Assembly: GCA_963668025.2 (NCBI GenBank) | Contig: CAXXTH010000010.1 | Location: forward strand, 1,312,001 to 1,376,000 | Length of the DNA: 64,000 nucleotides | DNA from: Candidatus Hydrogenedentota bacterium | Lineage (GTDB): Bacteria > Hydrogenedentota > Hydrogenedentia > Hydrogenedentales > SLHB01 | Direction of reading: 5' to 3' | Shown here: positions 1 to 64,000 of the stretch, piece after piece | Layout: each line of letters begins with the position of its first letter | Position numbering within the stretch: position 1 is the first letter of the stretch | Notes under the pieces: generated by a model | What the model was told of the DNA's origin: nothing | What the model saw: only the letters and a program-made list of their open reading frames with translations | Databases searched by the model: none | Made by a program: the position numbers and the translations under genes

Positions 1-2
1 TG

Positions 3-995
3 GTGGGCGTGTTCAACATGCTCCGAACGCTGGGCCGGCGTTTACGCATGCCGCGCGAAGCGCTCGAACAAATGCGACAGGCCGAAGACGCCGCCCACAG
101 CACCGATCCCAATGAACCGCCTTACCGCCGTCCAAGCAAACAACGGGGAGACTTCCCGATATGGGTGGCGCTTTTCTTTTTCATTCTCGGCACGACAGGA
201 TTTTGCATTGTGTCACTCAAACTGGTGCCTGGCTTTACCTGGTGGATTATCTTCCTTTTCGGCTTCTTGTGGAGCCCGCTCAATTCGTTTATTTCTGCCC
301 GCTTGGTGGGCCTTACGGGCCAGCCGCTGGTTTTGCCATTCCTGAAAGAAACGGTGTTTATCACCAGCGGTTACAAGAAAGCGGATATTTGGTTCGCACC
401 GATTCCCCTTTTTGATATGGGGCCTGTTGCGCAAAAATTCCGCGAACTCGAGCTGACCCGCACCAAGTTCTCTTCACTTGTCAAAGCGGAACTGGCCATG
501 TTTCCCATTGTGTTTATATGTAGTTTTCTATTCTGGTGGTTTTTTTGGCATTTGAATCAAATCCCTTCGGATCAGTTCCCCTTCGCCAGCCGGATTTGGC
601 CCGTTGCGGCGCGCCAGGCGTATCTTATTTTCACGGCCAATAATCCTGCTCCCGGCGAGACCTCCCTTCTGCTGCAAGCGATCAAACCCAGCCTCATTAT
701 AGGCGGGTGCGGGGCAGGCGTTGTGCTGTATGGCGCCTTGGCGTTTTTTAATCTGCCAGTCATATTTTTCTATGGAATTGTAGGCGGTGTGGGGCAGCCC
801 TTGCATGTGGGCCTTCCATTGATCGCCGGGGCATTGTTGAGCCGTTATTTTTTTGCACGCAAATTTGGCGTGGAGTGCTGGAACCGATATGTGCCGGTCG
901 TGGCGGCGGGATTCTCGTGTGGCATGGGGCTGGCGGGCATGACCGCCGTGGCGCTGGCCCTTATCGCCCAATGCACGCATACATTGCCTTTCTAG
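3..995 (+). CDS. OPT/YSL-like polytopic membrane transporter (5' truncated by window)
   Basis: ORF runs from the window edge; many hydrophobic helices, IPSxxFP and C-terminal AGFSCGMG segments; co-oriented with FtsX-like permease and ABC ATPase. Confidence 0.55.
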   Translation: MGVFNMLRTLGRRLRMPREALEQMRQAEDAAHSTDPNEPPYRRPSKQRGDFPIWVALFFFILGTTGFCIVSLKLVPGFTWWIIFLFGFLWSPLNSFISARLVGLTGQPLVLPFLKETVFITSGYKKADIWFAPIPLFDMGPVAQKFRELELTRTKFSSLVKAELAMFPIVFICSFLFWWFFWHLNQIPSDQFPFASRIWPVAARQAYLIFTANNPAPGETSLLLQAIKPSLIIGGCGAGVVLYGALAFFNLPVIFFYGIVGGVGQPLHVGLPLIAGALLSRYFFARKFGVECWNRYVPVVAAGFSCGMGLAGMTAVALALIAQCTHTLPF

Positions 996-1014
996 GCGAA
1001 CGGATAGGTCGGCC

Positions 1015-1701
1015 ATGGAACAGAAGCGGATATTCGCTGAAGACGCCTCGATGCGGCGCTTGACGCTGCCTTGGAGCAGCACGTTTAAAATGTGCTGGGA
1101 AAATCTGAAAAACCGCCGCGGGCGGTTTCTGCTGGTGTTCGCCAGTATTGCGGTTGTAGTCGCTTTTTTTGTGAACACGATGGCTTACCAGCGCCTGCTC
1201 TTCAACCTGCGCTCCCATGCGGATATCAGCACCAAGGCCGCTCTGGAACGGGCTGGCTTATGGTCTAATAATCCTGATGCGGAGAAAGCCCAGCACGACC
1301 GGATGATCTGGCTGCTCACGCTATCCGGGATGCTGTGTTTCGTGGGCGTCACCAACACCATGTTCATGAGTGTCACCGAACGATATCGCGAAATAGGCAC
1401 GTTGAAATGCCTTGGAGCGCTCAATAGCTTTGTGGTGCGATTGTTTCTCATCGAAAGTTTATTCGTAGGCATCACGGGGAGCGTCATCGGCTCCATGGCG
1501 GGTCTTCTGCTTACACTCATCCAAGCGGGCCTCGCTATTCCTTTCAGGCATTTATCGGGCGCGGCCGTATTCGATAGCCTGGCGCTCACGGTCCCCCTGG
1601 CCATTGCTGGCGGCACGTTACTCACTATGCTCGCCGCTATTTACCCGACAATGGAGGCTGCCAGAATGCGTCCCGTTGACGCCATGCGTGCGGAGGTATG
1701 A
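1015..1701 (+). CDS. FtsX/MacB-like ABC transporter permease
   Basis: NTMFMSVTERYREIGTLKCLGA and C-terminal YPxxxAARMRPVDAMR motifs. Confidence 0.85.
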   Translation: MEQKRIFAEDASMRRLTLPWSSTFKMCWENLKNRRGRFLLVFASIAVVVAFFVNTMAYQRLLFNLRSHADISTKAALERAGLWSNNPDAEKAQHDRMIWLLTLSGMLCFVGVTNTMFMSVTERYREIGTLKCLGALNSFVVRLFLIESLFVGITGSVIGSMAGLLLTLIQAGLAIPFRHLSGAAVFDSLALTVPLAIAGGTLLTMLAAIYPTMEAARMRPVDAMRAEV

Positions 1702-1704
1702 ACC

Positions 1705-2445
1705 ATGCCGGTAAGAGAAATCGTCCACACCCAGGATGTCCGCAAGGTCTATTACATGGGACACGAGGAAGTGCATGCGCTGAAAGGGATCAGCATAACC
1801 ATATATGCGGGCGAATACATCAGCATCATGGGGCCTTCCGGTTCAGGGAAATCCACGTTTTTCAACATGGTAGGAGGGCTCGACAAGCCCACCACTGGCG
1901 AGGTGTATATCGACGAAGTCGATATCTCCCAATTGGGCATTTATGAACTAGCTTGGCTGCGCTGCCGGAAGATCGGGTATATTTTTCAAACCTTCAATCT
2001 GATCCCGGTGATGAATGCGCTGGACAACGTTTCTCTGCCCATGATATTCGCGGGCAAAACGTCGGATGAGGCCCGCGAAAAAGCCGCCGCCTTGCTGGCG
2101 CAAGTGGGGCTGGGCGGCCGTCTTACCCACCGGCCCATCGAGATGTCCGGCGGCCAGCAGCAGCGCGTCGCCATCGCGCGTTCGCTGGCTAATGACCCGG
2201 CCATTATCCTCGCTGATGAGCCGACAGGAAACCTCGACCTCCGCACCGGCCGCGAGATCATTGAACTGCTCACCAAACTCAAGGAAGAACGCGGCGTCAC
2301 TATCATCACCGCCACCCACGACCACAAAATGCTTGCGGCCAGTGATCGCGTGATCTGGATCACCGATGGGCAGGTCTCGCGGATCCAAAAACGGGAGGAA
2401 CTCCATATCCGCGTCGGCGTTATTGAAGGGGGGGAAGAGGAGTAA
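1705..2445 (+). CDS. ABC transporter ATP-binding protein (LolD/MacB type)
   Basis: Walker A GPSGSGKS, signature MSGGQQQRV, Walker B ILADEPTGNLD, H-loop ATHD. Confidence 0.95.
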   Translation: MPVREIVHTQDVRKVYYMGHEEVHALKGISITIYAGEYISIMGPSGSGKSTFFNMVGGLDKPTTGEVYIDEVDISQLGIYELAWLRCRKIGYIFQTFNLIPVMNALDNVSLPMIFAGKTSDEAREKAAALLAQVGLGGRLTHRPIEMSGGQQQRVAIARSLANDPAIILADEPTGNLDLRTGREIIELLTKLKEERGVTIITATHDHKMLAASDRVIWITDGQVSRIQKREELHIRVGVIEGGEEE

Positions 2446-2479
2446 ACGGGCTTGTTTATTCGGAATGCACGAAAAACAG

Positions 2480-2515
2480 AAAGGGCTGCCTCAATCATAA
2501 CGAGGACAGCCCTTT
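2480..2515. terminator. Probable bidirectional intrinsic terminator
   Basis: AAAGGGCTG-CCTC...GAGG-A-CAGCCCTTT hairpin between convergent genes. Confidence 0.7.
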
Positions 2516-2536
2516 ATCATAATGGTGAATGCCCAG

Positions 2537-3622
2537 TTATTGCCGGACCAGGCGAAGCCCTATGAAATTGTACATAGCCGAAGGCAGGTAGGGTTCGCGC
2601 GCGGGCGATGCCACCGCGACGGCGGGGTCACGCCAAGCGCCGCCGCGCACCACGCGAAATGGGCCATTCTCCTCGCCTGCAGGATCTATCGCCGGGCTGC
2701 TTTCATAATATTCGCCTTCACCGAAATTATCCTGGACCCATTCCTCTACATTGCCATGCATGTCATAAAGCCCCCAGGCATTGGGGTGAAGCAAGCCGAC
2801 ATAAAAAGGCTGATAGGGGGCGTTGAGCCAATACCACGCATATTCAGGCAGTAGGGACTCATTATCGCCGAAACAAAACTCCGTATCGCTCCCCGCCCGG
2901 CACGCATATTCCCATTCCGCCTCGGTAGGCAGGCGGAACACGCCTTCACCAAGCTGGTTCAATTTTGATACATAGTCTTGGCAATCATTCCAGGTCACTT
3001 GCTCGACAGGCATGAAAAGAGTGTCATAGGCAATTAGGTCTTTGAAGAAAGAGGGGTCAAAACCAATGACATTCTTCCATTGATCCTGCGTGATTTCGTA
3101 TTGGCTGATCCAGAATCCCCGGGTGAGGGTGACTTCATGCACAGGCGTGGAATCCTCCTGAGGATAATCATCTGAAACAGTGCCCATTTGGAAGGTTCCC
3201 GCTGGAATCCAGACAAAATTGATGCCCGCGAATGTTTTGATTTCCCCCGTTACGCCCTCTTCCCGGTTGGGATCCAGCGCGGCGATCGTGTTCAGTTTTA
3301 GATCCGTATCGCTGTTATCACGGGAATCGGTAACAGTCAGCGAAATCGTATAGGTTCCTGGCGTGGCGTATACATGCGCCGGGGGCGTTTCCAGCGTGCT
3401 AGTGGTTCCATCGCCGAAATCCCATGCATATGTTTTGATAGGGAATGAACCCGCTTCGCTTTCGTTCGTGAATGCCACCGTGATGGGCGCGTCACCTAAG
3501 TGGGCGCTGCATGTGAACTGCGCCGTGGGAGAGGTAGTGGAGGGAACAGCCGGGCAGCCTGTGCCGAGAACGGCTATTCCCAAGGCCAAGAGCGCAATAA
3601 ATCCAAAACGTGCGTATCGCAT
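2537..3622 (-). CDS. Lipoprotein with PKD domain and FGE-sulfatase (SUMF1-like) domain
   Basis: Lipobox GTGC-P; WDFGDG PKD motif; RLPTEAEWEYACRAG, PNAWGLYDMHGNVEEW and RGGAW motifs. Confidence 0.9.
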   Translation of the reverse strand: MRYARFGFIALLALGIAVLGTGCPAVPSTTSPTAQFTCSAHLGDAPITVAFTNESEAGSFPIKTYAWDFGDGTTSTLETPPAHVYATPGTYTISLTVTDSRDNSDTDLKLNTIAALDPNREEGVTGEIKTFAGINFVWIPAGTFQMGTVSDDYPQEDSTPVHEVTLTRGFWISQYEITQDQWKNVIGFDPSFFKDLIAYDTLFMPVEQVTWNDCQDYVSKLNQLGEGVFRLPTEAEWEYACRAGSDTEFCFGDNESLLPEYAWYWLNAPYQPFYVGLLHPNAWGLYDMHGNVEEWVQDNFGEGEYYESSPAIDPAGEENGPFRVVRGGAWRDPAVAVASPAREPYLPSAMYNFIGLRLVRQ

Positions 3623-3662
3623 GTTGCTTATCCTTTTTTGTTTTGGGAATGATCCCCGGCTG

Positions 3663-4595
3663 CTACCACCCTTGAATGACCAGCTTCACCGCGTCCACGA
3701 CCGCATCCGGTTTATCAAGCTGGATGAGGTGCCCCGCACCGCTCACGATTTGCCACTTTCCTCGCGGCGTGAGTTTGGCTTGCTCTTGGTAAAATTGGCG
3801 GCTGAGCAGATCCCAAATATTCTCTTGCTCCGTACTTCCCACATTCTGAGATTTGCCGGTGTCATGTCCAAGAATGATTAATGGCACTTCGGGCAGCATG
3901 CGGTTGAACCGGACTTCCGATGAGGTGTTTTCAATGTTGTAATATTCTCCCCGGGAACCTTCCCTTGCGGCAACCGTCACGGCAAGGCCCATTTTATTCT
4001 CTACGCTTTGGACCGTTTTCGGCTCGAGTTCGAGGGCGACCCGGTTGTAGTAATCTTCATGGGTCGTATCCACAAGCACAATACCTACGACATCGTTTGG
4101 ATACATATGGGCGAAAATGCGTGCGTAGAGCCCGCCTAATGAATGGGCGCACAAAATATACGGGCCGGGCGCGTCCAAGGCGTCTAGCAAATTATGGAGC
4201 TCCCGTACGATCACGGTTCCGGTCCGCGGATTGGAACCTTCATCGCTCCAGCCCACCCCCCCGCGATCATAATTTATGACCCGGGTAATCTCGGCCAGCT
4301 CTGTCTCCACCGACCCCCACATTTTGATGTTCTCTTCAAGCCCATTAATCAATATCACGGTTGGGCCGCCCGAACCTGAATCGCGGCAAGCCAGTTCATA
4401 ACCGCCCACATCGACCATTTTTGCCCCATTCGGCAAGGGCCCTAATGCGACAACGCCATTGAGTTCTTCAATCGTGCTGCTGGGGCAACCCACCCCTATA
4501 AACGCCACCAGCGCGAGCAATAAGCAAGCAGTGAAACTCATTTTCCAAACGCCATGCCGCCATATTCGTGCGCTATGTATATCGGCCATAACCAT
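3663..4595 (-). CDS. Alpha/beta hydrolase, probable lipoprotein
   Basis: YDRGGVGWS, nucleophile elbow AHSLGG, C-terminal GAGH; GAGGAGGT RBS before ATG 4595; GVGC-P lipobox. Confidence 0.85.
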   Translation of the reverse strand: MVMADIHSARIWRHGVWKMSFTACLLLALVAFIGVGCPSSTIEELNGVVALGPLPNGAKMVDVGGYELACRDSGSGGPTVILINGLEENIKMWGSVETELAEITRVINYDRGGVGWSDEGSNPRTGTVIVRELHNLLDALDAPGPYILCAHSLGGLYARIFAHMYPNDVVGIVLVDTTHEDYYNRVALELEPKTVQSVENKMGLAVTVAAREGSRGEYYNIENTSSEVRFNRMLPEVPLIILGHDTGKSQNVGSTEQENIWDLLSRQFYQEQAKLTPRGKWQIVSGAGHLIQLDKPDAVVDAVKLVIQGW

Positions 4596-4885
4596 ACCTC
4601 CTCTTTGCCGCCTGATGGCCATCGCCATCAGGCAAATAATCCCCGATTTTCCTGTGAATACCGTAAACCCAGTCTAGAAGCCAGTATAGCACAATTTTGA
4701 TTTTGGTCAATAATTATATCTGCTTGGGTCCGCTTTTGCGTGATGAGGAATTTATATCGAATAAACACGGACAGTGCGTTGTGCAGCGGTGAAGAACCGC
4801 TTTTTTTTTCGCGTAGAAGCAGTTGAATGAGTTGAGGATGCGCCGGTGCGGGGAGTTTTTTTCTTCGCATCGGCGCTTTTTTTTG

Positions 4886-4921
4886 TTGACTTCTGGTACG
4901 GAAGTATATATACTTCCGTAC
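4886..4921 (+). promoter_or_regulatory. Sigma70 promoter overlapped by a perfect 26-bp palindrome (candidate operator)
   Basis: TTGACT-17 nt-TATACT; palindrome GTACGGAAGTATATATACTTCCGTAC at 4896-4921 abuts ATG 4922. Confidence 0.75.
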
Positions 4922-5269
4922 ATGGAAGGGAAACCTGTCACGAACTCGGCGGGACGCAAGGTCCAGGCGCGCCTGGCGCGTCTGGGGCCCTTTCTTCCCG
5001 CCACGCTCACCATCACCCGCAGCCGCTGCGGGAACCCGCGCTGCCGGTGCGTCCAGGAAGGGCCGATCCATGAAACGGCCCTGCTGACGTGGAAGGAGGG
5101 CGGGAAGACCCGCACCCTCCACGTGCCCCGTGAATTGCGCCGCGAAGTGGCGCAATGGATTGAGGAATGGAAAAAGCTCAAGAAGCTCGTCGAGGCCATG
5201 GGCGCGGCCCAACGGCAGTTCCTGCAAACCCGCAAGAAGAGCATCCGGAAATCATCCGGGCCTTCTTGA
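4922..5269 (+). CDS. IS accessory protein (DUF6788-like, Cys/His metal-binding)
   Basis: RCGNPRCRC...H motif, W-K-E-G-G-K-T-R-T segment and basic helical tail, typical of small IS-associated ORFs. Confidence 0.75.
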   Translation: MEGKPVTNSAGRKVQARLARLGPFLPATLTITRSRCGNPRCRCVQEGPIHETALLTWKEGGKTRTLHVPRELRREVAQWIEEWKKLKKLVEAMGAAQRQFLQTRKKSIRKSSGPS

Positions 5270-6603
5270 GGACGTTCACCCACTTCTTTGGCCCGGTGCG
5301 CAAGCGCTTTGCGGGCTTGCCCGATCCCCGCAAACCCGAGCAAGCCGGCGACGTGGACTACAGTGTCGCGTCGCTGGTGTTCTTGGGAGTGCTGATGTTC
5401 GCATGCCGGCTCGGGGCGCGCCGGCAAGTCCGCCTGCAGTTGTACACGACGTTCATGGTCCATCTGTACAAGGTCTTGTTTGACGTGGACAGCGTGCCGC
5501 ATGGCGATACGATGAACGGGGTATTTCGCGGTTTGCCGTTCGAGGCGGTCCAGGAACTCGTTTCCGGCATGACGCAGACGCTCATCGACAAGAAGGTGTT
5601 GTACCCCCACCGCCTGTTCGGGCGCTACTACGTGGCGGCCATCGACGCCACGGGGACACGCAGTTATGATCATCGCCACTGCGCCCATTGCCTCACGCGC
5701 AAGCACAAGAGCGGCAAGATCACCTACTACCATCCCGTGCTGGAGTCCAAGATCGTCACGCCAAACGGGTGGGTCTTTTCGCTCATGACGGAGTTCATTG
5801 AGAATCCAGAGAAAGACCTGGCGAAAAGCGAGCAACAACGCAAGCAGGATTGCGAGACCAAAGCCTTCTACCGGCTGGCCCCACGCCTGCATGCCCGATT
5901 CCCCCGCTTGCCGCTGCTGTTGGCGATGGACGGCCTGTACGCCACGGGACCGGTGTTTCGGCTGTGCCAGCAATATGGCTGGAAGTTCATGATTACGCTC
6001 ACGGACGGCCAATTGGCCACCGTGAACGAAGAATTCGAGAGCCTCGCGGCCGCGACGCCCGAAAACCAGCTTACGTGGCGTTGCGGCAACAAGAAGGAAA
6101 TCCACCAGCAGTTTCGCTGGGTCAACGACATCCCCTACCGCGATTCCGAGCGGCGTGAACACATCCTGTCCGTGCTCGAATGCGTGGACACCCGCCCGGA
6201 CGCGGAAGGCATGATAAAGAAAACCAAGTTCAAATGGGTGACCAACGTATCCGTATCCGCGCACAATGCGGCCGCCTTGGCCAATGAAGGAGGACGCTTA
6301 CGCTGGAAGATTGAAAATGAAGCATTCAACGTGCAGAAAAACGGCGGCTACAACCTCGAACACGCCTATACCCAAAACGAACAGGCCAGTAAGATCTACT
6401 ACCTCTTGATGCAGATAGCCCATCTGCTCATGCAACTCCTGGAGGATGGCAGCCTTCTGGCCGCCCACTTTCCAAAAGGCTTTGGCTCCGCCAGAAACCT
6501 TGCCCATCGCCTCCTCGAAGCCCTGCGCAACGCCACCCTGTCCCGCGAACAATATGACGCCCTCTGCACCGAGGCCATCCAGATCCGCTTCAGTTCCGCA
6601 TAG
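5167..6603 (+). CDS. DDE transposase
   Basis: LPDPR, AIDAT, KQDCETKA, MDGLYA and GRLRWKIENEAFNVQKN motifs; lies inside the TIRs; exact start uncertain. Confidence 0.9.
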   Translation: MEKAQEARRGHGRGPTAVPANPQEEHPEIIRAFLRTFTHFFGPVRKRFAGLPDPRKPEQAGDVDYSVASLVFLGVLMFACRLGARRQVRLQLYTTFMVHLYKVLFDVDSVPHGDTMNGVFRGLPFEAVQELVSGMTQTLIDKKVLYPHRLFGRYYVAAIDATGTRSYDHRHCAHCLTRKHKSGKITYYHPVLESKIVTPNGWVFSLMTEFIENPEKDLAKSEQQRKQDCETKAFYRLAPRLHARFPRLPLLLAMDGLYATGPVFRLCQQYGWKFMITLTDGQLATVNEEFESLAAATPENQLTWRCGNKKEIHQQFRWVNDIPYRDSERREHILSVLECVDTRPDAEGMIKKTKFKWVTNVSVSAHNAAALANEGGRLRWKIENEAFNVQKNGGYNLEHAYTQNEQASKIYYLLMQIAHLLMQLLEDGSLLAAHFPKGFGSARNLAHRLLEALRNATLSREQYDALCTEAIQIRFSSA

Positions 6604-6789
6604 GGCGCCCGCGCGTTCCCGGTTGCGCCGCCGCCCTACACGTCTCGCCCATCCATTCACCGGCTTTACGCACAGCCGCTGCCCCTCCTGTCGCCTGTCG
6701 GCCTCGCCACCCCCCGTCTAACCCGCATCACCTCAACGCCTGACCCTGGGGCGCCGCTATTCTTCACCGCTGTGCGTTGTGAGCCTAGA

Positions 6790-6832
6790 TTGACATGAAC
6801 GGATGGACGGCGTATTATTGAAAATATGTTCA
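6790..6832 (+). promoter_or_regulatory. dinB promoter with candidate LexA-type box
   Basis: TTGACA(6790)-17 nt-TATTAT(6813), followed by imperfect palindrome TGAAAATATGTTCA (6819-6832) resembling GAAC-N4-GTTC. Confidence 0.55.
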
Positions 6833-6855
6833 GTAATTCAAGCGAGGTGATTCCC

Positions 6856-8059
6856 ATGGCGCGGCGGATTTTACATATCGATATGGACGCCTTCTTCGCG
6901 TCGGTCGAGCAGGTGCTTAATCCGGCGCTGCTGGGCAAGCCGTTAATCATCGGGGGCGACCGGACCGACACGCGCGGGGTCGTATGCACGGCGTCCTATG
7001 AAGCGCGCAAATTCGGCGTTCATTCCGCTATGCCTCTGGCGCAGGCCAAGCGATTGTGCCCCCACGGGATCTTTATGCGCGGCCATTATGAGCACTACCG
7101 CGACGCCTCGACTAAAATGCGGCTGGTTTTGGAGAGTGTGTCGCCCTTGGTTGAAATGGCTTCCATTGATGAAGCATACGTGGATGTGACGGGCTCCCAG
7201 CGGCTTTTCGGGGGCGACGACGCCATCGCGGTTTATATCAAAAAACGCATTCGCGAAGATACGAAACTGCCATGTTCCATCGCCATTACGCCCAACAAGC
7301 TGGTATCGAAGATCGCTACGGATGAGGCGAAACCCGATGGATATTTGCGGGTGGGGGAGGGGGGAGGAGGGGGCTTTTTTGCGGCCATTGGCGCTCAAGA
7401 AGATGCCGGGCGTAGGCCCTCGAACCTGTGAAGTGCTCGAAAATATGGGCGTCAATACCATCGGAGCACTGGCGGATTTACCTCTTTCCACGATGCTGGC
7501 GAAGTTTGGACCCTCGGGGTATGGCTTGCAGCGCGCCGCTTCGGGTATTTGCGAGTCCCAAGTTGTGCTTGAATCCTTGCCCAAATCCATTAGCCGCGAA
7601 ACGACTTTCGAGGAAGATTTGGCGGATTGGAAACAGATTACGCGCATTCTGATTTATCTTGCCGAGCGCGCCGCACACAATTTGCGAGAGCATCATATGG
7701 AGTGCCGCTGTGTCACACTTAAAGTTCGCTATGCCGATTTTGACACCCATACGTTTGCTTGCACGCTTCCAGAAGCCACTTGCTTGGATGGAGAGGTTAT
7801 TGGCGTGCTTCATGAACTGATCCCTAAAGCGCGCGCCCGGCGCGCCCGGGTGCGCCTGATCGGCGTCGCCCTCACCTCGCTACGCTACAACCAGCACCAG
7901 CTCGCCCTTTTTGGCCGGCCCGGCGCCTTGAAATGGGAGCGTGTCCTCGAAAGCGTGGACCAGATCCGGGAGCGCCATGGCTTCGAGCTGATTCGCCTTG
8001 GGCGCTCCATATCGCTCGGAAAGAAGGTCAATCTTTCAACGCCATCCCTGTCACGCTAA
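6856..8059 (+). pseudogene. dinB: DNA polymerase IV, split by a +1 frameshift in a G run near 7359-7364 (or a sequencing indel)
   Basis: ILHIDMDAFFASVE, SYEARKFGV, SIDEAY and KPDG in one frame; MPGVG, KSISRETTF and VRLIGV in the next; removing one G restores a continuous ORF. Confidence 0.85.
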
Positions 8060-8421
8060 CCTCCTTATAGGTCCTTTTTCCAACGCGGTGAGTCAAATTG
8101 GCCTCGCCCTTTTCATCCCTTTTAGGTGGTATACTTTGCATAACAATGCGCCACGGTTGATAGTCTTTGGCGCTCATGGGATTTATTATTAGGCGACAGC
8201 CGTGAGAACCAAGTCAACGGATGAAAAGGGCTGGGAGATAATATTGTTGACAAAAAGGTACAATATGTGCCATTGTAATTCCAGAATTACTATTGAAAGT
8301 GCTCGCCCGTTTACCTGCCACAAAATGTGGTAGTAACAATTTGCCGAAGCAACGCCACGTTTGAATAGAGGCGGTAGATAAAGAAATTTGCTCCGGTAGC
8401 AACGCAAAGGGCGTATGGCGT

Positions 8422-9513
8422 ATGGCGTATCAAGGCCGATATCCCATCGAGCAAGTAGGCGCTCCGCTGCACGAAAGCTTGTTAGGGGAAAGCGCAGGCA
8501 TCCGGGAAGTCCGTGAAGTGATTCAACGGCTTTCTGGCACGGGTCTTACGGTATTGATTACCGGCGAAAGCGGCACGGGCAAAGACATAGTGGCCCGCAT
8601 GCTGCATCGATATTCTCCGCGTGGCGATAAAACATTCATTAAGGTGAATTGCCCGGCGATTCCAGAGAGCATCTTGGAGAGCGAGCTGTTCGGGTATGAG
8701 CGGGGGGCGTTCACGGGTGCGCGGGCTTCAAAACCAGGCCGCCTTGAACTGGCGCATACAGGTACGATTTTCCTAGATGAAGTGGCTGAGACTTCGGTGG
8801 CCGTCCAGGGTAAGCTGCTGCAATTGCTGGATGGCGAGCCTATCATGCGCATTGGCGGGGTAACGCCCATCCAGTGTGATGTGCGGGTGCTGGCCGCGAC
8901 CAATATGAATCTCGATAATGCCGTGCGGGATGGGCGCATGCGGGAAGATATGCTCTTCCGTCTCAGCGAGGTGTTGATTCATATTCCTCCATTGCGGGAA
9001 CGACGCCAAGATATTCCCCTGCTTGCGGAACATTTCAATTATAATTATCTGGCCAAGCTGGGGCGTGAGTATTCGCCCATCGAGCCCGAGCATCTGGCCA
9101 AGATGAGCACTCTTTCCTGGCGAGGCAATGTGCGCGAGTTGAGCGCTTGTGTGAGACGTTATGTGGCGACCGCTGATCCGGATGCGCTATGGGGCGAGGA
9201 AGAACCGGAAACGGGGCATCGAGGCGCTAGCGTGGTCATCGCTTCTTCGCCTGTCCGGGCTGCCGCGGCAGTTGAAAGCGCTCCTGTTGCCCCGGTGCGG
9301 ACACGCCCCGCACTCGAGCGGAGCGCATCCCGTTTTCCTTTGCTCAAAGAGGCGGTTCAGCGGGCGGTCGAGGAAACAGAACGCACCCTGATCGAAGAAG
9401 CCCTCCGGCATACCCTTTGGAATCGGCGTAAAGCGGCCCGATTGCTAGGCGTTAGCTATAGTTCATTATTGCGCCGCATAGATGCTTATCAAATAGGCAA
9501 AACTGAGGCATAG
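8422..9513 (+). CDS. Sigma54-dependent activator (AAA+ plus Fis HTH) lacking an N-terminal sensor domain
   Basis: GESGTGKD, ESELFGYERGAFTGA, FLDEV, WRGNVREL, C-terminal NRRKAARLLGVS. Confidence 0.92.
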   Translation: MAYQGRYPIEQVGAPLHESLLGESAGIREVREVIQRLSGTGLTVLITGESGTGKDIVARMLHRYSPRGDKTFIKVNCPAIPESILESELFGYERGAFTGARASKPGRLELAHTGTIFLDEVAETSVAVQGKLLQLLDGEPIMRIGGVTPIQCDVRVLAATNMNLDNAVRDGRMREDMLFRLSEVLIHIPPLRERRQDIPLLAEHFNYNYLAKLGREYSPIEPEHLAKMSTLSWRGNVRELSACVRRYVATADPDALWGEEEPETGHRGASVVIASSPVRAAAAVESAPVAPVRTRPALERSASRFPLLKEAVQRAVEETERTLIEEALRHTLWNRRKAARLLGVSYSSLLRRIDAYQIGKTEA

Positions 9514-9522
9514 AGGCTTGGC

Positions 9523-10791
9523 ATGAAAATAGCCGAAAAGACTGCCCGATGGACAGGCCGCGTGTTAATGGCGGGATTGCTATTGGCGGCAGGGCTGGCA
9601 TGGGCGGATTCATCTCCTGTCGAGGAGACGCTTGTGGCCCCCGCTGAAAAGCTTGTCCCATTGGAAGCGCCCAGCAAGCCCGCTGAAGGTGAGGCGGCAA
9701 ACGCGGAAGCTTCAAAAGCGGAACCGGCTTCCAGCGAAAAGCCGCAGGAATCGCCCGCATCGGACACAAAAGGCGCGCCGCCGCCCGCATATCGCATACG
9801 TCCCGGCGACGTGCTTTCGTTCCATTCATACGACGATGACACCCTCAGTTTGCCCGAGGTGATTGTGCGGTATGATGGGTGTGTGTCCCTGCCATTGATT
9901 CACGATCTCAATCTGGGCGGGCTGACCCGCGATGAAGCCATTTCGACTATTCGCGAGGCGTATACGAGTGTTTTTAAGGAGCCGCAATTTGCGTTGACCA
10001 TAGTGAATGCGGCGGGCCAATCCTTTTATGTGATGGGCGATGTGAACCGGCCCTCGGAGTTCCCGTATCGCAAGACGCTCAATGTCTTGCAAGCGATAAA
10101 TACCGCAGGCGGCCTGCGCGACAGGAGCAATGCAACGGGTGAATCGTATAACACCGTGCAAGGCACCCTTAGCGTAGCCTATATCATCCGGCATTTGAAT
10201 GGCCCTCGAGAGGTGATCAAGTGCGATCTAAAAGGTTTGACAAACACAGGCCCACATCCGTCCGAATTGCAGGTATGGCCGGAAGATGTGGTGTATGTGC
10301 CCGAAGGGGTGAACTTGGTATATATCTCTGGGGCCGTGCAGCAGCCTGGCGTGCTGAATCTTGTCGAGGGCGAGACGCTGCTTCAAGTGCTGGCGCGCTC
10401 GAGCGGATTCATCGAGGAATCGGCGTCCATGGGCAAGGTGGTGGTGATGCGCCGCACATCGGAAAAAGACATGAAGGTGATGCTCGTGAATGTGAAAAAG
10501 GCATATAAGACGGGCCATGACATGCCCATGGAGCCCGGCGATATTATATATGTTCCCCGCAAGCCTCTGATTCGGCTGCAAGAATTTGTAAGCCGGTTCA
10601 CCGGTTCGATCTTGCCGATCATGGAACTGTATAGAGAAGCATATGACACCTATTACACTCAAAAGAGATATGACGCCCTTTTCAATGATTCCTCGACAAG
10701 CTCCGCCACAACACTGAGCACGCTTCAGTCTTTAAGGGATTTTGGGGATCTATTCCTGTCAATCCCAACAACCACTTCGACCACTCAGTAG
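9523..10791 (+). CDS. wza: Polysaccharide export protein (Wza-like, Poly_export plus SLBB repeats)
   Basis: Signal peptide; YRIRPGDVL, DGCVSLPLI, VMGDVNRP and PGDIIYVP motifs. Confidence 0.85.
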   Translation: MKIAEKTARWTGRVLMAGLLLAAGLAWADSSPVEETLVAPAEKLVPLEAPSKPAEGEAANAEASKAEPASSEKPQESPASDTKGAPPPAYRIRPGDVLSFHSYDDDTLSLPEVIVRYDGCVSLPLIHDLNLGGLTRDEAISTIREAYTSVFKEPQFALTIVNAAGQSFYVMGDVNRPSEFPYRKTLNVLQAINTAGGLRDRSNATGESYNTVQGTLSVAYIIRHLNGPREVIKCDLKGLTNTGPHPSELQVWPEDVVYVPEGVNLVYISGAVQQPGVLNLVEGETLLQVLARSSGFIEESASMGKVVVMRRTSEKDMKVMLVNVKKAYKTGHDMPMEPGDIIYVPRKPLIRLQEFVSRFTGSILPIMELYREAYDTYYTQKRYDALFNDSSTSSATTLSTLQSLRDFGDLFLSIPTTTSTTQ

Positions 10792-10796
10792 GAGGC

Positions 10797-13112
10797 ATGA
10801 TGTCAAGCGAATATTCCACCGAGCTGGCGGGTTACGCCCGGCCCGATATGGTGCGGCCCGCGAATGGGACGCGCGCTTTGAATATGAAGCGGCTGTTTCG
10901 TGAGCGTGGATTGTTGATGGCGGTAGTATTCTTCGGGTTTGCCATACCATTAAGCGCCGCTGTATGGTTTTTGGTGCCTGCCGAATATCAAGCGTCAACC
11001 ATCATCCGCATTCTATCGAAGGCTCCTACGGTGCTCAATGATGACAGCGCCATGCGGGGCCGGGAATATGACACATTTGTCGAGACCCAAGTCATGCTGA
11101 TCCAAGGCCCGACGATCATGTCGAAAGTGGTGTCTGATCCTGCGGTGCGTGATCTTCCCTGGGTCAGCAAAGAACGGGATCCGCTCCACTTTTTGATGAA
11201 AACGGTCCGTGTGTCGTGGGAGCGGGGCACCGAACTCATCACGATTTCGTGCAATTCGCCTAGCCGGGAGGCCGCACTTGCGATTGTAAGCTCAACGGCG
11301 GCCATCTATAGTAAATATGCTACGAATGAAGCGGTAGAAGGCGTCGGCAAAATCCGGGCGACCTTGGTGGACGAACGGGATTCACTGGCGGGCCGCATCG
11401 AAATCCAGCGCAAAAAGATAACGGATTATAAACGGCAGAATAGCATAACCGCGGATGGCTCCACACCCACGGGGCAGATTGGCCTCGAATATTATCATGA
11501 CCGGCTTGGCCAAGCCCAAGCGGATTACTCGACGGCACAAACCACCATCGCGAATCTGAATGATATCGGCTCCCAACTTGATGCGCTATTGAAAACCCAT
11601 GAGACTACTCCGTCCCAGCCGGTCTATGAGATGGGCATCGAAGATAAAGTGTTGGCGGATGCGTCCGTGGCCATGCTGCGCCAGCAAGAGACCGCCCTGG
11701 CGACGCGCATAGCTGACTTGAAGGACCGTTATATAGGGCAAGCCCCGCCTCTCAAGGCGGAAGAAGACCGTCTTGCCACCATCCAAACCCAGCTCGAAGA
11801 GACGAAAGCCCGTGTGCGTGGGGAGGCGTTGACTACCTCTTTCGAGCAAAATCGGCTGGAACTGGCGGAACAGGAAAAACGCTCGGAAGATGCGAAGTCC
11901 CGCATGGACCAATTCCAGGCGACAATCCAATCCCATGAGGATCGCTTGACCAAATTGGCTCAAGACATGGCCACCATTACGGAAGATGAAGCGGAGCTGG
12001 AACAGCTCCGGGCCAATTTTGATGATGTGCGCGAGCGTATTCGAGTGCTTGATGTGAATGAGCGCGCACCCGCCACCGTGACCGAGCCCACGCCTACGAC
12101 ATCGCCGGAAGAACCGCTCAATGACCGCCGCAAGAAGATTTTAGTTTTGGCGTTGGTGGCCGCGATGGCGGCTGGCGTTGGTTCCGGGGTGTTGCGTGAA
12201 ATGACTGATCAAGGAATCCGTACGCCCCAAGACTTCGGCGTATTCACGGACGTTCCCGTTATTGCGGCGATTCCGCATATCAGTGCGGACAAGCTGCCGA
12301 AAGACGCCAATCCGGCTTTGGTCACGGCGGAATATCCGAGCTCGACTACTTCGGACGAATACCGGCGCATTATTACCCGGATTATTTATCCGCCGGAAGG
12401 TTCCGCGGAATTCAATACGGTCCTGGTTGTCGGCGCTTCCCGGGGGGATGGGAAGACGACCATGGCCTGTAATCTGGGGCTTGCCCTCGCCCATGCCAAC
12501 CGGCGGGTGTTAGTGGTTGATATCAGCGCCAGGCGTTCCGGTGTGGAAAAATGTTTTGGATTGCAACCCGCTAGAGGCCTGGCCGAGATATTCCTGGGGC
12601 AGTGTTCGCCCGATCAAGCCGTGCGGCCAACGGCGTATTCGAATCTCATGGTGTTGGGGCCTGGCCTTGAAGCGGATGAAGTGGCGAACAAGCTGGCCTC
12701 GCGTGTGATGGTCGAGTTTCTCGAGGACGCGGAAGAAGCGTTCGAGCATGTGATCATTGATACGCCGCCTAGTTTGTTGATGGCGGACGCCAAGCTGCTT
12801 GCGCCGATAGTTGATGGAGTCATTGTAGTCGTAGGTTCGGGCGTATCGTCCGTAGGCATGGTGCGCCGCTGCTTGAATGAGCTGCGCCAAGTGGGCGGGA
12901 ATATTATTGGTGTGGCCCTTAATGGGGCACGGCCCACACGTGGCGGATATATGCGCGACAATGTGTCGAAGTATTATTCGTATTCGAGCGAAGCCGGCCA
13001 TGAAGAAGTTGCGCCCAAACGGCGCCATGCGCCCGCTGCGCCAGCCGCCCATCCAAAAGAATCGGAGGGAGAGCCTCCCAGTATTCTTCTTCTGGATGAT
13101 CAATCGGATTAA
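10797..13112 (+). CDS. wzc: Polysaccharide co-polymerase / tyrosine autokinase (Wzc-like)
   Basis: Two TM segments flanking a coiled coil; GDGKTT, VLVVD, VIIDTPP; Tyr cluster KYYSY. Confidence 0.9.
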   Translation: MMSSEYSTELAGYARPDMVRPANGTRALNMKRLFRERGLLMAVVFFGFAIPLSAAVWFLVPAEYQASTIIRILSKAPTVLNDDSAMRGREYDTFVETQVMLIQGPTIMSKVVSDPAVRDLPWVSKERDPLHFLMKTVRVSWERGTELITISCNSPSREAALAIVSSTAAIYSKYATNEAVEGVGKIRATLVDERDSLAGRIEIQRKKITDYKRQNSITADGSTPTGQIGLEYYHDRLGQAQADYSTAQTTIANLNDIGSQLDALLKTHETTPSQPVYEMGIEDKVLADASVAMLRQQETALATRIADLKDRYIGQAPPLKAEEDRLATIQTQLEETKARVRGEALTTSFEQNRLELAEQEKRSEDAKSRMDQFQATIQSHEDRLTKLAQDMATITEDEAELEQLRANFDDVRERIRVLDVNERAPATVTEPTPTTSPEEPLNDRRKKILVLALVAAMAAGVGSGVLREMTDQGIRTPQDFGVFTDVPVIAAIPHISADKLPKDANPALVTAEYPSSTTSDEYRRIITRIIYPPEGSAEFNTVLVVGASRGDGKTTMACNLGLALAHANRRVLVVDISARRSGVEKCFGLQPARGLAEIFLGQCSPDQAVRPTAYSNLMVLGPGLEADEVANKLASRVMVEFLEDAEEAFEHVIIDTPPSLLMADAKLLAPIVDGVIVVVGSGVSSVGMVRRCLNELRQVGGNIIGVALNGARPTRGGYMRDNVSKYYSYSSEAGHEEVAPKRRHAPAAPAAHPKESEGEPPSILLLDDQSD

Positions 13113-13220
13113 CAGGCAGGCGGCTTGAATGAATCCGCGTGGGCCGCTACGATATAGATGCGGGCTTCCTATGCCGCAAGGGGATGCAAAATCAATCGTA
13201 GGCCGTAACGGGGTGCGGTA

Positions 13221-13988
13221 GTGGTAGAACGTCAGATCACAGTTTTCGATGTGCCATTTTCTAATGTAGGATTCGACGAAGCGTGCAGCTTCATCCGCCA
13301 GAGGATCGAGTCCCGCGAGCCCGGCTTCATCGTCACGCCCAATGTGCATCATGTGTGCATGTATGGCCATTGCCAGGCCTTGCGTGAAGCATATAACGAA
13401 GCATTTCTAAGCTTAGTGGACGGCACCCCTCTCGTGTGGGCCGCTCATCTGGCGGGGAAGCCGCTTCGCGAGAAGCTGAGTGGTTCCGACATGGTGATGG
13501 GGCTTAGCGAAGTGGCGGCCCGAGAGGGCTGGCCCGTCTTTTTTTTGGGAGCAGAGGAGGGGGTAGGCGCGGAAGCCGCGCGGCGATTGTCCGAACAGTA
13601 TGCTGGGCTTAAAGTAGCGGGATGTTACAGCCCGCCTTTACGTTTTTATGAGGACATGGACGAAAACGCCCGCACGCTAGAAAAGATACGAAAGGCTTCT
13701 CCAAGCATTTGTTTTGTGGCCCTAGGCGCGCCTGTGCAAGAATTATGGATGCACCGGCATTATCGCGATAGCGGAGCGATTGTCATGGCTGGCATCGGAG
13801 CAGGCATTGATTTTGCCGCGGGACGCAAGAAACGGGCGCCCGGCTGGATGCAGCGTTGCGGAGCAGAGTGGCTTTGGCGCTTGTTTCATGAACCAAGGCG
13901 GCTTTGGAGGCGCTATTTGGTGGAAGATGTGAAGTTTGCCCCCATTGTGATTCGCGAGCTTTTTAAACAGCATAAAGAGAATGGTTAA
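13221..13988 (+). CDS. WecB/TagA/CpsF family glycosyltransferase
   Basis: IVTPNV, DG, SGSD, VALGAPxQE and RAPxWMQxxGxEWLWRLxxEPRRLWRRY motifs. Confidence 0.92.
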   Translation: MVERQITVFDVPFSNVGFDEACSFIRQRIESREPGFIVTPNVHHVCMYGHCQALREAYNEAFLSLVDGTPLVWAAHLAGKPLREKLSGSDMVMGLSEVAAREGWPVFFLGAEEGVGAEAARRLSEQYAGLKVAGCYSPPLRFYEDMDENARTLEKIRKASPSICFVALGAPVQELWMHRHYRDSGAIVMAGIGAGIDFAAGRKKRAPGWMQRCGAEWLWRLFHEPRRLWRRYLVEDVKFAPIVIRELFKQHKENG

Positions 13989-14023
13989 TTTCCGGCGGAG
14001 ATGAATCAGGAGCAGCGAGTGTA

Positions 14024-17000
14024 ATGTCTCGAAAAACATGGAAATATCTCTTGTGGGCCGTGGGAGCGATGTTTTTGCTAGTTCTGATGGCCGGCGGGGG
14101 ATTCTTTTTCTACCGGCAGAATCAAACGGTCCAATGGCGCGCCATGGGTGATGCGGCATACCAGCAAGGCGATTGGGGCCAGGCCCAGCATTGGCTAGGG
14201 TTTTATTTGCAGCGGAACCCGGATGATGTGGCCACCCTCAAAAACTTTGCCGACGCCAGCCTGCACATTCTAAAGAATCGCGCTTCCGCGCTCCAAGAAG
14301 CCGCTATTGCATATCATCAGATTCTGCGCTATGAATCTTCTAATACTGAGATCCAAGATGCGGTTCTTGATCTATATGAACGCATCGGCTCGTGGGGCGA
14401 TGTGGAATATTATGCACGTGACTTCGGACGCAACCGCCCAGATGATGTGACATTGCGCCTGCGCCTTGCGCGCGCTCTCAACGAGCTGGGACGTGGCAAT
14501 GAATCGTTGGATGCATATAAGGAACTGGTGGCTCAGGGTGAAGCGGATGAACGCACCTATCTTGGATATGCGCGTGTCATTCGGGATCGGCAAGACAGCG
14601 CCCGCGCCCGCGCCATGCTGGACGACAGTGTCGCCAAGCATCCGGATAGCATTGGCTTGCGAGTGGCGCGCGCCCGCTTTTTCGGGGAAGAACGCCAGTT
14701 TGAACAGATGAAACAGGAGTTGGATGAGGCGGTGCGCCTTGCGCCCGAGGAGCCGAGCGTGTTGCAGGCGCAAGCGGAATACGCCGTGTCGCAGCATGAC
14801 TGGCGTCAAGCCTGTACGTTGGGCGAGCACATTATCCAAATCGATCCCAAGCGGGCTGAAGCGTATCTGCTATTGGGTTCGACTTATGCCCGTCTTGGCG
14901 AGACGCCGAAAGGGATTACGCTGCTTGATGGGCTTGACCCCGCGTTTCGCGTGGATAATCCAGAAATTTTCCTTACTTTGTTTGATCTTCGTGTTTCTCA
15001 AGGGCAATTTGATGAAGCGGAGAAGATAATCGGTGACTATAGTGAAGCCTATCCAAGCCAAAAGCCGATATCGGATTATATGCGCGGCCGTATTTTACTC
15101 GCGAAGGGCCAATCCGGCGATGCTTCGAAGATGCTGGCCACGGTAGTGGATCTCCGGCCCAATTTCTCTCCCGCGCGGTTTTACCTTGCATTGGCCTATT
15201 TGGATGCGGGACAGCAATCCCTCGGCAGAAGCGCTCTTGAAACGTATATCAAGATGAATCCGTTTGACGAACGCGCACGCATGCTCATGATGCAGGGGGG
15301 GCGGCAGTCGGATGAGCCGGGCGCTGTAGCGGCTCAAGCAACGCAACTGCTAGAAGAAGGCAAGGCGTCGCCTGAAATGCTGGTGGCCACGGCGTTGCGT
15401 TTATTCGACGCCAGCCTCGGTGCGGGTGATCCGAAAAGCCAGCTTGATACGGTCAAATCGCTGCTTAACCGCGCGATTGAGCTGGAGCCCACAAGTCCCA
15501 TTGGGTATCGCAGCCTTACTGAGTTGCTGGTGTCCACCCGGGAGATCGAGGCCGCGCGGCAAACGCTGGATAAGGCGAAGGCCGCTGGGGTATCCGAGCA
15601 AGAATTGGCTACGGCTGTCGCGAGCATGTCCCTGGCGCAACAGAACATGGATGAAGCAGCCGCGGTGTGCCAAAAGGCCCTTTCCCAAGAGGGCGCCACG
15701 GCAAAAGATTATGTTACATGGAATGATCTGTATGCGCGCTGGGGATATCCCGAGGAGGGGATTAAGATTCTTGCCAAAGGCGCGACCGTGTTGGAGGGTG
15801 AAGAGCGTGGCCGGCTTGAAGTAGCGCAGGTGAGGGCGGCCGCCCGCGCGGGCGAACTCGAGCATGCCTTAGTATTGGAGAAGGTGGCCACTAAAGCGGC
15901 GCAAGACGCCAATGGCTTGATTCAACCATTAAATGAAGCGCGTGAAACCCTTGCGATGCGGTTGATTCAAGAAGGTTCGCCAGAAAGGCGGGAGCAGGCG
16001 ATTCGTTTGAAAGAGGCCATGCTGGCGGCTGCTCCCGAATCCGTTGAAGCCAAAGCGATCGATGGAGGCTTATTGATCACCCAAGAGCCTCCGGATCTGG
16101 AAGGCGCAAAAAAACAATTCAGCGAGGTTTTGCAACAAAATCCCGATAAGGCGTCCGCATTGATTGGGCTATCGCTGGTCGAGAACCAGCGGGGCGATTA
16201 TGGGCGGGCCGCCGATTATCTCGAAAAAGCGCTGGCGGCGGATCCAAGCCAGCAGCAGCTTCAATTGCAGCTTGCGGATTTATGGATCAAGAGCGGGCGC
16301 TACATCCGTGCGCAAGAAGCATTGCGCCGCATATTATCCATGAATCCAGGCGATGTACAGGCGGCGGGATTGATGGTGTCGAGCCTCTTAGCTACAGGCA
16401 AGCTGGCCGAAGCCGAAGAAATGATGGGCCAGCTTGAGAGCGGCGCTACGGGCGAAGCAGCCCAGCGTTTATCCGCGTTGCGCAGTGATGTGCTTCTAGC
16501 AAAGGGCGCTGTTGGCGACGCCGAGCCCATGTTGCGCCAGCAATATGCGGCTAATCCGGATGACCTAGGGTTAGCTAAACGGCTGGCCGCGGCGCAAGCA
16601 GGCCTTGGCAGTGCGGACCAAGGCGCGAAAGTGCTCAAGGATTACGCTGAGGCGCATCCGAACGACGTGGATGCATGGATCGAATATGCGAGGTTTGAAG
16701 TGAACTTCCAAGCGCCACAGGGGTATTCGGAAGCAGGTATGGCTTTGACCCGCGCGCTGCTCGAGCATCCGGATTATTTACCCGCCGTACGCGCCCAGAT
16801 TGATTTGCAGATGCGCCAGGGCGAATATCTGCCCGCATTGGCCTTATGCGACCGCTTTTTGGAGAAAACGCCGGATGACGCGGAGATCCTGTTCATGAAA
16901 GCGAATTTGCTTTCCCGGGATCGCGCCAGCCTGGATGCCGCGCTTGACACGATCAACCGCGCTATCGAGCAGCAAGATAGTACGGAATACCACTATTTGC

Positions 17001-17236
17001 GAGGCATGATTCAGCTTTCAAAAGGTATGTATGCGGAAGCGATGCAAGATTTGGAAGGCGTGGCGAAAGAGCGGAAGACTACCGAGGCGAATCTAGATAT
17101 GGCCCTCGCCAAGGGATATCTCGAGTTGGGCCGCAAAGATTTGGCAAAGGTCTATTTTGATTCCGCGAATACGAAAGCTGAAGCGGGCCAGCGTGTAGAT
17201 CCTGTGTTGAAAGAAGCCGTAAGCAAGGGCATGTAA
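14024..17236 (+). CDS. Large membrane-anchored TPR protein
   Basis: N-terminal TM helix then ~1000 aa of TPR-like helical repeats; adjacent to exosortase (PrsT-like context). Confidence 0.85.
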   Translation: MSRKTWKYLLWAVGAMFLLVLMAGGGFFFYRQNQTVQWRAMGDAAYQQGDWGQAQHWLGFYLQRNPDDVATLKNFADASLHILKNRASALQEAAIAYHQILRYESSNTEIQDAVLDLYERIGSWGDVEYYARDFGRNRPDDVTLRLRLARALNELGRGNESLDAYKELVAQGEADERTYLGYARVIRDRQDSARARAMLDDSVAKHPDSIGLRVARARFFGEERQFEQMKQELDEAVRLAPEEPSVLQAQAEYAVSQHDWRQACTLGEHIIQIDPKRAEAYLLLGSTYARLGETPKGITLLDGLDPAFRVDNPEIFLTLFDLRVSQGQFDEAEKIIGDYSEAYPSQKPISDYMRGRILLAKGQSGDASKMLATVVDLRPNFSPARFYLALAYLDAGQQSLGRSALETYIKMNPFDERARMLMMQGGRQSDEPGAVAAQATQLLEEGKASPEMLVATALRLFDASLGAGDPKSQLDTVKSLLNRAIELEPTSPIGYRSLTELLVSTREIEAARQTLDKAKAAGVSEQELATAVASMSLAQQNMDEAAAVCQKALSQEGATAKDYVTWNDLYARWGYPEEGIKILAKGATVLEGEERGRLEVAQVRAAARAGELEHALVLEKVATKAAQDANGLIQPLNEARETLAMRLIQEGSPERREQAIRLKEAMLAAAPESVEAKAIDGGLLITQEPPDLEGAKKQFSEVLQQNPDKASALIGLSLVENQRGDYGRAADYLEKALAADPSQQQLQLQLADLWIKSGRYIRAQEALRRILSMNPGDVQAAGLMVSSLLATGKLAEAEEMMGQLESGATGEAAQRLSALRSDVLLAKGAVGDAEPMLRQQYAANPDDLGLAKRLAAAQAGLGSADQGAKVLKDYAEAHPNDVDAWIEYARFEVNFQAPQGYSEAGMALTRALLEHPDYLPAVRAQIDLQMRQGEYLPALALCDRFLEKTPDDAEILFMKANLLSRDRASLDAALDTINRAIEQQDSTEYHYLRGMIQLSKGMYAEAMQDLEGVAKERKTTEANLDMALAKGYLELGRKDLAKVYFDSANTKAEAGQRVDPVLKEAVSKGM

Positions 17237-17239
17237 CGC

Positions 17240-18154
17240 ATGCAGGCGGATGGGACGAAAATGGCAAGCCATATGAACGGGACGCCGAAGGGGAAAGGCG
17301 CAAGGTCTTTTCTCCCCATTTATGGGTTGTATCTTGTTCTGCTGGCGGCGGCCTATTGGCAGCCTATCCGTGAAATGCTGGCGGTTTGGGGCGGGGTGGA
17401 CTCGTACTACACCCATGGCTATTTGGTGCCCTTTGTTTGCCTTGCGGTGGCATGGCAGCGCCGGGCGGAACTGATGCGCGAGCCGCGCGAACCCGATGTG
17501 CTGGGGTATGCCTATATTGGAGCCGCTGCATTTCTATTGTTATTGGGAAGCTTTCTCGGATTCAGGGTGCTCTCCCAATTATCGTTGCTACCCATGCTCG
17601 CCGGATTATGTTTGGTGCTGGAAGGCAGGGGGCGGACCCGGAAGCTCTGGTTTCCGATTGCGTATCTCATTTTCATGATACCGATTCCGCCTTCGCTCAC
17701 CCAGAGCGTGGCGTTAAAGCTTAAATTGCTGGCTACCGAGGCCTCTGTGGATATCGCTAATCTGCTTACCTTTCCGATAGTTCGCAAAGGTTCGTATGTG
17801 TATTGGACAAACGCCTCCGGGCAGACGGACCAGCTTGTGGTGGGAGAAGTCTGTGGGGGCCTGCGTTCGCTGATTGCCTTGCTGGCTTTTGGCGCGATCA
17901 TGGCCTATTTTAGCCGGACGCGCCCTTGGGCAAAGATCGTGTTATTTGTCCTTTCTGGCCCCATTGCAGTAGCCGCAAACGTTTTTCGGATTCTATTCTT
18001 GTGCGTGGTGGGGTATTTCTACGGGAGTGAAGTGGCGGGAGGAACAGTCCACGATGTGTCGGGATACTTGATATTTATTGTTGCGTTTGTGCTTTTCTTT
18101 GCTATTGAGTCGCAGTTCCGGCGTTTTGCCCCAGCCGAAAACCGCGCGGCTTAG
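17240..18154 (+). CDS. Exosortase (EpsH family)
   Basis: YYTHGYLVP, FMIPIP, VGEVCGGLRS (Cys), NVFRI (Arg), VHDVSG (His); multiple TM helices. Confidence 0.92.
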   Translation: MQADGTKMASHMNGTPKGKGARSFLPIYGLYLVLLAAAYWQPIREMLAVWGGVDSYYTHGYLVPFVCLAVAWQRRAELMREPREPDVLGYAYIGAAAFLLLLGSFLGFRVLSQLSLLPMLAGLCLVLEGRGRTRKLWFPIAYLIFMIPIPPSLTQSVALKLKLLATEASVDIANLLTFPIVRKGSYVYWTNASGQTDQLVVGEVCGGLRSLIALLAFGAIMAYFSRTRPWAKIVLFVLSGPIAVAANVFRILFLCVVGYFYGSEVAGGTVHDVSGYLIFIVAFVLFFAIESQFRRFAPAENRAA

Positions 18155-18193
18155 GCAGGTTATCATGCTGGAGATGGCTCCTTTTTAACGCGG

Positions 18194-21076
18194 GTGAACA
18201 GGATGAATGGAATGAACAAGATGGACAGAATAAAGCGGGCCGCCCATTATGCGGGATTGTTGCTGGCATGCGCCTGTTGCCTAGCGTTGCTTGCGGGCTG
18301 TTCGGAACGCCGAAGCAAGCAGCAGAGTGAATTGGGCGACACCTATCTCCGCCTCGGGAATGTGCAGCAGGCAGCGGATGCGTATGACAGTGCGTTGAAG
18401 CTGAATCCGGACAACATGGCGGCGAAACTGGGCCGGTCCCGCTGTTTCGCGGCGCAAAACAATCCAGATTCGGCGCTTCAAGGTTATAAAGAGGTGATAT
18501 CCAGCGGCCAATTCGTGGAAGCCGCCCATGTGGACGCGATAGAGCTGCTCATGAAAATAAACCGCACGGATGAAGCCATGGCCCTGGCCACCGAATTCGC
18601 GGGCAAGAGCGCGGAACTGGGCGGTTTGGTGTTATCCCGCCTGGAAACGGCTACGGGCAAGAATGACGCAGCACTTGAACGGCTTGAAAAATTGCGCACT
18701 CAATTCGACAAGTCGGTTCCCGTACGTGTGCTCTTGGCGAAAGCGTTGCTTACTGCCGGGCGCGATCAAGATGCGGAAAAAGAATTGAAGGAGGTTCTCG
18801 ATTCCGTCGATTCGGATTCGCTGCCTGCCCGGATGGCGCTGGTGGAAGTGTATCGTAAACAAGGCCGTTTGGATGAGCTTCTGAGCCAGCTCGAAGCGCT
18901 TGCCAAAGAGAATCCCAATAATCCGAATATGAAATTGGCGCTTGCCCGCGGGTATCTTGCCGCGGGGAAAATGGATGACGCGGAAAAGATCGCCCGGACG
19001 GTTTTGGGTGAATCGCCCGAGTCGGGTTGGGCGAATTTTATCTTGGGCGCTTGCCTGGTCGAGAAAAAGCAGTACGACGAGGCGGCGGCTTGTTTACAAG
19101 CGGCGGCCAAAGCGCTGCCGGATGAACCGCAAGCCGCTGAACTGCTGGCCGTGGCCATGAACAAGGGGGTTGCGCCTACGCCGCAGGCGGCTGCTGCTGC
19201 ATCGAGCGGAGGAGCGGGAGCCGCGGACTGGCAGGCGATGTGGATCAGCGCCGATCTGGCGGCGTTAATGAATCAGCGTGCGCGCCTGATGCAATTGCCG
19301 GATGAAAACATTAAAGAGCTGCTGCTCTGCACCGCGCTGTTTTTACGCCAAGCGGACATTGTGGATGAAATAACCGCCCAGCTTCCCAATGATTCGCCTT
19401 TCCGCAAATTCGCGGAACTCTTAAAGGCAGGCGATCTGAACGCTGTCATCAAGTTTACGGACGGATGGAAAGAAGAAAACGGCCTTCGTAAAGAATTGCG
19501 CGACAATTGCCTGGGATTTGCATTAGGTTCGGGCGGCGCACGGGCGGCCGCATTTCAAGTCTTGTCGGAATGCTTGCTGGCATGGCCGGACCATGGAGCC
19601 GCGCTGTACAATCTATCGACCATATATGGCGCCGCCAAGATGACGGAGCTTCAAGCGCAATGCCTGAAGCAGCTCGTGCGCATGCATCCAGGCAATGTGG
19701 ACGCCCAGCTTTTATTGTACAGCGTGTTGGTGGCTTCGGGTAGAATCGATGAGGCGCGCAATCAAGCGCAAGTCACCTTCACGCAATACCCCAGCAATGC
19801 GCGTGCATTATCGAATCTCGCCTCGATTTACCGCACCACGGGCGACGTGAAAGGCGCGCGTGACGTGCTTGCACGCGCCATTCAAAGTGTTCCTGGCGAT
19901 GCCGGGATTCGTTTCCAATTGGCGCAATTGCTGCTCGATTCCGGAGAGAGCGGCCAGCAGGTGGACGAAGTGCTGGCGGGCGTGGACGCCTCCTCGGAGA
20001 TGACGAAATTGCGTGTGGATTCCATCAAAGCATTCGCATCGGCTCTATCTGGCGCTTGGGGGCCTGCACAAGAATTATGGACAAAGGCAAAAGAGATGAG
20101 CCCGCCAATATCGGTCCGCTTGCTATGCGCTGCGTCGTTGCTTCAAGCGGGCCAGCAGGCGGATGCGGCAGCTACGCTGGATGGGCCGGATGGCAAGCCG
20201 ATTGATACGCCAGCTTCGCGGGTGCTGCTGGCGGCCTTTGGAAAGGCTACGGGTGAGATGTCGGCTGATGAGAACGCCCTGGCCCAAAAGCTCGCGGCGG
20301 ATCCCGTGTCGGCAAGCGATTTCGCCCTGGCGCAGGCATGCCTCCAGTCAGATATGCAAACCCCGGCTCTCCGGATCCTACAGTCCATCAATGTGAAATT
20401 GGATGGGCCTTCGGGCCTGGCTTTGCCCATGCTCGAGGCTATCGCACGGAGCCAGGCCGATGGCGATAAATTGGCCATGGCGAAAGCATATGTCGAACAA
20501 TACGCCAATAACGCCACCGCATGGCTTGCGCTGGCTGCCATGAGCGGCGTCATGCAGAATACAACAGCCGAAGGCGAGGCGTACGAGCAGGCGATCAAAA
20601 CGGCTCCGGATCGATATGAAGCGTGGCTGCGGTACAGCCTTTTCCTCGATAAGCAGAAAGACTTCGGAAACCTCATCAACGCCAACCGGCGCATGCTCGA
20701 GCTGAAACCTGATGATCCGGTGGCGGAGAACAATTTGGCGTATACGCTGCTGCGCACGAACGGCAGCCCCCAAGAGGCCATGGACTTGGCCCAGAAAGCT
20801 ATTGCTAAAATGGGCCGGCAAGCGCACTTGTTACATACGCTAGGCTTGGCTCAATTGCGATTGGGCATGCTGGAGGATGCCGGGAAAAACCTCGCGGAAG
20901 CCGTGGAGGTCCGTCCGGGCGATCCGACGCTCCTGTTGGATTTTGGCCAAGCCCTGTTAGCGAAGGGAGAAAAAGATAAAGGCAAAATGCGCATCCAGCT
21001 TGCTCTCCGTTACGCGGACCAGCTTGGACTCGATTTCCCGAGGCGGGATGAAGCCGTGAAGGCATTGTCCGAGTAG
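18194..21076 (+). CDS. Large TPR lipoprotein
   Basis: Lipobox LAGC; TPR repeats with NNLAY motif; the true start may be one of several nearby Met codons. Confidence 0.85.
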   Translation: MNRMNGMNKMDRIKRAAHYAGLLLACACCLALLAGCSERRSKQQSELGDTYLRLGNVQQAADAYDSALKLNPDNMAAKLGRSRCFAAQNNPDSALQGYKEVISSGQFVEAAHVDAIELLMKINRTDEAMALATEFAGKSAELGGLVLSRLETATGKNDAALERLEKLRTQFDKSVPVRVLLAKALLTAGRDQDAEKELKEVLDSVDSDSLPARMALVEVYRKQGRLDELLSQLEALAKENPNNPNMKLALARGYLAAGKMDDAEKIARTVLGESPESGWANFILGACLVEKKQYDEAAACLQAAAKALPDEPQAAELLAVAMNKGVAPTPQAAAAASSGGAGAADWQAMWISADLAALMNQRARLMQLPDENIKELLLCTALFLRQADIVDEITAQLPNDSPFRKFAELLKAGDLNAVIKFTDGWKEENGLRKELRDNCLGFALGSGGARAAAFQVLSECLLAWPDHGAALYNLSTIYGAAKMTELQAQCLKQLVRMHPGNVDAQLLLYSVLVASGRIDEARNQAQVTFTQYPSNARALSNLASIYRTTGDVKGARDVLARAIQSVPGDAGIRFQLAQLLLDSGESGQQVDEVLAGVDASSEMTKLRVDSIKAFASALSGAWGPAQELWTKAKEMSPPISVRLLCAASLLQAGQQADAAATLDGPDGKPIDTPASRVLLAAFGKATGEMSADENALAQKLAADPVSASDFALAQACLQSDMQTPALRILQSINVKLDGPSGLALPMLEAIARSQADGDKLAMAKAYVEQYANNATAWLALAAMSGVMQNTTAEGEAYEQAIKTAPDRYEAWLRYSLFLDKQKDFGNLINANRRMLELKPDDPVAENNLAYTLLRTNGSPQEAMDLAQKAIAKMGRQAHLLHTLGLAQLRLGMLEDAGKNLAEAVEVRPGDPTLLLDFGQALLAKGEKDKGKMRIQLALRYADQLGLDFPRRDEAVKALSE

Positions 21077-21104
21077 AGATCATAAGGAGCCGCCGGAGCG
21101 GTTG

Positions 21105-22058
21105 ATGAAAGAATTGATAAATACTAGCAGCGCCAGCGCTCGGGGGGAGAGTGTGCCTATCCGGGTGATCACGCCTCCCAAAGGGTGGGCCCCGCTCGAT
21201 TTACGGGAGGTGTGGCGCTACCGGGAACTGCTGTTTTTTCTCACGTGGCGCGATGTGAAGGTCCGGTATAAGCAGACCGTGCTGGGCGCGTCGTGGGCGA
21301 TCATCCAGCCGTTTTTGAGCATGGTGATCTTCAGCATCATCTTTGGCCAGCTCGCCAAGCTGCCGTCCGGGGGGATACCATATCCGCTATTGACATATAG
21401 CGCCTTGGTGCCCTGGACTTTCTTTTCGACGGGCCTTACCAAATCGTCTGATAGCCTTGTCGGGAGCGCATATCTGATCAAGAAGGTCTATTTCCCGCGC
21501 CTGCTCATACCCATATCGAGCGTGTTGTCGGGCGTGGTGGATTTTGCGCTGGCCTTCGTTGTGCTCATCGGGATGATGGCGTATTACGGTTATTGGCCAG
21601 GCGCAGGCATATGGAGCTTGCCGGTGCTGCTTGTTCTTTCCGGCATGGCTTCGCTGGGCGTAGGGCTTTGGTTATCCGCCATGAACGTCCAATTTCGTGA
21701 TGTGAAATATGTGGTGCCTTTTTTGGTGCAATTTTGGCTGTATGCCAGCCCTGTGGCTTATATTGGAACGATAATCCCTGAGAAATGGCGGCTGGTATAT
21801 GCGTTGAATCCTATGGTGGGAGTAGTGGCGGGATTCCGCTGGGCATTGTTGGGCAATCCAGCTTCGTCCGCGGAGCCGATGGTTCAGGAGCTCCTCGCTA
21901 AGGCGCAGTTCCTCCTAGGCTATCCAGTTTCGTCCGCGGAGCCGATGGCGTTTCCGGGCATGGAGATACTCGTCTCCACTTTGGTGTCCGCGGCGCTGCT
22001 GGTGAGCGGCGCCTATTATTTCCGGCGCATGGAAAAGTCCTTTGCGGACGTGGTGTGA
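21105..22058 (+). CDS. wzm: ABC-2 polysaccharide permease
   Basis: RDVKVRYKQTVLG, KKVYFPR, FRDV, LNPM and FADVV motifs. Confidence 0.92.
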   Translation: MKELINTSSASARGESVPIRVITPPKGWAPLDLREVWRYRELLFFLTWRDVKVRYKQTVLGASWAIIQPFLSMVIFSIIFGQLAKLPSGGIPYPLLTYSALVPWTFFSTGLTKSSDSLVGSAYLIKKVYFPRLLIPISSVLSGVVDFALAFVVLIGMMAYYGYWPGAGIWSLPVLLVLSGMASLGVGLWLSAMNVQFRDVKYVVPFLVQFWLYASPVAYIGTIIPEKWRLVYALNPMVGVVAGFRWALLGNPASSAEPMVQELLAKAQFLLGYPVSSAEPMAFPGMEILVSTLVSAALLVSGAYYFRRMEKSFADVV

Positions 22059-22061
22059 CCC

Positions 22062-23330
22062 ATGAGCGAAACCGCCATACGAGTAGAAAACCTGAGCAAG
22101 ATGTACCGCATCGGCGCGGTGCAAAATGGCTACAGCACCTTACGGGATGTCATCGCGGATACGGCGGCGGCTCCATTTAAACGGATGTATAAGCTATTGC
22201 GCGGCGAGGCGACGGGGGCCTCGGGCCTGGATGAGACGTTGTGGGCGCTTGATGATGTGAACTTCGAGATCCAGCATGGCGAGGTCATCGGCATCATCGG
22301 ACGGAATGGCGCGGGTAAAAGCACCCTGCTGAAGGTTCTGTCGCGTATCACCGAGCCGACCACGGGCTCCATCACCATCCGGGGGCGTGTTGGCTCTTTG
22401 CTCGAAGTGGGCACCGGTTTTCATCCCGAGCTGACGGGCCGCGAGAACACGTTTCTTAACGGGGCGATCCTGGGCATGCACCGGACCGAAGTGAAGCGCA
22501 AATTCGATGATATCGTCGAATTCGCGGAGATTGGCCGTTTCGTGGATACGCCGGTCAAACACTATTCTTCAGGCATGTACACCCGCCTGGCTTTTGCGGT
22601 CGCGGCCCATCTGGAGACCGAGATCCTGCTGGTGGATGAAGTGCTGGCCGTGGGCGATGCGAAATTCCAGGAAAAATGCCTCAGCAAGATGCAGGATGTG
22701 ACGGAAGGCGAAGGCCGGACGGTGCTCTTCGTGAGCCATAACATGTCTGCCGTACAGAGTATTTGCAAAAAAGTCATCGTCATGAAGGATGGGCGCAATT
22801 CGGAGTTGCATAGTCCCGATGAGGGAGTGCGGCAGTATTTATCCGAAGGGTATGAGGCCGCCTCGAAGCCATTCATCGAGCGCCCCAGATTCCAAAGCGC
22901 CGCCCGCCCGCCGATCCTCGCCGGATTGCGTGTGAATGGCTCCGCCGCTTCCGAGACGTTTATTCCAGCGGGCAGTTCCGTCGAATTTGAGGTGGAGCTG
23001 CAGGATTTCTCCAATCTACCCTATGTTGCCGTAACCATCGCATTGTCGGATGACCAGCTCCGCCGCGTGGTGACGTTCCATTCCTTAATCCACTCGGGCG
23101 TGACGGTTGCAGGAGCGAAAAACGCCCGGGCGTATTGCACGGTGGACATGCTGCCGCTAATCCCGGGCACATACCACATTGAATTGGTGTTGCACGACGG
23201 TTATCACGTGGTGGAGCGTTTGGAGCAAGCAGCGAAAATCACGGTGACGTTCGAAGATCTTTTTGGCACAGGGCTGCTGCCCGCTGCACGGCATGGATAT
23301 CTTATAACGCCGTGCCGCTGGCGCGTGTGA
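22062..23330 (+). CDS. wzt: Polysaccharide ABC ATPase with C-terminal carbohydrate-binding domain
   Basis: GRNGAGKST, GFHPELTGREN, YSSGM and DEVLAVGD; Wzt-C-like extension. Confidence 0.92.
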   Translation: MSETAIRVENLSKMYRIGAVQNGYSTLRDVIADTAAAPFKRMYKLLRGEATGASGLDETLWALDDVNFEIQHGEVIGIIGRNGAGKSTLLKVLSRITEPTTGSITIRGRVGSLLEVGTGFHPELTGRENTFLNGAILGMHRTEVKRKFDDIVEFAEIGRFVDTPVKHYSSGMYTRLAFAVAAHLETEILLVDEVLAVGDAKFQEKCLSKMQDVTEGEGRTVLFVSHNMSAVQSICKKVIVMKDGRNSELHSPDEGVRQYLSEGYEAASKPFIERPRFQSAARPPILAGLRVNGSAASETFIPAGSSVEFEVELQDFSNLPYVAVTIALSDDQLRRVVTFHSLIHSGVTVAGAKNARAYCTVDMLPLIPGTYHIELVLHDGYHVVERLEQAAKITVTFEDLFGTGLLPAARHGYLITPCRWRV

Positions 23331-23362
23331 GTTGGCGGGGAGGTGCGCCCGGACGCAACGAT

Positions 23363-24316
23363 ATGCCTGTATTCACGGTAGTCATGCCCATATACAATAC
23401 CGCCCAGTATGTTCAGGAAGCGCTGCGTTCAGTGCTGGAACAGGAAGGGGCGGACCTCGATATCATCGTGGTCGATGATGGCTCCACGGACGGTTCGCCG
23501 GATATCGTGCGTTCCTTTAATGATCCCCGCATTCGCTTGGTCATGCAAGAGCATCTAGGCGTCACGCCGGCTCGCAATCAAGGCCTGGCGCTCGCTCGAG
23601 GAGAATTCTACACGCAATGCGACGCGGATGACCTTTTCCCTCCCGGCAGGCTGGCATGGCAGCAGGATTGGCTGCGGGCGCATCCTGAATTTGGCGTGGT
23701 GTGCGGTGCGACAAAATCGATTGATCCGCAAGGGCGGTTCATCGCGGAACTGCATTACCGCCCTCATGCCATGGAAGTGACGGAAGAGCTTCGCGCCGGG
23801 AAGATTCCCGCACATAACAATGCCTGGGCGATTCGGACGCCGCTTCTTCGGGAAATAGGCGGGTTCCGTCCTTATTTTAAAGTCTCCGAGGATATTGATC
23901 TTATGCTACGCCTGGGCGGGCATACGCGGGTGTGGTATGACCCTCGCATTTCTTATTATTTGCGGCTGCGTGATTCTTCCATAACCCATACGAAAAGCGT
24001 GAGTTATGTACAGTTTTTTCGTGGCAAGGCCTTCGAATTCCAACGGCAGCGCATGGAAAGCGGCATGGATGACCTGGAGCGGGGAGCGCCGCCTGCGCCC
24101 GTGGCGGATGAGGCGCGTGGCGCGGCATGCGTGCATGACCAAATCAGCCAGCATATGGCGGGGCAGGCGTGGATCGAACGGGAGAAGGGACGCCCGTTCC
24201 GGGCATGCATCACTGCGCTGCGCGCCTGCATGCGGAGCCCCCGGCGGCTGGCCTATTGGCGCACTCTAGGCGTGCTGGCGGTTCTGGGCCTGATACGGCC
24301 GGTTCGCAAAGGATAA
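23363..24316 (+). CDS. Glycosyltransferase family 2
   Basis: VVMPIYN, VVDDGSTD, ARNxG, DADD and EDIDL motifs. Confidence 0.9.
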   Translation: MPVFTVVMPIYNTAQYVQEALRSVLEQEGADLDIIVVDDGSTDGSPDIVRSFNDPRIRLVMQEHLGVTPARNQGLALARGEFYTQCDADDLFPPGRLAWQQDWLRAHPEFGVVCGATKSIDPQGRFIAELHYRPHAMEVTEELRAGKIPAHNNAWAIRTPLLREIGGFRPYFKVSEDIDLMLRLGGHTRVWYDPRISYYLRLRDSSITHTKSVSYVQFFRGKAFEFQRQRMESGMDDLERGAPPAPVADEARGAACVHDQISQHMAGQAWIEREKGRPFRACITALRACMRSPRRLAYWRTLGVLAVLGLIRPVRKG

Positions 24317-24322
24317 TCGTGC

Positions 24323-25855
24323 ATGAACAGCCCATCGCCCAATACGAATGGCAAGCCCTTGCGCCGGATGGCGTGGCTGCTGATTCCGCTGGCGTTCTTT
24401 GTCTTGTCCGTCCTGGTGGCCCAACGCATGGGATTGTGGAAAGGCTATTTCGTATCGCTTCTGCAAACTCTGGATGAAAATGAACTGCGCGAGCATCTCG
24501 GGCGGAGCCTCCTGTTTCTGCATGGCCAGCCGCCGCTGTTCAATGTCCTCTTCGCCATGGTGCTAAAGGCCAGTGCGGCCACGGGGATCCCGCGCGAGGC
24601 CATCGCGAAAGCATTGTTTCTCCTCCTTGGCATGGGCGGCGTTACGCTTTTGTTTCATCTGATTCGGCGCATGACAGGCTCCATGGCGGCTGCGGCGCTT
24701 GTAGTGGCCCTTACGCTCATGAACCCGGCCTATCACATCGAGGCAAGCCGCTTGTATTACACGTTCATTTTGCATTTTTTGATGCTGGCCGTGTTGGTGC
24801 TCGCATGGCGCTATCTCGAACGCGGCAGCGGATGGACCCTTCTCGGATGCGTCCTTGTTCTGGCGGCGATTGTGAACATACGCACGCTCTACCATCCGTT
24901 ATGGGCCATGGGCGCTTTTACGATTGTGGCGGGTTGGCGGCTTTGGAGCGGCAGGAACGCGCGAAGGGAATGGCGTCCCGTGGCGGTGTGCGCCCTCGTG
25001 CTGCTGGCCGCTCTGGCCGCCTGGCCCATGAAAAATTATATCGTTTTCGGGAAATTCACCTATTCCACGTGGACCGGCTTCAATCTGAACCACTTGCTTC
25101 CGGGCGTGGACCCATTTTTACTGTCGGATATCGATAAGACCATTCACGATTTTCATGCGGAGGAGGCCGTCGAGGCGAAGCTGGAATCTCTCGAACCATG
25201 GTTCGGCGGTTCGCGTCCGCGCGTGTTGGTAGAGCCCAAGAAGAGCGATGGCGTGCCCAATTGGAATCATGTTGCATTCCTGGTTCTAGACCAAGAACTG
25301 GTGCGGCAAGGAATGGCCTGGCGCGTGCAGCACCCGAGGTGGTATTTCGAGCGGGTGGCGCTTCATTATTTTCAATGGTTCCGCGCCTCGCACCTGAGCG
25401 GATATTTTCCCGGCGTCATCAATTATGACCCCGGAACGCCGTCTTTCCAGCGCTATGAACGTTTGTTTCGACGCGTGTTTCATCCGGGCCTGCGGCGCGC
25501 CATCGCATGGTGCTGGCCGGGCTGCCCGCTATTGCGCTGGGCGCGCGTGGAATATACCGGCATGGAAGTCGAGCTGGATGCTTTCGCCTTTTTGGGTTTT
25601 CCGTTGCTGGTGCTGGGCTGCCTGGCGTTTCTGATTATCCATGCACGCAAGCGCCGGGCAATAGAAGGGCTCGTGTTGCTGGCCCTGTTCTGCCACGTGT
25701 TTCCGCTACTTGCCGCGAGCTTGGTGGATGGATTCGAAGGGAATCGCATGCGGTTCCCAGTATCCACCATGTTATGGGTAATGGCGGCATATTGTTTATG
25801 GGAGCTCGCCCCGCTTGTCTCGCGGCGTTTGGGCAAGAAGCCAGGCATATCGTAA
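24323..25855 (+). CDS. Polytopic membrane protein, GT-C/PMT-like glycosyltransferase candidate
   Basis: HGQPPLFN early loop, many TM helices, large periplasmic loop, late RMRFP; last gene of the glycan locus. Confidence 0.5.
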   Translation: MNSPSPNTNGKPLRRMAWLLIPLAFFVLSVLVAQRMGLWKGYFVSLLQTLDENELREHLGRSLLFLHGQPPLFNVLFAMVLKASAATGIPREAIAKALFLLLGMGGVTLLFHLIRRMTGSMAAAALVVALTLMNPAYHIEASRLYYTFILHFLMLAVLVLAWRYLERGSGWTLLGCVLVLAAIVNIRTLYHPLWAMGAFTIVAGWRLWSGRNARREWRPVAVCALVLLAALAAWPMKNYIVFGKFTYSTWTGFNLNHLLPGVDPFLLSDIDKTIHDFHAEEAVEAKLESLEPWFGGSRPRVLVEPKKSDGVPNWNHVAFLVLDQELVRQGMAWRVQHPRWYFERVALHYFQWFRASHLSGYFPGVINYDPGTPSFQRYERLFRRVFHPGLRRAIAWCWPGCPLLRWARVEYTGMEVELDAFAFLGFPLLVLGCLAFLIIHARKRRAIEGLVLLALFCHVFPLLAASLVDGFEGNRMRFPVSTMLWVMAAYCLWELAPLVSRRLGKKPGIS

Positions 25856-25944
25856 CACTTTAACCGAATGAGGTAGCATCTTATATTTAACAGCCTTGTT
25901 TATTCTTTTTTTTGCTGGTATTGAGACATCATTTTTCATCTGAC

Positions 25945-26013
25945 GACCGACGAGGGCGTCGGTCCCACACTTTTTAAAGTGAGCCCAGTGTGGGACCGGC
26001 GCCCTCGCCGGTC
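25945..26013. repeat. Inverted pair of REP-like palindromes
   Basis: GACCGACGAGGGCGTCGGTCCCACACT ... AGTGTGGGACCGGCGCCCTCGCCGGTC. Confidence 0.75.
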
Positions 26014-26104
26014 ATTCTTCACCACTTGGCTGAAGTGTTACGATTTTTGTATATGCCGAATCATGCCGCTAATGCAAGCGTGTCCCGAAGGGACACCCCA
26101 TTAC

Positions 26105-27795
26105 CCTAAAAAAGGCAGTAGGAGCTTGCTTTGGGATTTTTCCAGCCCAATTTTGTAAAGAAATAACTGTCCTGTCCCGCTCTTTACGTTGGCGCCGGCA
26201 GCAGGTTGGGGGTGGCCAGCGGCCTTCCCTCGAGTATTTTGGCGAAGATCCGGCTGAGGATCGTCCGCCATCGTTCGTTCCGGTTCAACTGCCGCGCAGT
26301 TGCTTTCACCTCCGATAAAAAGGCGTTTACGGATTTCAGAACTTGTTCCATAGCATGTCCTTGCGCATGCACGGGGGTGATGGTGAGCGTGGTTTGGCCT
26401 CCGTGGCGGGTCTGCTGTCCCACACCATACAGCAGCAGAGGGCGGCTCGTGATCGCTTCGGCGTGGCGCTCCGGAATCGCCAAGCGCACGTACAAAGACC
26501 ACCAATTGTAAATCAGGGCTATGATTCGCGCCATGATTTGGCAGCGCTTCATATCGTGGGTGGTATACCCGCCCCACCCCCACTGGTTTTTCTGTTCATC
26601 GTAGATGTTTTCCGCATCGCCCCGGTCGCGATAATGCTGGGCCAAGGCCGATAGGGGGTCTGTCAGCGAAGTGGCCAGCAGCGCGTATTCATACTGCTGC
26701 ACGGCTCCCGCTTGGATCTCAATGAGCTGTAGTTGGGGGGAGGGGTCAGGCAATAGCGGCTCCGTTTCCAGAACGATACTCCCTTTGAGCTTGCGCCGCA
26801 GAACGATTACCCGGCGTTTGCTCGTCCATCCCATAAGCTCCAGACGGTCTTCCAAACCTTCCCAGCCTTGGCCTGCTGGCGTCCAGTCCTTAGAACAAAA
26901 GGCCTGCTGGATAAGCCGTTTCACGTTGCTGGTCTGCCGCAATTTGAACAGATAGGGCACTCCGCGCGCTTCGGCTTCGCTCATGTCGCGTTCGTTGCCG
27001 AAGGCGCAGTCGCCGCGAATCATGCCCGGCCAGGCCGCGCGCGGCAAGCCATCGAGAAAATGCCACAATCCAGGCATGGTGTATTTCGCCGCCGTCTCGT
27101 TGCCCGGCCGGACTTCCACGTCCAGCACCAAGCGCGTGTTCGCCATAAAATAGGTATGCAGCACATGAGAAGGACGGCCCTGTTTCGCCGGATTGTAGCC
27201 CAGCACGGCCCCTTCTTGATGGCCGAACAGGGGCTTCACGCTTGTATCCACGTCCAAAATCCAAGGCTCATAAAGCAACGGCTCATAACAGCGGCGCAGG
27301 TGCTTCTGTAGCCAGCCCGCGCAGGCTTCCCCGTCCGCCAGTATAAATGCCCGCCGCGCCGAGGAGGCGCTCATGATCTTGCTCATACCCAGCAAGCCCG
27401 GGTTCACCGCGTCGTAACGGACCGCGTCAATGTGCGCATAGCGGGTGTGGCCCGCCAGCACTGATAAAAATAGCGTGCCCAGCACATCCCTCTTGCGCGG
27501 CGCATTATTGCTGGCGTACGCCAGCGGACAGTCCTCCACCCACGCTTCAAAAAGCTCCGCCATCTTGAGGAAATCGATAAAGAACGCCAACTGGCCAAAC
27601 GGCGTCGTTGCCGCCTCCCGGTCCCATTCCACATGCACCCGGCCCCCGTAGCTATCTACGAAAATCGGCGCCTCCAAAGACAACCATTCCTCCTCTCCCA
27701 ATGGGGGAGCATCTTGCTGTTGCGATTCTGTTTCCATGTTCTTTATCTTGAACTACTTCCAGCTCGACACTCAAGATTCAACTGGCGTTTTTAGG
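26105..27795 (-). mobile_element. IS1380-family element
   Basis: Imperfect TIR CCTAAAAAnGnCAGT at both ends; 5-bp duplication ATTAC (26100-26104 / 27796-27800). Confidence 0.88.
26184..27737 (-). CDS. IS1380-family transposase
   Basis: ILDVDTS, GYNP, RPGN, RGDCAFG and YRDRGDAENIYDEQK motifs. Confidence 0.9.
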   Translation of the reverse strand: METESQQQDAPPLGEEEWLSLEAPIFVDSYGGRVHVEWDREAATTPFGQLAFFIDFLKMAELFEAWVEDCPLAYASNNAPRKRDVLGTLFLSVLAGHTRYAHIDAVRYDAVNPGLLGMSKIMSASSARRAFILADGEACAGWLQKHLRRCYEPLLYEPWILDVDTSVKPLFGHQEGAVLGYNPAKQGRPSHVLHTYFMANTRLVLDVEVRPGNETAAKYTMPGLWHFLDGLPRAAWPGMIRGDCAFGNERDMSEAEARGVPYLFKLRQTSNVKRLIQQAFCSKDWTPAGQGWEGLEDRLELMGWTSKRRVIVLRRKLKGSIVLETEPLLPDPSPQLQLIEIQAGAVQQYEYALLATSLTDPLSALAQHYRDRGDAENIYDEQKNQWGWGGYTTHDMKRCQIMARIIALIYNWWSLYVRLAIPERHAEAITSRPLLLYGVGQQTRHGGQTTLTITPVHAQGHAMEQVLKSVNAFLSEVKATARQLNRNERWRTILSRIFAKILEGRPLATPNLLPAPT

Positions 27796-27941
27796 ATTAC
27801 AGCCCAGGGCCGACCGCCGCCCGAAGGGCAAGGGAGCCCCTGGGTGCAAATGCCCCCTCCCCGAAATGCCCTGTATGGGCATCCCAAAAGCGAGCCATTT
27901 CACGCTATTGATACCTGGAAGTATCTGGCGGCGGAGCTTCT

Positions 27942-28029
27942 TTAACGCAGAGAACGCAAAGGACGCGGAGTTTCGCGGAGCAGACATCTCCTCCGCGAAA
28001 CTCCGCGTCCTCAGCGCCTCTGCGATGAA
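27942..28029. repeat. Palindrome built from ~9-nt periodic CGCRGAG units
   Basis: CGCAGAGAACGCAAAGGACGCGGAGTTTCGCGGAG-loop-CTCCGCGAAACTCCGCGTCCTCAGCGCCTCTGCG. Confidence 0.8.
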
Positions 28030-28670
28030 CTACAACACATTGATGGAGTGAAAAGAATGACTCTTGGGATGTCCCTTCAGGACAATTCATTGGGGGTGCT
28101 TATACCCAGGGGCTCCCTTGCCCTTCGGGCGGCGGTCGGCCCTGGGCTATGGTGGGTTGTCCCTTCGGGACACTATTTATAAATTCTGTCCTCATCCATT
28201 ATATCAGCTAGTTACATAATATTGTTGTTTTTATGCAAAAATAATAGTGGCGCGCCCGTTACGAGCGCACCGCTTCGTGTGTAATCTCAATGGAGAATTA
28301 TTGTACGCCGTATTTCGTTTGGCTAGAGCGATTTAAGATTGGGTAATACTTCAGGCAGCTAAAGTGTTACGGAAATCTTTTCCAAGAAACACATGGCGGT
28401 TTCATGTGCGTGCAAGATAACATGCCATTTACCCGGCAATTTCGAAGAAAATGATTTTCTGTTGCATAGAAGGCAAATCTGATATTATAGTGGGCGAGGG
28501 TAAGTGAGTGGGCATGACAAAATGAAGAACATACGCATTTGTGCGCAACTTTGGATGGCCTCTGGATATTTAATAAAGGTGGCCTGAGTGAGGGAATGTG
28601 CGGAGGCGGACAGGGTGTTGTACAAGTACGAAGTGTTTTCATTAAAATAGAGTTGCCTATGTCATGCACG

Positions 28671-28699
28671 TTGACCCCCATGGCGTATTTTGATAAAGT
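28671..28699 (+). promoter_or_regulatory. Candidate sigma70 promoter for the pal operon
   Basis: TTGACC-17 nt (ending TGA)-TAAAGT, about 60 nt upstream of pal. Confidence 0.4.
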
Positions 28700-28758
28700 A
28701 TTGGGTCGATTAACCGCGCGGATGCGCAAAAAACAAAAAAGTGGATGGAGAAAGAACC

Positions 28759-29295
28759 ATGAATGCAAAGACTACTGTAAAGACTGCGTTACTCATCGTA
28801 TTGGCTATTGGCCTTGTAGCCACCACGGGTTGCAAGCACAAGACGCCCATCTCTACGACTCCGAGCGACACCGGCGCGATTGCCCAGGCTCCGACCTCGG
28901 GTGATGGCCTTCCGGGTGCGGAACTAGACAAGTTGCTTTGGGACAAGGCGACTGGCCTTCAAATCGTTTACTTTGACTTTGATAGTTTCGCCCTGCGTGC
29001 GGATGCGAAGGCCACCCTGGCGCAGAACGCCGAGAAAATTAAGCAAGCGGTGCAGATCGCTCCGGCCGTCATGATTCAAATCGAAGGCCATTGCGACGAG
29101 CGCGGCACCCAGGAATATAACCTGGCTCTTGGCGAGAAGCGCGCCCTCGCGGTTCGCGATTACTTGATTTCGCTGGGCGCTTCAGGCGACCGCATGCTTA
29201 CGATCAGCTACGGCGAAGAGAATCCAGTTGATCCGGGCCATGGTGAAGCTGCTTGGGCGAAGAATCGCCGCAGTGAATTCAACAAATCTCGCTAG
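28759..29295 (+). CDS. pal: Peptidoglycan-associated lipoprotein
   Basis: TTGC lipobox; YFDFDS, IEGHCDERGTQEYNLALGEKRA, SYGEE and KNRR motifs. Confidence 0.95.
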   Translation: MNAKTTVKTALLIVLAIGLVATTGCKHKTPISTTPSDTGAIAQAPTSGDGLPGAELDKLLWDKATGLQIVYFDFDSFALRADAKATLAQNAEKIKQAVQIAPAVMIQIEGHCDERGTQEYNLALGEKRALAVRDYLISLGASGDRMLTISYGEENPVDPGHGEAAWAKNRRSEFNKSR

Positions 29296-29304
29296 GAGTT
29301 AAGC

Positions 29305-30195
29305 ATGTTTTTCGTGAAATCGGCCAGGATATGCGTGGCGCTGGTTGGCTTGTTCGTCTTAACGGCAGGTAGCGCCAGCTCCGGTATGGGAAGCGATGAG
29401 TTCGAGAGCACCATCTACCAAACATACCGGCACGTGAAGAGCATAGATGACCAGGTGGGCGGCGCTGTATCCGAGTTGAATACGACGACCGCTGATCTGA
29501 GCGCGCGCGTGGATGAGAGTGATCAGAAAACGCGCGAACTGCAAGGGCTGGTAGCCGAGAATACTCGGAAAACCGCTGAGTTGCAGGCTCAACTGGCGAG
29601 TCTCACGAAAAATGTCTGTTCCGCGATGAATATTGCGGCCGCTCCGGCTGCGCCTGGTATTACAGGGATGCCCTCGACAGCTCCCTCCCCAGGGCAGCCG
29701 GAGGCGGTTGCACCTACCGCTCCGCTGGATGGCCCCATTGGAGGTGAAGAAGCTGCGCCTTCAACGCCAACAGCGGCAGCGCCAGAGAACGCCGGGAACG
29801 CCCTTGAGGACTATCAAAAAGCCGAAAAGGCGTATAAAGATAAAGACTATCCCAAAGCAGTGGGCATGTTCGATTCGTATTTGCAGCGCTATCCCAAGAC
29901 CGATGTGGCAGATAAAGCCCAATTCCTGAAGGCGTATTGTGTCTACCAGGTTGCGGAAAAAGATAAAAAGCCGGAATCCTACAAGAATGCTATCGCCGAG
30001 CTGGACAAGGTGCAAGCGGACTATCCCTCGTCCACGTGGGTTCCATATGCTTTGCACAATCAAGCTGCCGCATATCTCAAACTAGGCGACACGGCGCGGG
30101 CGACGCAATTATTAGAGGATCTGGTGAAGAATTACCCGCTGTCGCCAGCCGCGGAAAGTGCCCGGACCCGGTTAAACCAGCTCAAAGGTAATTGA
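29305..30195 (+). CDS. Tol-Pal protein CpoB/YbgF-like (paralogue 1)
   Basis: Signal peptide, coiled coil, Pro/Ala linker, TPR ending YPLSPAAESARTRL; directly follows pal. Confidence 0.8.
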   Translation: MFFVKSARICVALVGLFVLTAGSASSGMGSDEFESTIYQTYRHVKSIDDQVGGAVSELNTTTADLSARVDESDQKTRELQGLVAENTRKTAELQAQLASLTKNVCSAMNIAAAPAAPGITGMPSTAPSPGQPEAVAPTAPLDGPIGGEEAAPSTPTAAAPENAGNALEDYQKAEKAYKDKDYPKAVGMFDSYLQRYPKTDVADKAQFLKAYCVYQVAEKDKKPESYKNAIAELDKVQADYPSSTWVPYALHNQAAAYLKLGDTARATQLLEDLVKNYPLSPAAESARTRLNQLKGN

Positions 30196-30282
30196 TATCG
30201 AGTGTAAACGAAAGCGCGCGCACGGGTCCGCCTCGGCGCGCGTTCACAGTTCTAGCCGTCGATGCGAAAGGGCTCAGGTGGC

Positions 30283-31119
30283 ATGATGCGCATGAAGAGA
30301 GTGATATCCCTCGCTGGTGTGCTGGGAATGGGTTTCCTGGTATCTGGATGTATAACCACGGGAAACGACCAGCTCCAAGGCACGGTGCAGTATACCTATA
30401 AGGTTGCTCGCAAGCTGGATACGGACCTGAGCGCCAGTGTGCAGCAATTGCGCGGCACCACCACGACGCTGAGCCAGCGGCTTGATGATAATGCGAAAAA
30501 CATTCAAGAACTGGAAGACAGCATCCGGGCGAATCAAGCGGCGCTAGATAAGATGAAAGGCCAGCTCGATGAGTTGACCCGCGTACTCTATGCTAAGATG
30601 GGCCTAACCAACACCGGCGCCAGTACGGGCGCTCCGCCCTCGAATATCATGATTGAAAGTGCAAGCGCCGCTCCCATGTCCGCACCGCCAGCGGGCATCG
30701 CTACTCCCGAGACGGCGGTGGGCGGCGATCCCGCCGCAGTGTATGAAGCCGCACAGCGCAGTTATATCCAACAAGATTACCAGAATGCGGCGCAACAGTA
30801 TGATGCGTATTTGCGGTTTCCAAATACGGACCACGCCGATTACGCCCAATACTGGAAAGCGGAATCGTATTACCAATTAGCCAAGAAAAATCAGGATTCA
30901 AATCTGTATCAGCAGAGTATTGTTGAATTCGAAAAACTCCGGAATGATCATCCGAATTCCAGCAAGGTGCCCGGGGCGTTGTATGATCAAGCCATGGCGT
31001 ACCTGAGCCTGAATCAGACGGAGTCCGCTATCAAGCTTTTCGACACTCTGGTCGCGAAGTTCCCATCCGACGCCAATGCCGAACGAGCGCAATCGGAACT
31101 CAAGAAGCTCAAGGGGTAG
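30283..31119 (+). CDS. Tol-Pal protein CpoB/YbgF-like lipoprotein (paralogue 2)
   Basis: VSGC lipobox, coiled coil, AQYWKAESYY and HPNSSKVPGAL motifs. Confidence 0.8.
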   Translation: MMRMKRVISLAGVLGMGFLVSGCITTGNDQLQGTVQYTYKVARKLDTDLSASVQQLRGTTTTLSQRLDDNAKNIQELEDSIRANQAALDKMKGQLDELTRVLYAKMGLTNTGASTGAPPSNIMIESASAAPMSAPPAGIATPETAVGGDPAAVYEAAQRSYIQQDYQNAAQQYDAYLRFPNTDHADYAQYWKAESYYQLAKKNQDSNLYQQSIVEFEKLRNDHPNSSKVPGALYDQAMAYLSLNQTESAIKLFDTLVAKFPSDANAERAQSELKKLKG

Positions 31120-31164
31120 GCGGTCGGCCGCGCCGGTTCAGGGCGCCGCAGGCCATCGAAAATC

Positions 31165-32349
31165 ATGAAAATACGTAGCAGCCATATCATCATCGTGGGG
31201 GGGACTGCTGTCTTTGCTTTCATCCTCTTTGCCGTCATGCGTGAACGCTCCCAAGAATCCGATACTTCCGCGCTCTCAACTCCGCAATCCCAAGGGCCTC
31301 GCATCTTTATCGCCAACCGCACCATAGACATGGGAACGATCAGCAATCGGCAGCCCACTGATATTACGACCGAGATTTCAAACCAAGGCAGCGCCGTCCT
31401 CGAGATCGGGCCTATTCAAGGTTCGTGTCCTTGCATCAAGGCAACGCTGGATATGCAGGCCATTCCTCCCGGCCAATCCGCCAAACTCACGATAACCATG
31501 GATCCGTTTCATATCAGCGGATTTGAATGCTACGAAAAGTCTATTTCCTTTAATACGAATGATCCTTCCCTCCCCATCGTCATCATTCAAGTACCCTGCA
31601 AGATCACGCCTGAGTTCACCCTTGAGCCGCAAGCGTTAGCTTTTGGTGAAATAAACAAGGGCGATAACTTGGAACAAACGATCCTGGTGCGGCAGGCCGA
31701 CACGCTACCCCTTGAAATGAAGGGGGTGGAATTGTCTTCACAAGGCATAAAAGGCGTCGAGCTGTCGTATGCCGCACGCCCTAAAGAAACCTGGTCGGCT
31801 CCCGATAAAGCGGAATATCTCATTACCGCCAAGCTGACTCCCGAGGTGCGCCCTGGCGATCTGTTTGCGGGCATCCGCATTTTAACCAATATCGAGCGCC
31901 TTAAAAGCGGTGTCATGACCAGTCTGACCGGGAAAGTGAATACGTTTTACCGCGTATCGCCAGGATATGTGATCCGGTTACAACAGATAGAACCGGGACA
32001 GCAGGACGCAGGTGTCATCACTATCGAGTCCGATGAGCCGGTATCGTTAAGTGACGCAGTTTCAACCGCGTCCAATGTAAGCGTCCGCATTTTAGCGCAA
32101 GAGGATCCGAAAAAAGCGAGTATTGCGCTCGATATTAAGCCGGATGCGCAACGCGGGCCAATTCGAGGGGAAGTTACTTTTTCGGTGCATGGCCCGGACA
32201 AGGCCGTGCCGGACTTTTTGGTGCTTCAAGGATATGTAGGCGCGGTGGGAGCTATGCCCGTACCGGCGCAGCCCGCACCGGCGCTTACGCCAAAAGAAGA
32301 TGCGCCTGAGGCGAATGTACCAGGAACAGCAGGCGAATTTCGGAGTTAG
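31165..32349 (+). CDS. DUF1573-like Ig-fold repeat protein, membrane anchored
   Basis: N-terminal TM; DMGTI, NQGxxxLEI, SCPCI, IPPGQS and TND motifs. Confidence 0.7.
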   Translation: MKIRSSHIIIVGGTAVFAFILFAVMRERSQESDTSALSTPQSQGPRIFIANRTIDMGTISNRQPTDITTEISNQGSAVLEIGPIQGSCPCIKATLDMQAIPPGQSAKLTITMDPFHISGFECYEKSISFNTNDPSLPIVIIQVPCKITPEFTLEPQALAFGEINKGDNLEQTILVRQADTLPLEMKGVELSSQGIKGVELSYAARPKETWSAPDKAEYLITAKLTPEVRPGDLFAGIRILTNIERLKSGVMTSLTGKVNTFYRVSPGYVIRLQQIEPGQQDAGVITIESDEPVSLSDAVSTASNVSVRILAQEDPKKASIALDIKPDAQRGPIRGEVTFSVHGPDKAVPDFLVLQGYVGAVGAMPVPAQPAPALTPKEDAPEANVPGTAGEFRS

Positions 32350-32351
32350 AT

Positions 32352-33782
32352 ATGCACCACGTCAGTGAGTCTCAAATAAGAAAAGACCTTGCCGAGAATG
32401 GACAGGACCATTTGCTGGCGTTTTGGGGTGATTTGGATGGCGCTGGCCGGGGGCGGCTGCTCGAACAGATCGCGTCCATCGATTTCGCGTTGATGAACCG
32501 CTTGGTCGAGCAGTGGGTCAAGAACGATCCGCCACCGGAATCCTTCAAGGCCATCGAGCCTGTTCCCACCATTCCGGTAGTGGAGCCAAACCGTCCCGAC
32601 GCCCGCGAAGCTTTGGATGCCGGTGAGGAAGCCTTGCGCGCGGGGCGGGTGGGGCTGCTGCTGGTGGCGGGCGGCCAAGGCACGCGCCTGGGGTTCAATG
32701 GCCCCAAAGGGGCCTATCCCATCGGACCGGTGTCCAAGCGTTCGCTGTTCGCGTTTCATGCGGAGAAGATCCACAATTTGCAGCGCCGGTATGGATGCAC
32801 CTTGCCGTGGTACATCATGGTGAGCCACGCCAACGCGGAAGAAACCGAGCAGTTTTTCAAAGAACACGCCTATTTCGGGCTTGAGGCGCGCAACATCCGC
32901 TTCTTCACGCAGCGCATGGTTCCCTGCGTGGATGAAGCAGGCAAATTCATGCTCGAAGCGCCGGACCGCCTGGCCATGAATCCCAACGGCCATGGCGGCT
33001 CGATCCCCGCATGCGTCGAGAACAGCATCACCGCCGACTGCCGCGAGCGGGGCGTGGACACGTTGAGTTATTTCCAAGTCGATAACTGGGCAGTTAAAGT
33101 GGTGGACCCCTATTTCGTGGGCTACCACGTTTCCCGCAACGGGGAGATGTCCTCGAAGAACCACCGCAAGACGCAGGTGCGCGAGGCGGTGGGCGTCCAT
33201 TGCCTGTGCGACGGCGAATACCGCGTCATCGAATACACGGCCCTCGACATTTATCCGCAACTGCTGGAGACGCTTCCAGATGGCTCGCCGAAATATTACG
33301 CAGGCAATCCCGCAATCCATATTCTGGACGTGGGCTTCATCGAGCGCGTGTGCGCCGACTACGACAAGTTCCCCTGGTGGCGCGCCTTCAAGAAGATCCC
33401 CTATCTAGACGCCAGAGGAAATCTGGTGAAACCGGAGAAACCGAACGGCTATAAATTCGAGACCTTTGTGTTTGACGCCTTGCGTTTCATCAAGCACGTG
33501 CCTATCGCCTTGCTGATCAACCGCGAAGGCGAATACACCCCCATCAAGCAGTTCGATGGGGACAACAGCGTGAAAGAGGCCTGGCGCTCGAATGGCCGAT
33601 ACTGGGCCAAATGGCTTGATGCGGCGGGCTATCCGATCCCGCGCGATGAGCACGGCGAACCGGCGATCCCTATCGAGATCAGCCCGCGGTTCGCCTGGAG
33701 CCAAGAGGAATTTTTGGCTAAAGCGCCTAAAGCGCCAGCGTCCAGCGCTGGCCATATCGCCATCGGGCCGGACGGTGAGTAG
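32352..33782 (+). CDS. UDPGP-family uridylyltransferase (UDP-GlcNAc/UDP-Glc pyrophosphorylase)
   Basis: AGGQGTRLG..PKG, PNGHGG, QVDN, VIEY and YKFETFVFD motifs. Confidence 0.92.
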   Translation: MHHVSESQIRKDLAENGQDHLLAFWGDLDGAGRGRLLEQIASIDFALMNRLVEQWVKNDPPPESFKAIEPVPTIPVVEPNRPDAREALDAGEEALRAGRVGLLLVAGGQGTRLGFNGPKGAYPIGPVSKRSLFAFHAEKIHNLQRRYGCTLPWYIMVSHANAEETEQFFKEHAYFGLEARNIRFFTQRMVPCVDEAGKFMLEAPDRLAMNPNGHGGSIPACVENSITADCRERGVDTLSYFQVDNWAVKVVDPYFVGYHVSRNGEMSSKNHRKTQVREAVGVHCLCDGEYRVIEYTALDIYPQLLETLPDGSPKYYAGNPAIHILDVGFIERVCADYDKFPWWRAFKKIPYLDARGNLVKPEKPNGYKFETFVFDALRFIKHVPIALLINREGEYTPIKQFDGDNSVKEAWRSNGRYWAKWLDAAGYPIPRDEHGEPAIPIEISPRFAWSQEEFLAKAPKAPASSAGHIAIGPDGE

Positions 33783-33789
33783 CAAGTTC

Positions 33790-33839
33790 CGTAGCATGGG
33801 CGTCCCGCCCATGCGCATGGCCGGGACGGCCATGCTACG
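33790..33839. repeat. Inverted doublet of GTAG-type REP between convergent genes
   Basis: CGTAGCATGGGCGTCCCGCCCATG-CG-CATGGCCGGGACGGCCATGCTACG. Confidence 0.8.
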
Positions 33840-33869
33840 AGATAGATATAACGTTAGGATAGTATACCG

Positions 33870-34784
33870 CTAAACCAAGATATTAAGCGCGCGCGGGAGT
33901 ATTTCGAACGTGGCGGGCAAGCATCCAGGCTGCTCGCCGTCCAGGTTGAGCAGTACGGTTTCGTCCGAACGCGCCATGATGCGTTTGGCCAGGAAGTATT
34001 GCACCTTGTCCATCCGTTTCAACAGGTGGCCCCGGTATATCTTGGGCAGGTTCAGCATGGCATCCTTCCGTCCGATATCGCCGATGACGTAGACCTCGAA
34101 TTCACCGCTATCCAGCCGCGCCTCGGGGGCCACGTGCATGCCCCCTCCGTAATATTGCCCATTAGCGATGATGACGTTGCTCATCCGGCCCTTGATGCTG
34201 TTTCCGTCAATATCCAGCTCGATGTGTTTATTAGTATAGGTGGCCAGCGTTGACACCACGCCATACAGGAAAGATAAAAAGCCGCCGAAGAATTTGGTAG
34301 TCCGGTTCACGCGGTCCACGACGGCTCCGCCCACGCCGAAATCGGCCACGTTGATGAAATAGCGCACGGCCTCACCGCCTTCGCGCAGGCCATGAGTCAC
34401 CACGCCCACATCAATAGGCATGGGCTGGGCGTGCGCCAGCCGTTCAAGGCCGTGAAGGCCGCGGGGCAGGTGAAGCGTCCGGCCAAAGTCCGCGCCCGTG
34501 CCATACGACAAGATGGCCAAGCTGGCGCTGGGGTTGATGGCCTGCTTGCCCGCGAAGAAGCCGTTCGCGGCCTCGTTGTGGGTGCCATCGCCGCCGACGC
34601 TTATGATGCGCTGGCACCCATTGCGCAGCGCTTCGCGCACCAGCTCGGTGGCGTGATTGGGCCGTTCCGTGCGCAGCAGATCATATTCGCCGAGTATGCC
34701 GCGTAATTCGTCTGACAACTCCGCCACATGCCGCGCCACGCGCCCATTCGCCGCCGCAGGATTTATAAGCACCGCTGTTTTCAT
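33870..34784 (-). CDS. Diacylglycerol kinase-family lipid kinase (YegS/BmrU)
   Basis: INP, GGDGT, GTGADF, NGQYYGGG and LDGE motifs. Confidence 0.92.
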   Translation of the reverse strand: MKTAVLINPAAANGRVARHVAELSDELRGILGEYDLLRTERPNHATELVREALRNGCQRIISVGGDGTHNEAANGFFAGKQAINPSASLAILSYGTGADFGRTLHLPRGLHGLERLAHAQPMPIDVGVVTHGLREGGEAVRYFINVADFGVGGAVVDRVNRTTKFFGGFLSFLYGVVSTLATYTNKHIELDIDGNSIKGRMSNVIIANGQYYGGGMHVAPEARLDSGEFEVYVIGDIGRKDAMLNLPKIYRGHLLKRMDKVQYFLAKRIMARSDETVLLNLDGEQPGCLPATFEILPRALNILV

Positions 34785-34800
34785 GTTTGCATTTCGCTCT

Positions 34801-35210
34801 TTTCAACACAAAGGCACTAAGACACAAGGAATTAACCATGTTCTTTTGATTACTATTTATAATGTATGTAATAGTTTAATATAATATAAAGCATAGGCAA
34901 GTCTTAGAGCATAACTACATGGTGGACCTTTGGTGTTGGGAGGCTTTTTTAGACATGATTTACATGATGAACAAGATTTTCTATGATAGTTTTATCGCAC
35001 TGAAAGACGGGCTCCAACAATCCATGCATTTGCTTTCATATCCAAAAATCGCCTTTGCATGCCTGTTCAATCTTGTTCATCTTGTAAATCATGTCTAGAA
35101 AGAGACTCTTGCCTTAATCCGCCAGAGTGTTTCATGGTCTTATAGATTTATTTCCATCGACTGAGGTATTTCTGCGGACCTCCTTGTGCCTTCGTGTCTT
35201 TGTGGTGAAA
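34801..35210. repeat. Two nested inverted-repeat pairs around AT-rich filler
   Basis: Outer pair 34801-34830 / 35181-35210 (26 of 30 match); inner pair 34950-34978 / 35069-35097 (28 of 29 match). Confidence 0.85.
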
Positions 35211-35215
35211 GAAAA

Positions 35216-36646
35216 CTACACCCGCACGTCGCTGGCTTGGCCTAGCTTGGACGCATTGCGTTCGAGCACGGGTTTGATATAGCCTTCCACGAATTCCACC
35301 ACTTGCTCCGGCGCGCGGCCGATGAACTCGCGCACGTCCAGGGCGGCGTCGATCTCTTCGCGAGAAATGCCGAAGGCCGGGTCATTCGCAAGGCGTTCGA
35401 GCAAATCGTTGTCGCCGCCTTCTTCCTTGACCTGCGCCGCCGCCTCGTGCGAGTGTGTGCGGATGATCTCATGCAACTCCTGCCGGTCGCCGCCCTTGCG
35501 CACGGCGGCCATGAGGAGATTTTCCGTGGCCATGAACGGAAGCTCCGCCATGAGATGCTTCTCGATTACTTTTGGATACACCGCCGGATTTTCCATGATG
35601 CTCAGGTACAGGTTGAGCACGCCGTCGGCGGCGAGAAACGATTCGGGCAGGCTCAGGCGGCGCAGGGCGGAGTCGTCCAGCGTGCGCTCGAACCATTGCA
35701 CGGCCTGGGTGAATTCGGTGTGGATGGGGGCCGCCATGAGGAAACGCGCCAAGGCGCAAGCCCGTTCGCAGCGCATGGGATTGCGTTTGTACGCCATGGC
35801 CGAACTGCCCACCTGGTTCTTGCCGAAAGGCTCCTCGATCTCCTTGAGGTTTTGCAGGAGGCGCATGTCGGTAGCGAATTTATGGACGCTTTCGCCTAAG
35901 GACGCCAAAACGCGGATGACGTGCGTGTCCACCTTGCGCGGATAGGTCTGCCCGGTGATGGGATACGAGGCCGCGAAGCCCATCTTCTCCGCCACGAGCT
36001 GATCGAGGCGGCGCACTTTCTCATGGTCGCCGTCGAACAGCGCGAGGAACGAGGCTTGCGTGCCCGTCGTGCCCTTGACGCCCCGGCAGCGCAGGCGCGC
36101 GATGGCCTGCTCCATGTCCTCGATATCCATGAGCAGGTCTTGCGCCCATAGGCAGGCCCGTTTGCCCACCGTGACCAATTGGGCGGGCTGGTAGTGCGTG
36201 TAGCCCAAGGTGGCCAGGTCTTTGTACTGCTCCGCGAAGGCCGCCAGCCTGGCGAGGACATTCACCGCCCGGCCCAGCAGCATTTGCAGGCCTTCCCGCA
36301 TGAGGATGAGGTCCGTGTTGTCCGTGACAAAGCAGCTCGTGGCACCCAGATGGATGATGGCCTTGGCCTCGGGGGCCGCGACGCCGAAGGTGTGGATATG
36401 GGCCATCACGTCATGGCGGGTTTCCTCCTCGAAACGCCGGGCCGCCTCGAAGTCGATGTCGTCCAAGTGCGCGCGCATGGCCTCGAGTTGGGCGTCCGTA
36501 ATGGGCAAGCCCAATTCCTGTTCCGCCTCCGCCAAGGCAAGCCAGCAGCGCCGCCATGTCGAGAATTTCTTCTGTGCGCCCCAGAGCTCCGCCATTTCCT
36601 TCGTCGCCACGCGCTCGACCAAGGGGCTTGTGTATACGGTGTGCAT
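35216..36646 (-). CDS. purB: Adenylosuccinate lyase
   Basis: RHDVMAH, HLGATS, THYQPAQ and [11 protein letters not shown] signature; RBS before ATG 36646. Confidence 0.95.
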
Positions 36647-36653
36647 GCGCCTT

Positions 36654-37304
36654 TTACTCCTTATCCAGTCCCTTTGCCGCGAGTGTGAATCCGGTAGCGT
36701 CCGCCATGGCGGCCACGGCGGATACCGCATTTTCGCGCTCCGCGAAGACGCCGCCCGACAGGATGAAGCCGCACGCCTCATCCGCGGTGGAAGCCGTATA
36801 CTCGCCGCTATGGTGCGGGCTGATCAGGTTTTCCTCATAGGTGGCCACATACCAGAACTCACCGGCTTCGAGCGGTATGCGCCGCACGCTCAGTCCATCC
36901 TCGCGCACGATGCCCAGCCAGCCCGAACCGCTGCCGCGCTTATCGGCCACGGCCACGATGCGCGGCGTGTTGAACTGGTCCTTCTCGAAATCCAGAGCGA
37001 GCAGGCACGACGCCATGGCGTCGCGCACGGGCATGCCCATATCGATCTTCTCCGCGATGGGGTCCGTCTGGCTGCCATTGCTCACCACGGCCACGGTGTT
37101 CGCGCAGACGATGCGGACGCAGTTATACGCGATATAGGGATTTTTCTGCACATCCAGTTCGAATCCCGGTTTCGGGATGATGCTGGCCTTGGCCGTAGCG
37201 AGAACGGCCATCCGGTTCGGAAACGAACGGCTCGATACGCGGTACGATGCGCACAAACGGCCATCCGTGGTTAATGCGATGCTCACAATGCGTCCGATAT
37301 ACAT
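36654..37304 (-). CDS. purO: Archaeal-type IMP cyclohydrolase
   Basis: [31 protein letters not shown], EKDxFNTPRI and ATYE motifs; immediately upstream of purB. Confidence 0.85.
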
Positions 37305-37335
37305 GTAACTCCCCTTTTTGTTGCATGCCAGAAAT

Positions 37336-37361
37336 CGTAGCATGGGCGTCCTGCCCATGCG
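37336..37361. repeat. Single GTAG-type REP copy
   Basis: CGTAGCATGGGCGTCCTGCCCATGCG, one mismatch to the copy at 33790. Confidence 0.8.
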
Positions 37362-37516
37362 AAAAGTGTTTATTTCAGTTTTACAGTGAAAATGTTTGTT
37401 ATGGTGTGTGGGTGATTATACTGATTAGCGATGTCTCGTGCCATATAAGGATCCAAGTTCAGGATTTGATGACCATTGATAAGCTTATACTCGTTTCCGT
37501 TGTCAATGACAAAAAA

Positions 37517-39244
37517 TCATATCTTCTGAGACTCTCTGGTTTCTATATGTTTTACTGCATCTTCAAAGGATTTAAGATCACCGTTACAAAAACCTGCCTG
37601 AAGAAAATCACTATTTTCCTTCTTTTCCTGAATATTTCGTACAAAGCATCTCCAAAATGAATTTGGATGATCCATAAACCTTGTATAATCACCAGGATGA
37701 TCTAAGTTATCATCATGACACAGAAACGTTAAGAGTATTTCAAACAAGTCAAATGCTGATGAATACACATCAGCATCCAGAAGAATCTCATGGAACATAG
37801 GATATAATACTTCATGCAAATATGAAGACACTGGAAATGTGGATAAATATCTATTATTATGTCCAGGTATTAAAGATATTATATATGATAAATTCTTAGT
37901 ACTATCACATATTTTATTAGGAAATCTATCATGCACATCGTTTTGATTTGTTGTTAAGGCTGTAAAGAGTGATTTCACCGCCGCAAGATTGTTTCTAGCT
38001 GTGTAGGCAATCCCTGCCGCGTACAACAGAAGCTGGGCAGGATGCATCTTGATACTTGTCATGCTGGAAAAATTACTGCTATATAAAGAAGCATTAGACA
38101 TAACCGTAATAGCATGAGACCACGTAGGCATGTATACTTGCTCTATATCCCAGTAGCAGCCGGTGGCTTGAATGTAAACGGCAGTTTCTGTAAGCGAACT
38201 CAAATCCATAACAAGCTTCACATAGTCTCTGTCGCACAGTTGTCGGTGGATTGCATACTTCTCATCTGTAATTGCTTCAATTATCCTATTGATCTCTCCC
38301 ATAAGCAAATCATGGAGAGGTATGTGGTATTTGGGTTCGGAAAGGTAGTGTTTGGTTTGGCTGACGGCCATTTTTATCGACAAAGGATGTGGCCTGTTAA
38401 ATTGCTCTAGTGCGAGTATTTTACCAGCAATATCTTTGAAAAATTCATCCGCGCCCTGTATATGGATCATCTCCGCCTGACATAGCTCAATAAGTGTTTT
38501 TGCCTTTTCTGAAGGTTGGTCTTTACATGTCCACCAAGTGCTGTATCTTCTATTCTTGCGTCTCTCGATGGCATTCCGCAGCGCTTCATCCCAATCGCCA
38601 GACCATCCACAGATAATCAATCCATATTCGTCAAATATGCGGTCGAGTAGACTATTGATTCGTTCGTCATAGACACTCAATTCCGCCGGAGTGTTCTTAG
38701 TCTGAAGATCCAAATAGTCTCCATGTAGTTTGATGAGTGTGCAAGGACTATGCACCAAGGGCGGCGCACCTTCGATTCCGTCTGGAGTGCTGATCACGAT
38801 GGGTGATACACCCTCTGACTCAAGTGCGCGTTCCATAAGCCGGTCGAAATTGGTTGTCAGGATAACGCGTACCACTTGGCTCTTGGCAAGTTGTGCGATA
38901 GCCTTGTGGGCGGGAGTGGGCTGCTTCTCGCCTCTTTCTCTCTCCTCGTCGTTTGGTTCGAAATATTTCTTGAGGAGACTGCTTCGCTCTGCTCGGCTAT
39001 TCCCTACTCTCTCCAGTAGTTGTCCATATGTCGGCTCTTGGCCGAATTTTGCTTTGAACCATGCAGCCGGATCTGATTCACAGTCTTTACCGGTGACGCA
39101 TGCTAGTTTCCTAATGATATCCTCGATTACGGCCCAGCCAGTCGGGATATTGGCGGAGCTTGATATGCCTGAGCCCAAGAGCAAGGCATACACCCCTGGA
39201 TTTGCATGCATGGTCATTGCTAAGGACACTCGGGGATCGAGCAT
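37517..39244 (-). CDS. SIR2-like (SIR2_2) NADase-domain protein with unrecognised C-terminal domain
   Basis: LLGSGIS..IPTGW, TTNFD, KLHGD and GWSGDWD motifs; visibly more AT-rich than its neighbours. Confidence 0.85.
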   Translation of the reverse strand: MLDPRVSLAMTMHANPGVYALLLGSGISSSANIPTGWAVIEDIIRKLACVTGKDCESDPAAWFKAKFGQEPTYGQLLERVGNSRAERSSLLKKYFEPNDEERERGEKQPTPAHKAIAQLAKSQVVRVILTTNFDRLMERALESEGVSPIVISTPDGIEGAPPLVHSPCTLIKLHGDYLDLQTKNTPAELSVYDERINSLLDRIFDEYGLIICGWSGDWDEALRNAIERRKNRRYSTWWTCKDQPSEKAKTLIELCQAEMIHIQGADEFFKDIAGKILALEQFNRPHPLSIKMAVSQTKHYLSEPKYHIPLHDLLMGEINRIIEAITDEKYAIHRQLCDRDYVKLVMDLSSLTETAVYIQATGCYWDIEQVYMPTWSHAITVMSNASLYSSNFSSMTSIKMHPAQLLLYAAGIAYTARNNLAAVKSLFTALTTNQNDVHDRFPNKICDSTKNLSYIISLIPGHNNRYLSTFPVSSYLHEVLYPMFHEILLDADVYSSAFDLFEILLTFLCHDDNLDHPGDYTRFMDHPNSFWRCFVRNIQEKKENSDFLQAGFCNGDLKSFEDAVKHIETRESQKI

Positions 39245-39440
39245 GTCAAACTCCCTTACTGTTCGAATTTTTAGGTTTGCACTATTCTAACTAAAACAGC
39301 TTTAGAGGCCAAATTGTGTATATCAAGGTTTATATGCAATAACTTCGATAAAGAAAATGCTATACTTGGTGTAGGCACGGCTACAAATATCCTGACAATG
39401 AATACCTTGTATAAATGCATTGCCAATAGAGGAGATTCCT

Positions 39441-40544
39441 GTGTTTAAGAAAGCTGTTTTTCCTGGAAAATATATCCAAGGCGCTGGCGCTATCCGCGAA
39501 TTGCCGGTCCTGATTGAGTTGTTGGGCAAACAAGGGCTGATATTGGCTTCGCCTTCGGTGAAGGAAAAGGTGCTTCCCGCATGCGGCATCGATTGGAGTG
39601 CGCGGGGCATCCATATCGAAGCATTCCGTGGGGAGTGTTGCGAGAATGAGTTGGCCCGCGTATCCGCCATCATCACGCAAAAGCATGTGGATGTGCTTGT
39701 CGGCATGGGGGGAGGAAAGACCATCGACACGGCGAAAATCGCCGCCGACCGGCTCCACATTCCCGTGATTATCATCCCTACCATTGCTTCCACCGACGCG
39801 CCGTGCAGCGGGTGTGCGGTGCTGTACTCCGAGGGCGGCGTCTTCGAGTCCGTCTACTATCAGAAGACGAATCCGGCGGCGGTGCTGGTGGATGTGGGGA
39901 TCATCGCAGCCGCGCCAGCACGTTTTCTAGTGTCCGGGATGGGCGACGCGCTGGCGACATGGTTCGAGGCCCGGTCCTGCGAATGCACCCAGTCGGTGAA
40001 CGAGTGCGGCGGATACGGCACCACGGTGGGGCTCCACATCGCCAAGCTTTGCTATGAGACCGTGCTGGCCTACGGCTCCGCTGCAAAACTCGCCAGTGAG
40101 AAGCATATCGTCACACCGGCATTGGAGCATATTGTCGAAGCGAATATCCTGTTGAGCGGGATCGGGTTCGAGAGCGCCGGATTGGCGGCGGCCCATGCCA
40201 TCCACAATGGCCTCACCGCATTATCCGAAACTCATTCTTTCTACCATGGCGAAAAAGTCGCTTTTGGCGTTCTAGCGGGGCTTCAACTGACCGATGCGCC
40301 GCCGAGCGAATCGGAGGCGGTCTTTTCATTCTGTGAGGACGTTGGCTTGCCGACGACGCTCGCGGATATTGGAATGAAAGACGCTAACCGGGAAACGCTG
40401 ATGAGGGCCGCTGAAAAAGCCTGCGAACCTGGGCAGTCCATCCATCACGAAGCGGGCCTGATCACTCCCGAGCAAGTCCTCAGCGCCATGCTCGTGGCGG
40501 ACGCCATGGGCCACATGAGAAAAGGCGGCAAAAACAACTGCTGA
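39441..40544 (+). CDS. gldA: Glycerol dehydrogenase
   Basis: PGKYIQG, GGGKTIDTAK, PTIASTDAPCS, GMGDALATWFEA, AAHAIHNG and HGEKVAFG; GAGGAG RBS before GTG 39441. Confidence 0.92.
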   Translation: MFKKAVFPGKYIQGAGAIRELPVLIELLGKQGLILASPSVKEKVLPACGIDWSARGIHIEAFRGECCENELARVSAIITQKHVDVLVGMGGGKTIDTAKIAADRLHIPVIIIPTIASTDAPCSGCAVLYSEGGVFESVYYQKTNPAAVLVDVGIIAAAPARFLVSGMGDALATWFEARSCECTQSVNECGGYGTTVGLHIAKLCYETVLAYGSAAKLASEKHIVTPALEHIVEANILLSGIGFESAGLAAAHAIHNGLTALSETHSFYHGEKVAFGVLAGLQLTDAPPSESEAVFSFCEDVGLPTTLADIGMKDANRETLMRAAEKACEPGQSIHHEAGLITPEQVLSAMLVADAMGHMRKGGKNNC

Positions 40545-42257
40545 GCGTGAGAGCTTAGCAATTCCTTTAAAAACAGCTAATATGGATTCCAGGCGGTCTA
40601 TTTCGAGGCCGTAGCGGGTGTTTTCATCAGCGCCAGTCCAAAAAGGTAGACCGGATGATGGCCTTCATGGTTGCGGAATTCTACGACGATCTTTGAGTGG
40701 CCTTGCGTCAATTCGGCTGGGAGCGGCCAGGCGTATTCCTGGAAAATGTGTTCCGGGCCGCCATTGATGGTAGCGAGCATTTGGCCTTCAATCCACACAT
40801 CCGTTCTTTGTTCGGGTGTGGGCCACATCGCGGGCCAGATGGTGGCTAGCACGGTTAGCGTGTCCGTCGCGCCGTTTGTCTGTAATTCACAGGAGAGCGT
40901 TTTTTGGGCTTGGCGAAAAGGGCGTCCGGCGAAAAAATTAGGCATGATCCAGCGCCCCTCGGCCTCTAGCTTTTTCACCACATCAGTATAATCATCGTTC
41001 GCGTGGCCATATAGTAATGGCTCTACCATATGCATCGCATGCGCTTTTTCCGAGGCCTCGTCTCCCACGATTACCCGGTCGATGACCTGAGCTTCGCGTT
41101 CGTGCTGGGACTGGATGGTTTTCTGGATGGCGCTATATTCCGGTCCTTTGGGATCTACTACGAGCCAATACACGGCGAAGGTGTCGTCAACAAGTTGGTA
41201 GAGCGGCCGGAAAGTCACATCACGATTAAGGCCAACCGTGTGGAAAGCCAGCGATTTGGTTTTGACGGGCCTGAGCCAATCGTCTAGTTTCTGGGCATCC
41301 GCTAGCAGGCGCCAGTCATTCAGGGAAATGCCTGCGGGAGTGATCGGCGCATCCTGGCGTTTATTTGATGCAAGACCGATAGCATCGGGCGGCGTTAGGC
41401 CTGCCAAGACCATCGGGCCATAGAGAAAGGCAGTTGCCTTGGGATTATCGGGAAGGCTCATCGTGTGTAACTGCATCGGCAAGGCCAGTTCTACTTCGTC
41501 GCCATCTTTCCATGTGCGATCCATGGCGGCCCAAGCGCCGGGCTGGTTTTGAGCCTCTACTGATTTACCGTTGATACGCAGGCTTGGCGATACGGCCAGC
41601 CAGCCCGGCAGGCGCAGCCGAAGGATGAAATGAGTTGGCTCTTGCATGTGCAGCTTGATTCGGGTTTTCTCTTCCTCGGGGAATCGAGTACGCTGTTCCA
41701 GCCGTACTTTTTTATCTTGCCAGTTTAGTTCCGAGCCGATGAATAGATTGACATAAAGCCCGTCTGCATCGTGGAAGTAGATGCTGTCTCCCAGCTTGGC
41801 GAATGATTCCTGGCCGGTGCCCATGCAGCAAGAGAAAGTGTCTTCAGGCGTGCCATAGATTTTGGGGCAGCCAGGCCCCATGGGCATGAAGTAGGTTTTG
41901 CAGCCATTGGCTGGATTTTGAATCGAGAGCACGCCGTTGATCAGCGCCCGTTCGTAGAAATCGCCCATGCGGGCATCGCCGGTCCAGGCAAGCTGGTGGC
42001 GCGCCACCTTGAGAATGTTGTAGGTCGTACAGGATTCTTCGGTCGTGCGTTCAAGCGTCTCTTGCAGGCGGTTGGGCTCAAACCAGTTTTCGGAACGGCT
42101 GCTGCCGCCGGTCGCATACGAACGGGTGTTGACAATCTGGCCCCAGAAGAATTCCGTGATTCGGCGATACCGTTCATCGCCCGCCAGTTCATAATGGCGC
42201 GCGGCCCCAACGATTAATGGGATATGGGTATTGGCGTGGATATTGGAAAGATTATCG

Positions 42258-43627
42258 GGGTGCTCCCTCAATATGATAACCTCAATTGACCCCGTGGCGG
42301 GCCACGTGTTGCCAGAACTGGTCCCAACGGCCCTCGGTCATCTCCAGCGACCTGAGCGCGATCACCGCGCTCGCGCCCGCTTCCTTCCACCGCATCCCGG
42401 AGCATGCCAGGCGTTGCTTGATCAGCGTCTTGCACGCCGCCTCCGTCACTCCGCTGCCGATGGGAAGGCGCTCCGCCGTGTGCCGCCAGTATTGCATCTT
42501 CGAGCGGTGATTGCCGAAGTAGGTGATCGCCTTGCCGAGTTCCTCGCGGCAAGCCTGGGCGCGCACGCTTGGCAAGCTCGCCTTCATCTCCTCCAGCAAG
42601 CGTCCGGCTGCGCCCCTCGTGTGCTTCAGCCGGTGACTCCAGTCCGCCTCCCACTCCCGGCGGCGCGCGCCATGACCGTGAATCGCCTCCGCCGCCTTCC
42701 CCACGTATTCCCGCGCGTGATAGAAATCCAGCATCTGCCGGTCCGTGCGCGGCGTCAAAAACTTCCAGTTGTCCGGCGCGCCGTCGGCCAGGCCGATATA
42801 CAGCGCCGCCGGGTGCCTCGCCCTCACGCGCTCCACCTCGCGGCCGAAGCGCTCGAGGAAAGTCTGCTTGCCGTACTCGGGCGATGCGCCCGCGTAGATC
42901 GTGTGCAGCCGCTCCCCGTCCTTGTCGTACAGGCTGATGGACCCGCACATCGCCTGACGCCAGCCGTCCTCCCTGAGCAGCATGCAGGTGCCGTCCAGGC
43001 CCACGGCCACCGACGCGACCGGCCTGTCCAATTCCGGCAGCTCGTACTCCCACGTCTCCTCCCTGGCCTGCGCCAGGGCGCCCACAAAATCGCCGATCTT
43101 CTTCACATAGTCGCGCGAGATTGCGCGGCCTGTCGACTCGAGCAGGTCGCGGCGCATGACATCGGCGCCCATGCGGGAGTATTTTCCGCTGACGATCCGG
43201 GCGTAGCGCGGCGTGGCGTTCATGACCATTCGCGCGTCCCGCTCCAGCGGGCAGAAGGTGCGCCCGCCCGTGGCGGTGTTCTGGTAGACGTGCCGCTCGA
43301 CGCGGACCGGGCCGTGGGGCGTCTCGTAGGTCTGGCCGAAGCGCCCCTTGGTTTTGAAGGTGGTGGCGCCGACGCGGATGGGCGAGCCGTCTGTGTCGAA
43401 ACGGGCCAGGGCCTCGGCCATGACTGCGCGCCCCACCCCGTTCAGGGCCTCCTGGACCGCCTCCTCCATATCGAGCATCGAACCACGCAGCCTCAGCGAG
43501 AAACTCACCTCGAACGTGTCGCCGTCGCGCCTTGTCACCATCGCTGCCATCGGTCTTCCTCCGTTAAGGGTCCGGCATACTTATCGACCCGACACGAGGA
43601 TTTCTTTAGCATTCTGCGGGAACACCC
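42258..43627 (-). mobile_element. ISKra4-like element
   Basis: TIR GGGTG(C/T)TCCC; 8-bp duplication GATTATCG (42250-42257 / 43628-43635). Confidence 0.88.
42282..43550 (-). CDS. ISKra4-family transposase
   Basis: LDG, ADGA..NW, LDFYHAxEY, PIGSGVTEAACK and GMRW motifs. Confidence 0.9.
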   Translation of the reverse strand: MAAMVTRRDGDTFEVSFSLRLRGSMLDMEEAVQEALNGVGRAVMAEALARFDTDGSPIRVGATTFKTKGRFGQTYETPHGPVRVERHVYQNTATGGRTFCPLERDARMVMNATPRYARIVSGKYSRMGADVMRRDLLESTGRAISRDYVKKIGDFVGALAQAREETWEYELPELDRPVASVAVGLDGTCMLLREDGWRQAMCGSISLYDKDGERLHTIYAGASPEYGKQTFLERFGREVERVRARHPAALYIGLADGAPDNWKFLTPRTDRQMLDFYHAREYVGKAAEAIHGHGARRREWEADWSHRLKHTRGAAGRLLEEMKASLPSVRAQACREELGKAITYFGNHRSKMQYWRHTAERLPIGSGVTEAACKTLIKQRLACSGMRWKEAGASAVIALRSLEMTEGRWDQFWQHVARHGVN

Positions 43628-46159
43628 GATTATCGCATCCCTCAGCCAGTGGTTTGAGAAAGGTCTCGGATTCAAAGCGCTGGGCTAGGCGTAGATGCTC
43701 CGGATCGTTCGTCACGGAATATAGGTTCAACAACGTTTCAGAGATGCCCCCGATCTCGGTTCCATCCTTTATCCGAGTCCACTCGGCTTCCTCCAGTTTA
43801 TCTATTCGGCGCTCGAAATACCCCGCCATATTTTTCAGTATGTCTAAAGCCTGTGTGTTGCCACAAAAGGCATACTGGTCGTACAGCCCGGCCATGATTT
43901 TGTGAATGACATAAATAGGCGCCCAGACATGTTCATGGCGTTCCAGGCGCTCCAAATGAGATTCGGGAAAGGCGGAGAGATATCCGTTTCCCAATGATGC
44001 CTGGCATTTAGCCAATTCGGCTACGACATAAGCTGAGCGCTGGCGTAGCGTATCATCGCCTATCGCGGCCATCATGGCGCATGCCGAGAGATAATGCCCC
44101 ATGGAATGCCCGCGTATCTCGCATGTAGGCGCTTCACAGCCCCCGTATGGGCGCGCATCGCTCGGAAGCCCTGCATTCAGACGGAAGGTATGGAGCAGGC
44201 GGCCAGGCTCAAGCGACAATAGCCAGCGCCGATTTGCTTCTTGCGCTTCGGACCAAGGGCTATCCAGTAGACGGATGTCTTTGAGAGCGAAAGCTTCCAG
44301 GGCGGGAGTAGCCTTTGACGAATCAGCAGCCTCCGAAGCATAGGCTGGCTCTATTCCAAGCACCCACCCAATGGCCAGTATGCTGAAAATCCCCAATGAA
44401 ATAACCGTCGAATACATACTGAGCTGGTCATATGAGATGAAAACCGAACCAAGGCAATGCGGTAGTACGCATAAAGAAGCGGTCCGTTGGCGTACGACTT
44501 TTTTCATCGCGGGCTCCCTTCCGTTGTGTTATGTGTTTCGGCTGTATAGTTACAAAAAAATAGATGTGTAGAAAAATACGTCGCGAACGATATTGGACGG
44601 TATCGAAATTGAAGAAATAAAGCGAAGCAATATAGATAACGTTTACTGCGCGCGTTCGGCTTTATGCCATCTTTTATTGCATTTAAACTATTACAAGATG
44701 ATAGCACTAGACACAGAAAACGTTTTCTATTCTCAGTATAATCAGTTTCTTGTATTTTGTCAAGGGCAAGCCATCAAGAGGCATTTGCGAAATAAAGAAA
44801 ATCCGTATTGACAAGGGTTTACAAAGCGGCGGAATTGGCGCCTACCCCGGAGAATGCGGGGAAAGGGGCTTGGCGGGGGCATGAATAAGGATTTTTTGTG
44901 AAAAATCACCCCAAATGCCCTCGGCGAGCGGGAAAAGGCGTAACGTCTCCCGTGTGTGATTGTAGTATAGTTGACCACATAACCACGCACACACCAAGGA
45001 GACGTTTGCGATGGCCATTATACACCAAATGGGGTTGTTCTCGTGGAACCAGGTCGACGCGGCGTCGGATCTGGATCGGCTGAACCTGTTGCTGGCGGCG
45101 CTGCCGGATGAAGATTTGATGCGGGCGATGGAAGCCGAACGCAAGGGGCGGCGCGACGATTATCCTATCCGCGCGATGTGGAACAGCATACTGGCGGGGA
45201 TCGTCTTCCAGCACGACGGCGTCGAAAGCCTGCGCCGCGAACTAGCCCGAAACGGGCAATTGCGCCAGTTGTGCGGATTCGACGTGTTGCGGGGCGCCAA
45301 GGCGGTCCCGCCCGAATGGGTGTACACGCGGTTCTTCGCCAGATTACTGCGCCACTGGAAAGAAGTGGACCGGATGTTCGACGCGCTCATCGTCCGGCTG
45401 ATGGAACGCTTGCCGGATCTCGGGGTGCGTCTGGCCGTAGACTCGAAAGCCATCCAAACCCACGCCAAGCCTCCGCGCAAAGACGCGGTCCTGGAAAACG
45501 AAGAGCCGGACGGGCGGCGCGACCGCGACGCAGACTGGGGCACGAAAACCTACAAGGGCGTTCACAAGGACGGCACGCCCTGGGAGAAGGTCAAACGGTG
45601 GTTCGGCTACAAGCTGCACCTCATCGTGGACACGAAATATGAATTGCCGCTGGGCTACGCGGTCACGAAAGCCAGCGCCAACGACTCGCCCTTTCTGCTG
45701 CCCCTCGTGGCGGCTCTCGACGCGCGCCACCCCGAACTCGTCCAACGCGCCGAGTACCTCAGCGCCGACAAGGGCTATGATTCCGAAGCCAACAACAAGG
45801 GCCTCTTCGAGGAACATGAAATCCGGCCCATCGTGGACATCCGGGCGACCTGGAAAGAAGAACCGGAACGGCCCCGCCCTTTATATCCCGAACGGGTAGA
45901 CACGATCTTCCATACCGAACGAGGTGAAGTCCTCTGCCGGTGTCGTAACGGCGCCCCAAACGAACGCGACAACTATGATTCCATGGCCTACCAAGGATTC
46001 GAGCAAGATCGGGGAACCTTGAAATACCGTTGCCCAGCCAAGGCACGCGGGAGCGCCTGTACCCAGCAAGACCTCTGCAACCAAGGATGCCAGCCCGAAC
46101 ACGGACGGATTGTCCGCGTGCCCATCGCTATCGACCGGCGCATCTTTACCCCCCTGCCC

Positions 46160-47505
46160 CATAAGCGCTAACCTTATTTGATGTCTCCTGACGAATCTTC
46201 TATACTGGGTGCATGGAAGCAGCGTGGAATGAGAATTGGCAGTGTTTACAGCGTTTTCTCCCTGCTGGATGGGAGGACAAGGCTCGTGAATTGGGCGCGT
46301 GGCACCGCAAGCCTCGTTCTATATCGTCGACGGAATCGCTCCTGCGCTTGCTGTTGATCCATTTGGCGGATGGGTGTTCTCTGCGTGAGGCTGTCGTTCG
46401 TGCTCGAGAAGGGAATGTGGCGTCCGTGTCGGATGTGGCACTTCTTAAGCGGTTGCGTGCTTCGGGGGAATGGCTGCGGTGGATGGCCGTAGAGATACTT
46501 CAACGTCGCGCGGGACCGTGCGTTCGGCCTGCATGGCTGGAGTATTACCGTGTTCGCGTCGTGGATGCGAGCGTTGTCTGCGAACCGGGAAGCACGGGAA
46601 CGGACTGGCGCGTTCACTACAGCCTATGTTTATACGGTCTTCAATGCGATGAGTTTCATATTACCGGCCCGAAGGTTGGAGAGAGTTTCGCGCGATTCCG
46701 AGTCTCGCCTGGCGACCTATTGCTCGGAGATCGTGCTTATGGGCATCTCAAAGGTTTTCGTTATGTGCTCGGCCATAACGGGAACTTTCTGACGCGTCTT
46801 AAGAATAAAGCCTTCAGTCTTCGGAATGGCGCAGGGAACACCTGTCCACTGGCTGGATTGGTGGCGTCTCTAGAGGTAGGGGAAGTGGGTGATTGGGCCC
46901 TGATTGGCCAGGCAAAGGGGCAGGAGGAGCTGGCGCTACGGATCTGTGCGCTGCGTTTGAGCGAGGAAGCCGCCGCGCAAAGCATCCGCCGGGCGAAGAA
47001 AGAGCTAAGCAAGAAGCAACGGAGTCTGGATCCCGAAACGCTTGTGCTGCATCGCTACGTCATACTGGCCACATCCTTGCCGGATTCAATATCGCCGCAC
47101 CAGGTTATCGAGTTGTACCGGGCGCGCTGGCAGGTGGAGTTGGCCTTCAAACGGATGAAGTCGATTATGGGATTGGGACACTTGCCAAAGGAAGACGAGG
47201 AGTCGGCCAAGGCTTGGCTCCACGGCAAAATGCTTGTCTCCTGCCTTGCCCAGGCCATTGTTGATGAGGGGCGCTTTTTTTCCCCCTGGGGATATCCACT
47301 GTGACGATATCTACCGCGAGGCCTCCTTGTGGCGCGAACTCTCTTTCGCCTTGCACCTCCTTCGCCAAGCGGTCAATCCGACGCTTGGATTATCCGAATG
47401 CATCAGCCAGTGGCGGGAAATCGCGAGAGATCTGGCAGAGCCCCCAAGGAAGCGAATGCAACAGTTGCGTGGTTTGATGGAGGCAATATAAGGTTAGCGC
47501 TTATG
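46160..47505 (+). mobile_element. IS4-family element
   Basis: 18-bp perfect TIR CATAAGCGCTAACCTTAT; 11-bp duplication CCCCCCTGCCC (46149-46159 / 47506-47516). Confidence 0.92.
46213..47304 (+). CDS. IS4-family transposase (possible +1-frame extension to 47491)
   Basis: VDAS, GDRAY and YRARWQVELAFKRMKS (YREK) motifs. Confidence 0.92.
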   Translation: MEAAWNENWQCLQRFLPAGWEDKARELGAWHRKPRSISSTESLLRLLLIHLADGCSLREAVVRAREGNVASVSDVALLKRLRASGEWLRWMAVEILQRRAGPCVRPAWLEYYRVRVVDASVVCEPGSTGTDWRVHYSLCLYGLQCDEFHITGPKVGESFARFRVSPGDLLLGDRAYGHLKGFRYVLGHNGNFLTRLKNKAFSLRNGAGNTCPLAGLVASLEVGEVGDWALIGQAKGQEELALRICALRLSEEAAAQSIRRAKKELSKKQRSLDPETLVLHRYVILATSLPDSISPHQVIELYRARWQVELAFKRMKSIMGLGHLPKEDEESAKAWLHGKMLVSCLAQAIVDEGRFFSPWGYPL

Positions 47506-48190
47506 CCCCCCTGCCCCGCAGCGCCAAATCCTGGCGCCGCGAATACAAACACCGCACCGCCATCGAGCGAGTCAACAGCCGACTCGACGGCGCATACGGA
47601 TTCGAGCGCCACTACATCCGCGGTATGAAAAAGATGCGCGCCCGCACCGGATTAGCCCTCCTCGTCATGCTCGGCATGGCCCTGGGATGGCTCGAAGCCG
47701 GCCAGGCAGAACGCATGCGCTCGCTCCTCGGACAGCCCCGCGCCGCATAGATCACATCGAATCCGCACAAGCAATGATGGCCCGAATCAAGGGCAAACCA
47801 TGCCCATTCGGGCCGCAAGGGTCCTACACGCGAACCTCCTGCATGATTTATTGCACCCGTAGCGGAGGCGTAATCCCATTGCCACAGGCGAAAACCGCTC
47901 CGCGTGTGCCCGCACCGTCCGCGCGTTCGCAAACCACGCTATTTCGCAAATGCCTCATCAAACGGGAAATAGGCATTCCACGACGAAAGAGAACATGAAA
48001 GCGGTAGCAAGCTACCGCACTTATACACGCTCTAAGTATTTCTGGTGAAACGATATGGAGTGCGGCAGCTTGCTGACGCTTTAGCGTGCGGATTCGACTC
48101 GAATGGCCTTTTTTCAATTTGTGGCGAAGTAAACTCACTCAGGAGACATTTTTGAGCATCCATGAACGCGAGGCTCCAGAAGAAACGACC

Positions 48191-48216
48191 TGGATTCCCG
48201 CTTTCGCGGGAATGAC
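48191..48216. repeat. ATTCCC-N8-GGGAAT palindrome (dRS3-like)
   Basis: TGGATTCCCGCTTTCGCGGGAATGAC. Confidence 0.6.
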
Positions 48217-48258
48217 ACAGTATTAGTAAATGGGTATTATTGGTGTCTATTCGCGGTA

Positions 48259-48387
48259 TTATTCAAGCGTTTCAGGATGCACGCAATTCGGCGGAGTCCC
48301 GCCATTGACACAGGCGATGATGTTTTGGACGTCCATTTTCGCCATGCGGTTGCGGATGGCGTGGGTGGCGCTGCCGAGGTGGGGAAT
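48259..48387 (-). pseudogene. Diverged duplicate of the 3' end of the 2-hydroxyacid dehydrogenase at 50467-51450
   Basis: 129 bp colinear with 50467-50595; encodes IPHLGSATHAIRNRMAKMDVQNIIACVNGGTPPNCVHPETLE*. Confidence 0.9.
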
Positions 48388-48518
48388 AGTGAACCCTGCC
48401 GCGCTACATCGAAGAACTCAACCACAGGCCAAGGGAAAAGCCCGGTGACCGAACTCCAAACAAAATCTTCCAATCAAACGGTGTTGCATTTGCTCCTTGG
48501 ATCCGGGGTCTACGCGGC

Positions 48519-49517
48519 TTATCGCTTGCGGCGTCCAAACCAGAAAGCAGCCAGAATCGCCACCGCTAGCGCCAGAGCAATGCCGGTGTACAGGTGTATG
48601 CCGCCCTCACTAGAATGTGGATCGGTGTCGGTATTCTCCGGCATCTGAAGTGGACCCTTCATGCCGGAGGGTGGGCCAGGCAAAGCCTCGTTATTGGAGT
48701 TGTCGCTGCCACTCTCGGAGACGGCGGACTCGATTGGGTGGCCCGGTTTCCGTTTTCTCGAACTAGCCACAAGTTCATATGCATCCGCATGTGAGATTCC
48801 CTCGAGTTCCTTCAGAGCAGTCTGGGCCTCTTCCTCAAAAATGCTTCCAGGAAAACGGTCGAGCAGCGTGCGATAGGATTTCTCAGCCGCCTCGGGGTTG
48901 CCTAGTTGCGCGTAGGACCTAGCCGCGTAAACTAAACTCTCTCGATAGGCAATATCTATGCCAAACCGGCTTCGCGCTTCCTCCGGTATGGCGTCGTAGT
49001 TGGCTTCCAGTTTGGCATTGAGTTCAATGGCATACGACAGTGCGCCTTCGTAGTCGCCCGATTCATAATGGTAACACACGATCATGCGGCCAATGTTGTA
49101 GATCTGCAAGTAGTCCGCATTGGTGGGATCGTTCCAGATATTCTCGAAGAGAGCAGTTCTTTCTTTGCTGTACCTATCAAATCCATACGCCACCGCCCGG
49201 TGGTACTGGAGTGTCACGATTTCTCCCGTATCCTTACCATACTCGGGCATTTCCTTGAACATTCGATCATAGCATGCCACGGCTCCCTGGTTATCTCCGC
49301 GCGCAAGGCACTCGTCGATCTCCCGATAGTAAACCTGTGCCTTCTGTTGTTCAACTTCTTGCGGTGTAATTGGTAAGATCATGGCAGGTCCCGGGTCCTC
49401 CATGGCAGGCGTCTCTTGTCCGGCTCCTTGTCCCGCGATTGCAAAAACGCAGAGGATGGCCACTAGCGGGCATCGCAGAAAATCTGGAATGCTTCTTAAC
49501 AGGTAGCGGATGGACAT
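48519..49517 (-). CDS. Exported TPR-like protein with C-terminal TM anchor and basic tail
   Basis: Signal peptide; YRTLLDRFPGS TPR-like repeat; low-complexity linker; GG..TM..GRRKR C-terminus. Confidence 0.7.
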   Translation of the reverse strand: MSIRYLLRSIPDFLRCPLVAILCVFAIAGQGAGQETPAMEDPGPAMILPITPQEVEQQKAQVYYREIDECLARGDNQGAVACYDRMFKEMPEYGKDTGEIVTLQYHRAVAYGFDRYSKERTALFENIWNDPTNADYLQIYNIGRMIVCYHYESGDYEGALSYAIELNAKLEANYDAIPEEARSRFGIDIAYRESLVYAARSYAQLGNPEAAEKSYRTLLDRFPGSIFEEEAQTALKELEGISHADAYELVASSRKRKPGHPIESAVSESGSDNSNNEALPGPPSGMKGPLQMPENTDTDPHSSEGGIHLYTGIALALAVAILAAFWFGRRKR

Positions 49518-49618
49518 GGCTTTTCTCCCCATGTACGGAGACAGGGCAGCATCTGATTTCCATATCCCCGTGAGCCCATACCTATAACTACGCACGCTCC
49601 ATTATCCACGTTATCCGG

Positions 49619-50242
49619 TCAGGATTTGTCTCCGTTCCCATCCGGATCGGTGTTTTGTGAAAACGTATGAATCTGGGAGAAGACGCCTGTGTGTTCTTTG
49701 CTAGAGTTTGCGGCGTTTATACATGACCGAGTATATCCCTGTAAAAAGCATTGTCCAGGGTAGCAAGTGTCGCACTTCCACTCGAGATCTGCCTGGTATC
49801 GTACCTGTTCGGGGCACTCCATAAGGTCGGCCATGGCCTCATATCTGTAGCACTTACCCGCCGGGATGGTCATCTGATCCGTCACGGTCCACGTGTGAGT
49901 GTCCAAATCTGAGTTTTGGTTGTTCACCTTAGTCTTGGCCTCGTCATCAGCCACAACCTTGGCTGGTTTGCCCGCGCTCACTGTTTCTTTGATCGTCCAG
50001 ATGGCTTCATTACAGGTGTGATTATGCTTCTCGAAGACTTTAATCACGACATTCTCTTGGACAATTGGAGGATCTCCGACATACCCGGAATCGTATGGCT
50101 GCGCCACGACACGGTAGCCTGCGTGACCCACGTGATCGGTACATGAATCGGCATAGGAGAGTAACATTATTAAAATAAACATACAGAATCCGAGTGCGGC
50201 CATTTTGCCCGGTATTATCCTAATGTTTTCGTGATGTTTCAT
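49619..50242 (-). CDS. Cys-rich exported hypothetical protein
   Basis: AGGGAG RBS before ATG 50242; hydrophobic signal; 8 Cys in a beta-rich mature part. Confidence 0.65.
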   Translation of the reverse strand: MKHHENIRIIPGKMAALGFCMFILIMLLSYADSCTDHVGHAGYRVVAQPYDSGYVGDPPIVQENVVIKVFEKHNHTCNEAIWTIKETVSAGKPAKVVADDEAKTKVNNQNSDLDTHTWTVTDQMTIPAGKCYRYEAMADLMECPEQVRYQADLEWKCDTCYPGQCFLQGYTRSCINAANSSKEHTGVFSQIHTFSQNTDPDGNGDKS

Positions 50243-50466
50243 TCTACTCTCCCTTTCTGCCTTATTCCCTGTCCTTTTCCTGTGGCAGTCTTCCGGATGA
50301 AACATATTGCGGCCGCTTTTTTTATCACACGAACTTACAATCTCCAACTGACCAACAGGCCGGTGGTCATCCTCGTTGGCAACGAGCGCAACCCCACCAC
50401 AGACACTAATAGAGGAATACTGCCCTTGTCAAGTGGAAAGACATCGACAGGTATATAGGTATAGGC

Positions 50467-51450
50467 TTATTCCAGCGCTTCCGGGTTCACGCAATTCGGC
50501 GGCGTATCGCCGTTGAAACGGGCGATGATGTTTTGGGCGGCCATTTCGGCCATGCGGTTGCGGGTGTCGTGGGTGGCGCTGCCGAGGTGGGGGATGAGGA
50601 CGGCGTTTGGACACCCAAGCAGGCGTTCATGCACTTCCGGCTCTCGCTCGAAGACATCCAAGCCCGCTGCGAATATCTCGCCCGCATCGAGGGCCTTCGC
50701 GAGCGCTTCCTCATCCACCACGGGCCCGCGCGCCGTGTTCACGAGGCAGGCAGTGCGTTTCATGGCGCGGAATTCCGCCGCGCCGAAGGCGTGGGTGGTT
50801 TCGGGGGTGAGGGGGCAATGGATGGAGATGAAATCGGATTCCGCTAGGAGCGTGGTTTTATCGGCGAACGCCGCGCCTAAGTCTTGCTCTGTCTCCGGCG
50901 TGAGCCGGTTGCGGCTTGTGTAGAGGACGCGCATGTTGAAGCCTTTAGCGCGGCGCGCCACCGCCTGCCCGATGCGGCCCATGCCGAATATGCCTAGTGT
51001 TTTACCGTGGATATCCACGCCTAGAAAGAGTTGCGGGCCCCAGCCGCTCCATTGGCTTGCGCGCAGGAAGCGTTCCGATTCGCCCAAGCGCCGTGCGGCG
51101 GCCATCAGGAGCGCCCAGGCCAGATCAGCCGTCGATTCCGTCAGGACTCCTGGGGTGTTGCTCACGGCGATCCTCCGCGCCGATGCCTCGGCGATGTCGA
51201 TGTTATTATACCCCACCGCGTAATTGGCGATGATCTTGAGCGGCCTGCCCGCCGCATCCATGACGGCGGCGTCGATGCGGTCGGTCAGCAACGGAAGCAA
51301 CGCGGCCGCGTCTTGGACGAATTCCAGCAACTCATCTGGTTCGATAGGCCTGTCATGGGGGAAGACGTGGACGTTCTCCACGCCGAATGCGGCGCGTAGC
51401 AATTGGAGTCCTATTTCCGGGATAGCGCGTGTCACGACGATCTTAGGCAT
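50467..51450 (-). CDS. D-glycerate dehydrogenase / glyoxylate reductase
   Basis: AVGYNNID, NTPGVLT, GMGRIG, NTARG, LDVFE.EP and PHLGSAT motifs. Confidence 0.92.
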   Translation of the reverse strand: MPKIVVTRAIPEIGLQLLRAAFGVENVHVFPHDRPIEPDELLEFVQDAAALLPLLTDRIDAAVMDAAGRPLKIIANYAVGYNNIDIAEASARRIAVSNTPGVLTESTADLAWALLMAAARRLGESERFLRASQWSGWGPQLFLGVDIHGKTLGIFGMGRIGQAVARRAKGFNMRVLYTSRNRLTPETEQDLGAAFADKTTLLAESDFISIHCPLTPETTHAFGAAEFRAMKRTACLVNTARGPVVDEEALAKALDAGEIFAAGLDVFEREPEVHERLLGCPNAVLIPHLGSATHDTRNRMAEMAAQNIIARFNGDTPPNCVNPEALE

Positions 51451-51498
51451 GCTATTCCACCCGCGCGAAGCGCGACTCGAAAGTTTCTAGGAAGGGGC

Positions 51499-51534
51499 CA
51501 GGGGAAACCCTCTTTCCAAAGAAGGCCTCCCCTG
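51499..51534. repeat. Imperfect intergenic hairpin
   Basis: CAGGGGAAACCCTCTTT-CC-AAAGAAGGCCTCCCCTG between gnd and the dehydrogenase. Confidence 0.45.
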
Positions 51535-51544
51535 AATCATAATA

Positions 51545-52996
51545 TCACACTACGTAGGTCGAGGCCGAGGTCATGCCGCCGCGTCCGGTCCAATTGGTAT
51601 GGAAGAACTCGCCGCGCGGCTTATCGACGCGCTCATAGGTGTGCGCGCCGAAGTAGTCGCGCTGGGCCTGGAGCAGGTTGGCGGGCAAGCGCTCCGCGCG
51701 ATACCCATCGAAATAGGCCAGCGCGGTGCTAAGGGCCGGGGCCGGGATGCCCAGCTTCACCGCCGTGGTGATGACGCGCCGCCAGGCGGATTGGGCCTTC
51801 TCGATGGCGTCCTTGAAGAACGGATCGAGCAGCAGATTCACGAGGCCGGGATCTTTGTCGAAGGCCTCCTTGATTTTACCCAGGAAGGCCGACCGGATAA
51901 TGCAGCCGCCGCGCCACATGAGGGCGATGCCGCCGTAGTTCAGGTTCCAGCCGTATTCCGCCGCCGCCGAGCGCATGAGCTGGTAGCCTTGGGCATAGGA
52001 CACGATCTTCGAGGCGTAAAGCGCCTGGCGCAGATCGTTGACGAAGGCCTTCTTGTCGCCATCGAACGCACAGGTTTGGCCTTTAATGAGTTTCGATGCG
52101 GCCACGCGCTCGTCCTTGATGGCCGATAGGCAGCGTGCGAATACGGCTTCGCCGATAAGGGTCAACGGCTGGCCTTGGTCGAGGGCGGCGATGGCGGTCC
52201 ACTTGCCCGTGCCCTTCTGGCCGGCCGTGTCGAGGATAAGGTCCACGACCTCGTTGCCCTCTTCGTCTTTATATCCCAAGATGTCGCGGGTGATCTCGAT
52301 GAGGTACGAGTCGAGTTCGCCCTTGTTCCATTCCGCGAATACTTCATGCATTTCAGCGTTCGACATGCCGAGTCCTTGGCTCATGAGATGGTAGGTCTCA
52401 CAGATCATCTGCATGTCGCCGTACTCGATGCCATTATGCACCATCTTGACGAAGTGGCCCGCGCCGCCCTCGCCGACCCAGTCGCAACAGGGGGCGCCGT
52501 CGGCGGTCTTGGACGCGATGGCTTGGAAGATGGGCTTCACATGCTCCCATGCGGCAGGCGAACCGCCGGGCATGATGGACGGCCCGAGCAGCGCGCCTTC
52601 CTCGCCGCCCGACACGCCAGTGCCGATGTACAGGAAGCCCTTGCTCTCGACATATTGCGCACGGCGGATGGTGTCCGGGAAATGCGAATTGCCGCCGTCA
52701 ATGATGATGTCGCCTGGTTCGAGGTGGGGGAGAAGCAGTTCGATGAAGTCGTCCACCGCCTTACCCGCCTTCACCAGCATCATGACCTTGCGCGGCGTCT
52801 TCAAGTTGGCGCACAGCTCTTCGATGCTGTGGCAGCCCAGGATGTTTTTGCCTTTGCCCCGGCCATTCACGAAATCATCCACTTTCGATACGGTGCGGTT
52901 AAAGACCGCCACGGAAAAGCCTTTGCTTTCCGCATTGAGCACTAGATTTTCGCCCATGACCGCCAAGCCGATGAGCCCCATGTCCATTTTCGCCAT
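51545..52996 (-). CDS. gnd: NADP-dependent 6-phosphogluconate dehydrogenase
   Basis: [28 protein letters not shown] and [12 protein letters not shown] motifs. Confidence 0.97.
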
Positions 52997-53026
52997 TGGT
53001 TAGCTTCTCCTTCTATGTTGATTGTG

Positions 53027-53347
53027 TTATGAATGATTAAGTGTCATATTCGCTTCTTGCAGCACTTCATAGTACTTTTCAATAATCGCCTGGAATTCCT
53101 TTGCCAGCTTGTCCCAGTCCAGCACGTCCACCATGAACGGCAGATTGGACTCCGCAAACGCGTCCTTCAGTTCCTCTATGCGCCGCCAATCCACCGGCTC
53201 CGGCGTGACGAGCGCCAGATCCAAGTCGCTGTAAGGCCGCGCATTGCCCCGTACCCGCGAACCGAAGGCCCTCACCTCCGCTTCGGGGATGTGCGACGCG
53301 AGGAGCCGCTTCACTTCCGCTAGTTCTTCACTAGATAAGTCAATCAT
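53027..53347 (-). CDS. Minimal nucleotidyltransferase (MNT antitoxin-like)
   Basis: FGSRVRG..SDLDL and LPFMVDV motifs; overlaps the HEPN stop. Confidence 0.9.
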   Translation of the reverse strand: MIDLSSEELAEVKRLLASHIPEAEVRAFGSRVRGNARPYSDLDLALVTPEPVDWRRIEELKDAFAESNLPFMVDVLDWDKLAKEFQAIIEKYYEVLQEANMTLNHS

Positions 53348-53759
53348 TCCGTTTTTCAAGTTCCGCTAGAAGCGCTTGTGCATGAGGCAAAAACTGCTTT
53401 GCGTGCTCTAGCGCCACTTCCGCTTGCGCTTCGTCATATGTGTGGGACGTTAAGCTTCGTGCGTCGCCAAAAGCAAACCATGGCTCGGGATTGGCGATAA
53501 GGCCTTGCCTGGCCGACATACGGAACAACTCCTTGCGCGTCCGGGGAAACTCGGCTTCCGCCAGCGAACCATTCTCGCGCAGCCACCGCTGCATGAACTT
53601 CCAGCACTGCTCGTACGCGATCTCGAAGTGCTGGATGATGCCTGCTCGAATCGCTTCCCGCGCGTCAGCCTCATAGGAGTCACCACGCGTATCCAGTACG
53701 TGCAATGAACGATCCAGCGCTTCGATGGTTTTCCGCAAGCTTGTCAGTTCCAGCCGCAT
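53340..53759 (-). CDS. HEPN protein (HI0074 family)
   Basis: IIQHFEIAYEQCWK; RSLTSHTY (RX4H) motif. Confidence 0.9.
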   Translation of the reverse strand: MRLELTSLRKTIEALDRSLHVLDTRGDSYEADAREAIRAGIIQHFEIAYEQCWKFMQRWLRENGSLAEAEFPRTRKELFRMSARQGLIANPEPWFAFGDARSLTSHTYDEAQAEVALEHAKQFLPHAQALLAELEKRND

Positions 53760-53784
53760 GGTTCACCTCAGTTCATGTCTCACT

Positions 53785-55071
53785 CTATTTCCGCAATGCC
53801 TGCAACGTGTACGCCGGGAGTTTTTTATCCGCGAAGATCGGTTTGAACCGCGTGAAGCGGTGGCGGCCGGCATTGATCGGCGCGCTGATCCAGTCTTCGC
53901 CGATGAGCGGTTTTGCATAGCGCACGAAATCATCCGTCACATCGATCTTGCTTGGCGCAATCCACGACTTCGGGAAAGAACGTTCCGAATTGGCGACTTG
54001 TTCGAGAGGCACTTTGTCATACCGCACATTATAAATCACGCCCGGCTCGCGCAAGATGGTGGACATCCAGCCATTCTCGCCGGATTGGGCGATCAAGGCG
54101 GCCTTCTGGCCTACTTTATATGCTTCATCCAGGTCCACGATGGATGTATACAGCGCCATGGCGCGTTGATCCGTACCCGAGACTTGTCCGCGCGCCGCAC
54201 CAGGCACCGGCAGTTTCTTTTCATTCAACAAGTTGACGATTTTCTGCGCGGCGGTCAGTTTCGTGGCTCCGAAATGGGTGTGGCCGAAGCTATCCTTGAT
54301 ATCGCCTAATTCGCCTATGTCGAAGCCCTCGCTTACGACGAGCATGCACCGGCCATCGCGCTTGAGCTGGTCGCTCACGTTGTCGCATAACTCTTCCGCT
54401 GTCACGCCCGATTCGGCCATATAGATCTGAAGCGGCATCTCCCGTTTCGGGTCCGCCAGACGCGCCGCCGCAGGAATGAAGCCGATTTTGCGGCCCATGG
54501 CCTGCATGACCAGAACGGGATCGTTGGGGCAAGAACCTGCATTTTCTTCGTTGGCGGCCTGGACCACGCCCATCCAATACCGCGCCACGCTGCCGTAGCC
54601 CGGCGTATGGTCGATGAGCTTGAATTCCGAGTCGCCCACGTCGTTGTCGATGGTCTTCGGAACGCCGACGCCGATGAGGTCGAGGCCTTGTTCGTGGGCG
54701 AGGTTGGCGATTTTATGGGCGGTGTCCATCGAGTCATTGCCGCCGTTATAGAAGAAATACCCGATGTTATGGGCCTTGAACACCTCGATGACCCGCTGGA
54801 AGTCCTCTTGCTGGTCTTTTTTCAACTTGTACCGGCAAGTGCCGATAGAGCCTGCGGCGGGGGTGTAACGCAGCAGGGCGACTTCTTCTTCATCTTGAGC
54901 AGACAGGTCGAGTAATTCTTCCTTCAAGACGCCCTCAATGCCGTGCCATCCCGCGTAGAGGGTTCCAAAGGTCTCAGGGAACATCTTGCACGCGTCGATG
55001 ACGCCGCGAAGCGAGCTGTTGATGACGGGGCTAGGCCCGCCAGACTGTGCGACAATGACATTCTTTGGCAT
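53785..55071 (-). CDS. PfkA-family kinase, predicted PPi-dependent
   Basis: QSGGPSPVIN, GGNDS (Asp typical of PPi use), PKTIDND, MGR and SEG motifs. Confidence 0.85.
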   Translation of the reverse strand: MPKNVIVAQSGGPSPVINSSLRGVIDACKMFPETFGTLYAGWHGIEGVLKEELLDLSAQDEEEVALLRYTPAAGSIGTCRYKLKKDQQEDFQRVIEVFKAHNIGYFFYNGGNDSMDTAHKIANLAHEQGLDLIGVGVPKTIDNDVGDSEFKLIDHTPGYGSVARYWMGVVQAANEENAGSCPNDPVLVMQAMGRKIGFIPAAARLADPKREMPLQIYMAESGVTAEELCDNVSDQLKRDGRCMLVVSEGFDIGELGDIKDSFGHTHFGATKLTAAQKIVNLLNEKKLPVPGAARGQVSGTDQRAMALYTSIVDLDEAYKVGQKAALIAQSGENGWMSTILREPGVIYNVRYDKVPLEQVANSERSFPKSWIAPSKIDVTDDFVRYAKPLIGEDWISAPINAGRHRFTRFKPIFADKKLPAYTLQALRK

Positions 55072-55540
55072 GATGCAATTGTTCCTCCTGTATAGTGCCA
55101 TTATATCCAAATAGAATGAACCTAAATAATCGGCTTACGCCGATTCAATATGAATTCCATAGAGTAGCATAGCCGCAACTAAAGGCCCGGATTGTAGGCC
55201 ACGAAATACCCTAAATACACGAAAACATTCAATGGAATACTTTGTGACTCTGGCCACGCCGTTGTTAATTGCTCATCAGTGTAATCGGTGTCATCAGTGG
55301 ATCAAAATGTCTTCAAATGCTTGCACAGGAAATCTTTGCAAGAAAAGGTTTTTTGTAGATAGCAGCCCAACACTGGCGGCGCATGGCGGCATTGAAATAC
55401 GTGTAGCATGCGCTTTTCTTGTTTAACCAGCTTCTATTAGTTAATAATTTCATAAAAATCGATTAAATAACAATCATAAATTAACTTATTATACAGCTAG
55501 AGTCAACGCTCTAACATTATCTAGGGCCTATTATAAGACA

Positions 55541-56869
55541 TTATGACATACGATTTCTATAAAAAGGCTTCGGTGCGGGATTGCCTTCTTTTAACCGATA
55601 GAGCACTTCTCCCGCGTGTGGCACGAGGAGAAGCCCTTCCTCTTCCTTGTCTTTCCAGTCATCGGGATGGATGGATGCCGGAGCACGATACCCCAGGTTA
55701 ATGGCGCGGCATTCCTCTTCGGGTATTCCCGTGGCCAGCGTGACCTGAATCCGGCATTTTTCCACGCCGTTTTCCATAGTCCCGATGCCGCGCACGTGGG
55801 TCGAATGGGCCAGGATGCCGCCGGGTATGTCGCGAAATCTATCGAGTTGGGACAAGAAATAGTCGCGGGTATGATAACCGATGCGCTTGATCAGTTTGCC
55901 ATGAGTCACGCTGATTTCACGAATATGCGGCGCACAAATAATCAGTTCGCCGCCATCGGCCACCACGGGCTCGAGCTTGTACATGCATTTGCCCGCCACC
56001 CAGATCTCGTCATACATGGCGGGGGCCATGGCGAGCACGCTGGTGTAGGGGCGGTCTTTGTAGACGACATGCGTCTGTGCCGATAGGTCCGCTGCGGCGT
56101 CCCAGGCGTCTTCCGGCGTGCCGTAAAAAATGCCTTTGCAATCCTTGCCCATCACATTCAGGCAAAAGCAGCGTTTCTCGATGGGAATCATGGAGGCGGC
56201 TAGGTTGATGACTTCCCGCACGGGCGTGTACTTTGTGCCATTGATGACGGGATTCGAGATCAGCGCGCCCAACCAGTGAAATAGGTTCAGTATTTCCTCG
56301 CCCGCGATGCCGGGGAAAAAATACTTGTTGCCGCCGCTGAAGCCTACGACCTCGTGGGGAAACACGGGCCCTACAATGCACAGCAAATCGTAATCAAAGA
56401 TCCGCTTGTTGATCAGCACATCGGCGCGCTGCCGCAGCAATCCGCCGCTGATGTGTTCGATCTCTTCCTCAGTGACCGTTCCGATATGCCGCAGCATATC
56501 CGCATTCTGCCAATCATGATTAAAAATGCCGACATCCGCGTATTTGGTTGCGCGCTCTTCGGACGATATGCCCACGAGGTGGTTGATGGCCTCATCCGTC
56601 ATGGGCGGATGTGTGCCCAAGGCCACGAGGCAATCCATTTTCGCCACGCGCCCATGGACCGCATCAAACAGCGCTCGAAACATAGCCGCCATGGGCATGC
56701 TGCGCGTGCTGTCGGGAATGATGAAGAGGACGCGCTTGCCATTGATGGATTCGTTTCCCAGCGTTTCTTGCACGAAAGCATGCAAGCCGGACTCTGATAG
56801 GAAGCCTTGCGATGCGATCAGTTGCTTAGTTGAGGATGTGGTTTGCATCAACTCGGGTATCTCCTCCAT
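55541..56869 (-). CDS. LarA-family (nickel-pincer) 2-hydroxyacid racemase/epimerase
   Basis: IPDSTR, ALGTHPPM, NHDW and PHEVVGFSGGNK motifs. Confidence 0.88.
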   Translation of the reverse strand: MEEIPELMQTTSSTKQLIASQGFLSESGLHAFVQETLGNESINGKRVLFIIPDSTRSMPMAAMFRALFDAVHGRVAKMDCLVALGTHPPMTDEAINHLVGISSEERATKYADVGIFNHDWQNADMLRHIGTVTEEEIEHISGGLLRQRADVLINKRIFDYDLLCIVGPVFPHEVVGFSGGNKYFFPGIAGEEILNLFHWLGALISNPVINGTKYTPVREVINLAASMIPIEKRCFCLNVMGKDCKGIFYGTPEDAWDAAADLSAQTHVVYKDRPYTSVLAMAPAMYDEIWVAGKCMYKLEPVVADGGELIICAPHIREISVTHGKLIKRIGYHTRDYFLSQLDRFRDIPGGILAHSTHVRGIGTMENGVEKCRIQVTLATGIPEEECRAINLGYRAPASIHPDDWKDKEEEGLLLVPHAGEVLYRLKEGNPAPKPFYRNRMS

Positions 56870-56887
56870 GTGAAAGGCTCGGAATAC

Positions 56888-57033
56888 TCACCACTAAGTC
56901 ACAAAGACACAAGGAGTTGTGAGAGTTCATTCATCTGCCTCACTCTTTATTTGTGCAATAATGGTTAAATATTCATATACATACATGATGAAGTCCTTGA
57001 GAACCTCTTTGTGTCTTCGTGTCTTGGTGGTGA
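56888..57033. repeat. Inverted pair of 8-nt-periodic CACNAAGN arms (same family as 34801/35181)
   Basis: TCACCACTAAGTCACAAAGACACAAGGAG ... CTCTTTGTGTCTTCGTGTCTTGGTGGTGA (25 of 29 match). Confidence 0.85.
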
Positions 57034-57034
57034 A

Positions 57035-58201
57035 TTATCCGGATACTTCCGCAGATCTATCGGCAATGCTATATCCCAATCCCGCCAGCGCCCTCTCGAT
57101 CTCGCTATTCGCAGGCTCCACGAGCGCGCGCGTATTAAAAAACTCGCAGCGCTGGGGATATTCTTTCCGCAAGCGATCAAAGTATGCGCCGCGCTGTTCC
57201 TCGGGCTGCCCAATAATGCCGCGCATGGCCGCATCGTCTTCCACTATATCATAAACCGGTTTTACTGCTTGCCGCAGGGCGTCCATAAAGGGAAGTGAAC
57301 CATCCACGCGCACTTCGGGGCACGCTGGCGCGGGGAGCAAAGGCGCGGGATTCCAAGTGGGGGGGAGGCCCAGGAATTGGCAGGCGGCCTCGTAAATCTG
57401 CCGCGTGCCGTTCACCTTGCCATCGAAGGAGTAGCCCGCGATGTGGGGCGTGCCGATGAACACGCGCTTGAGCAGAGCGGCGTTTATACTCGGTTCGCCT
57501 TCCCATACATCGAGCACGCAGGCCCGCAAGTGGCCATCATCCAGGGCGTGTATAATCGCTTTGCCGTCCGCCACGGGGCCGCGTGAACTGTTCATGAGAA
57601 TCGCGCCTGGCTTCATTGCTTGAATAAACGATTCGTCCGCCAAATGATAGGTCGCGTCCGGCCCTTCTTTCTGAATAGGCACATGGAGCGTGACGATATC
57701 GCATCCCAGGATCTCTTCAATAGGCCGGTATTTGGTATTGCCAGTCTGGCGCTCGAGCGGCGGATCGTTGAGGACGCACTTCATGCCTAGCGCAGTGGCC
57801 ATGGCCAGCACCCGTTTTCCCACATTGCCCACGCCTACGATGCCCAGCGTCATGCCGTGCAAATCGAATCCGAATCGTTCGCTCAGCGCCAGCAAGGCGC
57901 ACGCGATATATTGGCCTACGCTGTTCGCGTTGCAGCCCGGCGCGCTCGAGAAAGCGATGCCGTGTTGTGCGAGATACGCCTTGTCGATGTGGTCTTCTCC
58001 AATGGTGGCCGTGGCCACGAAACGGACCTTGGAGCCATCCAAGAGCGCCGCGTTCACCTTGGTGATCGAGCGGACCAGCAGTAGTTCCGCGTCGTGGACG
58101 GTCTCTGCGGCCATCTTGCGGCCGTGCGCCGTACACACTTCGCCCAGTGGCGCAAACGCCTCCCGGACATAGGGGATGTTTTCATCGGCGATAATCAGCA
58201 T
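57035..58201 (-). CDS. pdxB: 4-phosphoerythronate dehydrogenase
   Basis: IADENIP, LLVRSIT, TATIGEDHID, APGCNA, LDVWEGEP, TPHIAGYS and FDRLRKEYP motifs. Confidence 0.9.
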   Translation of the reverse strand: MLIIADENIPYVREAFAPLGEVCTAHGRKMAAETVHDAELLLVRSITKVNAALLDGSKVRFVATATIGEDHIDKAYLAQHGIAFSSAPGCNANSVGQYIACALLALSERFGFDLHGMTLGIVGVGNVGKRVLAMATALGMKCVLNDPPLERQTGNTKYRPIEEILGCDIVTLHVPIQKEGPDATYHLADESFIQAMKPGAILMNSSRGPVADGKAIIHALDDGHLRACVLDVWEGEPSINAALLKRVFIGTPHIAGYSFDGKVNGTRQIYEAACQFLGLPPTWNPAPLLPAPACPEVRVDGSLPFMDALRQAVKPVYDIVEDDAAMRGIIGQPEEQRGAYFDRLRKEYPQRCEFFNTRALVEPANSEIERALAGLGYSIADRSAEVSG

Positions 58202-58218
58202 GGTAGCTCCTTTTTTGG

Positions 58219-58247
58219 ACCACGAATGGACACGAATTTGCACGAAT
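58219..58247. repeat. Single periodic arm (CACGAAT x3, 10-nt period)
   Basis: ACCACGAATGGACACGAATTTGCACGAAT just upstream of the pdxB RBS. Confidence 0.7.
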
Positions 58248-58381
58248 AAAGAAGTGCATTTCTGGTGCATTAATCAAACTTACAGACAAAATGCTTATGT
58301 GTATATAATTATATTTATAGTACATTATTAAATTATTTACTGATGTATTTTCATTGATTCATATATGTAAAATAATCGTGA

Positions 58382-59440
58382 TCATTGGTGTTTATTCCTG
58401 GTTCCTCTCGTTTCTTCATCAATGATTGCTTTCGTGAGCGAGATAGCGTCCAGCGCATATGGGCTGTCGCTGGTCTCCTGGCACAAGATGATTTCATCAA
58501 CGCCTTGCCGCACGGCAAGGGCGACATCATTGAGTTCAGCCCGGTTGGGCGTTCCGGTGGACGCATAGTGTTCGAGGAATTGCGTGGCCACGGCCACGGG
58601 CTTGCCTGCTAATTGGGCAAGTTTTACGATCTCCTCCTGAATGCGCGGCAGCCGGTGGGGCGGCACGAATATGCCCAAGTCGCCGCGCCCCAGCAGAACG
58701 CCATCCGCTTCGGCGATGATGGCGCGCGCGTTTTCCACGGCGTAAGCGGTTTCGATTTTAGCGATGATGCGCGGTGTCTCCTCCGGCCATATAGCGGTGA
58801 TGTCGCGGCGCGCTTCGGCTATCTGCGCGGCGGATACGGCCAGAGATAGCAGGATGCCGCTGGGTTTTATGCGTGCGGCGGCGAAACAGGCGAGGAGCTT
58901 TTGGTCGTCCTTGCGAAGCAATTCAAAATGGACGCCGCTATCGGGGAAGCTGCACCCGTTGTTTTCTTGAAGCGCTGAAGAGGCGGTATGGCATCTTGCC
59001 GATATCGTATTCGCCGTGTGGGAAATCACACTGAAGATATTACGCCCATCACGGAACATCAGCCGATGTCCGGGCTCGAGCATGGAAGCCCATTGCGGCA
59101 AGCCAGGCAGTGGAATTTCACCCTCTATTTGGGTGGTTTCCGCATCCACAAGCTGGACGATTTCGCCAGGATGGAACCGGCGGGCAAGCATGCGGCCAAT
59201 GCGCGGGCGCGTGGCGGGCAGATCAAGATATAGCCCGCATTTGGTTTCAAGCCCAGCAGAGGCTAGTATTTCTTGCTTGGCCAGAATAATATTTCGAGCG
59301 TCCATCAGATGATCGCGGCCGGACAGCCCTAAGGCCATGCGGAATCCGTTTGCACCGCACGCCATGGCTTCCCTGAGTTTTTGTAAGGAATCCATGGTTC
59401 GTCCGGCGCTGGCGATGATCCGGGGGCGCTGTTGTATCAA
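58382..59440 (-). CDS. Divergent pyruvate-kinase-like protein lacking the C-terminal regulatory domain
   Basis: IAKIET, GRGDLG, VATQ and PNRAELNDV retained; RLNFSHG and DTKGP motifs replaced; protein ends right after the barrel. Confidence 0.8.
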   Translation of the reverse strand: MIQQRPRIIASAGRTMDSLQKLREAMACGANGFRMALGLSGRDHLMDARNIILAKQEILASAGLETKCGLYLDLPATRPRIGRMLARRFHPGEIVQLVDAETTQIEGEIPLPGLPQWASMLEPGHRLMFRDGRNIFSVISHTANTISARCHTASSALQENNGCSFPDSGVHFELLRKDDQKLLACFAAARIKPSGILLSLAVSAAQIAEARRDITAIWPEETPRIIAKIETAYAVENARAIIAEADGVLLGRGDLGIFVPPHRLPRIQEEIVKLAQLAGKPVAVATQFLEHYASTGTPNRAELNDVALAVRQGVDEIILCQETSDSPYALDAISLTKAIIDEETRGTRNKHQ

Positions 59441-59445
59441 GGTTT

Positions 59446-59586
59446 TTACGACTCCTTCGCCAACTGCGGGAAGAGCGTCACCACAAAATCATATACCGGT
59501 TCTTCGAAGGTTTCGCACCACCAGGTGGGCGCGCAGCCGCATGGCATGGGGCATAACTGGCTGGTGGCGGCTTTTATGTGCTTCAT
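59446..59586 (-). CDS. 46-aa Cys/Trp-rich peptide (absent from the ORF track)
   Basis: GAGGAG RBS, ATG 59586 to TAA 59446: MKHIKAATSQLCPMPCGCAPTWWCETFEEPVYDFVVTLFPQLAKES; ends 5 nt before the PK-like start. Confidence 0.65.
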   Translation of the reverse strand: MKHIKAATSQLCPMPCGCAPTWWCETFEEPVYDFVVTLFPQLAKES

Positions 59587-59605
59587 GGCCTGTCTCCTCA
59601 GTTGT

Positions 59606-59648
59606 AATAGGGGAGAAGCCATCCCACATCGAGTGTTTCTCCCCTATT
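59606..59648. other. 12-bp perfect stem at the upstream edge of the peptide/PK-like cassette
   Basis: AATAGGGGAGAA ... TTCTCCCCTATT. Confidence 0.6.
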
Positions 59649-59668
59649 TGTTCCACCAATAGGAATGG

Positions 59669-60568
59669 TTAATGGCCGTTCTTTTTCCACGGCGGCAGCT
59701 CGGGCAGATACGTGTCGAATTCGCGGATCAATTCCGCTTCATATTCGCCCGCGAATGTGCCCGCGAAGAACCGGTCGAGGCCTTCTTCATACAGACGTTT
59801 CCACGACTTGTCTTCATCGCCCGGAAGGATGGGGAAGAAGAGTGCGCCATTGCCCCGCGCTGCTTTCATATCGCCCGGCGCGTCGCCAATCATGAGCATG
59901 TTCATTTTTTCGTAGCGCCCTTCCGAGGCGTAGCCGATATGCTGCGTCTTTGTGCCCATTTCCTGCCCCGCGATGGCGAAGACATACTCGGCGAGGCCTT
60001 GCTCTTCCCATTCGCGCACGAGGGCCTCCGTGGGCGTCTGTGAACAAACCAGCATGTCCGCCTTATCTTGAGCTTTTTGCAGGCATTCACGCACATAAGG
60101 GAACGGCGGAAGGCCTTTGTCCACGATATCCGCCACCGATACATTCACGGCTTTGCTCCAGCGCAAGGTTTGGTGCATGACCGGATCATCGTGTTCTTTG
60201 CAATATGCCTCGAGGGCGGGATTGCCCAGTTTGGATTCCTTTTCGACCCATGCCCGCAGCGAGGGCACATCAGGGGCCTTAATGCCGCGCTCTTGCACTT
60301 TGTCCCAATCGTTCAGCAGGTCGAAGGTCATCAGGATCGCTGGAAAGCGGTTGCAGCCGCGCCATTTCGAGTAGAGGTTCACGAACTCCGCCGCCGCGCG
60401 CGCATATTTCGACACGGTTTGGAGCTCCCAATGCTTGATGATGTTCGGGATGAAACATTCCTTGTGCTTGATCTCCATCGTATCGAAGGCGCAGCCGTCC
60501 GAATCAATGGCGATTAAGAATTGGTGTTTGGGCTGGTGGTTCTTCAGAACTGCTACGGGGTCGCTCAT
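59669..60568 (-). CDS. HAD-family hydrolase
   Basis: IDSDGCAFDT motif I; GQEMGTK; MIGDAPGD motif IV. Confidence 0.88.
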   Translation of the reverse strand: MSDPVAVLKNHQPKHQFLIAIDSDGCAFDTMEIKHKECFIPNIIKHWELQTVSKYARAAAEFVNLYSKWRGCNRFPAILMTFDLLNDWDKVQERGIKAPDVPSLRAWVEKESKLGNPALEAYCKEHDDPVMHQTLRWSKAVNVSVADIVDKGLPPFPYVRECLQKAQDKADMLVCSQTPTEALVREWEEQGLAEYVFAIAGQEMGTKTQHIGYASEGRYEKMNMLMIGDAPGDMKAARGNGALFFPILPGDEDKSWKRLYEEGLDRFFAGTFAGEYEAELIREFDTYLPELPPWKKNGH

Positions 60569-60617
60569 GATAGTTTCTTCCCTTTCTTTTTTTGATGAAA
60601 TTAAGAATGCGCTTCTG

Positions 60618-61022
60618 TCATAACTGTTTATACATTTCTAACAGCCAGTCCCTCATGACGGGGGTATAGGATGAAATGCGTTTCGCGAGTTCTTCAGCGA
60701 GCAATTCATTATAAGTATGCACGGCAAGATTCCGATCATCCGCCATCTGCATAGCCAGATCTTGTGAAGAGCGGTTAATAAGGCCATTTTGCAGGCATGC
60801 CCTCACGATTTCTTTGGGAGAGGCGAATGCTTGCCCATACGCTTGGCGCAATACGGTTTGCGCTGCTTTCCAAATTGCTTCGAACGTAAAGATAAACCGA
60901 AGAATGGCGGCATCCCGGGAACGATTATCGTCATCGTTGGGGATAGGCTCAAGAGGCAGAGCCCTTTCGAGCGCCTCTAAAGCTGTTTTTGCGGTATCTA
61001 GCCGCTTCACCATTATTTCCAT
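60618..61022 (-). CDS. HEPN protein (HI0074 family)
   Basis: RDAAILRFIFTFEAIWK, SPK and RNLAVHTY motifs. Confidence 0.9.
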   Translation of the reverse strand: MEIMVKRLDTAKTALEALERALPLEPIPNDDDNRSRDAAILRFIFTFEAIWKAAQTVLRQAYGQAFASPKEIVRACLQNGLINRSSQDLAMQMADDRNLAVHTYNELLAEELAKRISSYTPVMRDWLLEMYKQL

Positions 61023-61303
61023 CGAATGCCTTCCTTGATGACGGCGTCGCGAAAATCCGCACTCGTGCTCGAAAGGTCTATCACATCCGCGAAATACGGG
61101 ATGTCGCTTTCTTCTAATGCGGAGCGGATGGCTGGCATCACGCTCATAGGCATAGGGCCCTTCGGCAGCACCGCGATATCAATATCGCTTGCGCGATCAT
61201 CTTCTCCCCGGGCCGACGAGCCGAACAGATACGCCTCGGCGTCATGGCCTTCCAGCGCCGATAGCACCAGGGCCTTGGCCTTTTCGATATACTTGGAATC
61301 CAT
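61013..61303 (-). CDS. Minimal nucleotidyltransferase (MNT antitoxin-like)
   Basis: LFGSSARG..SDIDIAV, IPYFADVIDL and EGIRW motifs. Confidence 0.9.
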   Translation of the reverse strand: MDSKYIEKAKALVLSALEGHDAEAYLFGSSARGEDDRASDIDIAVLPKGPMPMSVMPAIRSALEESDIPYFADVIDLSSTSADFRDAVIKEGIRWK

Positions 61304-61311
61304 GGCGCGAA

Positions 61312-62142
61312 TTATACGCCCGAAAACGCGCTGAATCCGCCGTCGATGGGCACCACGATGCCCGTGACGAATCGCGAGGCGTCTGACGCCAGCCAAATGG
61401 CTACGCCGATCAAGTCTTCCGGTTTCCCGAATTCAGCCATGGGCGTATGGGCGATGATGGTTTTTCCTCGCGGCGTCAGCTCTCCGGTCTTCTCATCGGT
61501 CAGCAAGAACCGGTTTTGATCCGTCAGGAAGAACCCCGGCGCGATGGCGTTCACCCGCAGCTTGGTGCTGTATTCCTGCGCCAAGTGTACGGCGAGCCAT
61601 TGAGTGAAGTTGCTGACGGCTGCTTTCGCCGCACTGTACCCCGGTATGCGTGTCAGCGGGCGCAGGGCGTTCATGGATGATATATTAATGATGCTCCCGC
61701 CTTCGGCCTGGTTTTTCATGCGGCGGCCAAAAACTTGGGAAGGCACGATAACGCCTCCGGTCAAGTTGAGATCGATGACTTTCTGAATCGCTTCGGCGGG
61801 GAGATCAAAGAAAGACTGCTCCGGAGAGGTCGTCACGCCCTTCATGTTGCCGCCCACGCAATTGAACAGGCTGTCTACTTTGCCGAAATCGTGGTAAATG
61901 GACTCGCAGCAAGCTTCAATGGACGTTTTTTCAAAGACATTCATCCCATAGGCGGCGGCTTTGCCCCCATCCGCCGTAATGGCGGCAGCCTTCGCCTTGG
62001 CGTTGTCAAGGGCTACATCAGCGATAGCCACGCTTGCGCCTGCGTGTGCAAGGCCGCGAGCGATGGCGCCGCCGAGTACGCCGCCGCCGCCAGTGACGAC
62101 GACTACCTTGCCAGTTAGATCAAAACATGAAGTATTTGCCAT
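61312..62142 (-). CDS. uxuB: SDR, D-mannonate oxidoreductase type
   Basis: TGGGGVLG, RPLTRIPGYSAAKAAVSNFTQWLAVH, APGFFLTDQNR and DGGFSAFSGV, characteristic of the SDR-type mannonate oxidoreductase group. Confidence 0.8.
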   Translation of the reverse strand: MANTSCFDLTGKVVVVTGGGGVLGGAIARGLAHAGASVAIADVALDNAKAKAAAITADGGKAAAYGMNVFEKTSIEACCESIYHDFGKVDSLFNCVGGNMKGVTTSPEQSFFDLPAEAIQKVIDLNLTGGVIVPSQVFGRRMKNQAEGGSIINISSMNALRPLTRIPGYSAAKAAVSNFTQWLAVHLAQEYSTKLRVNAIAPGFFLTDQNRFLLTDEKTGELTPRGKTIIAHTPMAEFGKPEDLIGVAIWLASDASRFVTGIVVPIDGGFSAFSGV

Positions 62143-62739
62143 GCTTGATGTTCTCCTTCATTAAGCAGACGTGGATATCCCGCCGCTTTTTGTAGCTTCT
62201 TCAGGAAGAGCGTATTCGTTTACCTCGCTATTCCCCGCCCGTTGCGCCAATCATTCCGAGAGCTTATGAAGCTGATACGCCTTGCCATTATGGCATCCGC
62301 ATCGCCTATAGTGCATGTATTGGGATTAAGCAAACTATACTAAAGATCACTACTGTTCAGTTCAACCTCGCTTTCGAGTACATTTTTTGCTTGAGCCAGC
62401 AGGTGTGGCCTTTGTACTGTTCGACTTTTTCCGTGCTAGTAGTGCTTTGTTTCTTTCAGATTTGAAGACGCCGGTGTTTGACCTGGTCTATACAGGATTT
62501 TTGGCATGGCCGGGCATTTGTAAAAATCTAAAGAGATGAACCAATAGATGAACCAATAGGGTCCTTTAAAATATCATCAGAATTGGCGGCCTATAGCGTT
62601 CTCTTTTTGATGTGGAGCAGAATTTTCTATAAATCATTCTATTCGTGAGTGGATTCATCGTGGTAAGATAGGCCACAGCCTATGTGGCGCGCACGGAATG
62701 AGCCGGCGCTACAGCCATAAACAGTGAGGGCCAGCAAGC

Positions 62740-64000
62740 ATGAACCACATGGAACAAGAACGATTGGCGGAAGCCGGAGAGCGTGTGAAGCATTGGCGGC
62801 GCTGGGGCCCATATCTTTCCGAACGCCAATGGGGCACGGTGCGTGAGGATTATTCGCCCGATGGCAATCCCTGGCAGTATTTGCCCTATGACAAAGCCCC
62901 CTTTTACGCCTATCGGTGGGGGGAAGATGGCATTGCCGGAGTGAGTGACAATCACCAGCGGCTATGTTTCGCCATTGCCCTCTGGAATGGGCAGGATGCT
63001 TTGCTCAAGGAACGCCTTTTCGGGCTCGATAATGCGGAAGGCAATCACGGCGAAGATGTAAAGGAATATTATTGGCATTTGGACTGCACGCCCACGCACT
63101 CGTATATGCGCTATCGCTATCGGTATCCCCAGCAAGCATTTCCATACCAGCAACTGCGCGAAGAAAACGGCCGGCGAGGACGGCGCCAGCCGGAATATGA
63201 ATTGGCGGATACGGGTATCTTCGATGAAAACCGCTATTTTGATGTGGATGTGGAATATGCAAAAGCCGATGCGAATGATCTGTTGATCCGTATTACGGTG
63301 AAGAATGCCGGGCCAGAGGCCGCCGTGCTGCATGTGTTGCCCTCCTTGTGGTTCCGCAATTCCTGGCGCTGGCGTCAAAACGTCCAAGCGCCCATCATTG
63401 AAAAGGCGGGGCTTAGCGGCGTACGTGCGGAACACCCGGAATTTGGCGTAGCTTTTCTCGATGCGTCGTGTGGGCCGCGATGGATTTTTACGGGAAACGA
63501 GACGAATCATGAACGCCTGTATGGCGCGCCCAATCCATGCAAATACGTGAAAGATGGTTTTCACCGGCTGCTTATTGATGGCGCTGAGGAGGCGGTGTCT
63601 GAGGATGCCGGTACGAAGTGTGCGGCGTGGTATGCGTGGAAATTAGCGCCGGATGAGCAGCGAATGGTCACGCTGCGTTTGCGTGAATATGATGCGGAAG
63701 CGCCCTTCGAAGGGCCGGAATTCACCCATGTGTTTGATGTGCGCCGGGCGGAATCGGAGGCGTTCTATGACAGCCTTATGCCGCCATGCGCAACGAAAGA
63801 ACGCCGCGCTATTGCCCGCCAGGCTTTTGATGGCATGTTGTGGTCTAAACAGTGGTACCATTTTATCGTCGAGCAATGGCTTGCGGGCGATCCCACCATG
63901 CCGCTTCCCGACCCGAAACGCGCCCATATCCGCAATGAAGAATGGCTGCATTTGTATAATGATGATGTGTTGTCCATGCCTGATAAATGGGAGTTTCCCT
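62740..64000 (+). CDS. GH63-like glucosidase (3' truncated by window)
   Basis: Read by hand from ATG 62740: WRRWGPYLSERQWGTVREDYS, YRWGEDG, LKERLFGL, GNHGEDVKE, MPDKWEFP; absent from the ORF track because no stop lies in the window. Confidence 0.88.
   Translation, partial: MNHMEQERLAEAGERVKHWRRWGPYLSERQWGTVREDYSPDGNPWQYLPYDKAPFYAYRWGEDGIAGVSDNHQRLCFAIALWNGQDALLKERLFGLDNAEGNHGEDVKEYYWHLDCTPTHSYMRYRYRYPQQAFPYQQLREENGRRGRRQPEYELADTGIFDENRYFDVDVEYAKADANDLLIRITVKNAGPEAAVLHVLPSLWFRNSWRWRQNVQAPIIEKAGLSGVRAEHPEFGVAFLDASCGPRWIFTGNETNHERLYGAPNPCKYVKDGFHRLLIDGAEEAVSEDAGTKCAAWYAWKLAPDEQRMVTLRLREYDAEAPFEGPEFTHVFDVRRAESEAFYDSLMPPCATKERRAIARQAFDGMLWSKQWYHFIVEQWLAGDPTMPLPDPKRAHIRNEEWLHLYNDDVLSMPDKWEFP

Follow-up and report, generated by a model that had tools for sequence, protein, structure and literature searches.

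The genes of interest lie on the minus strand at positions 50467-62142 of a 64,000-nucleotide stretch of a Hydrogenedentota genome (hereafter the window), in an interval whose ends coincide with ORF ends. All 7 genes named in the original prediction are present, co-oriented and encoding a short-chain reductase (SDR), a HAD-superfamily protein, PdxB, a LarA homologue (LarAH), a PfkA-family protein (PFK), Gnd, and a 2-hydroxyacid dehydrogenase (Table 1). Five more genes are present in the interval, i.e., 2 HepT/MntA-type pairs and a gene for a protein consisting of a pyruvate kinase barrel only.

Table 1. Genes of the interval, in minus-strand order, with the supporting profile matches.
Feature	Position	Strand	Evidence
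SDR, D-mannonate oxidoreductase (UxuB/UxaD-type) subfamily	61312..62142	-	NF006132 351.9 bits, cut-off 281
MntA-like nucleotidyltransferase, toxin-antitoxin pair 1	61013..61396	-	Pfam Polbeta and NTP_transf_2; NF047752 48 bits, under cut-off
HepT-like/HI0074-family protein, toxin-antitoxin pair 1	60618..61022	-	PF08780 78.7 bits; TIGR01987 56.4 vs 55.8
HAD-superfamily protein, large helical cap	59669..60568	-	HAD_2 21 bits, under 23.8
Pyruvate-kinase barrel-only protein, 352 aa, without C-terminal domain; accessory	58382..59440	-	PF00224 118.8 bits
PdxB (4-phosphoerythronate dehydrogenase)	57035..58270	-	NF001309 450.4 vs 434; DUF3410 domain
LarA homologue, GntE-like, predicted nickel-pincer 2-hydroxyacid (hexonate) epimerase	55541..56869	-	Pfam Lar_N 83.5 bits
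PfkA-family protein, distinct clade (PRK14072 type, PPi-type motifs)	53785..55071	-	NF010675 366 bits vs 273
HI0074/HepT-like protein, toxin-antitoxin pair 2	53340..53759	-	PF08780 106 bits; TIGR01987 62.7 vs 55.8
MntA-like nucleotidyltransferase, toxin-antitoxin pair 2	53027..53359	-	PF01909 41.9 bits; NF047752 40.2 bits, under cut-off
Gnd, decarboxylating 6-phosphogluconate dehydrogenase	51545..52996	-	TIGR00873 765.6 bits vs 426.7
D-2-hydroxyacid dehydrogenase, GhrB/glyoxylate reductase-like	50467..51450	-	NF009714 384.2 bits, under 455

The MntA-like gene of the first toxin-antitoxin pair is an insertion into the cluster, without a counterpart in 20 loci from relatives with the queries used, and the second pair is an insertion separating PFK and Gnd. 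The pyruvate kinase barrel protein scores under the cut-off of every NCBIfam pyruvate kinase model (top PDB match 7OO1, 115.8 bits), and its gene recurs in 1 of the 20 loci (L026). SDR orthologues (59% to 81% identity) open the cluster in relatives and adjoin LarAH, UxaC, or UxaE in other phyla, while the GhrB-like gene follows Gnd in 9 of the 20 loci (55% to 68% identity). Gnd gave one tblastn match in the genome and is the sole copy found. PdxB is present, as predicted, and the genome has no second close copy of it; because PdxJ is also encoded, it is probably an ordinary housekeeping PLP enzyme, and apart from one Elusimicrobia locus, it belongs to the cluster only in Hydrogenedentota-like loci.

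The suggestion that the LarA homologue could be a gluconate/mannonate 2-epimerase is supported. The protein is closest to the Thermotoga maritima enzyme (PDB 4NAR, 222.6 bits), for which this activity is proven (PMC7583248), and its best NCBIfam match is NF052594 (group 18, putative hexonate epimerase), at 181.8 bits and thus under the cut-off of 500. The catalytic His, His, Lys, and His residues (H87, H172, K182, and H198) do not vary among 14 orthologues, and the EV loop plus Trp, the named signature of groups 18 to 20, is found as well. A search for larBCE outside the window, proposed together with this assignment, located LarB, LarC, and LarE (287.8 bits versus a cut-off of 150 for LarE), and the NPN cofactor pathway is complete in the genome. 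We regard the protein as GntE-like, with predicted epimerase activity.

The PfkA-family ORF spans 53785-55110, which the database start shortens to a protein of 428 residues. The protein matches PDB entries 3K2Q and 3HNO at approximately 247 bits and is named as a PFK in all sources. The motifs singled out in the original prediction, QAMGRKIGFI, GTDQR, and GGND, all occur, but since the canonical paralogue clade also has GGND, this motif marks the subfamily and not the clade. Specific to the clade are the replacement of Y/H by T and of L/I by D before QR, a K after MGR, and a 5-residue insert after TIDND, and these changes are located beside the sugar-distal site. TIDND, MGR, SEG, and both arginines of R-x8-R are retained, which fits F6P or S7P. 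To our knowledge, no member of the PfkA family phosphorylates anything except ketose phosphates, and both of these points count against our main reading given below. Besides this protein, the genome encodes a PRK14072 paralogue closer to the canonical type (486.9 bits) as well as a PFK of the ATP type, and further PFKs are present in 4 of the 5 other-phylum genomes with the cluster, i.e., the clade is an extra paralogue in its genomes.

It is possible, if somewhat unlikely, that the PFK has the ordinary function of a reversible, PPi-dependent phosphofructokinase or of an S7P kinase, serving pentose-phosphate/glycolytic flux beside Gnd, that the HAD protein is a metabolite-proofreading phosphatase, e.g., for Gnd-poisoning 4-phosphoerythronate, and that the hexonate kinase is elsewhere or absent. 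The catalytic and most F6P-site residues are indeed retained and the NCBI cut-off for the PPi-PFK subfamily is cleared, but the genome would then hold yet another enzyme of this kind in addition to its more canonical PPi-type paralogue and its PFK of the ATP type. Methylococcus capsulatus PPi-PFK prefers sedoheptulose 7-phosphate, and planctomycete PPi-PFKs have been read as S7P kinases by homology to it (PMC5673643). With regard to proofreading, 6-phosphogluconate dehydrogenase is subject to inhibition by 4-phosphoerythronate, which HAD-type phosphatases such as Pho13 clear (PMC6449344), and PdxB, which acts on the same compound, shares the cluster.

The HAD protein was listed in the original prediction but given no role. 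It has no sequence match in the PDB, and the fold nearest to its model (pLDDT 93) is that of beta-phosphoglucomutase (TM 0.68 on target, 12% to 14% identity). The DxDG catalytic motif is present, together with Ser/Thr, Lys, and GDxxxD. A simple kinase step gives this protein no necessary role, which counts against our main reading presented below.

Of 20 loci from the order, 15 have LarAH and the PFK orthologue side by side, 12 have the complete SDR-HAD-PdxB-LarAH-PFK array, and 13 have Gnd within about 3 kb after PFK; identities across the order are 74% to 84% for PFK and 71% to 87% for Gnd. Joint absences within the order are uninformative, one being an assembly break (G009) and the other a single family that lacks Zwf, Gnd, HAD, LarAH, and PFK together. 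Among 80 LarAH loci drawn from many phyla, 14 have the PFK clade, including 5 outside Hydrogenedentota-like genomes (Calditrichaceae, a Cytophagia-labelled MAG, KSB1, one further bacterium, and Elusimicrobia); overall, the clade adjoins LarAH and/or Gnd in Hydrogenedentota, Calditrichota, KSB1, Elusimicrobia, and Planctomycetota. Such linkage greatly exceeds what chance would produce, and the SDR-LarAH-PFK-Gnd association is maintained both inside the order and in other phyla. We consider it very improbable that housekeeping pdxB, pfp, and gnd have come to lie beside an unrelated small hexonate module by chance or for regulatory reasons, without any common pathway. PdxB, Gnd, and the PFK clade all show high conservation and could well be housekeeping, and with 0.4 kb separating LarAH from PFK and with toxin-antitoxin genes inserted, the array is not necessarily transcribed as a unit; however, identical neighbours in varied orders recur in at least 5 other phylum-level lineages, and PFK and HAD co-occur even where they are unlinked (18 of 45 planctomycete genomes).

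At other LarAH loci, different kinases are found in the position of the PFK. A PfkB-family kinase directly follows LarAH in 9 of the 80 loci, for example as SDR-LarAH-PfkB-Gnd in Myxococcota-labelled MAGs, and its best family matches are KDG kinases and IolC; an FGGY enzyme is present at one locus, with gluconokinase as best match (386.8 bits, under cut-off). None of the 80 loci has the PFK and PfkB types together. The PFK clade therefore holds an operon slot that is held elsewhere by KdgK/IolC-like PfkB or FGGY kinases. A variant in which the PFK clade would phosphorylate the keto-acid prior to reduction, yielding fructuronate 1-phosphate that the SDR converts to 6-phosphomannonate, with the LarA homologue acting as a 6-phosphomannonate 2-epimerase like the one observed in L. 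suebicus extracts, appears improbable to us. Its premise is that D-fructuronate (5-dehydro-D-mannonate) would mimic fructose 6-phosphate, the carboxylate replacing the 6-phosphate, consistent with an F6P-like site that is kept but altered at the positions that face the distal anion. By family names from profile matches, the alternative PfkB kinase is related to IolC, which phosphorylates a 5-keto-hexonate adjacent to the keto group, and the KM values for free mannonate reported for tested GntE enzymes are high (9 to 120 mM). On the other hand, the similarity of SDR and LarAH orthologues to the window proteins does not depend on whether the cluster kinase is PfkA, PfkB, or FGGY, which argues for one common order of steps, and the SDR-LarAH-kinase-Gnd gene order matches that of T. 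maritima. Moreover, the SDR orthologue is missing (at E <= 1e-50) from all 45 planctomycete genomes with the clade, which also weighs against our main reading, and no source of fructuronate is seen in the genome studied here.

We compared 61 planctomycete genomes, in which the cluster genes often lie apart from one another. The PFK clade occurs in 45 and a PfkB orthologue (67% to 78% identity) in 15, without overlap, so that 60 genomes have exactly one of the two and the kinases are mutually exclusive. The HAD protein is the constant partner of the PFK clade, present in 45/45 genomes with the clade versus 0/15 with the PfkB kinase. In the LarAH tree, kinase type switches 5 times (5 to 6 in bootstrap trees); against our main reading, the well-supported branches require only one switch. 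The LarA orthologue is absent at E <= 1e-100 from 4 of the 45 genomes with the clade, which makes the coupling looser, though it would be tolerable for a gluconate kinase. In Planctomycetota, PFK, HAD, and Gnd cluster without LarAH nearby, which a pure pentose-phosphate role for the PFK explains equally well, and the Calditrichaceae operon includes a transketolase. Likewise in favour of such a role, 26 of 40 relatives have no transaldolase-family gene. However, the clade occurs irrespective of transaldolase (TAL), and an ordinary PPi-PFK or S7P kinase leaves both the zero overlap with the KdgK-like kinase and the shared operon slot unexplained. TAL is present in 58 of the 61 planctomycete genomes overall and in 44 of the 45 that carry the PFK clade, and the genome studied here has 2 TAL-family genes; the clade is therefore not a transaldolase substitute.

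Among the 15 plus 35 window ORFs scanned, there is no UxuA, PfkB-family kinase, KDPG aldolase, or gluconokinase, in agreement with the absence of uxuA, kdgK, eda, and gntK noted originally. Elsewhere in the genome (contig C9), a KDPG aldolase is encoded beside a KdgK-like kinase and an enolase-superfamily dehydratase. The best match to an SKI-type gluconokinase has only 22.7 bits; of 5 FGGY kinases, one is XylB, the other 4 score highest with the XylB model without reaching its cut-off, and all 5 fall short of the gluconokinase cut-off. The genome is thus without a recognised gluconokinase, and if the PFK were a conventional enzyme, the LarAH route would be left without a recognised kinase. 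The hexuronate part of the original prediction fares less well. Because UxaC is not found in this genome (nor is UxaE), a hexuronate feed via UxaC is not supported; full-length UxaC is present in 7 of 40 relatives and in none of the 61 planctomycete genomes that keep the module. The scarcity of UxaC in this genome and its relatives also weighs against our main reading. In addition, Gnd is independent of the hexonate route because the genome has Zwf.

The best explanation for these data is that the cluster is a sugar-acid entry to the pentose phosphate pathway with Gnd and a GntE-like nickel-pincer epimerase at its core. From a 5-keto-hexonate, for example fructuronate, the SDR would form D-mannonate by reduction, and the LarA homologue would then invert C2 to give D-gluconate. 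Most likely, although we put our confidence at about even, the PFK clade together with the HAD protein supplies the phosphorylation step that makes 6-phosphogluconate, with diphosphate as the probable donor judging from the clade motifs, after which Gnd would yield ribulose 5-phosphate. The PFK clade and HAD would replace the KdgK/IolC-like PfkB kinase, itself assigned a putative function, or the FGGY gluconokinase-like enzyme of other genomes. All catalytic activities, the donor, which of epimerisation and phosphorylation comes first, and what HAD contributes are inferred. The observation behind the original prediction is thus confirmed and its interpretation partly supported. If the PFK clade acts on sugar acids, thousands of genes labelled phosphofructokinase may have another job.

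As a concept, the dehydratase-free route that was predicted is already in print, since a path from mannonate via gluconate and 6-phosphogluconate to Gnd has been published for T. maritima (GntE) and Lactobacillus suebicus; new here are the association of the PFK clade with LarAH/Gnd, the slot sharing, the zero overlap with the PfkB kinase in planctomycetes, the HAD pairing, and the finding on transaldolase. The T. maritima UxaD-GntE-GntK-Gnd route was proposed by Rodionova 2012, and GntE2/LarAH20 activity was shown by Desguin et al. 2020 (PMC7583248); gntE sits between the reductase and gluconate kinase genes (PMC6978723). Both systems combine a mannonate oxidoreductase of the SDR type with a C2 epimerase of the LarA family, an adjoining kinase gene, and Gnd, and in both, mannonate would enter the pentose phosphate pathway without a dehydratase. 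By contrast, the place of the gluconokinase is taken here by a PfkA-family protein accompanied by HAD, the LarA homologue falls into a different subgroup (222 bits with 4NAR; NF052594 under cut-off), and neither UxaC nor UxaE was found in the genome. In the galacturonate pathway of L. suebicus, measured in extracts with ATP and without gene assignment, the kinase acts first, followed by a 6-phosphomannonate epimerase (Valk et al. 2020, PMC6978723). There, too, a kinase and a C2 epimerase convert mannonate to 6-phosphogluconate for Gnd, whereas the order and donor of the route proposed here are predictions.

LarAH group 18, the best NCBIfam match and of putative function, has the same gene context as the window: among 25 members, SDR occurs in 36%, Gnd in 32%, a ribokinase-family kinase in 16%, and UxaC in 12% (Desguin et al. 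2020, PMC7583248). Phosphofructokinase has 0 occurrences in the context table of that supplement, and by NCBI's rule, the window LarA homologue is not a member of the group (181.8 versus 500). The HAD protein shares the closed C1-capped HAD core of beta-phosphoglucomutase, but its cap is much larger, with 7 helices. Finally, the PFK clade resembles PRK14072-type PPi-PFKs (3K2Q and 3HNO) in fold family, length, and the GGNDS, PKTIDND, MGR, and SEG motifs. It differs from the canonical PRK14072 paralogue (approximately 35% identity) by T-D for Y-L before QR, the K after MGR, and the TIDND insert, and from PPi-PFKs of this type in being tied to a HAD protein and in alternating with a KdgK-like kinase.

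Between positions 50467 and 62142 of the window, an ORF and profile scan placed every long ORF with a protein-family match on the minus strand. Family profile scans upheld the identity of each gene named in the original prediction, but showed its list to be incomplete, with further genes of the cluster left out; an ORF family scan of the window likewise bore out the statement that UxuA, a PfkB-family kinase, KDPG aldolase and gluconokinase are missing from it. One of the added genes encodes a pyruvate-kinase barrel protein that is not a pyruvate kinase by its family model, being a barrel only with an equivalog score below the cut-off. It keeps KIE, RGDLG and ATQ-LE-type motifs and is without the N-terminal R-x-N/GPKIR motifs, all of which we take to be pyruvate kinase motif names. 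Of 20 related loci only 1 has such a pyruvate-kinase-like gene, which makes the gene a lineage-specific addition. The two HepT/MntA-type pairs (type VII toxin-antitoxin-like) are insertions in the metabolic cluster with opposite gene orders; in the 20 syntenic loci from relatives, the queries used picked up neither of them. A promoter and terminator scan of the cluster gave the same counts as shuffled sequence.

Features of the cluster and of the rest of the window, with profile scores in bits against the family cut-off
Feature	Position	Strand	Evidence
SDR, D-mannonate oxidoreductase subfamily (UxuB/UxaD type)	61312-62142	minus	NF006132, 351.9 against 281
MntA/HepT-like pair 1	61013-61396 and 60618-61022	minus	family profiles
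HAD-like protein (HAD)	59669-60568	minus	Pfam HAD_2, 21, below 23.8
Pyruvate-kinase barrel without C-terminal domain, 352 aa	58382-59440	minus	TIGR01064, 150.3 against 306.4
PdxB	57035-58270	minus	NF001309, 450.4 against 434; PF11890 (DUF3410), 48.5
LarA homologue (LarAH)	55541-56869	minus	PF09861 (Lar_N), 83.5
PfkA-family protein (PFK)	53785-55110 from TTG; 53785-55071 in the public form of 428 aa	minus	NF010675 (PRK14072), 366.1 against 273
HepT/MntA-like pair 2	53340-53759 and 53027-53359	minus	family profiles
6-Phosphogluconate dehydrogenase (Gnd)	51545-52996	minus	TIGR00873, 765.6
GhrB/glyoxylate-reductase-like dehydrogenase	50467-51450	minus	384, below 455
GhrB-like fragment, 42 residues	48262-48387	minus	76% identical to the C-terminus of the GhrB-like gene
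Two DDE transposase genes	45011-46171 and 46213-47304
SIR2_2-domain protein, 575 aa	37517-39244
DDE transposase, 517 aa	26184-27737
Exopolysaccharide/PEP-CTERM-type locus	8422-25855

The GhrB-like fragment lies approximately 2 kb downstream of the gene that it resembles, with two DDE transposase genes close by, an arrangement suggesting that the end of the cluster was once rearranged. Outside the cluster are, among others, an exosortase/EPS locus, transposases and a GH127 enzyme. The exopolysaccharide locus is large, with genes for a sigma-54 activator, a polysaccharide export protein, a chain-length kinase-like protein, a WecG transferase, two giant TPR proteins, exosortase EpsH, an ABC-2 exporter and a GT2. 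The 517-aa transposase has a counterpart of identical length and domain pattern on contig C19 (locus L128, 9028-10581), 2 kb from LarB-LarC genes, and is probably an insertion sequence in several copies. The SIR2_2-domain protein, whose domain is often met in defence systems, is isolated here, with an adenylosuccinate lyase-like gene on one side and an iron alcohol dehydrogenase on the other.

LarAH matches the T. maritima structure 4NAR with 222.6 bits and lactate racemases weakly (approximately 32 bits). Residues H87, H172, K182 and H198 align to the lactate racemase apoprotein 2YJG, do not vary among 14 orthologues and are presumably the two catalytic histidines, the NPN-binding lysine and the nickel-binding histidine. 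Equally invariant in the 14 are PHEVVGFSGG (E-V loop) and IWVAGK (Trp), which carry two of the three features that PMC7583248 gives as the signature of LarA homologue groups 18-20, namely the loop E-V/S and the helix 11 Trp, the third being A/V in helix 14. The best NCBIfam model of LarAH is that of group 18 (NF052594), but since its score of 181.8 bits is far below the cut-off of 500, we do not file the protein as a group 18 member. The NPN cofactor genes larBCE that were to be sought elsewhere in the genome are there: LarC in two copies, each accompanied by an AIRC-type LarB, and a LarE that scores 287.8 bits against 150. The LarAH subfamily is large and well conserved: a pattern scan placed it at more than 590 sites, the best 80 of which are 53-73% identical and come from many phyla. 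A second LarA homologue (44% identity) occupies a sugar-acid cluster of its own on contig C18 of this genome (locus L127, 10204-19960), together with an SMP-30 gluconolactonase, an E1/transketolase-like protein, an aldehyde dehydrogenase, a RhaT-like transporter, an SDR and a Zn-dependent (glucose-dehydrogenase-like) enzyme.

The idea of a Gnd without Zwf was dropped for this genome: it encodes Zwf, which is found in 34 of 41 genomes overall, and a single copy of Gnd. PdxB scores above its family cut-off, and PdxJ, which belongs to the same DXP-dependent PLP pathway, reaches 319.3 bits. UxuA was not found in the genome; on another contig, KDPG aldolase has a KdgK-like kinase and an enolase-superfamily dehydratase as neighbours. 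For an SKI-type gluconokinase, the best genomic match to TIGR01313 is 22.7 bits against 113.75. Five FGGY kinases all fall below the gntK_FGGY cut-off with XylB as the best match for each; one of them is XylB and the remaining four score below every cut-off. We therefore rejected these kinases as hidden gluconokinases, none appearing at the cut-off, although an uncharacterised specificity is possible. The proposed supply of hexuronate to the pathway found no support: no UxaC or UxaE was found in the genome (93.75% complete), and UxaC is full-length in 7 of 40 relatives and was found in 0 of the 61 planctomycete genomes described below. What naturally feeds the route in Hydrogenedentota and Planctomycetota is something other than hexuronate via UxaC. 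Four relatives (G018, G021, G033 and G034; 93-100% complete) keep the cluster with Gnd and gave no Zwf match, and 6-phosphogluconate in these genomes may depend on the cluster route.

The cluster PFK belongs to the PfkA family (PF00365, 118.9 bits against 30.9), as do two further genes of this genome: a canonical paralogue on another contig, which at 486.9 bits to PRK14072 outscores the cluster protein and is approximately 35% identical to it, and an ATP-type enzyme of approximately 330 aa. Similarly, 4 of the 5 genomes from other phyla that carry the cluster have additional PFKs with far higher Pfam scores. In an alignment of 16 members of the distinct clade around the cluster gene (the PFK clade), 7 paralogues and E. 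coli PfkA, the motifs GGNDS, PKTIDND, MGR and SEG are common to both clades. The catalytic motifs PKTIDND, AMGRK and VSEG of the cluster PFK are invariant in 10 clade members, while three members from other phyla have A/S-KTIDND in place of PKTIDND. PPi-type enzymes have Asp at the position of E. coli PfkA residue 104 and Lys at that of 124, and the alignment suggests that GGNDS and PKTIDND provide these donor-site residues in the cluster PFK. On the substrate side, we take R243, H249 and R252 of the E. coli enzyme to be the ligands of the 6-phosphate of fructose 6-phosphate (F6P). The canonical paralogue matches this R243...H249-I-Q-R252 stretch with R-A-D-T-L-G-Y-L-Q-R, whereas the clade has R-G-Q-V-x-G-T-D-Q-R, in which both Arg are retained, Thr takes the H/Y position and Asp comes next; the stretch was matched by motif, by eye, MAFFT having misaligned E. 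coli there. Clade members also have MGRK instead of MGRH and a five-residue insert (GDSEF) after TIDNDV. Judged from these residues, the clade appears to retain its catalytic core and, of the three ligands for the distal anion, two, so that the site would suit a furanose ketose bearing such an anion (F6P, S7P or fructuronate) no less than an open-chain aldonate. Sources name the relatives of this PFK phosphofructokinase, and each of two database searches gave at least about 8000 scored relatives.

The HAD-like protein carries the four motifs of its superfamily (DSDGC, S176/T178, K207 and GDAPGD), all invariant, and gave no match to PDB sequences at E <= 1. Its predicted model is confident (pLDDT 93), has a seven-helix cap over a Rossmann-like core and agrees in fold with capped HAD enzymes; the nearest solved folds are closed beta-phosphoglucomutase forms, followed by phosphoglycolate phosphatases and others (TM 0.52 on the query and 0.68 on the target, 12-15% identity). 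Two of the matching beta-phosphoglucomutase entries are, by title, complexes with fructose 1,6-bisphosphate. The modelled resemblance to beta-phosphoglucomutase is at family level and assigns no function.

Within the order, PFK orthologues (74-84% identity) occur in 37 of 40 relatives, and LarAH orthologues in the same 37. LarAH is directly upstream of PFK in 15 of 20 fetched loci and elsewhere in the genome for the other 5; the full SDR-HAD-PdxB-LarAH-PFK array is found in 12, and Gnd follows PFK within approximately 3 kb in 13. The joint absence of PFK and LarAH from three relatives is uninformative about linkage. For G009 it indicates an assembly break, because fragments of Gnd and HAD sit at contig ends; G026 and G037, members of one family, gave no match for any of Zwf, Gnd, HAD, LarAH or PFK. 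Locus comparison confirmed the expected co-occurrence, with linkage of SDR, LarAH, PFK and Gnd recurring within the order and in other phyla. Among the best 80 of more than 590 LarAH loci, five from outside the phylum have the PFK clade (64-74% identity) in the same operon. A Calditrichaceae MAG has SSF transporter-SDR-transketolase-Gnd-LarAH-PFK-HAD, followed by a GHMP kinase, a nucleotidyltransferase and UxaC, and an Elusimicrobia MAG has SDR-PFK-HAD-PdxB-LarAH-Gnd; the others are a KSB1 genome, a Cytophagia-labelled MAG and one further bacterium. Clusters in other phyla often contain UxaC, UxaE, and TRAP or SSF transporters and are therefore sugar-acid utilisation loci. PdxB and GhrB are restricted to Hydrogenedentota-like clusters and one Elusimicrobia cluster, which speaks against a 2-ketogluconate (Kgu-like) route via the two 2-hydroxyacid dehydrogenases, and we set that route aside.

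In 9 of the same best 80 loci, a PfkB-family kinase stands directly after LarAH. These kinases are 65-80% identical to each other, and their best family matches, all below the cut-off, are the kinase half of a KDPG-aldolase/kinase fusion, KDG/KDGal kinases and IolC; we infer that they act on sugar acids. Myxococcota-labelled MAGs have the order transketolase-SDR-LarAH-PfkB-Gnd, and a Fidelibacterota genome has UxaC-...-Gnd-LarAH-PfkB-HAD. None of 5 genomes that carry the PfkB-type cluster yielded UxuA, and the kinase therefore does not simply serve a UxuA branch. One Clostridia-labelled locus has, before Gnd, an FGGY enzyme with gluconokinase as best match (386.8 bits against 648.55). The PFK clade and the PfkB kinase occur together in none of the best 80 of more than 590 LarAH loci.

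The two kinase types also alternate in the planctomycete order around one PFK-clade genome, where we compared 61 genomes with a completeness of at least 85% (MAGs, 85-100%) and where the genes are often dispersed. Counting genomes, among which kin are not independent, the PFK clade is present in 45 of 61 (61-70% identity) and the PfkB-type orthologue in 15 (67-78% identity), all of them among the 16 without the PFK clade; the 45 PFK-clade genomes have only PfkB paralogues of 32-37% identity. HAD follows the PFK clade: its orthologue is found in 46 genomes, namely all 45 with the PFK clade plus G093, the sole genome with neither kinase, and in 0 of the 15 PfkB-kinase genomes. By coordinates, 27 of the 45 have PFK and HAD no more than approximately 2 kb apart, and 18 have them on different contigs or at a long distance. 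The order PFK-HAD-Gnd occurs in 5 of 7 fetched planctomycete PFK-clade loci, with an MBL-fold gene after it or nearby. This gene (Lactamase_B_2, approximately 250 aa) follows Gnd in the PFK-HAD-Gnd clusters of L189-L192 and L197; a homologue lies near SSF transporter-PfkB-SDR genes in one genome of the PfkB type, and no orthologue was found in the window's genome. LarAH is present in 57 of the 61 genomes, and the four without it all carry the PFK clade. On the maximum-likelihood tree of the 57 LarAH sequences, kinase type switches 5 times, and bootstrap trees give 5-6 switches (5-95% range) with 0 of 200 showing only one change; the strongly supported branches by themselves require a single change, and what the tree traces is a gene and not the species.

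An SDR homologue (45-52% identity, orthology uncertain) is found in 14 of the 61 genomes, all among the 15 of the PfkB type, and adjoins the kinase in 8 or 9. Since SDR coexists with PFK and HAD in Hydrogenedentota and Calditrichaceae, we read its absence from PFK-clade planctomycete genomes as a difference in feed. SDR plus PfkB as the chemical equivalent of PFK plus HAD was considered and dropped, with no consistent chemistry.

The gene content is nested, with Gnd and the kinase nearly universal, LarAH in most genomes, SDR in some and UxaC/UxaE in few; this suggests a funnel into Gnd whose steps are retained the more widely the closer they stand to Gnd. What does the PFK clade do in these clusters? 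Because it shares a slot with the KdgK/IolC-like kinase at zero overlap, and because there are extra canonical PFKs and no recognised gluconokinase in this genome, we give roughly even chances to the reading that the PFK clade and HAD supply the phosphorylation step giving 6-phosphogluconate. The main rival, an ordinary PPi-PFK/S7P kinase accompanied by a proofreading HAD, strikes us as possible but doubtful. It draws on the retained active site and on the PFK-HAD-Gnd triad, and also on the report that 4-phosphoerythronate, the substrate of PdxB, poisons Gnd and is removed by HAD-type phosphatases (PMC6449344); however, it leaves the alternation with the PfkB kinase unexplained, and the clade is not distributed as a transaldolase substitute. 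With a transaldolase family member in 58 of the 61 planctomycete genomes, transaldolase complementarity (the S7P-kinase idea) was rejected as the reason for the distribution of the clade.

As for how PFK and HAD might phosphorylate a sugar acid, a long shot is that the clade and the beta-phosphoglucomutase-like HAD form a two-enzyme, diphosphate-driven relay that replaces an ATP-dependent sugar-acid kinase. The PFK would make fructose 1,6-bisphosphate (or another 1-phospho-ketose) from PPi, and the aspartyl-phosphate of HAD would hand the phosphate to gluconate or mannonate, giving the 6-phospho acid and regenerating F6P. Such a relay would explain the kept F6P site, the constant company of HAD with the clade and the alternation of the pair with a single PfkB kinase.

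If the PFK clade and HAD do supply the phosphorylation step, this would be the first PfkA-family enzyme with a role beyond ketose-phosphate phosphorylation, and a diphosphate-driven step would be added to sugar-acid catabolism. The annotation of the PFK relatives as phosphofructokinase would need correction, and the metabolic picture of Planctomycetota, Hydrogenedentota and other little-studied phyla would have to be redrawn; present reconstructions, that of Thermogutta terrifontis being an example, count several PPi-PFKs and report no gluconokinase. It would also provide a testable function for LarAH group 18. Should the rival be true instead, the constant PFK-HAD-Gnd triad would be a sign that the oxidative pentose phosphate pathway is proofread or controlled at a level so far unrecognised.

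The dehydratase-free route from mannonate via gluconate to 6-phosphogluconate, as originally predicted, has its LarAH and Gnd genes here as claimed, but it is already published and hence not new. According to PMC7583248, the T. maritima LarA homologue, postulated from gene context to be a gluconate 2-epimerase, interconverts D-mannonate and D-gluconate and "probably" gives mannonate entry into the pentose phosphate pathway; its gene lies between those for fructuronate reductase and gluconate kinase (PMC6978723). The latter source also describes L. suebicus extracts in which mannonate is phosphorylated and 6-phosphomannonate epimerised to 6-phosphogluconate; our main reading, if true, offers candidate genes for these orphan mannonate kinase and 6-phosphomannonate epimerase activities. 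Among the neighbours of 25 group 18 members, the context table of PMC7583248, which covers 354 LarA homologues from an older database, has SDR at 36%, Gnd at 32%, a ribokinase-family kinase at 16% and UxaC at 12%, and a word search of two supplementary files of that paper did not find phosphofructokinase. A limited literature search, which does not show absence from print, found no sugar-acid role for the PFK clade. Compared with the T. maritima-type route from hexuronate to the pentose phosphate pathway, the genome studied here differs in having neither UxaC/UxaE nor a recognised gluconokinase, whereas the SDR-LarAH-kinase-Gnd order seen in several phyla follows that of T. maritima.

Follow-up and report, generated by a model that had tools for sequence, protein, structure and literature searches.

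Directly upstream of a gene for a pyruvate kinase-like (PK-like) enzyme in a Candidatus Hydrogenedentota genome lies a 46-codon open reading frame (ORF) containing several Cys and Trp codons, and the locus raises the question of whether the two products work together. The original prediction, made on the window of 64,000 nucleotides that is analyzed here, held that they do, with the peptide coupled to the enzyme in a RiPP-like or peptide-phosphorylating system. What made the finding attractive was the prospect of a glycolytic fold turned to peptide modification, and the comparative data give no support for it: the homologous loci compared lack the upstream peptide. The best explanation, to which we assign a probability of roughly 0.7, is that the small ORF is a lineage-specific orphan situated beside a separate, genuine enzyme of a pyruvate kinase clade.

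Gene order and spacers at the locus

All genes at the locus are carried on the minus strand. The order kept in the bacterial family is an SDR of the D-mannonate oxidoreductase subfamily (61312..62142), a HAD-superfamily protein (59669..60568), pdxB, for 4-phosphoerythronate dehydrogenase (57035..58201), and a LarA-like (nickel-pincer) 2-hydroxyacid epimerase homologue (55541..56869), the SDR and the epimerase homologue both being conserved cluster members. The PK-like gene (58382..59440) stands between HAD and pdxB, as had been described for it and the small ORF. HAD is kept in 50 of the 53 other genomes of the family, and the PDB holds no sequence relative of its product. The pdxB product scores 450.4 bits on NF001309 (cut-off, 434) and is the genome's sole copy above the model cut-off. 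A gene for a PPi-dependent phosphofructokinase (53785..55110) is close to the cluster in three of six Hydrogenedentota loci. The idea that the PK-like gene and the small ORF form an inserted cassette was borne out in part, for the PK-like gene: an orthologue occurs in 5 of the 53 other genomes, each time between HAD and pdxB and nowhere else, and in 17 of 29 HAD loci pdxB comes directly after HAD without it. The PK-like gene is an accessory gene in this family of the Hydrogenedentota. Extra ORFs that adjoin it in other genomes gave no match in Pfam. For its start codon, the TTG at 59438-59440, giving 352 amino acids, appears more likely than the gene caller's alternative, a later ATG giving 337, because the orthologues retain the N-terminal strand.

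A spacer of 228 nt (59441..59668) lies between HAD and the PK-like gene and was seen in the source genome only, among the orthologous loci compared, a set that does not extend to P0002 and P0003, the closest homologues. In three of the loci compared (L004, L005, and L007) the HAD stop is 21 nt from the PK-like start, and the end of the PK-like gene overlaps the start of pdxB by 4 to 17 nt. The 12-bp stem reported upstream of the pair is indeed there as a perfect inverted repeat with a 19-nt loop (59606-59617 / 59637-59648, minus strand), 20 nt past the end of HAD; it is not followed by a U-tract, and the terminator scan made no call at that place. Promoter and terminator scans found no excess over shuffles, the stability of the spacer RNA is unremarkable (z = -0.88), and Rfam produced only a sub-threshold chance match to a snoRNA. 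The AT-rich DNA and the repeat described downstream were found as well. The 179-nt spacer between the PK-like gene and pdxB (58203..58381) has a GC content of 27.9%, falling to 21% over 58260-58381, versus 55.4% for the genome, and a dispersed repeat copy of roughly 35 to 45 nt (about 58212-58255) immediately precedes the ribosome-binding site of pdxB. This short stretch is the only dispersed-repeat part of the spacers. Mobile-element copies as the source of the spacers were considered and rejected: the 228-nt spacer is single in the genome, and neither spacer was matched meaningfully in 80 loci.

The small ORF and its peptide

The small ORF (59446..59586, minus strand) starts with MKHIK and encodes four Cys, all within residues 12 to 24, and two Trp. 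Its translation is exactly as first reported, and the strong ribosome-binding site claimed for it is present as a Shine-Dalgarno-like GAGGAG (59594-59599, minus strand) 7 nt upstream of the ATG. Five nucleotides separate the TAA stop (59446-59448) from the TTG of the PK-like gene, and the AAGGAG noted in the last codons of the ORF is confirmed at 59452-59457 (minus strand), 11 nt upstream of that TTG. In this genome, Shine-Dalgarno-like motifs accompany 24.7% of crudely called starts, versus 4.1% of control windows. The codon score of the ORF is 0.227 per codon, with a GC3 of 0.76; 6.9% of off-frame windows match this score, which falls at the 30th percentile among real-gene windows. Since these coding statistics beat those of most chance ORFs, the ORF may encode a real product, and its Shine-Dalgarno motif, ATG, and coding-like codon usage suggest that it may be translated. 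A sense-strand ORF of at least 46 codons appears in 20.7% of 5,000 dinucleotide shuffles of the spacer, and such an ORF together with a Shine-Dalgarno-like motif in 1.4%, the motif being a criterion picked after the sequence had been seen. Contigs that are about 96 to 97% identical carry the ORF intact, with one synonymous change and one Thr-to-Ala change. It had been described as unannotated, which was mistaken: the protein collection lists its product, under the window itself, so a gene caller had called it.

A search for relatives of the peptide by tblastn on six orthologous loci gave only the self-match. The peptide is absent from these loci, five complete and one partial, the nearest relatives compared being about 50% identical in the enzyme, apart from the contig fragments at about 96 to 97% identity. 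Upstream of 48 homologous loci there was no similar or conserved small ORF, and so the tblastn check for an upstream peptide that had been suggested at the outset came out negative for both sets. The peptide had no other match in 5.8 billion protein clusters, it occurs just once in its own genome, and its best match among 132 further genomes from the order (E = 0.0024 per genome) is noise. An Atlas feature search with the peptide returned nothing usable, and no family in NCBIfam or Pfam matched at an E value of 0.01 or below in copies that may not hold a SCIFF precursor model. Several apparent relatives were examined and rejected. Five metagenome loci, obtained with the 58-aa reading of the ORF and all seeded by the pattern CGCAPTWW, turned out to be out-of-frame, Arg/Pro-rich readings of GC-rich DNA. 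An 'IVT..HLAE.C' small-ORF reading upstream of the Verrucomicrobiota homologues resembled a conserved Cys peptide, and the alignment shows a conserved promoter in its place, consisting of TTGACG, a spacer of about 25 to 26 nt, and a TACAAT-like element. A match by tblastn at 23% identity raised the idea that the ORF had arisen by duplication of the HAD 3' end and then diverged, which was rejected because 54% of peptide shuffles score equally well and the nucleotide score is under the shuffle mean.

The absence of the peptide from the 6 orthologous and 48 further homologous loci, the lack of a homologue in any search made, and the retention of the altered active site by clade members in genomes without such a peptide together weigh against the reading in which the peptide is a precursor or substrate of the enzyme, a metal-binding subunit, or a regulator, in a RiPP-like two-gene cassette. 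That reading draws on the tight juxtaposition of the genes, which are only 5 nt apart from stop to start, with a Shine-Dalgarno motif inside the ORF, on the four Cys, the WW pair, and the coding-like codon usage, and on the rebuilt nucleotide side of the enzyme; we consider it very unlikely. At about 46 residues, with a Lys-rich N terminus and several Cys, the peptide does resemble what we take SCIFF/ranthipeptide precursors to look like. SCIFF precursors, however, have a six-Cys C-terminal core, whereas this peptide has four Cys, matches no precursor family model in NCBIfam or Pfam, and is not conserved, and with no adjacent maturase either, the resemblance did not hold up. None of the four genome matches to the SCIFF maturase model TIGR03974 reaches the cut-off. 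The radical SAM model PF04055 has 41 matches in the genome, the nearest one on the contig lying beyond the window, at C10:1400409, a distance of about 29 kb. The earlier remark that no radical SAM enzyme, protease, or exporter is adjacent agrees with Pfam and NCBIfam scans of the neighbor genes, and it too speaks against a peptide-maturation cassette. Cofolding of the peptide with the enzyme scored 0.00, which is no answer and counts neither for nor against an interaction. A bolder version, in which a Cys/Trp mini-protein arose de novo and became the partner or substrate of the enzyme in the source genome only, strikes us as highly improbable.

If the small ORF is an orphan, it would have arisen by chance or very recently, or else be a short upstream ORF that is translated, and the peptide would not serve the enzyme as precursor, substrate, or conserved subunit. 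Its sole plausible role would then be in cis. Because its stop lies 5 nt before the TTG, ribosomes that finish on it could reinitiate at this weak start of the PK-like gene. It is possible, if on the unlikely side, that this is its entire function, that is, a translated and purely cis-acting coupling ORF. On that account about 200 nt of foreign spacer parted the PK-like gene from HAD, its coupling partner in relatives, and translation of the ORF would bring ribosomes to the weak TTG. The 21-nt distance from HAD in L004, L005, and L007, the good Shine-Dalgarno motif and ATG in a genome that uses such motifs, and the AAGGAG at 11 nt from the TTG are consistent with this, but a pure coupling ORF needs no coding-like codon usage, and the arrangement may be accidental, given how often shuffled spacers yield an ORF of equal length. 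In the distance from its stop to the next start and in the downstream Shine-Dalgarno motif within it, the small ORF is like coupled upstream ORFs and leader peptides. Unlike these, it is not conserved and has no attenuator or terminator structure, and its Cys and Trp codons have no link to the function of the downstream gene. The orphan is a candidate, if a modest one, either for a small gene of recent origin or for a coupling upstream ORF.

A branch of pyruvate kinase homologues without the C domain

Apart from the peptide, there remains a coherent, rare, and uncharacterized branch of pyruvate kinases in which the PEP/Mg chemistry is kept and the K+/nucleotide side is systematically rebuilt. 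The PK-like protein matches PF00224 (PK barrel) over positions 3 to 328 of 328 with 118.8 bits (cut-off, 30), it has no match to PF02887, the C-terminal alpha/beta, allosteric domain, and the sequence stops after the barrel. With A and B domains alone, the proteins of this clade are without the allosteric C domain. The AF2 model has a pLDDT of 92.4, and Foldseek aligns it with solved pyruvate kinases at a TMq of 0.84 to 0.88. The equivalog cut-offs are missed widely, with 150.3 versus 306.4 on TIGR01064 and 160.9 versus 623 on NF004886. A short 352-aa 'pyruvate kinase', NF005234 (PRK06739), has the same length, a PK barrel, and no C domain, but the PK-like protein scores 84 bits on that model against a cut-off of 564 and therefore belongs to a different lineage.

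The motifs of the protein read RMALGLS, DLPATRPR, KIET, RGDLG, ATQ, and ILCQET. The changes reported earlier from RLNFSHG to RMALGLS and from MLSGET to ILCQET, with the loss of the C domain, are all seen, and the PEP/Mg elements KIE, RGDLG, and ATQ are kept in the protein and throughout the clade. The change from DTKGP to DLPAT is likewise present, but to call DTKGP lost is an overstatement, since the genome's canonical kinase, encoded elsewhere as had been asked and scoring 427.3 bits, itself reads DLQGPK (K+-independent type). Residues R34, D73, R80, K228, E230, D254, T286, and E322 correspond to R72, D112, R119, K269, E271, D295, T327, and E363 in rabbit-muscle numbering, which we take to be the PEP/Mg2+ residues, and their columns are kept in 41 to 43 of the 43 clade rows. 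At the positions of N74, S76, H77, K206, and S361, the last three of which are presumably nucleotide-side residues, the protein has A36, G38, L39, N161, and C320. The same replacement runs through the alignment: column 74 is N in 46 of 48 canonical rows versus P/A/H in the clade, column 76 S in 41 of 48 versus G in 42 of 43 clade rows, column 77 H in 47 of 48 versus Y/L, column 206 K in 39 of 48 versus N in 34 of 43, and column 361 S in 46 of 46 versus C/G/T/A. That K+/nucleotide motifs have gone while PEP/Mg elements stay is real, and the pattern is conserved across the whole clade. The clade also has Arg, Asp, and Ser residues specific to it, R78, R126, R130, D167, S168, and R311.

According to PMC4374775, N74 and S76 are K+ ligands and the active, cation-independent kinase of Aeropyrum pernix carries Arg at position 117; the same paper, PMC8835810, and PMC4284704 give Lys117/Leu113 as the signature of K+-independent pyruvate kinases. 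Position 117 is Arg in 42 of 43 clade rows. The PK-like protein resembles the K+-independent bacterial kinases in its Leu 113, hydrophobic 120, positive 117, and full set of PEP/Mg residues, and its A and B domains share the fold of one of them, the second isozyme of Pseudomonas aeruginosa (PDB 7oo1; TMq, 0.84; 29% identity). It differs from them in having no C domain, Arg rather than Lys at 117, and replacements at N74, S76, H77, K206, and S361, in its separate clade, and in scores below the equivalog cut-offs.

The tree against canonical kinases that had been suggested as a check placed the PK-like clade apart: in a quick IQ-TREE analysis, 43 C-domain-less rows split from 48 canonical rows with an SH-aLRT of 100%, across a long branch. 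The C-domain-less clade spans several phyla, and 44 columns are invariant in the alignment of the short family. Among 1.84 billion proteins searched, about 50 representatives (at 50% identity) outscore the first one of canonical length, and 48 loci were found in one genome each of 185,579 species. We regard the PK-like enzyme as a probable genuine, selected member of this deep, multiphylum clade, which has A and B domains only, with the PEP/pyruvate and Mg2+ residues all retained and the K+ ligands and nucleotide-side residues swapped for a conserved set of its own. Such an enzyme would still carry out chemistry on PEP/enolpyruvate, in all likelihood the transfer of a phosphoryl group from PEP, and would do so without K+, because Arg occupies the site where K+-independent kinases have Lys. 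The acceptor would be recognized otherwise than ADP is and could be a different nucleoside diphosphate, perhaps a modified one, or some other phospho-anion.

The most likely function thus seems to be a PEP-dependent transfer of phosphoryl groups to an acceptor that has changed. As K+/nucleotide motifs are lost and PEP/Mg elements retained clade-wide, altered acceptor or altered nucleotide recognition is a reasonable idea, and the retained residues would also suit an ADP-dependent kinase of the ordinary, unregulated kind, or an enolpyruvate-type reaction of a nonkinase. The first of these, a second pyruvate kinase isozyme that is unregulated, K+ independent, and ADP dependent, would account for the complete PK barrel and lid fold with all PEP/Mg residues, for an Arg 117 that has its precedent in the active archaeal kinase reported in PMC4374775, and for the label 'pyruvate kinase' that sources give to the relatives. 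It is hard to reconcile with the TIGR01064 score, far under the equivalog cut-off, with the exchange throughout the clade of five residues that are near-invariant in the 48 canonical rows, with the long, fully supported branch, with the canonical kinase already present in the genome, and with gene contexts that are nonglycolytic, and we think it unlikely. Decay to a functionless paralogue might be suspected from the patchy distribution (5 of 53), from the identity to orthologues of 44 to 51%, where HAD has 64 to 83%, and from the many nonsynonymous differences among strain variants of the gene. The frame is intact in every locus seen, however, the predicted fold is confident, and besides the 44 invariant columns the clade-specific substitutions are conserved across phyla, which leaves decay extremely improbable. 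A more ambitious proposal, in line with altered acceptor recognition, is that the C-domain-less clade is a new class of PEP-utilizing phosphotransferase with a non-ADP acceptor, accessory in several unrelated pathways. We put this forward tentatively, as a proposal rather more apt to fail than to hold. New activities tend to turn up in families of the 'same fold, new acceptor' kind.

Clade members are found in nonglycolytic gene contexts, which include radical SAM/thymidylate kinase-like/Ham1/VTC clusters, NeuB clusters, and the pdxB cluster. Clusters with radical SAM, NMP kinase, Ham1, and VTC genes occur in Verrucomicrobiota and Planctomycetota. Public annotation names the relatives 'pyruvate kinase', a label that would lead astray anyone reconstructing the metabolism of Hydrogenedentota, Verrucomicrobiota, or Planctomycetota. 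Searches of the literature by term found no published cluster of a pyruvate kinase-like gene with radical SAM, no pyruvate kinase homolog in a biosynthetic gene cluster, and nothing relevant on truncated or paralogous pyruvate kinases, and by term search a paper on the LarA superfamily (PMC11770544) contains neither 'pyruvate kinase' nor 'PdxB'. In three Planctomycetota loci the PK-like homologue is fused to a thymidylate kinase-like domain, and in four further loci a thymidylate kinase-like gene adjoins it, along with genes for Ham1-like NTPases; these contexts belong to a different subclade, 36 to 40% identical to the PK-like protein of the window. The fusions and neighbors of that subclade hint at an acceptor resembling a nucleotide, and a fused protein might channel NMP through NDP to NTP. 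For a new phosphotransferase class, examples of acceptors would be nucleoside diphosphates that carry a modification or phospho-anions, whether inorganic or organic, and examples of pathways would be the pdxB/LarA/HAD acid-sugar cluster and the radical SAM/NMP kinase/Ham1/VTC clusters.

Layout of the locus

Both strands of the region were examined, with families assigned by Pfam and NCBIfam models, and all relevant genes lie on the minus strand. These are an SDR of the D-mannonate oxidoreductase subfamily (61312-62142; 351.9 bits against a model cut-off of 281), a HepT/MNT-type (HepT-like/nucleotidyltransferase) toxin-antitoxin-type pair (60618-61396), a HAD-like gene (59669-60568), a 46-codon Cys/Trp-rich ORF (59446-59586), the PK-like gene with a TTG start (58382-59440), pdxB (57035-58201), a LarA-like gene (55541-56869) nearest to a "putative hexonate epimerase" model (181.8 against a cut-off of 500), and a PPi-phosphofructokinase (53785-55110). 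The features on which the original prediction was built are confirmed. The translation of the small ORF is identical to that quoted, a strong RBS (GAGGAG) lies 7 nt ahead of its ATG, and its final codons contain AAGGAG, followed by TAA, 5 nt, and the TTG start of the PK-like frame. The perfect 12-bp inverted repeat upstream of the pair (59606-59617 / 59637-59648) is likewise present, as is the AT-rich spacer before pdxB, whose GC content is 27.9% versus 55.4% for the genome.

The cluster junctions in this genome are all loosened, by the toxin-antitoxin pair between the SDR and HAD genes, a 228-nt spacer before the PK-like gene, and the AT-rich, repeat-bearing spacer before pdxB; a similar arrangement precedes the phosphofructokinase gene. 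In relatives, the SDR and HAD genes are adjacent, and in the window the HepT/MNT pair is inserted between them. The dispersed repeat, found at 58212-58255 just upstream of the pdxB RBS and at 55150-55225 upstream of the phosphofructokinase gene, consists of three ATTCGYG-like words at a spacing of about 11 nt and then an A run, in many cases with a TTGGTTGCGGCCATGCCGCGC-like tail after it. A permissive search listed 70 matches in the genome, and the repeat has other contexts on contigs of other runs.

A pyruvate kinase offshoot without a C-terminal domain

The Pfam match of the PK-like protein spans the entire PK barrel model; the protein lacks the C-terminal domain and falls far under the NCBIfam pyruvate kinase cut-offs. 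A confident AlphaFold model from an 18-row family alignment (pLDDT 92.4, pTM 0.88) matched the A and B domains of solved pyruvate kinases with TMq values of 0.84 to 0.88; the top matches were 7oo1, also the closest PDB match by sequence, and 5ws8. The check for a canonical pyk elsewhere in the genome, proposed with the original prediction, returned one (427.3 bits, 480-aa frame).

The best 20 relatives in a search of 5.8 billion clusters are 263 to 358 aa long, 37 to 51% identical, and all without PF02887; beyond them come canonical kinases, at about 30% identity. In 1.84 billion representatives, a profile search ranked 50 proteins (587 to 250 bits, with lengths mostly of about 330 to 380, 545 to 571, or about 700) ahead of the first protein of canonical length (243 bits), and most of the matches listed among the 4271 proteins at E <= 1e-30 were of canonical length. 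A maximum likelihood tree of 91 rows, from a quick search without bootstrap, separated every one of the 43 C-domain-less rows from the canonical rows by a long branch whose SH-aLRT support was 100%. This clade divides into four subclades: Hydrogenedentota, where the window's protein stands beside its two closest homologues, P0002 and P0003 (99% support); Acidobacteriota; Verrucomicrobiota/Planctomycetota/other; and Clostridia, with tandem double barrels.

Column counts comparing the 43 clade rows with 48 canonical rows (rabbit-muscle numbering) showed that R72, D112, R119, K269, E271, G294-D295, T327, and E363-T364 are common to both. Other positions differ, and the clade conserves the change. 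N74 (46/48 canonical rows) is P, A, or H in the clade, S76 (41/48) is G (42/43), H77 (47/48) is Y or L, G115-P116 is S/A-S/E/T, position 117 (canonical K 30/48, E 12/48) is R (42/43), I118 is P (42/43), and K206 (39/48) is N (34/43). The G-V after the LP turn is D (39/43) and S (40/43), the N of DVANAV is L (39/43), the xD of xDG is R-Q, S361 (46/46) is C, G, T, or A, and the D before DG in the lid is R, C, or K. In pyruvate kinases, R72, D112, R119, K269, E271, D295, T327, and E363 serve PEP and Mg2+ binding, and H77, K206, and S361 lie on the nucleotide side. The replacements are conserved across phyla and not scattered, which speaks for selection on an altered function rather than decay. 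PMC4374775 gives the K+ ligands as Ser76, Asn74, Asp112, and the Thr113 carbonyl. It describes the K+-independent signature as Lys117 together with Leu113/Gln114 and a residue of hydrophobic type at 120, in agreement with PMC8835810 and PMC4284704, and notes that the Aeropyrum pernix kinase, which is cation-independent, has an Arg at 117. The clade likewise has L113, a positive residue at 117, and I/V/T at 120, which makes it look like a descendant of the K+-independent type or a form convergent with it, and it goes beyond that type in removing N74 and S76.

The predicted rewiring of the enzyme, with loss of PK motifs and of the C domain, holds on the tree and the column counts, and the original interpretation is partly supported: the rewiring stands and the peptide coupling, discussed below, does not. 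The PK-like protein presumably works like pyruvate kinase and descends from it, but it fails the defining features of C domain, equivalog score, K+ and nucleotide-side residues, and tree placement, and so is not classed as an ordinary pyruvate kinase. A term search of open-access full text found no paper on such a C-domain-less clade. The remaining finding is a rare, uncharacterised pyruvate kinase offshoot.

The small upstream ORF

PK-like orthologues with 44 to 48% identity are present in five further genera of the family, and a sixth genome, from the same order, carries a fragment; tblastn found the peptide in none of these loci, returning only the window's own copy. In three of them (L004, L005, and L007) just 21 nt separate the stop codon of HAD from the PK-like start, too few for an ORF; the junction is likewise short in a fourth, L006, and L008 has an unrelated 250-aa ORF without a Pfam match at that place. 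The peptide had no homologue besides itself among 5.8 billion protein clusters (length 25 to 81), no second copy in its own genome, no look-alike in an atlas search, and nothing above noise when 132 further genomes from its order were searched in six frames (lowest per-genome E, 0.0024). Of 48 further enzyme-homologue loci, 29 have a complete 20- to 90-codon sense ORF ending close to the gene's start, and none resembles the peptide; they are either unrelated strings or C-terminal parts of the gene upstream. The 228-nt spacer has no relatives in its own genome or in 80 fetched loci, no Rfam match, and no unusual fold stability. Homologues thus lack the upstream peptide across the orthologous and the 48 further loci, the very outcome named in advance as speaking against its coupling to the enzyme.

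The suggested resemblance to SCIFF/ranthipeptide precursors also failed. The core of a SCIFF precursor has six Cys, and this peptide has four; it matched no precursor family model in Pfam or NCBIfam, the closest radical SAM match, out of 41, lies at a distance of about 29 kb, and no SCIFF maturase over cut-off was found in the genome. The proposed peptide-modification system is not supported, and a direct role of any kind with the PK-like enzyme is highly improbable.

Two sets of candidates were rejected. Five JGI metagenome loci from a six-frame pattern scan all proved to be the seeded word CGCAPTWW in Arg/Pro-rich out-of-frame readings. An "IVT..HLAE.C" reading that recurs in Verrucomicrobiota loci is actually a conserved promoter (TTGACG / about 25 to 26 nt / TACAAT-like) and not a Cys peptide. 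This sigma-70-type promoter (CTTGACG, a spacer of about 25 to 26 nt, a GTTACAATT-like box) lies about 60 to 150 nt upstream of the PK-like start in the Verrucomicrobiota-type subfamily (L032-L070), indicating that the gene heads its own transcription unit there.

Whether the ORF is coding was weighed on other grounds. When the spacer was dinucleotide-shuffled 5000 times, 20.7% of the shuffles contained a sense-strand ORF of at least 46 codons, and 1.4% contained one with an SD-like word 4 to 16 nt upstream, a criterion set post hoc. The organism does use SD motifs, since an SD-like word stands before 24.7% of 2553 crudely called starts of long ORFs, compared with 4.1% of control windows. With codon-usage log-odds trained on 857 long ORFs, the small ORF scores 0.227 per codon, against a mean of 0.289 (standard deviation, 0.156) for real 46-codon windows and -0.118 for off-frame windows, 6.9% of which reach its value. 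This score, with a GC of 0.48/0.48/0.76 at codon positions 1/2/3, makes the ORF somewhat coding-like, though not decisively so. In a strain about 96 to 97% identical (contigs in two public runs), most of the ORF is covered with two differences, one synonymous and one Thr37Ala, a divergence too small for a selection test; 21 differences are listed for the PK-like gene. The small ORF is an orphan whose reality is uncertain: that it is translated at all is possible, at somewhat under even odds, and that it acts as a coupling upstream ORF serving the TTG start of the PK-like gene is rather doubtful.

Gene neighborhoods and a possible reaction

The HAD gene occurs in 50 of 53 other genomes of the family at 64 to 83% identity, and a PK-like orthologue occurs in only five of the 53, always in the slot between HAD and pdxB. 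Among 29 HAD loci examined, pdxB follows HAD with no PK-like gene between in 17, one has the PK-like gene, and 11 had no pdxB match within about 1.5 kb downstream. The PK-like end overlaps the pdxB start in L004, L005, and L007. The cluster SDR-HAD-(PK-like)-pdxB-LarA-like appears in 6 of the 48 loci, all Hydrogenedentota-titled save L067 (Nitrospiraceae). Because PdxA and PdxJ are present in the genome, with neither a PdxS match nor a second pdxB over cut-off, the window's pdxB is probably the PLP-pathway gene. Across family genomes (L091-L119) pdxB is merely 31 to 42% identical, against the higher figure for HAD. The HAD protein, though near-universal in the family, matches no NCBIfam model and no Pfam family over cut-off and has no relative by sequence in the PDB. 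The LarA-like gene, a conserved neighbor of pdxB, scores well under the cut-offs of all characterised LarA-homologue models.

Outside Hydrogenedentota, 146 ORFs of 20 loci were scanned with Pfam. A B12-binding radical SAM gene lies upstream of the PK-like gene in eight loci (L034, L037, L039, L054, L057, L059, L060, and L066); a thymidylate-kinase-like domain is a separate gene in four loci and fused to the PK-like protein in three (L037, L054, and L057; Planctomycetota). Ham1-like, VTC, and DUF4956 genes occur in seven, five, and six loci, respectively. Together with a methyltransferase gene these form a recurring cluster in Verrucomicrobiota, Planctomycetota, Chloroflexota, and other MAGs, located around position 6000 of the same eight loci. 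The radical SAM/thymidylate-kinase-like/Ham1/PK-like cluster appears to encode an uncharacterised pathway for some nucleotide-like metabolite.

From the observed fold, kept PEP/Mg residues, altered K+ and nucleotide residues, clade, and gene contexts, we infer how the enzyme might act. PEP (or a 2-oxo/2-hydroxy acid) would be bound with Mg2+ in the pyruvate kinase manner, K+ would be dispensable because Arg78 provides the charge, and allosteric control would be absent. The phosphoryl group would pass to an acceptor recognised otherwise than ADP, and we give a different acceptor or reaction a probability of about 0.35. In the sister subclade, the NMP-kinase-like fusion and the Ham1/VTC neighbors point to a nucleoside diphosphate or other polyphosphate-type anion, and additional Arg residues in the lid and cleft are consistent with an anionic acceptor. 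A hydroxy-acid acceptor is an alternative, since the cluster partners in the window act on 2-hydroxy acids and their phosphates. An ordinary ADP-dependent kinase, with which the fold and PEP/Mg residues are shared and the K+ and nucleotide-side residues are not, is an unlikely description of the protein, and other outcomes share the rest of the probability.

The remaining subclades have other neighbors. Two loci from Clostridia MAGs carry the tandem double PK-like barrel (L029:4361-6178 and L031:4915-7014), adjoining NeuB or CMP-sugar-type transferase/cytidylyltransferase genes and radical SAM genes, and three Acidobacteriota loci have CoA-transferase genes close by.
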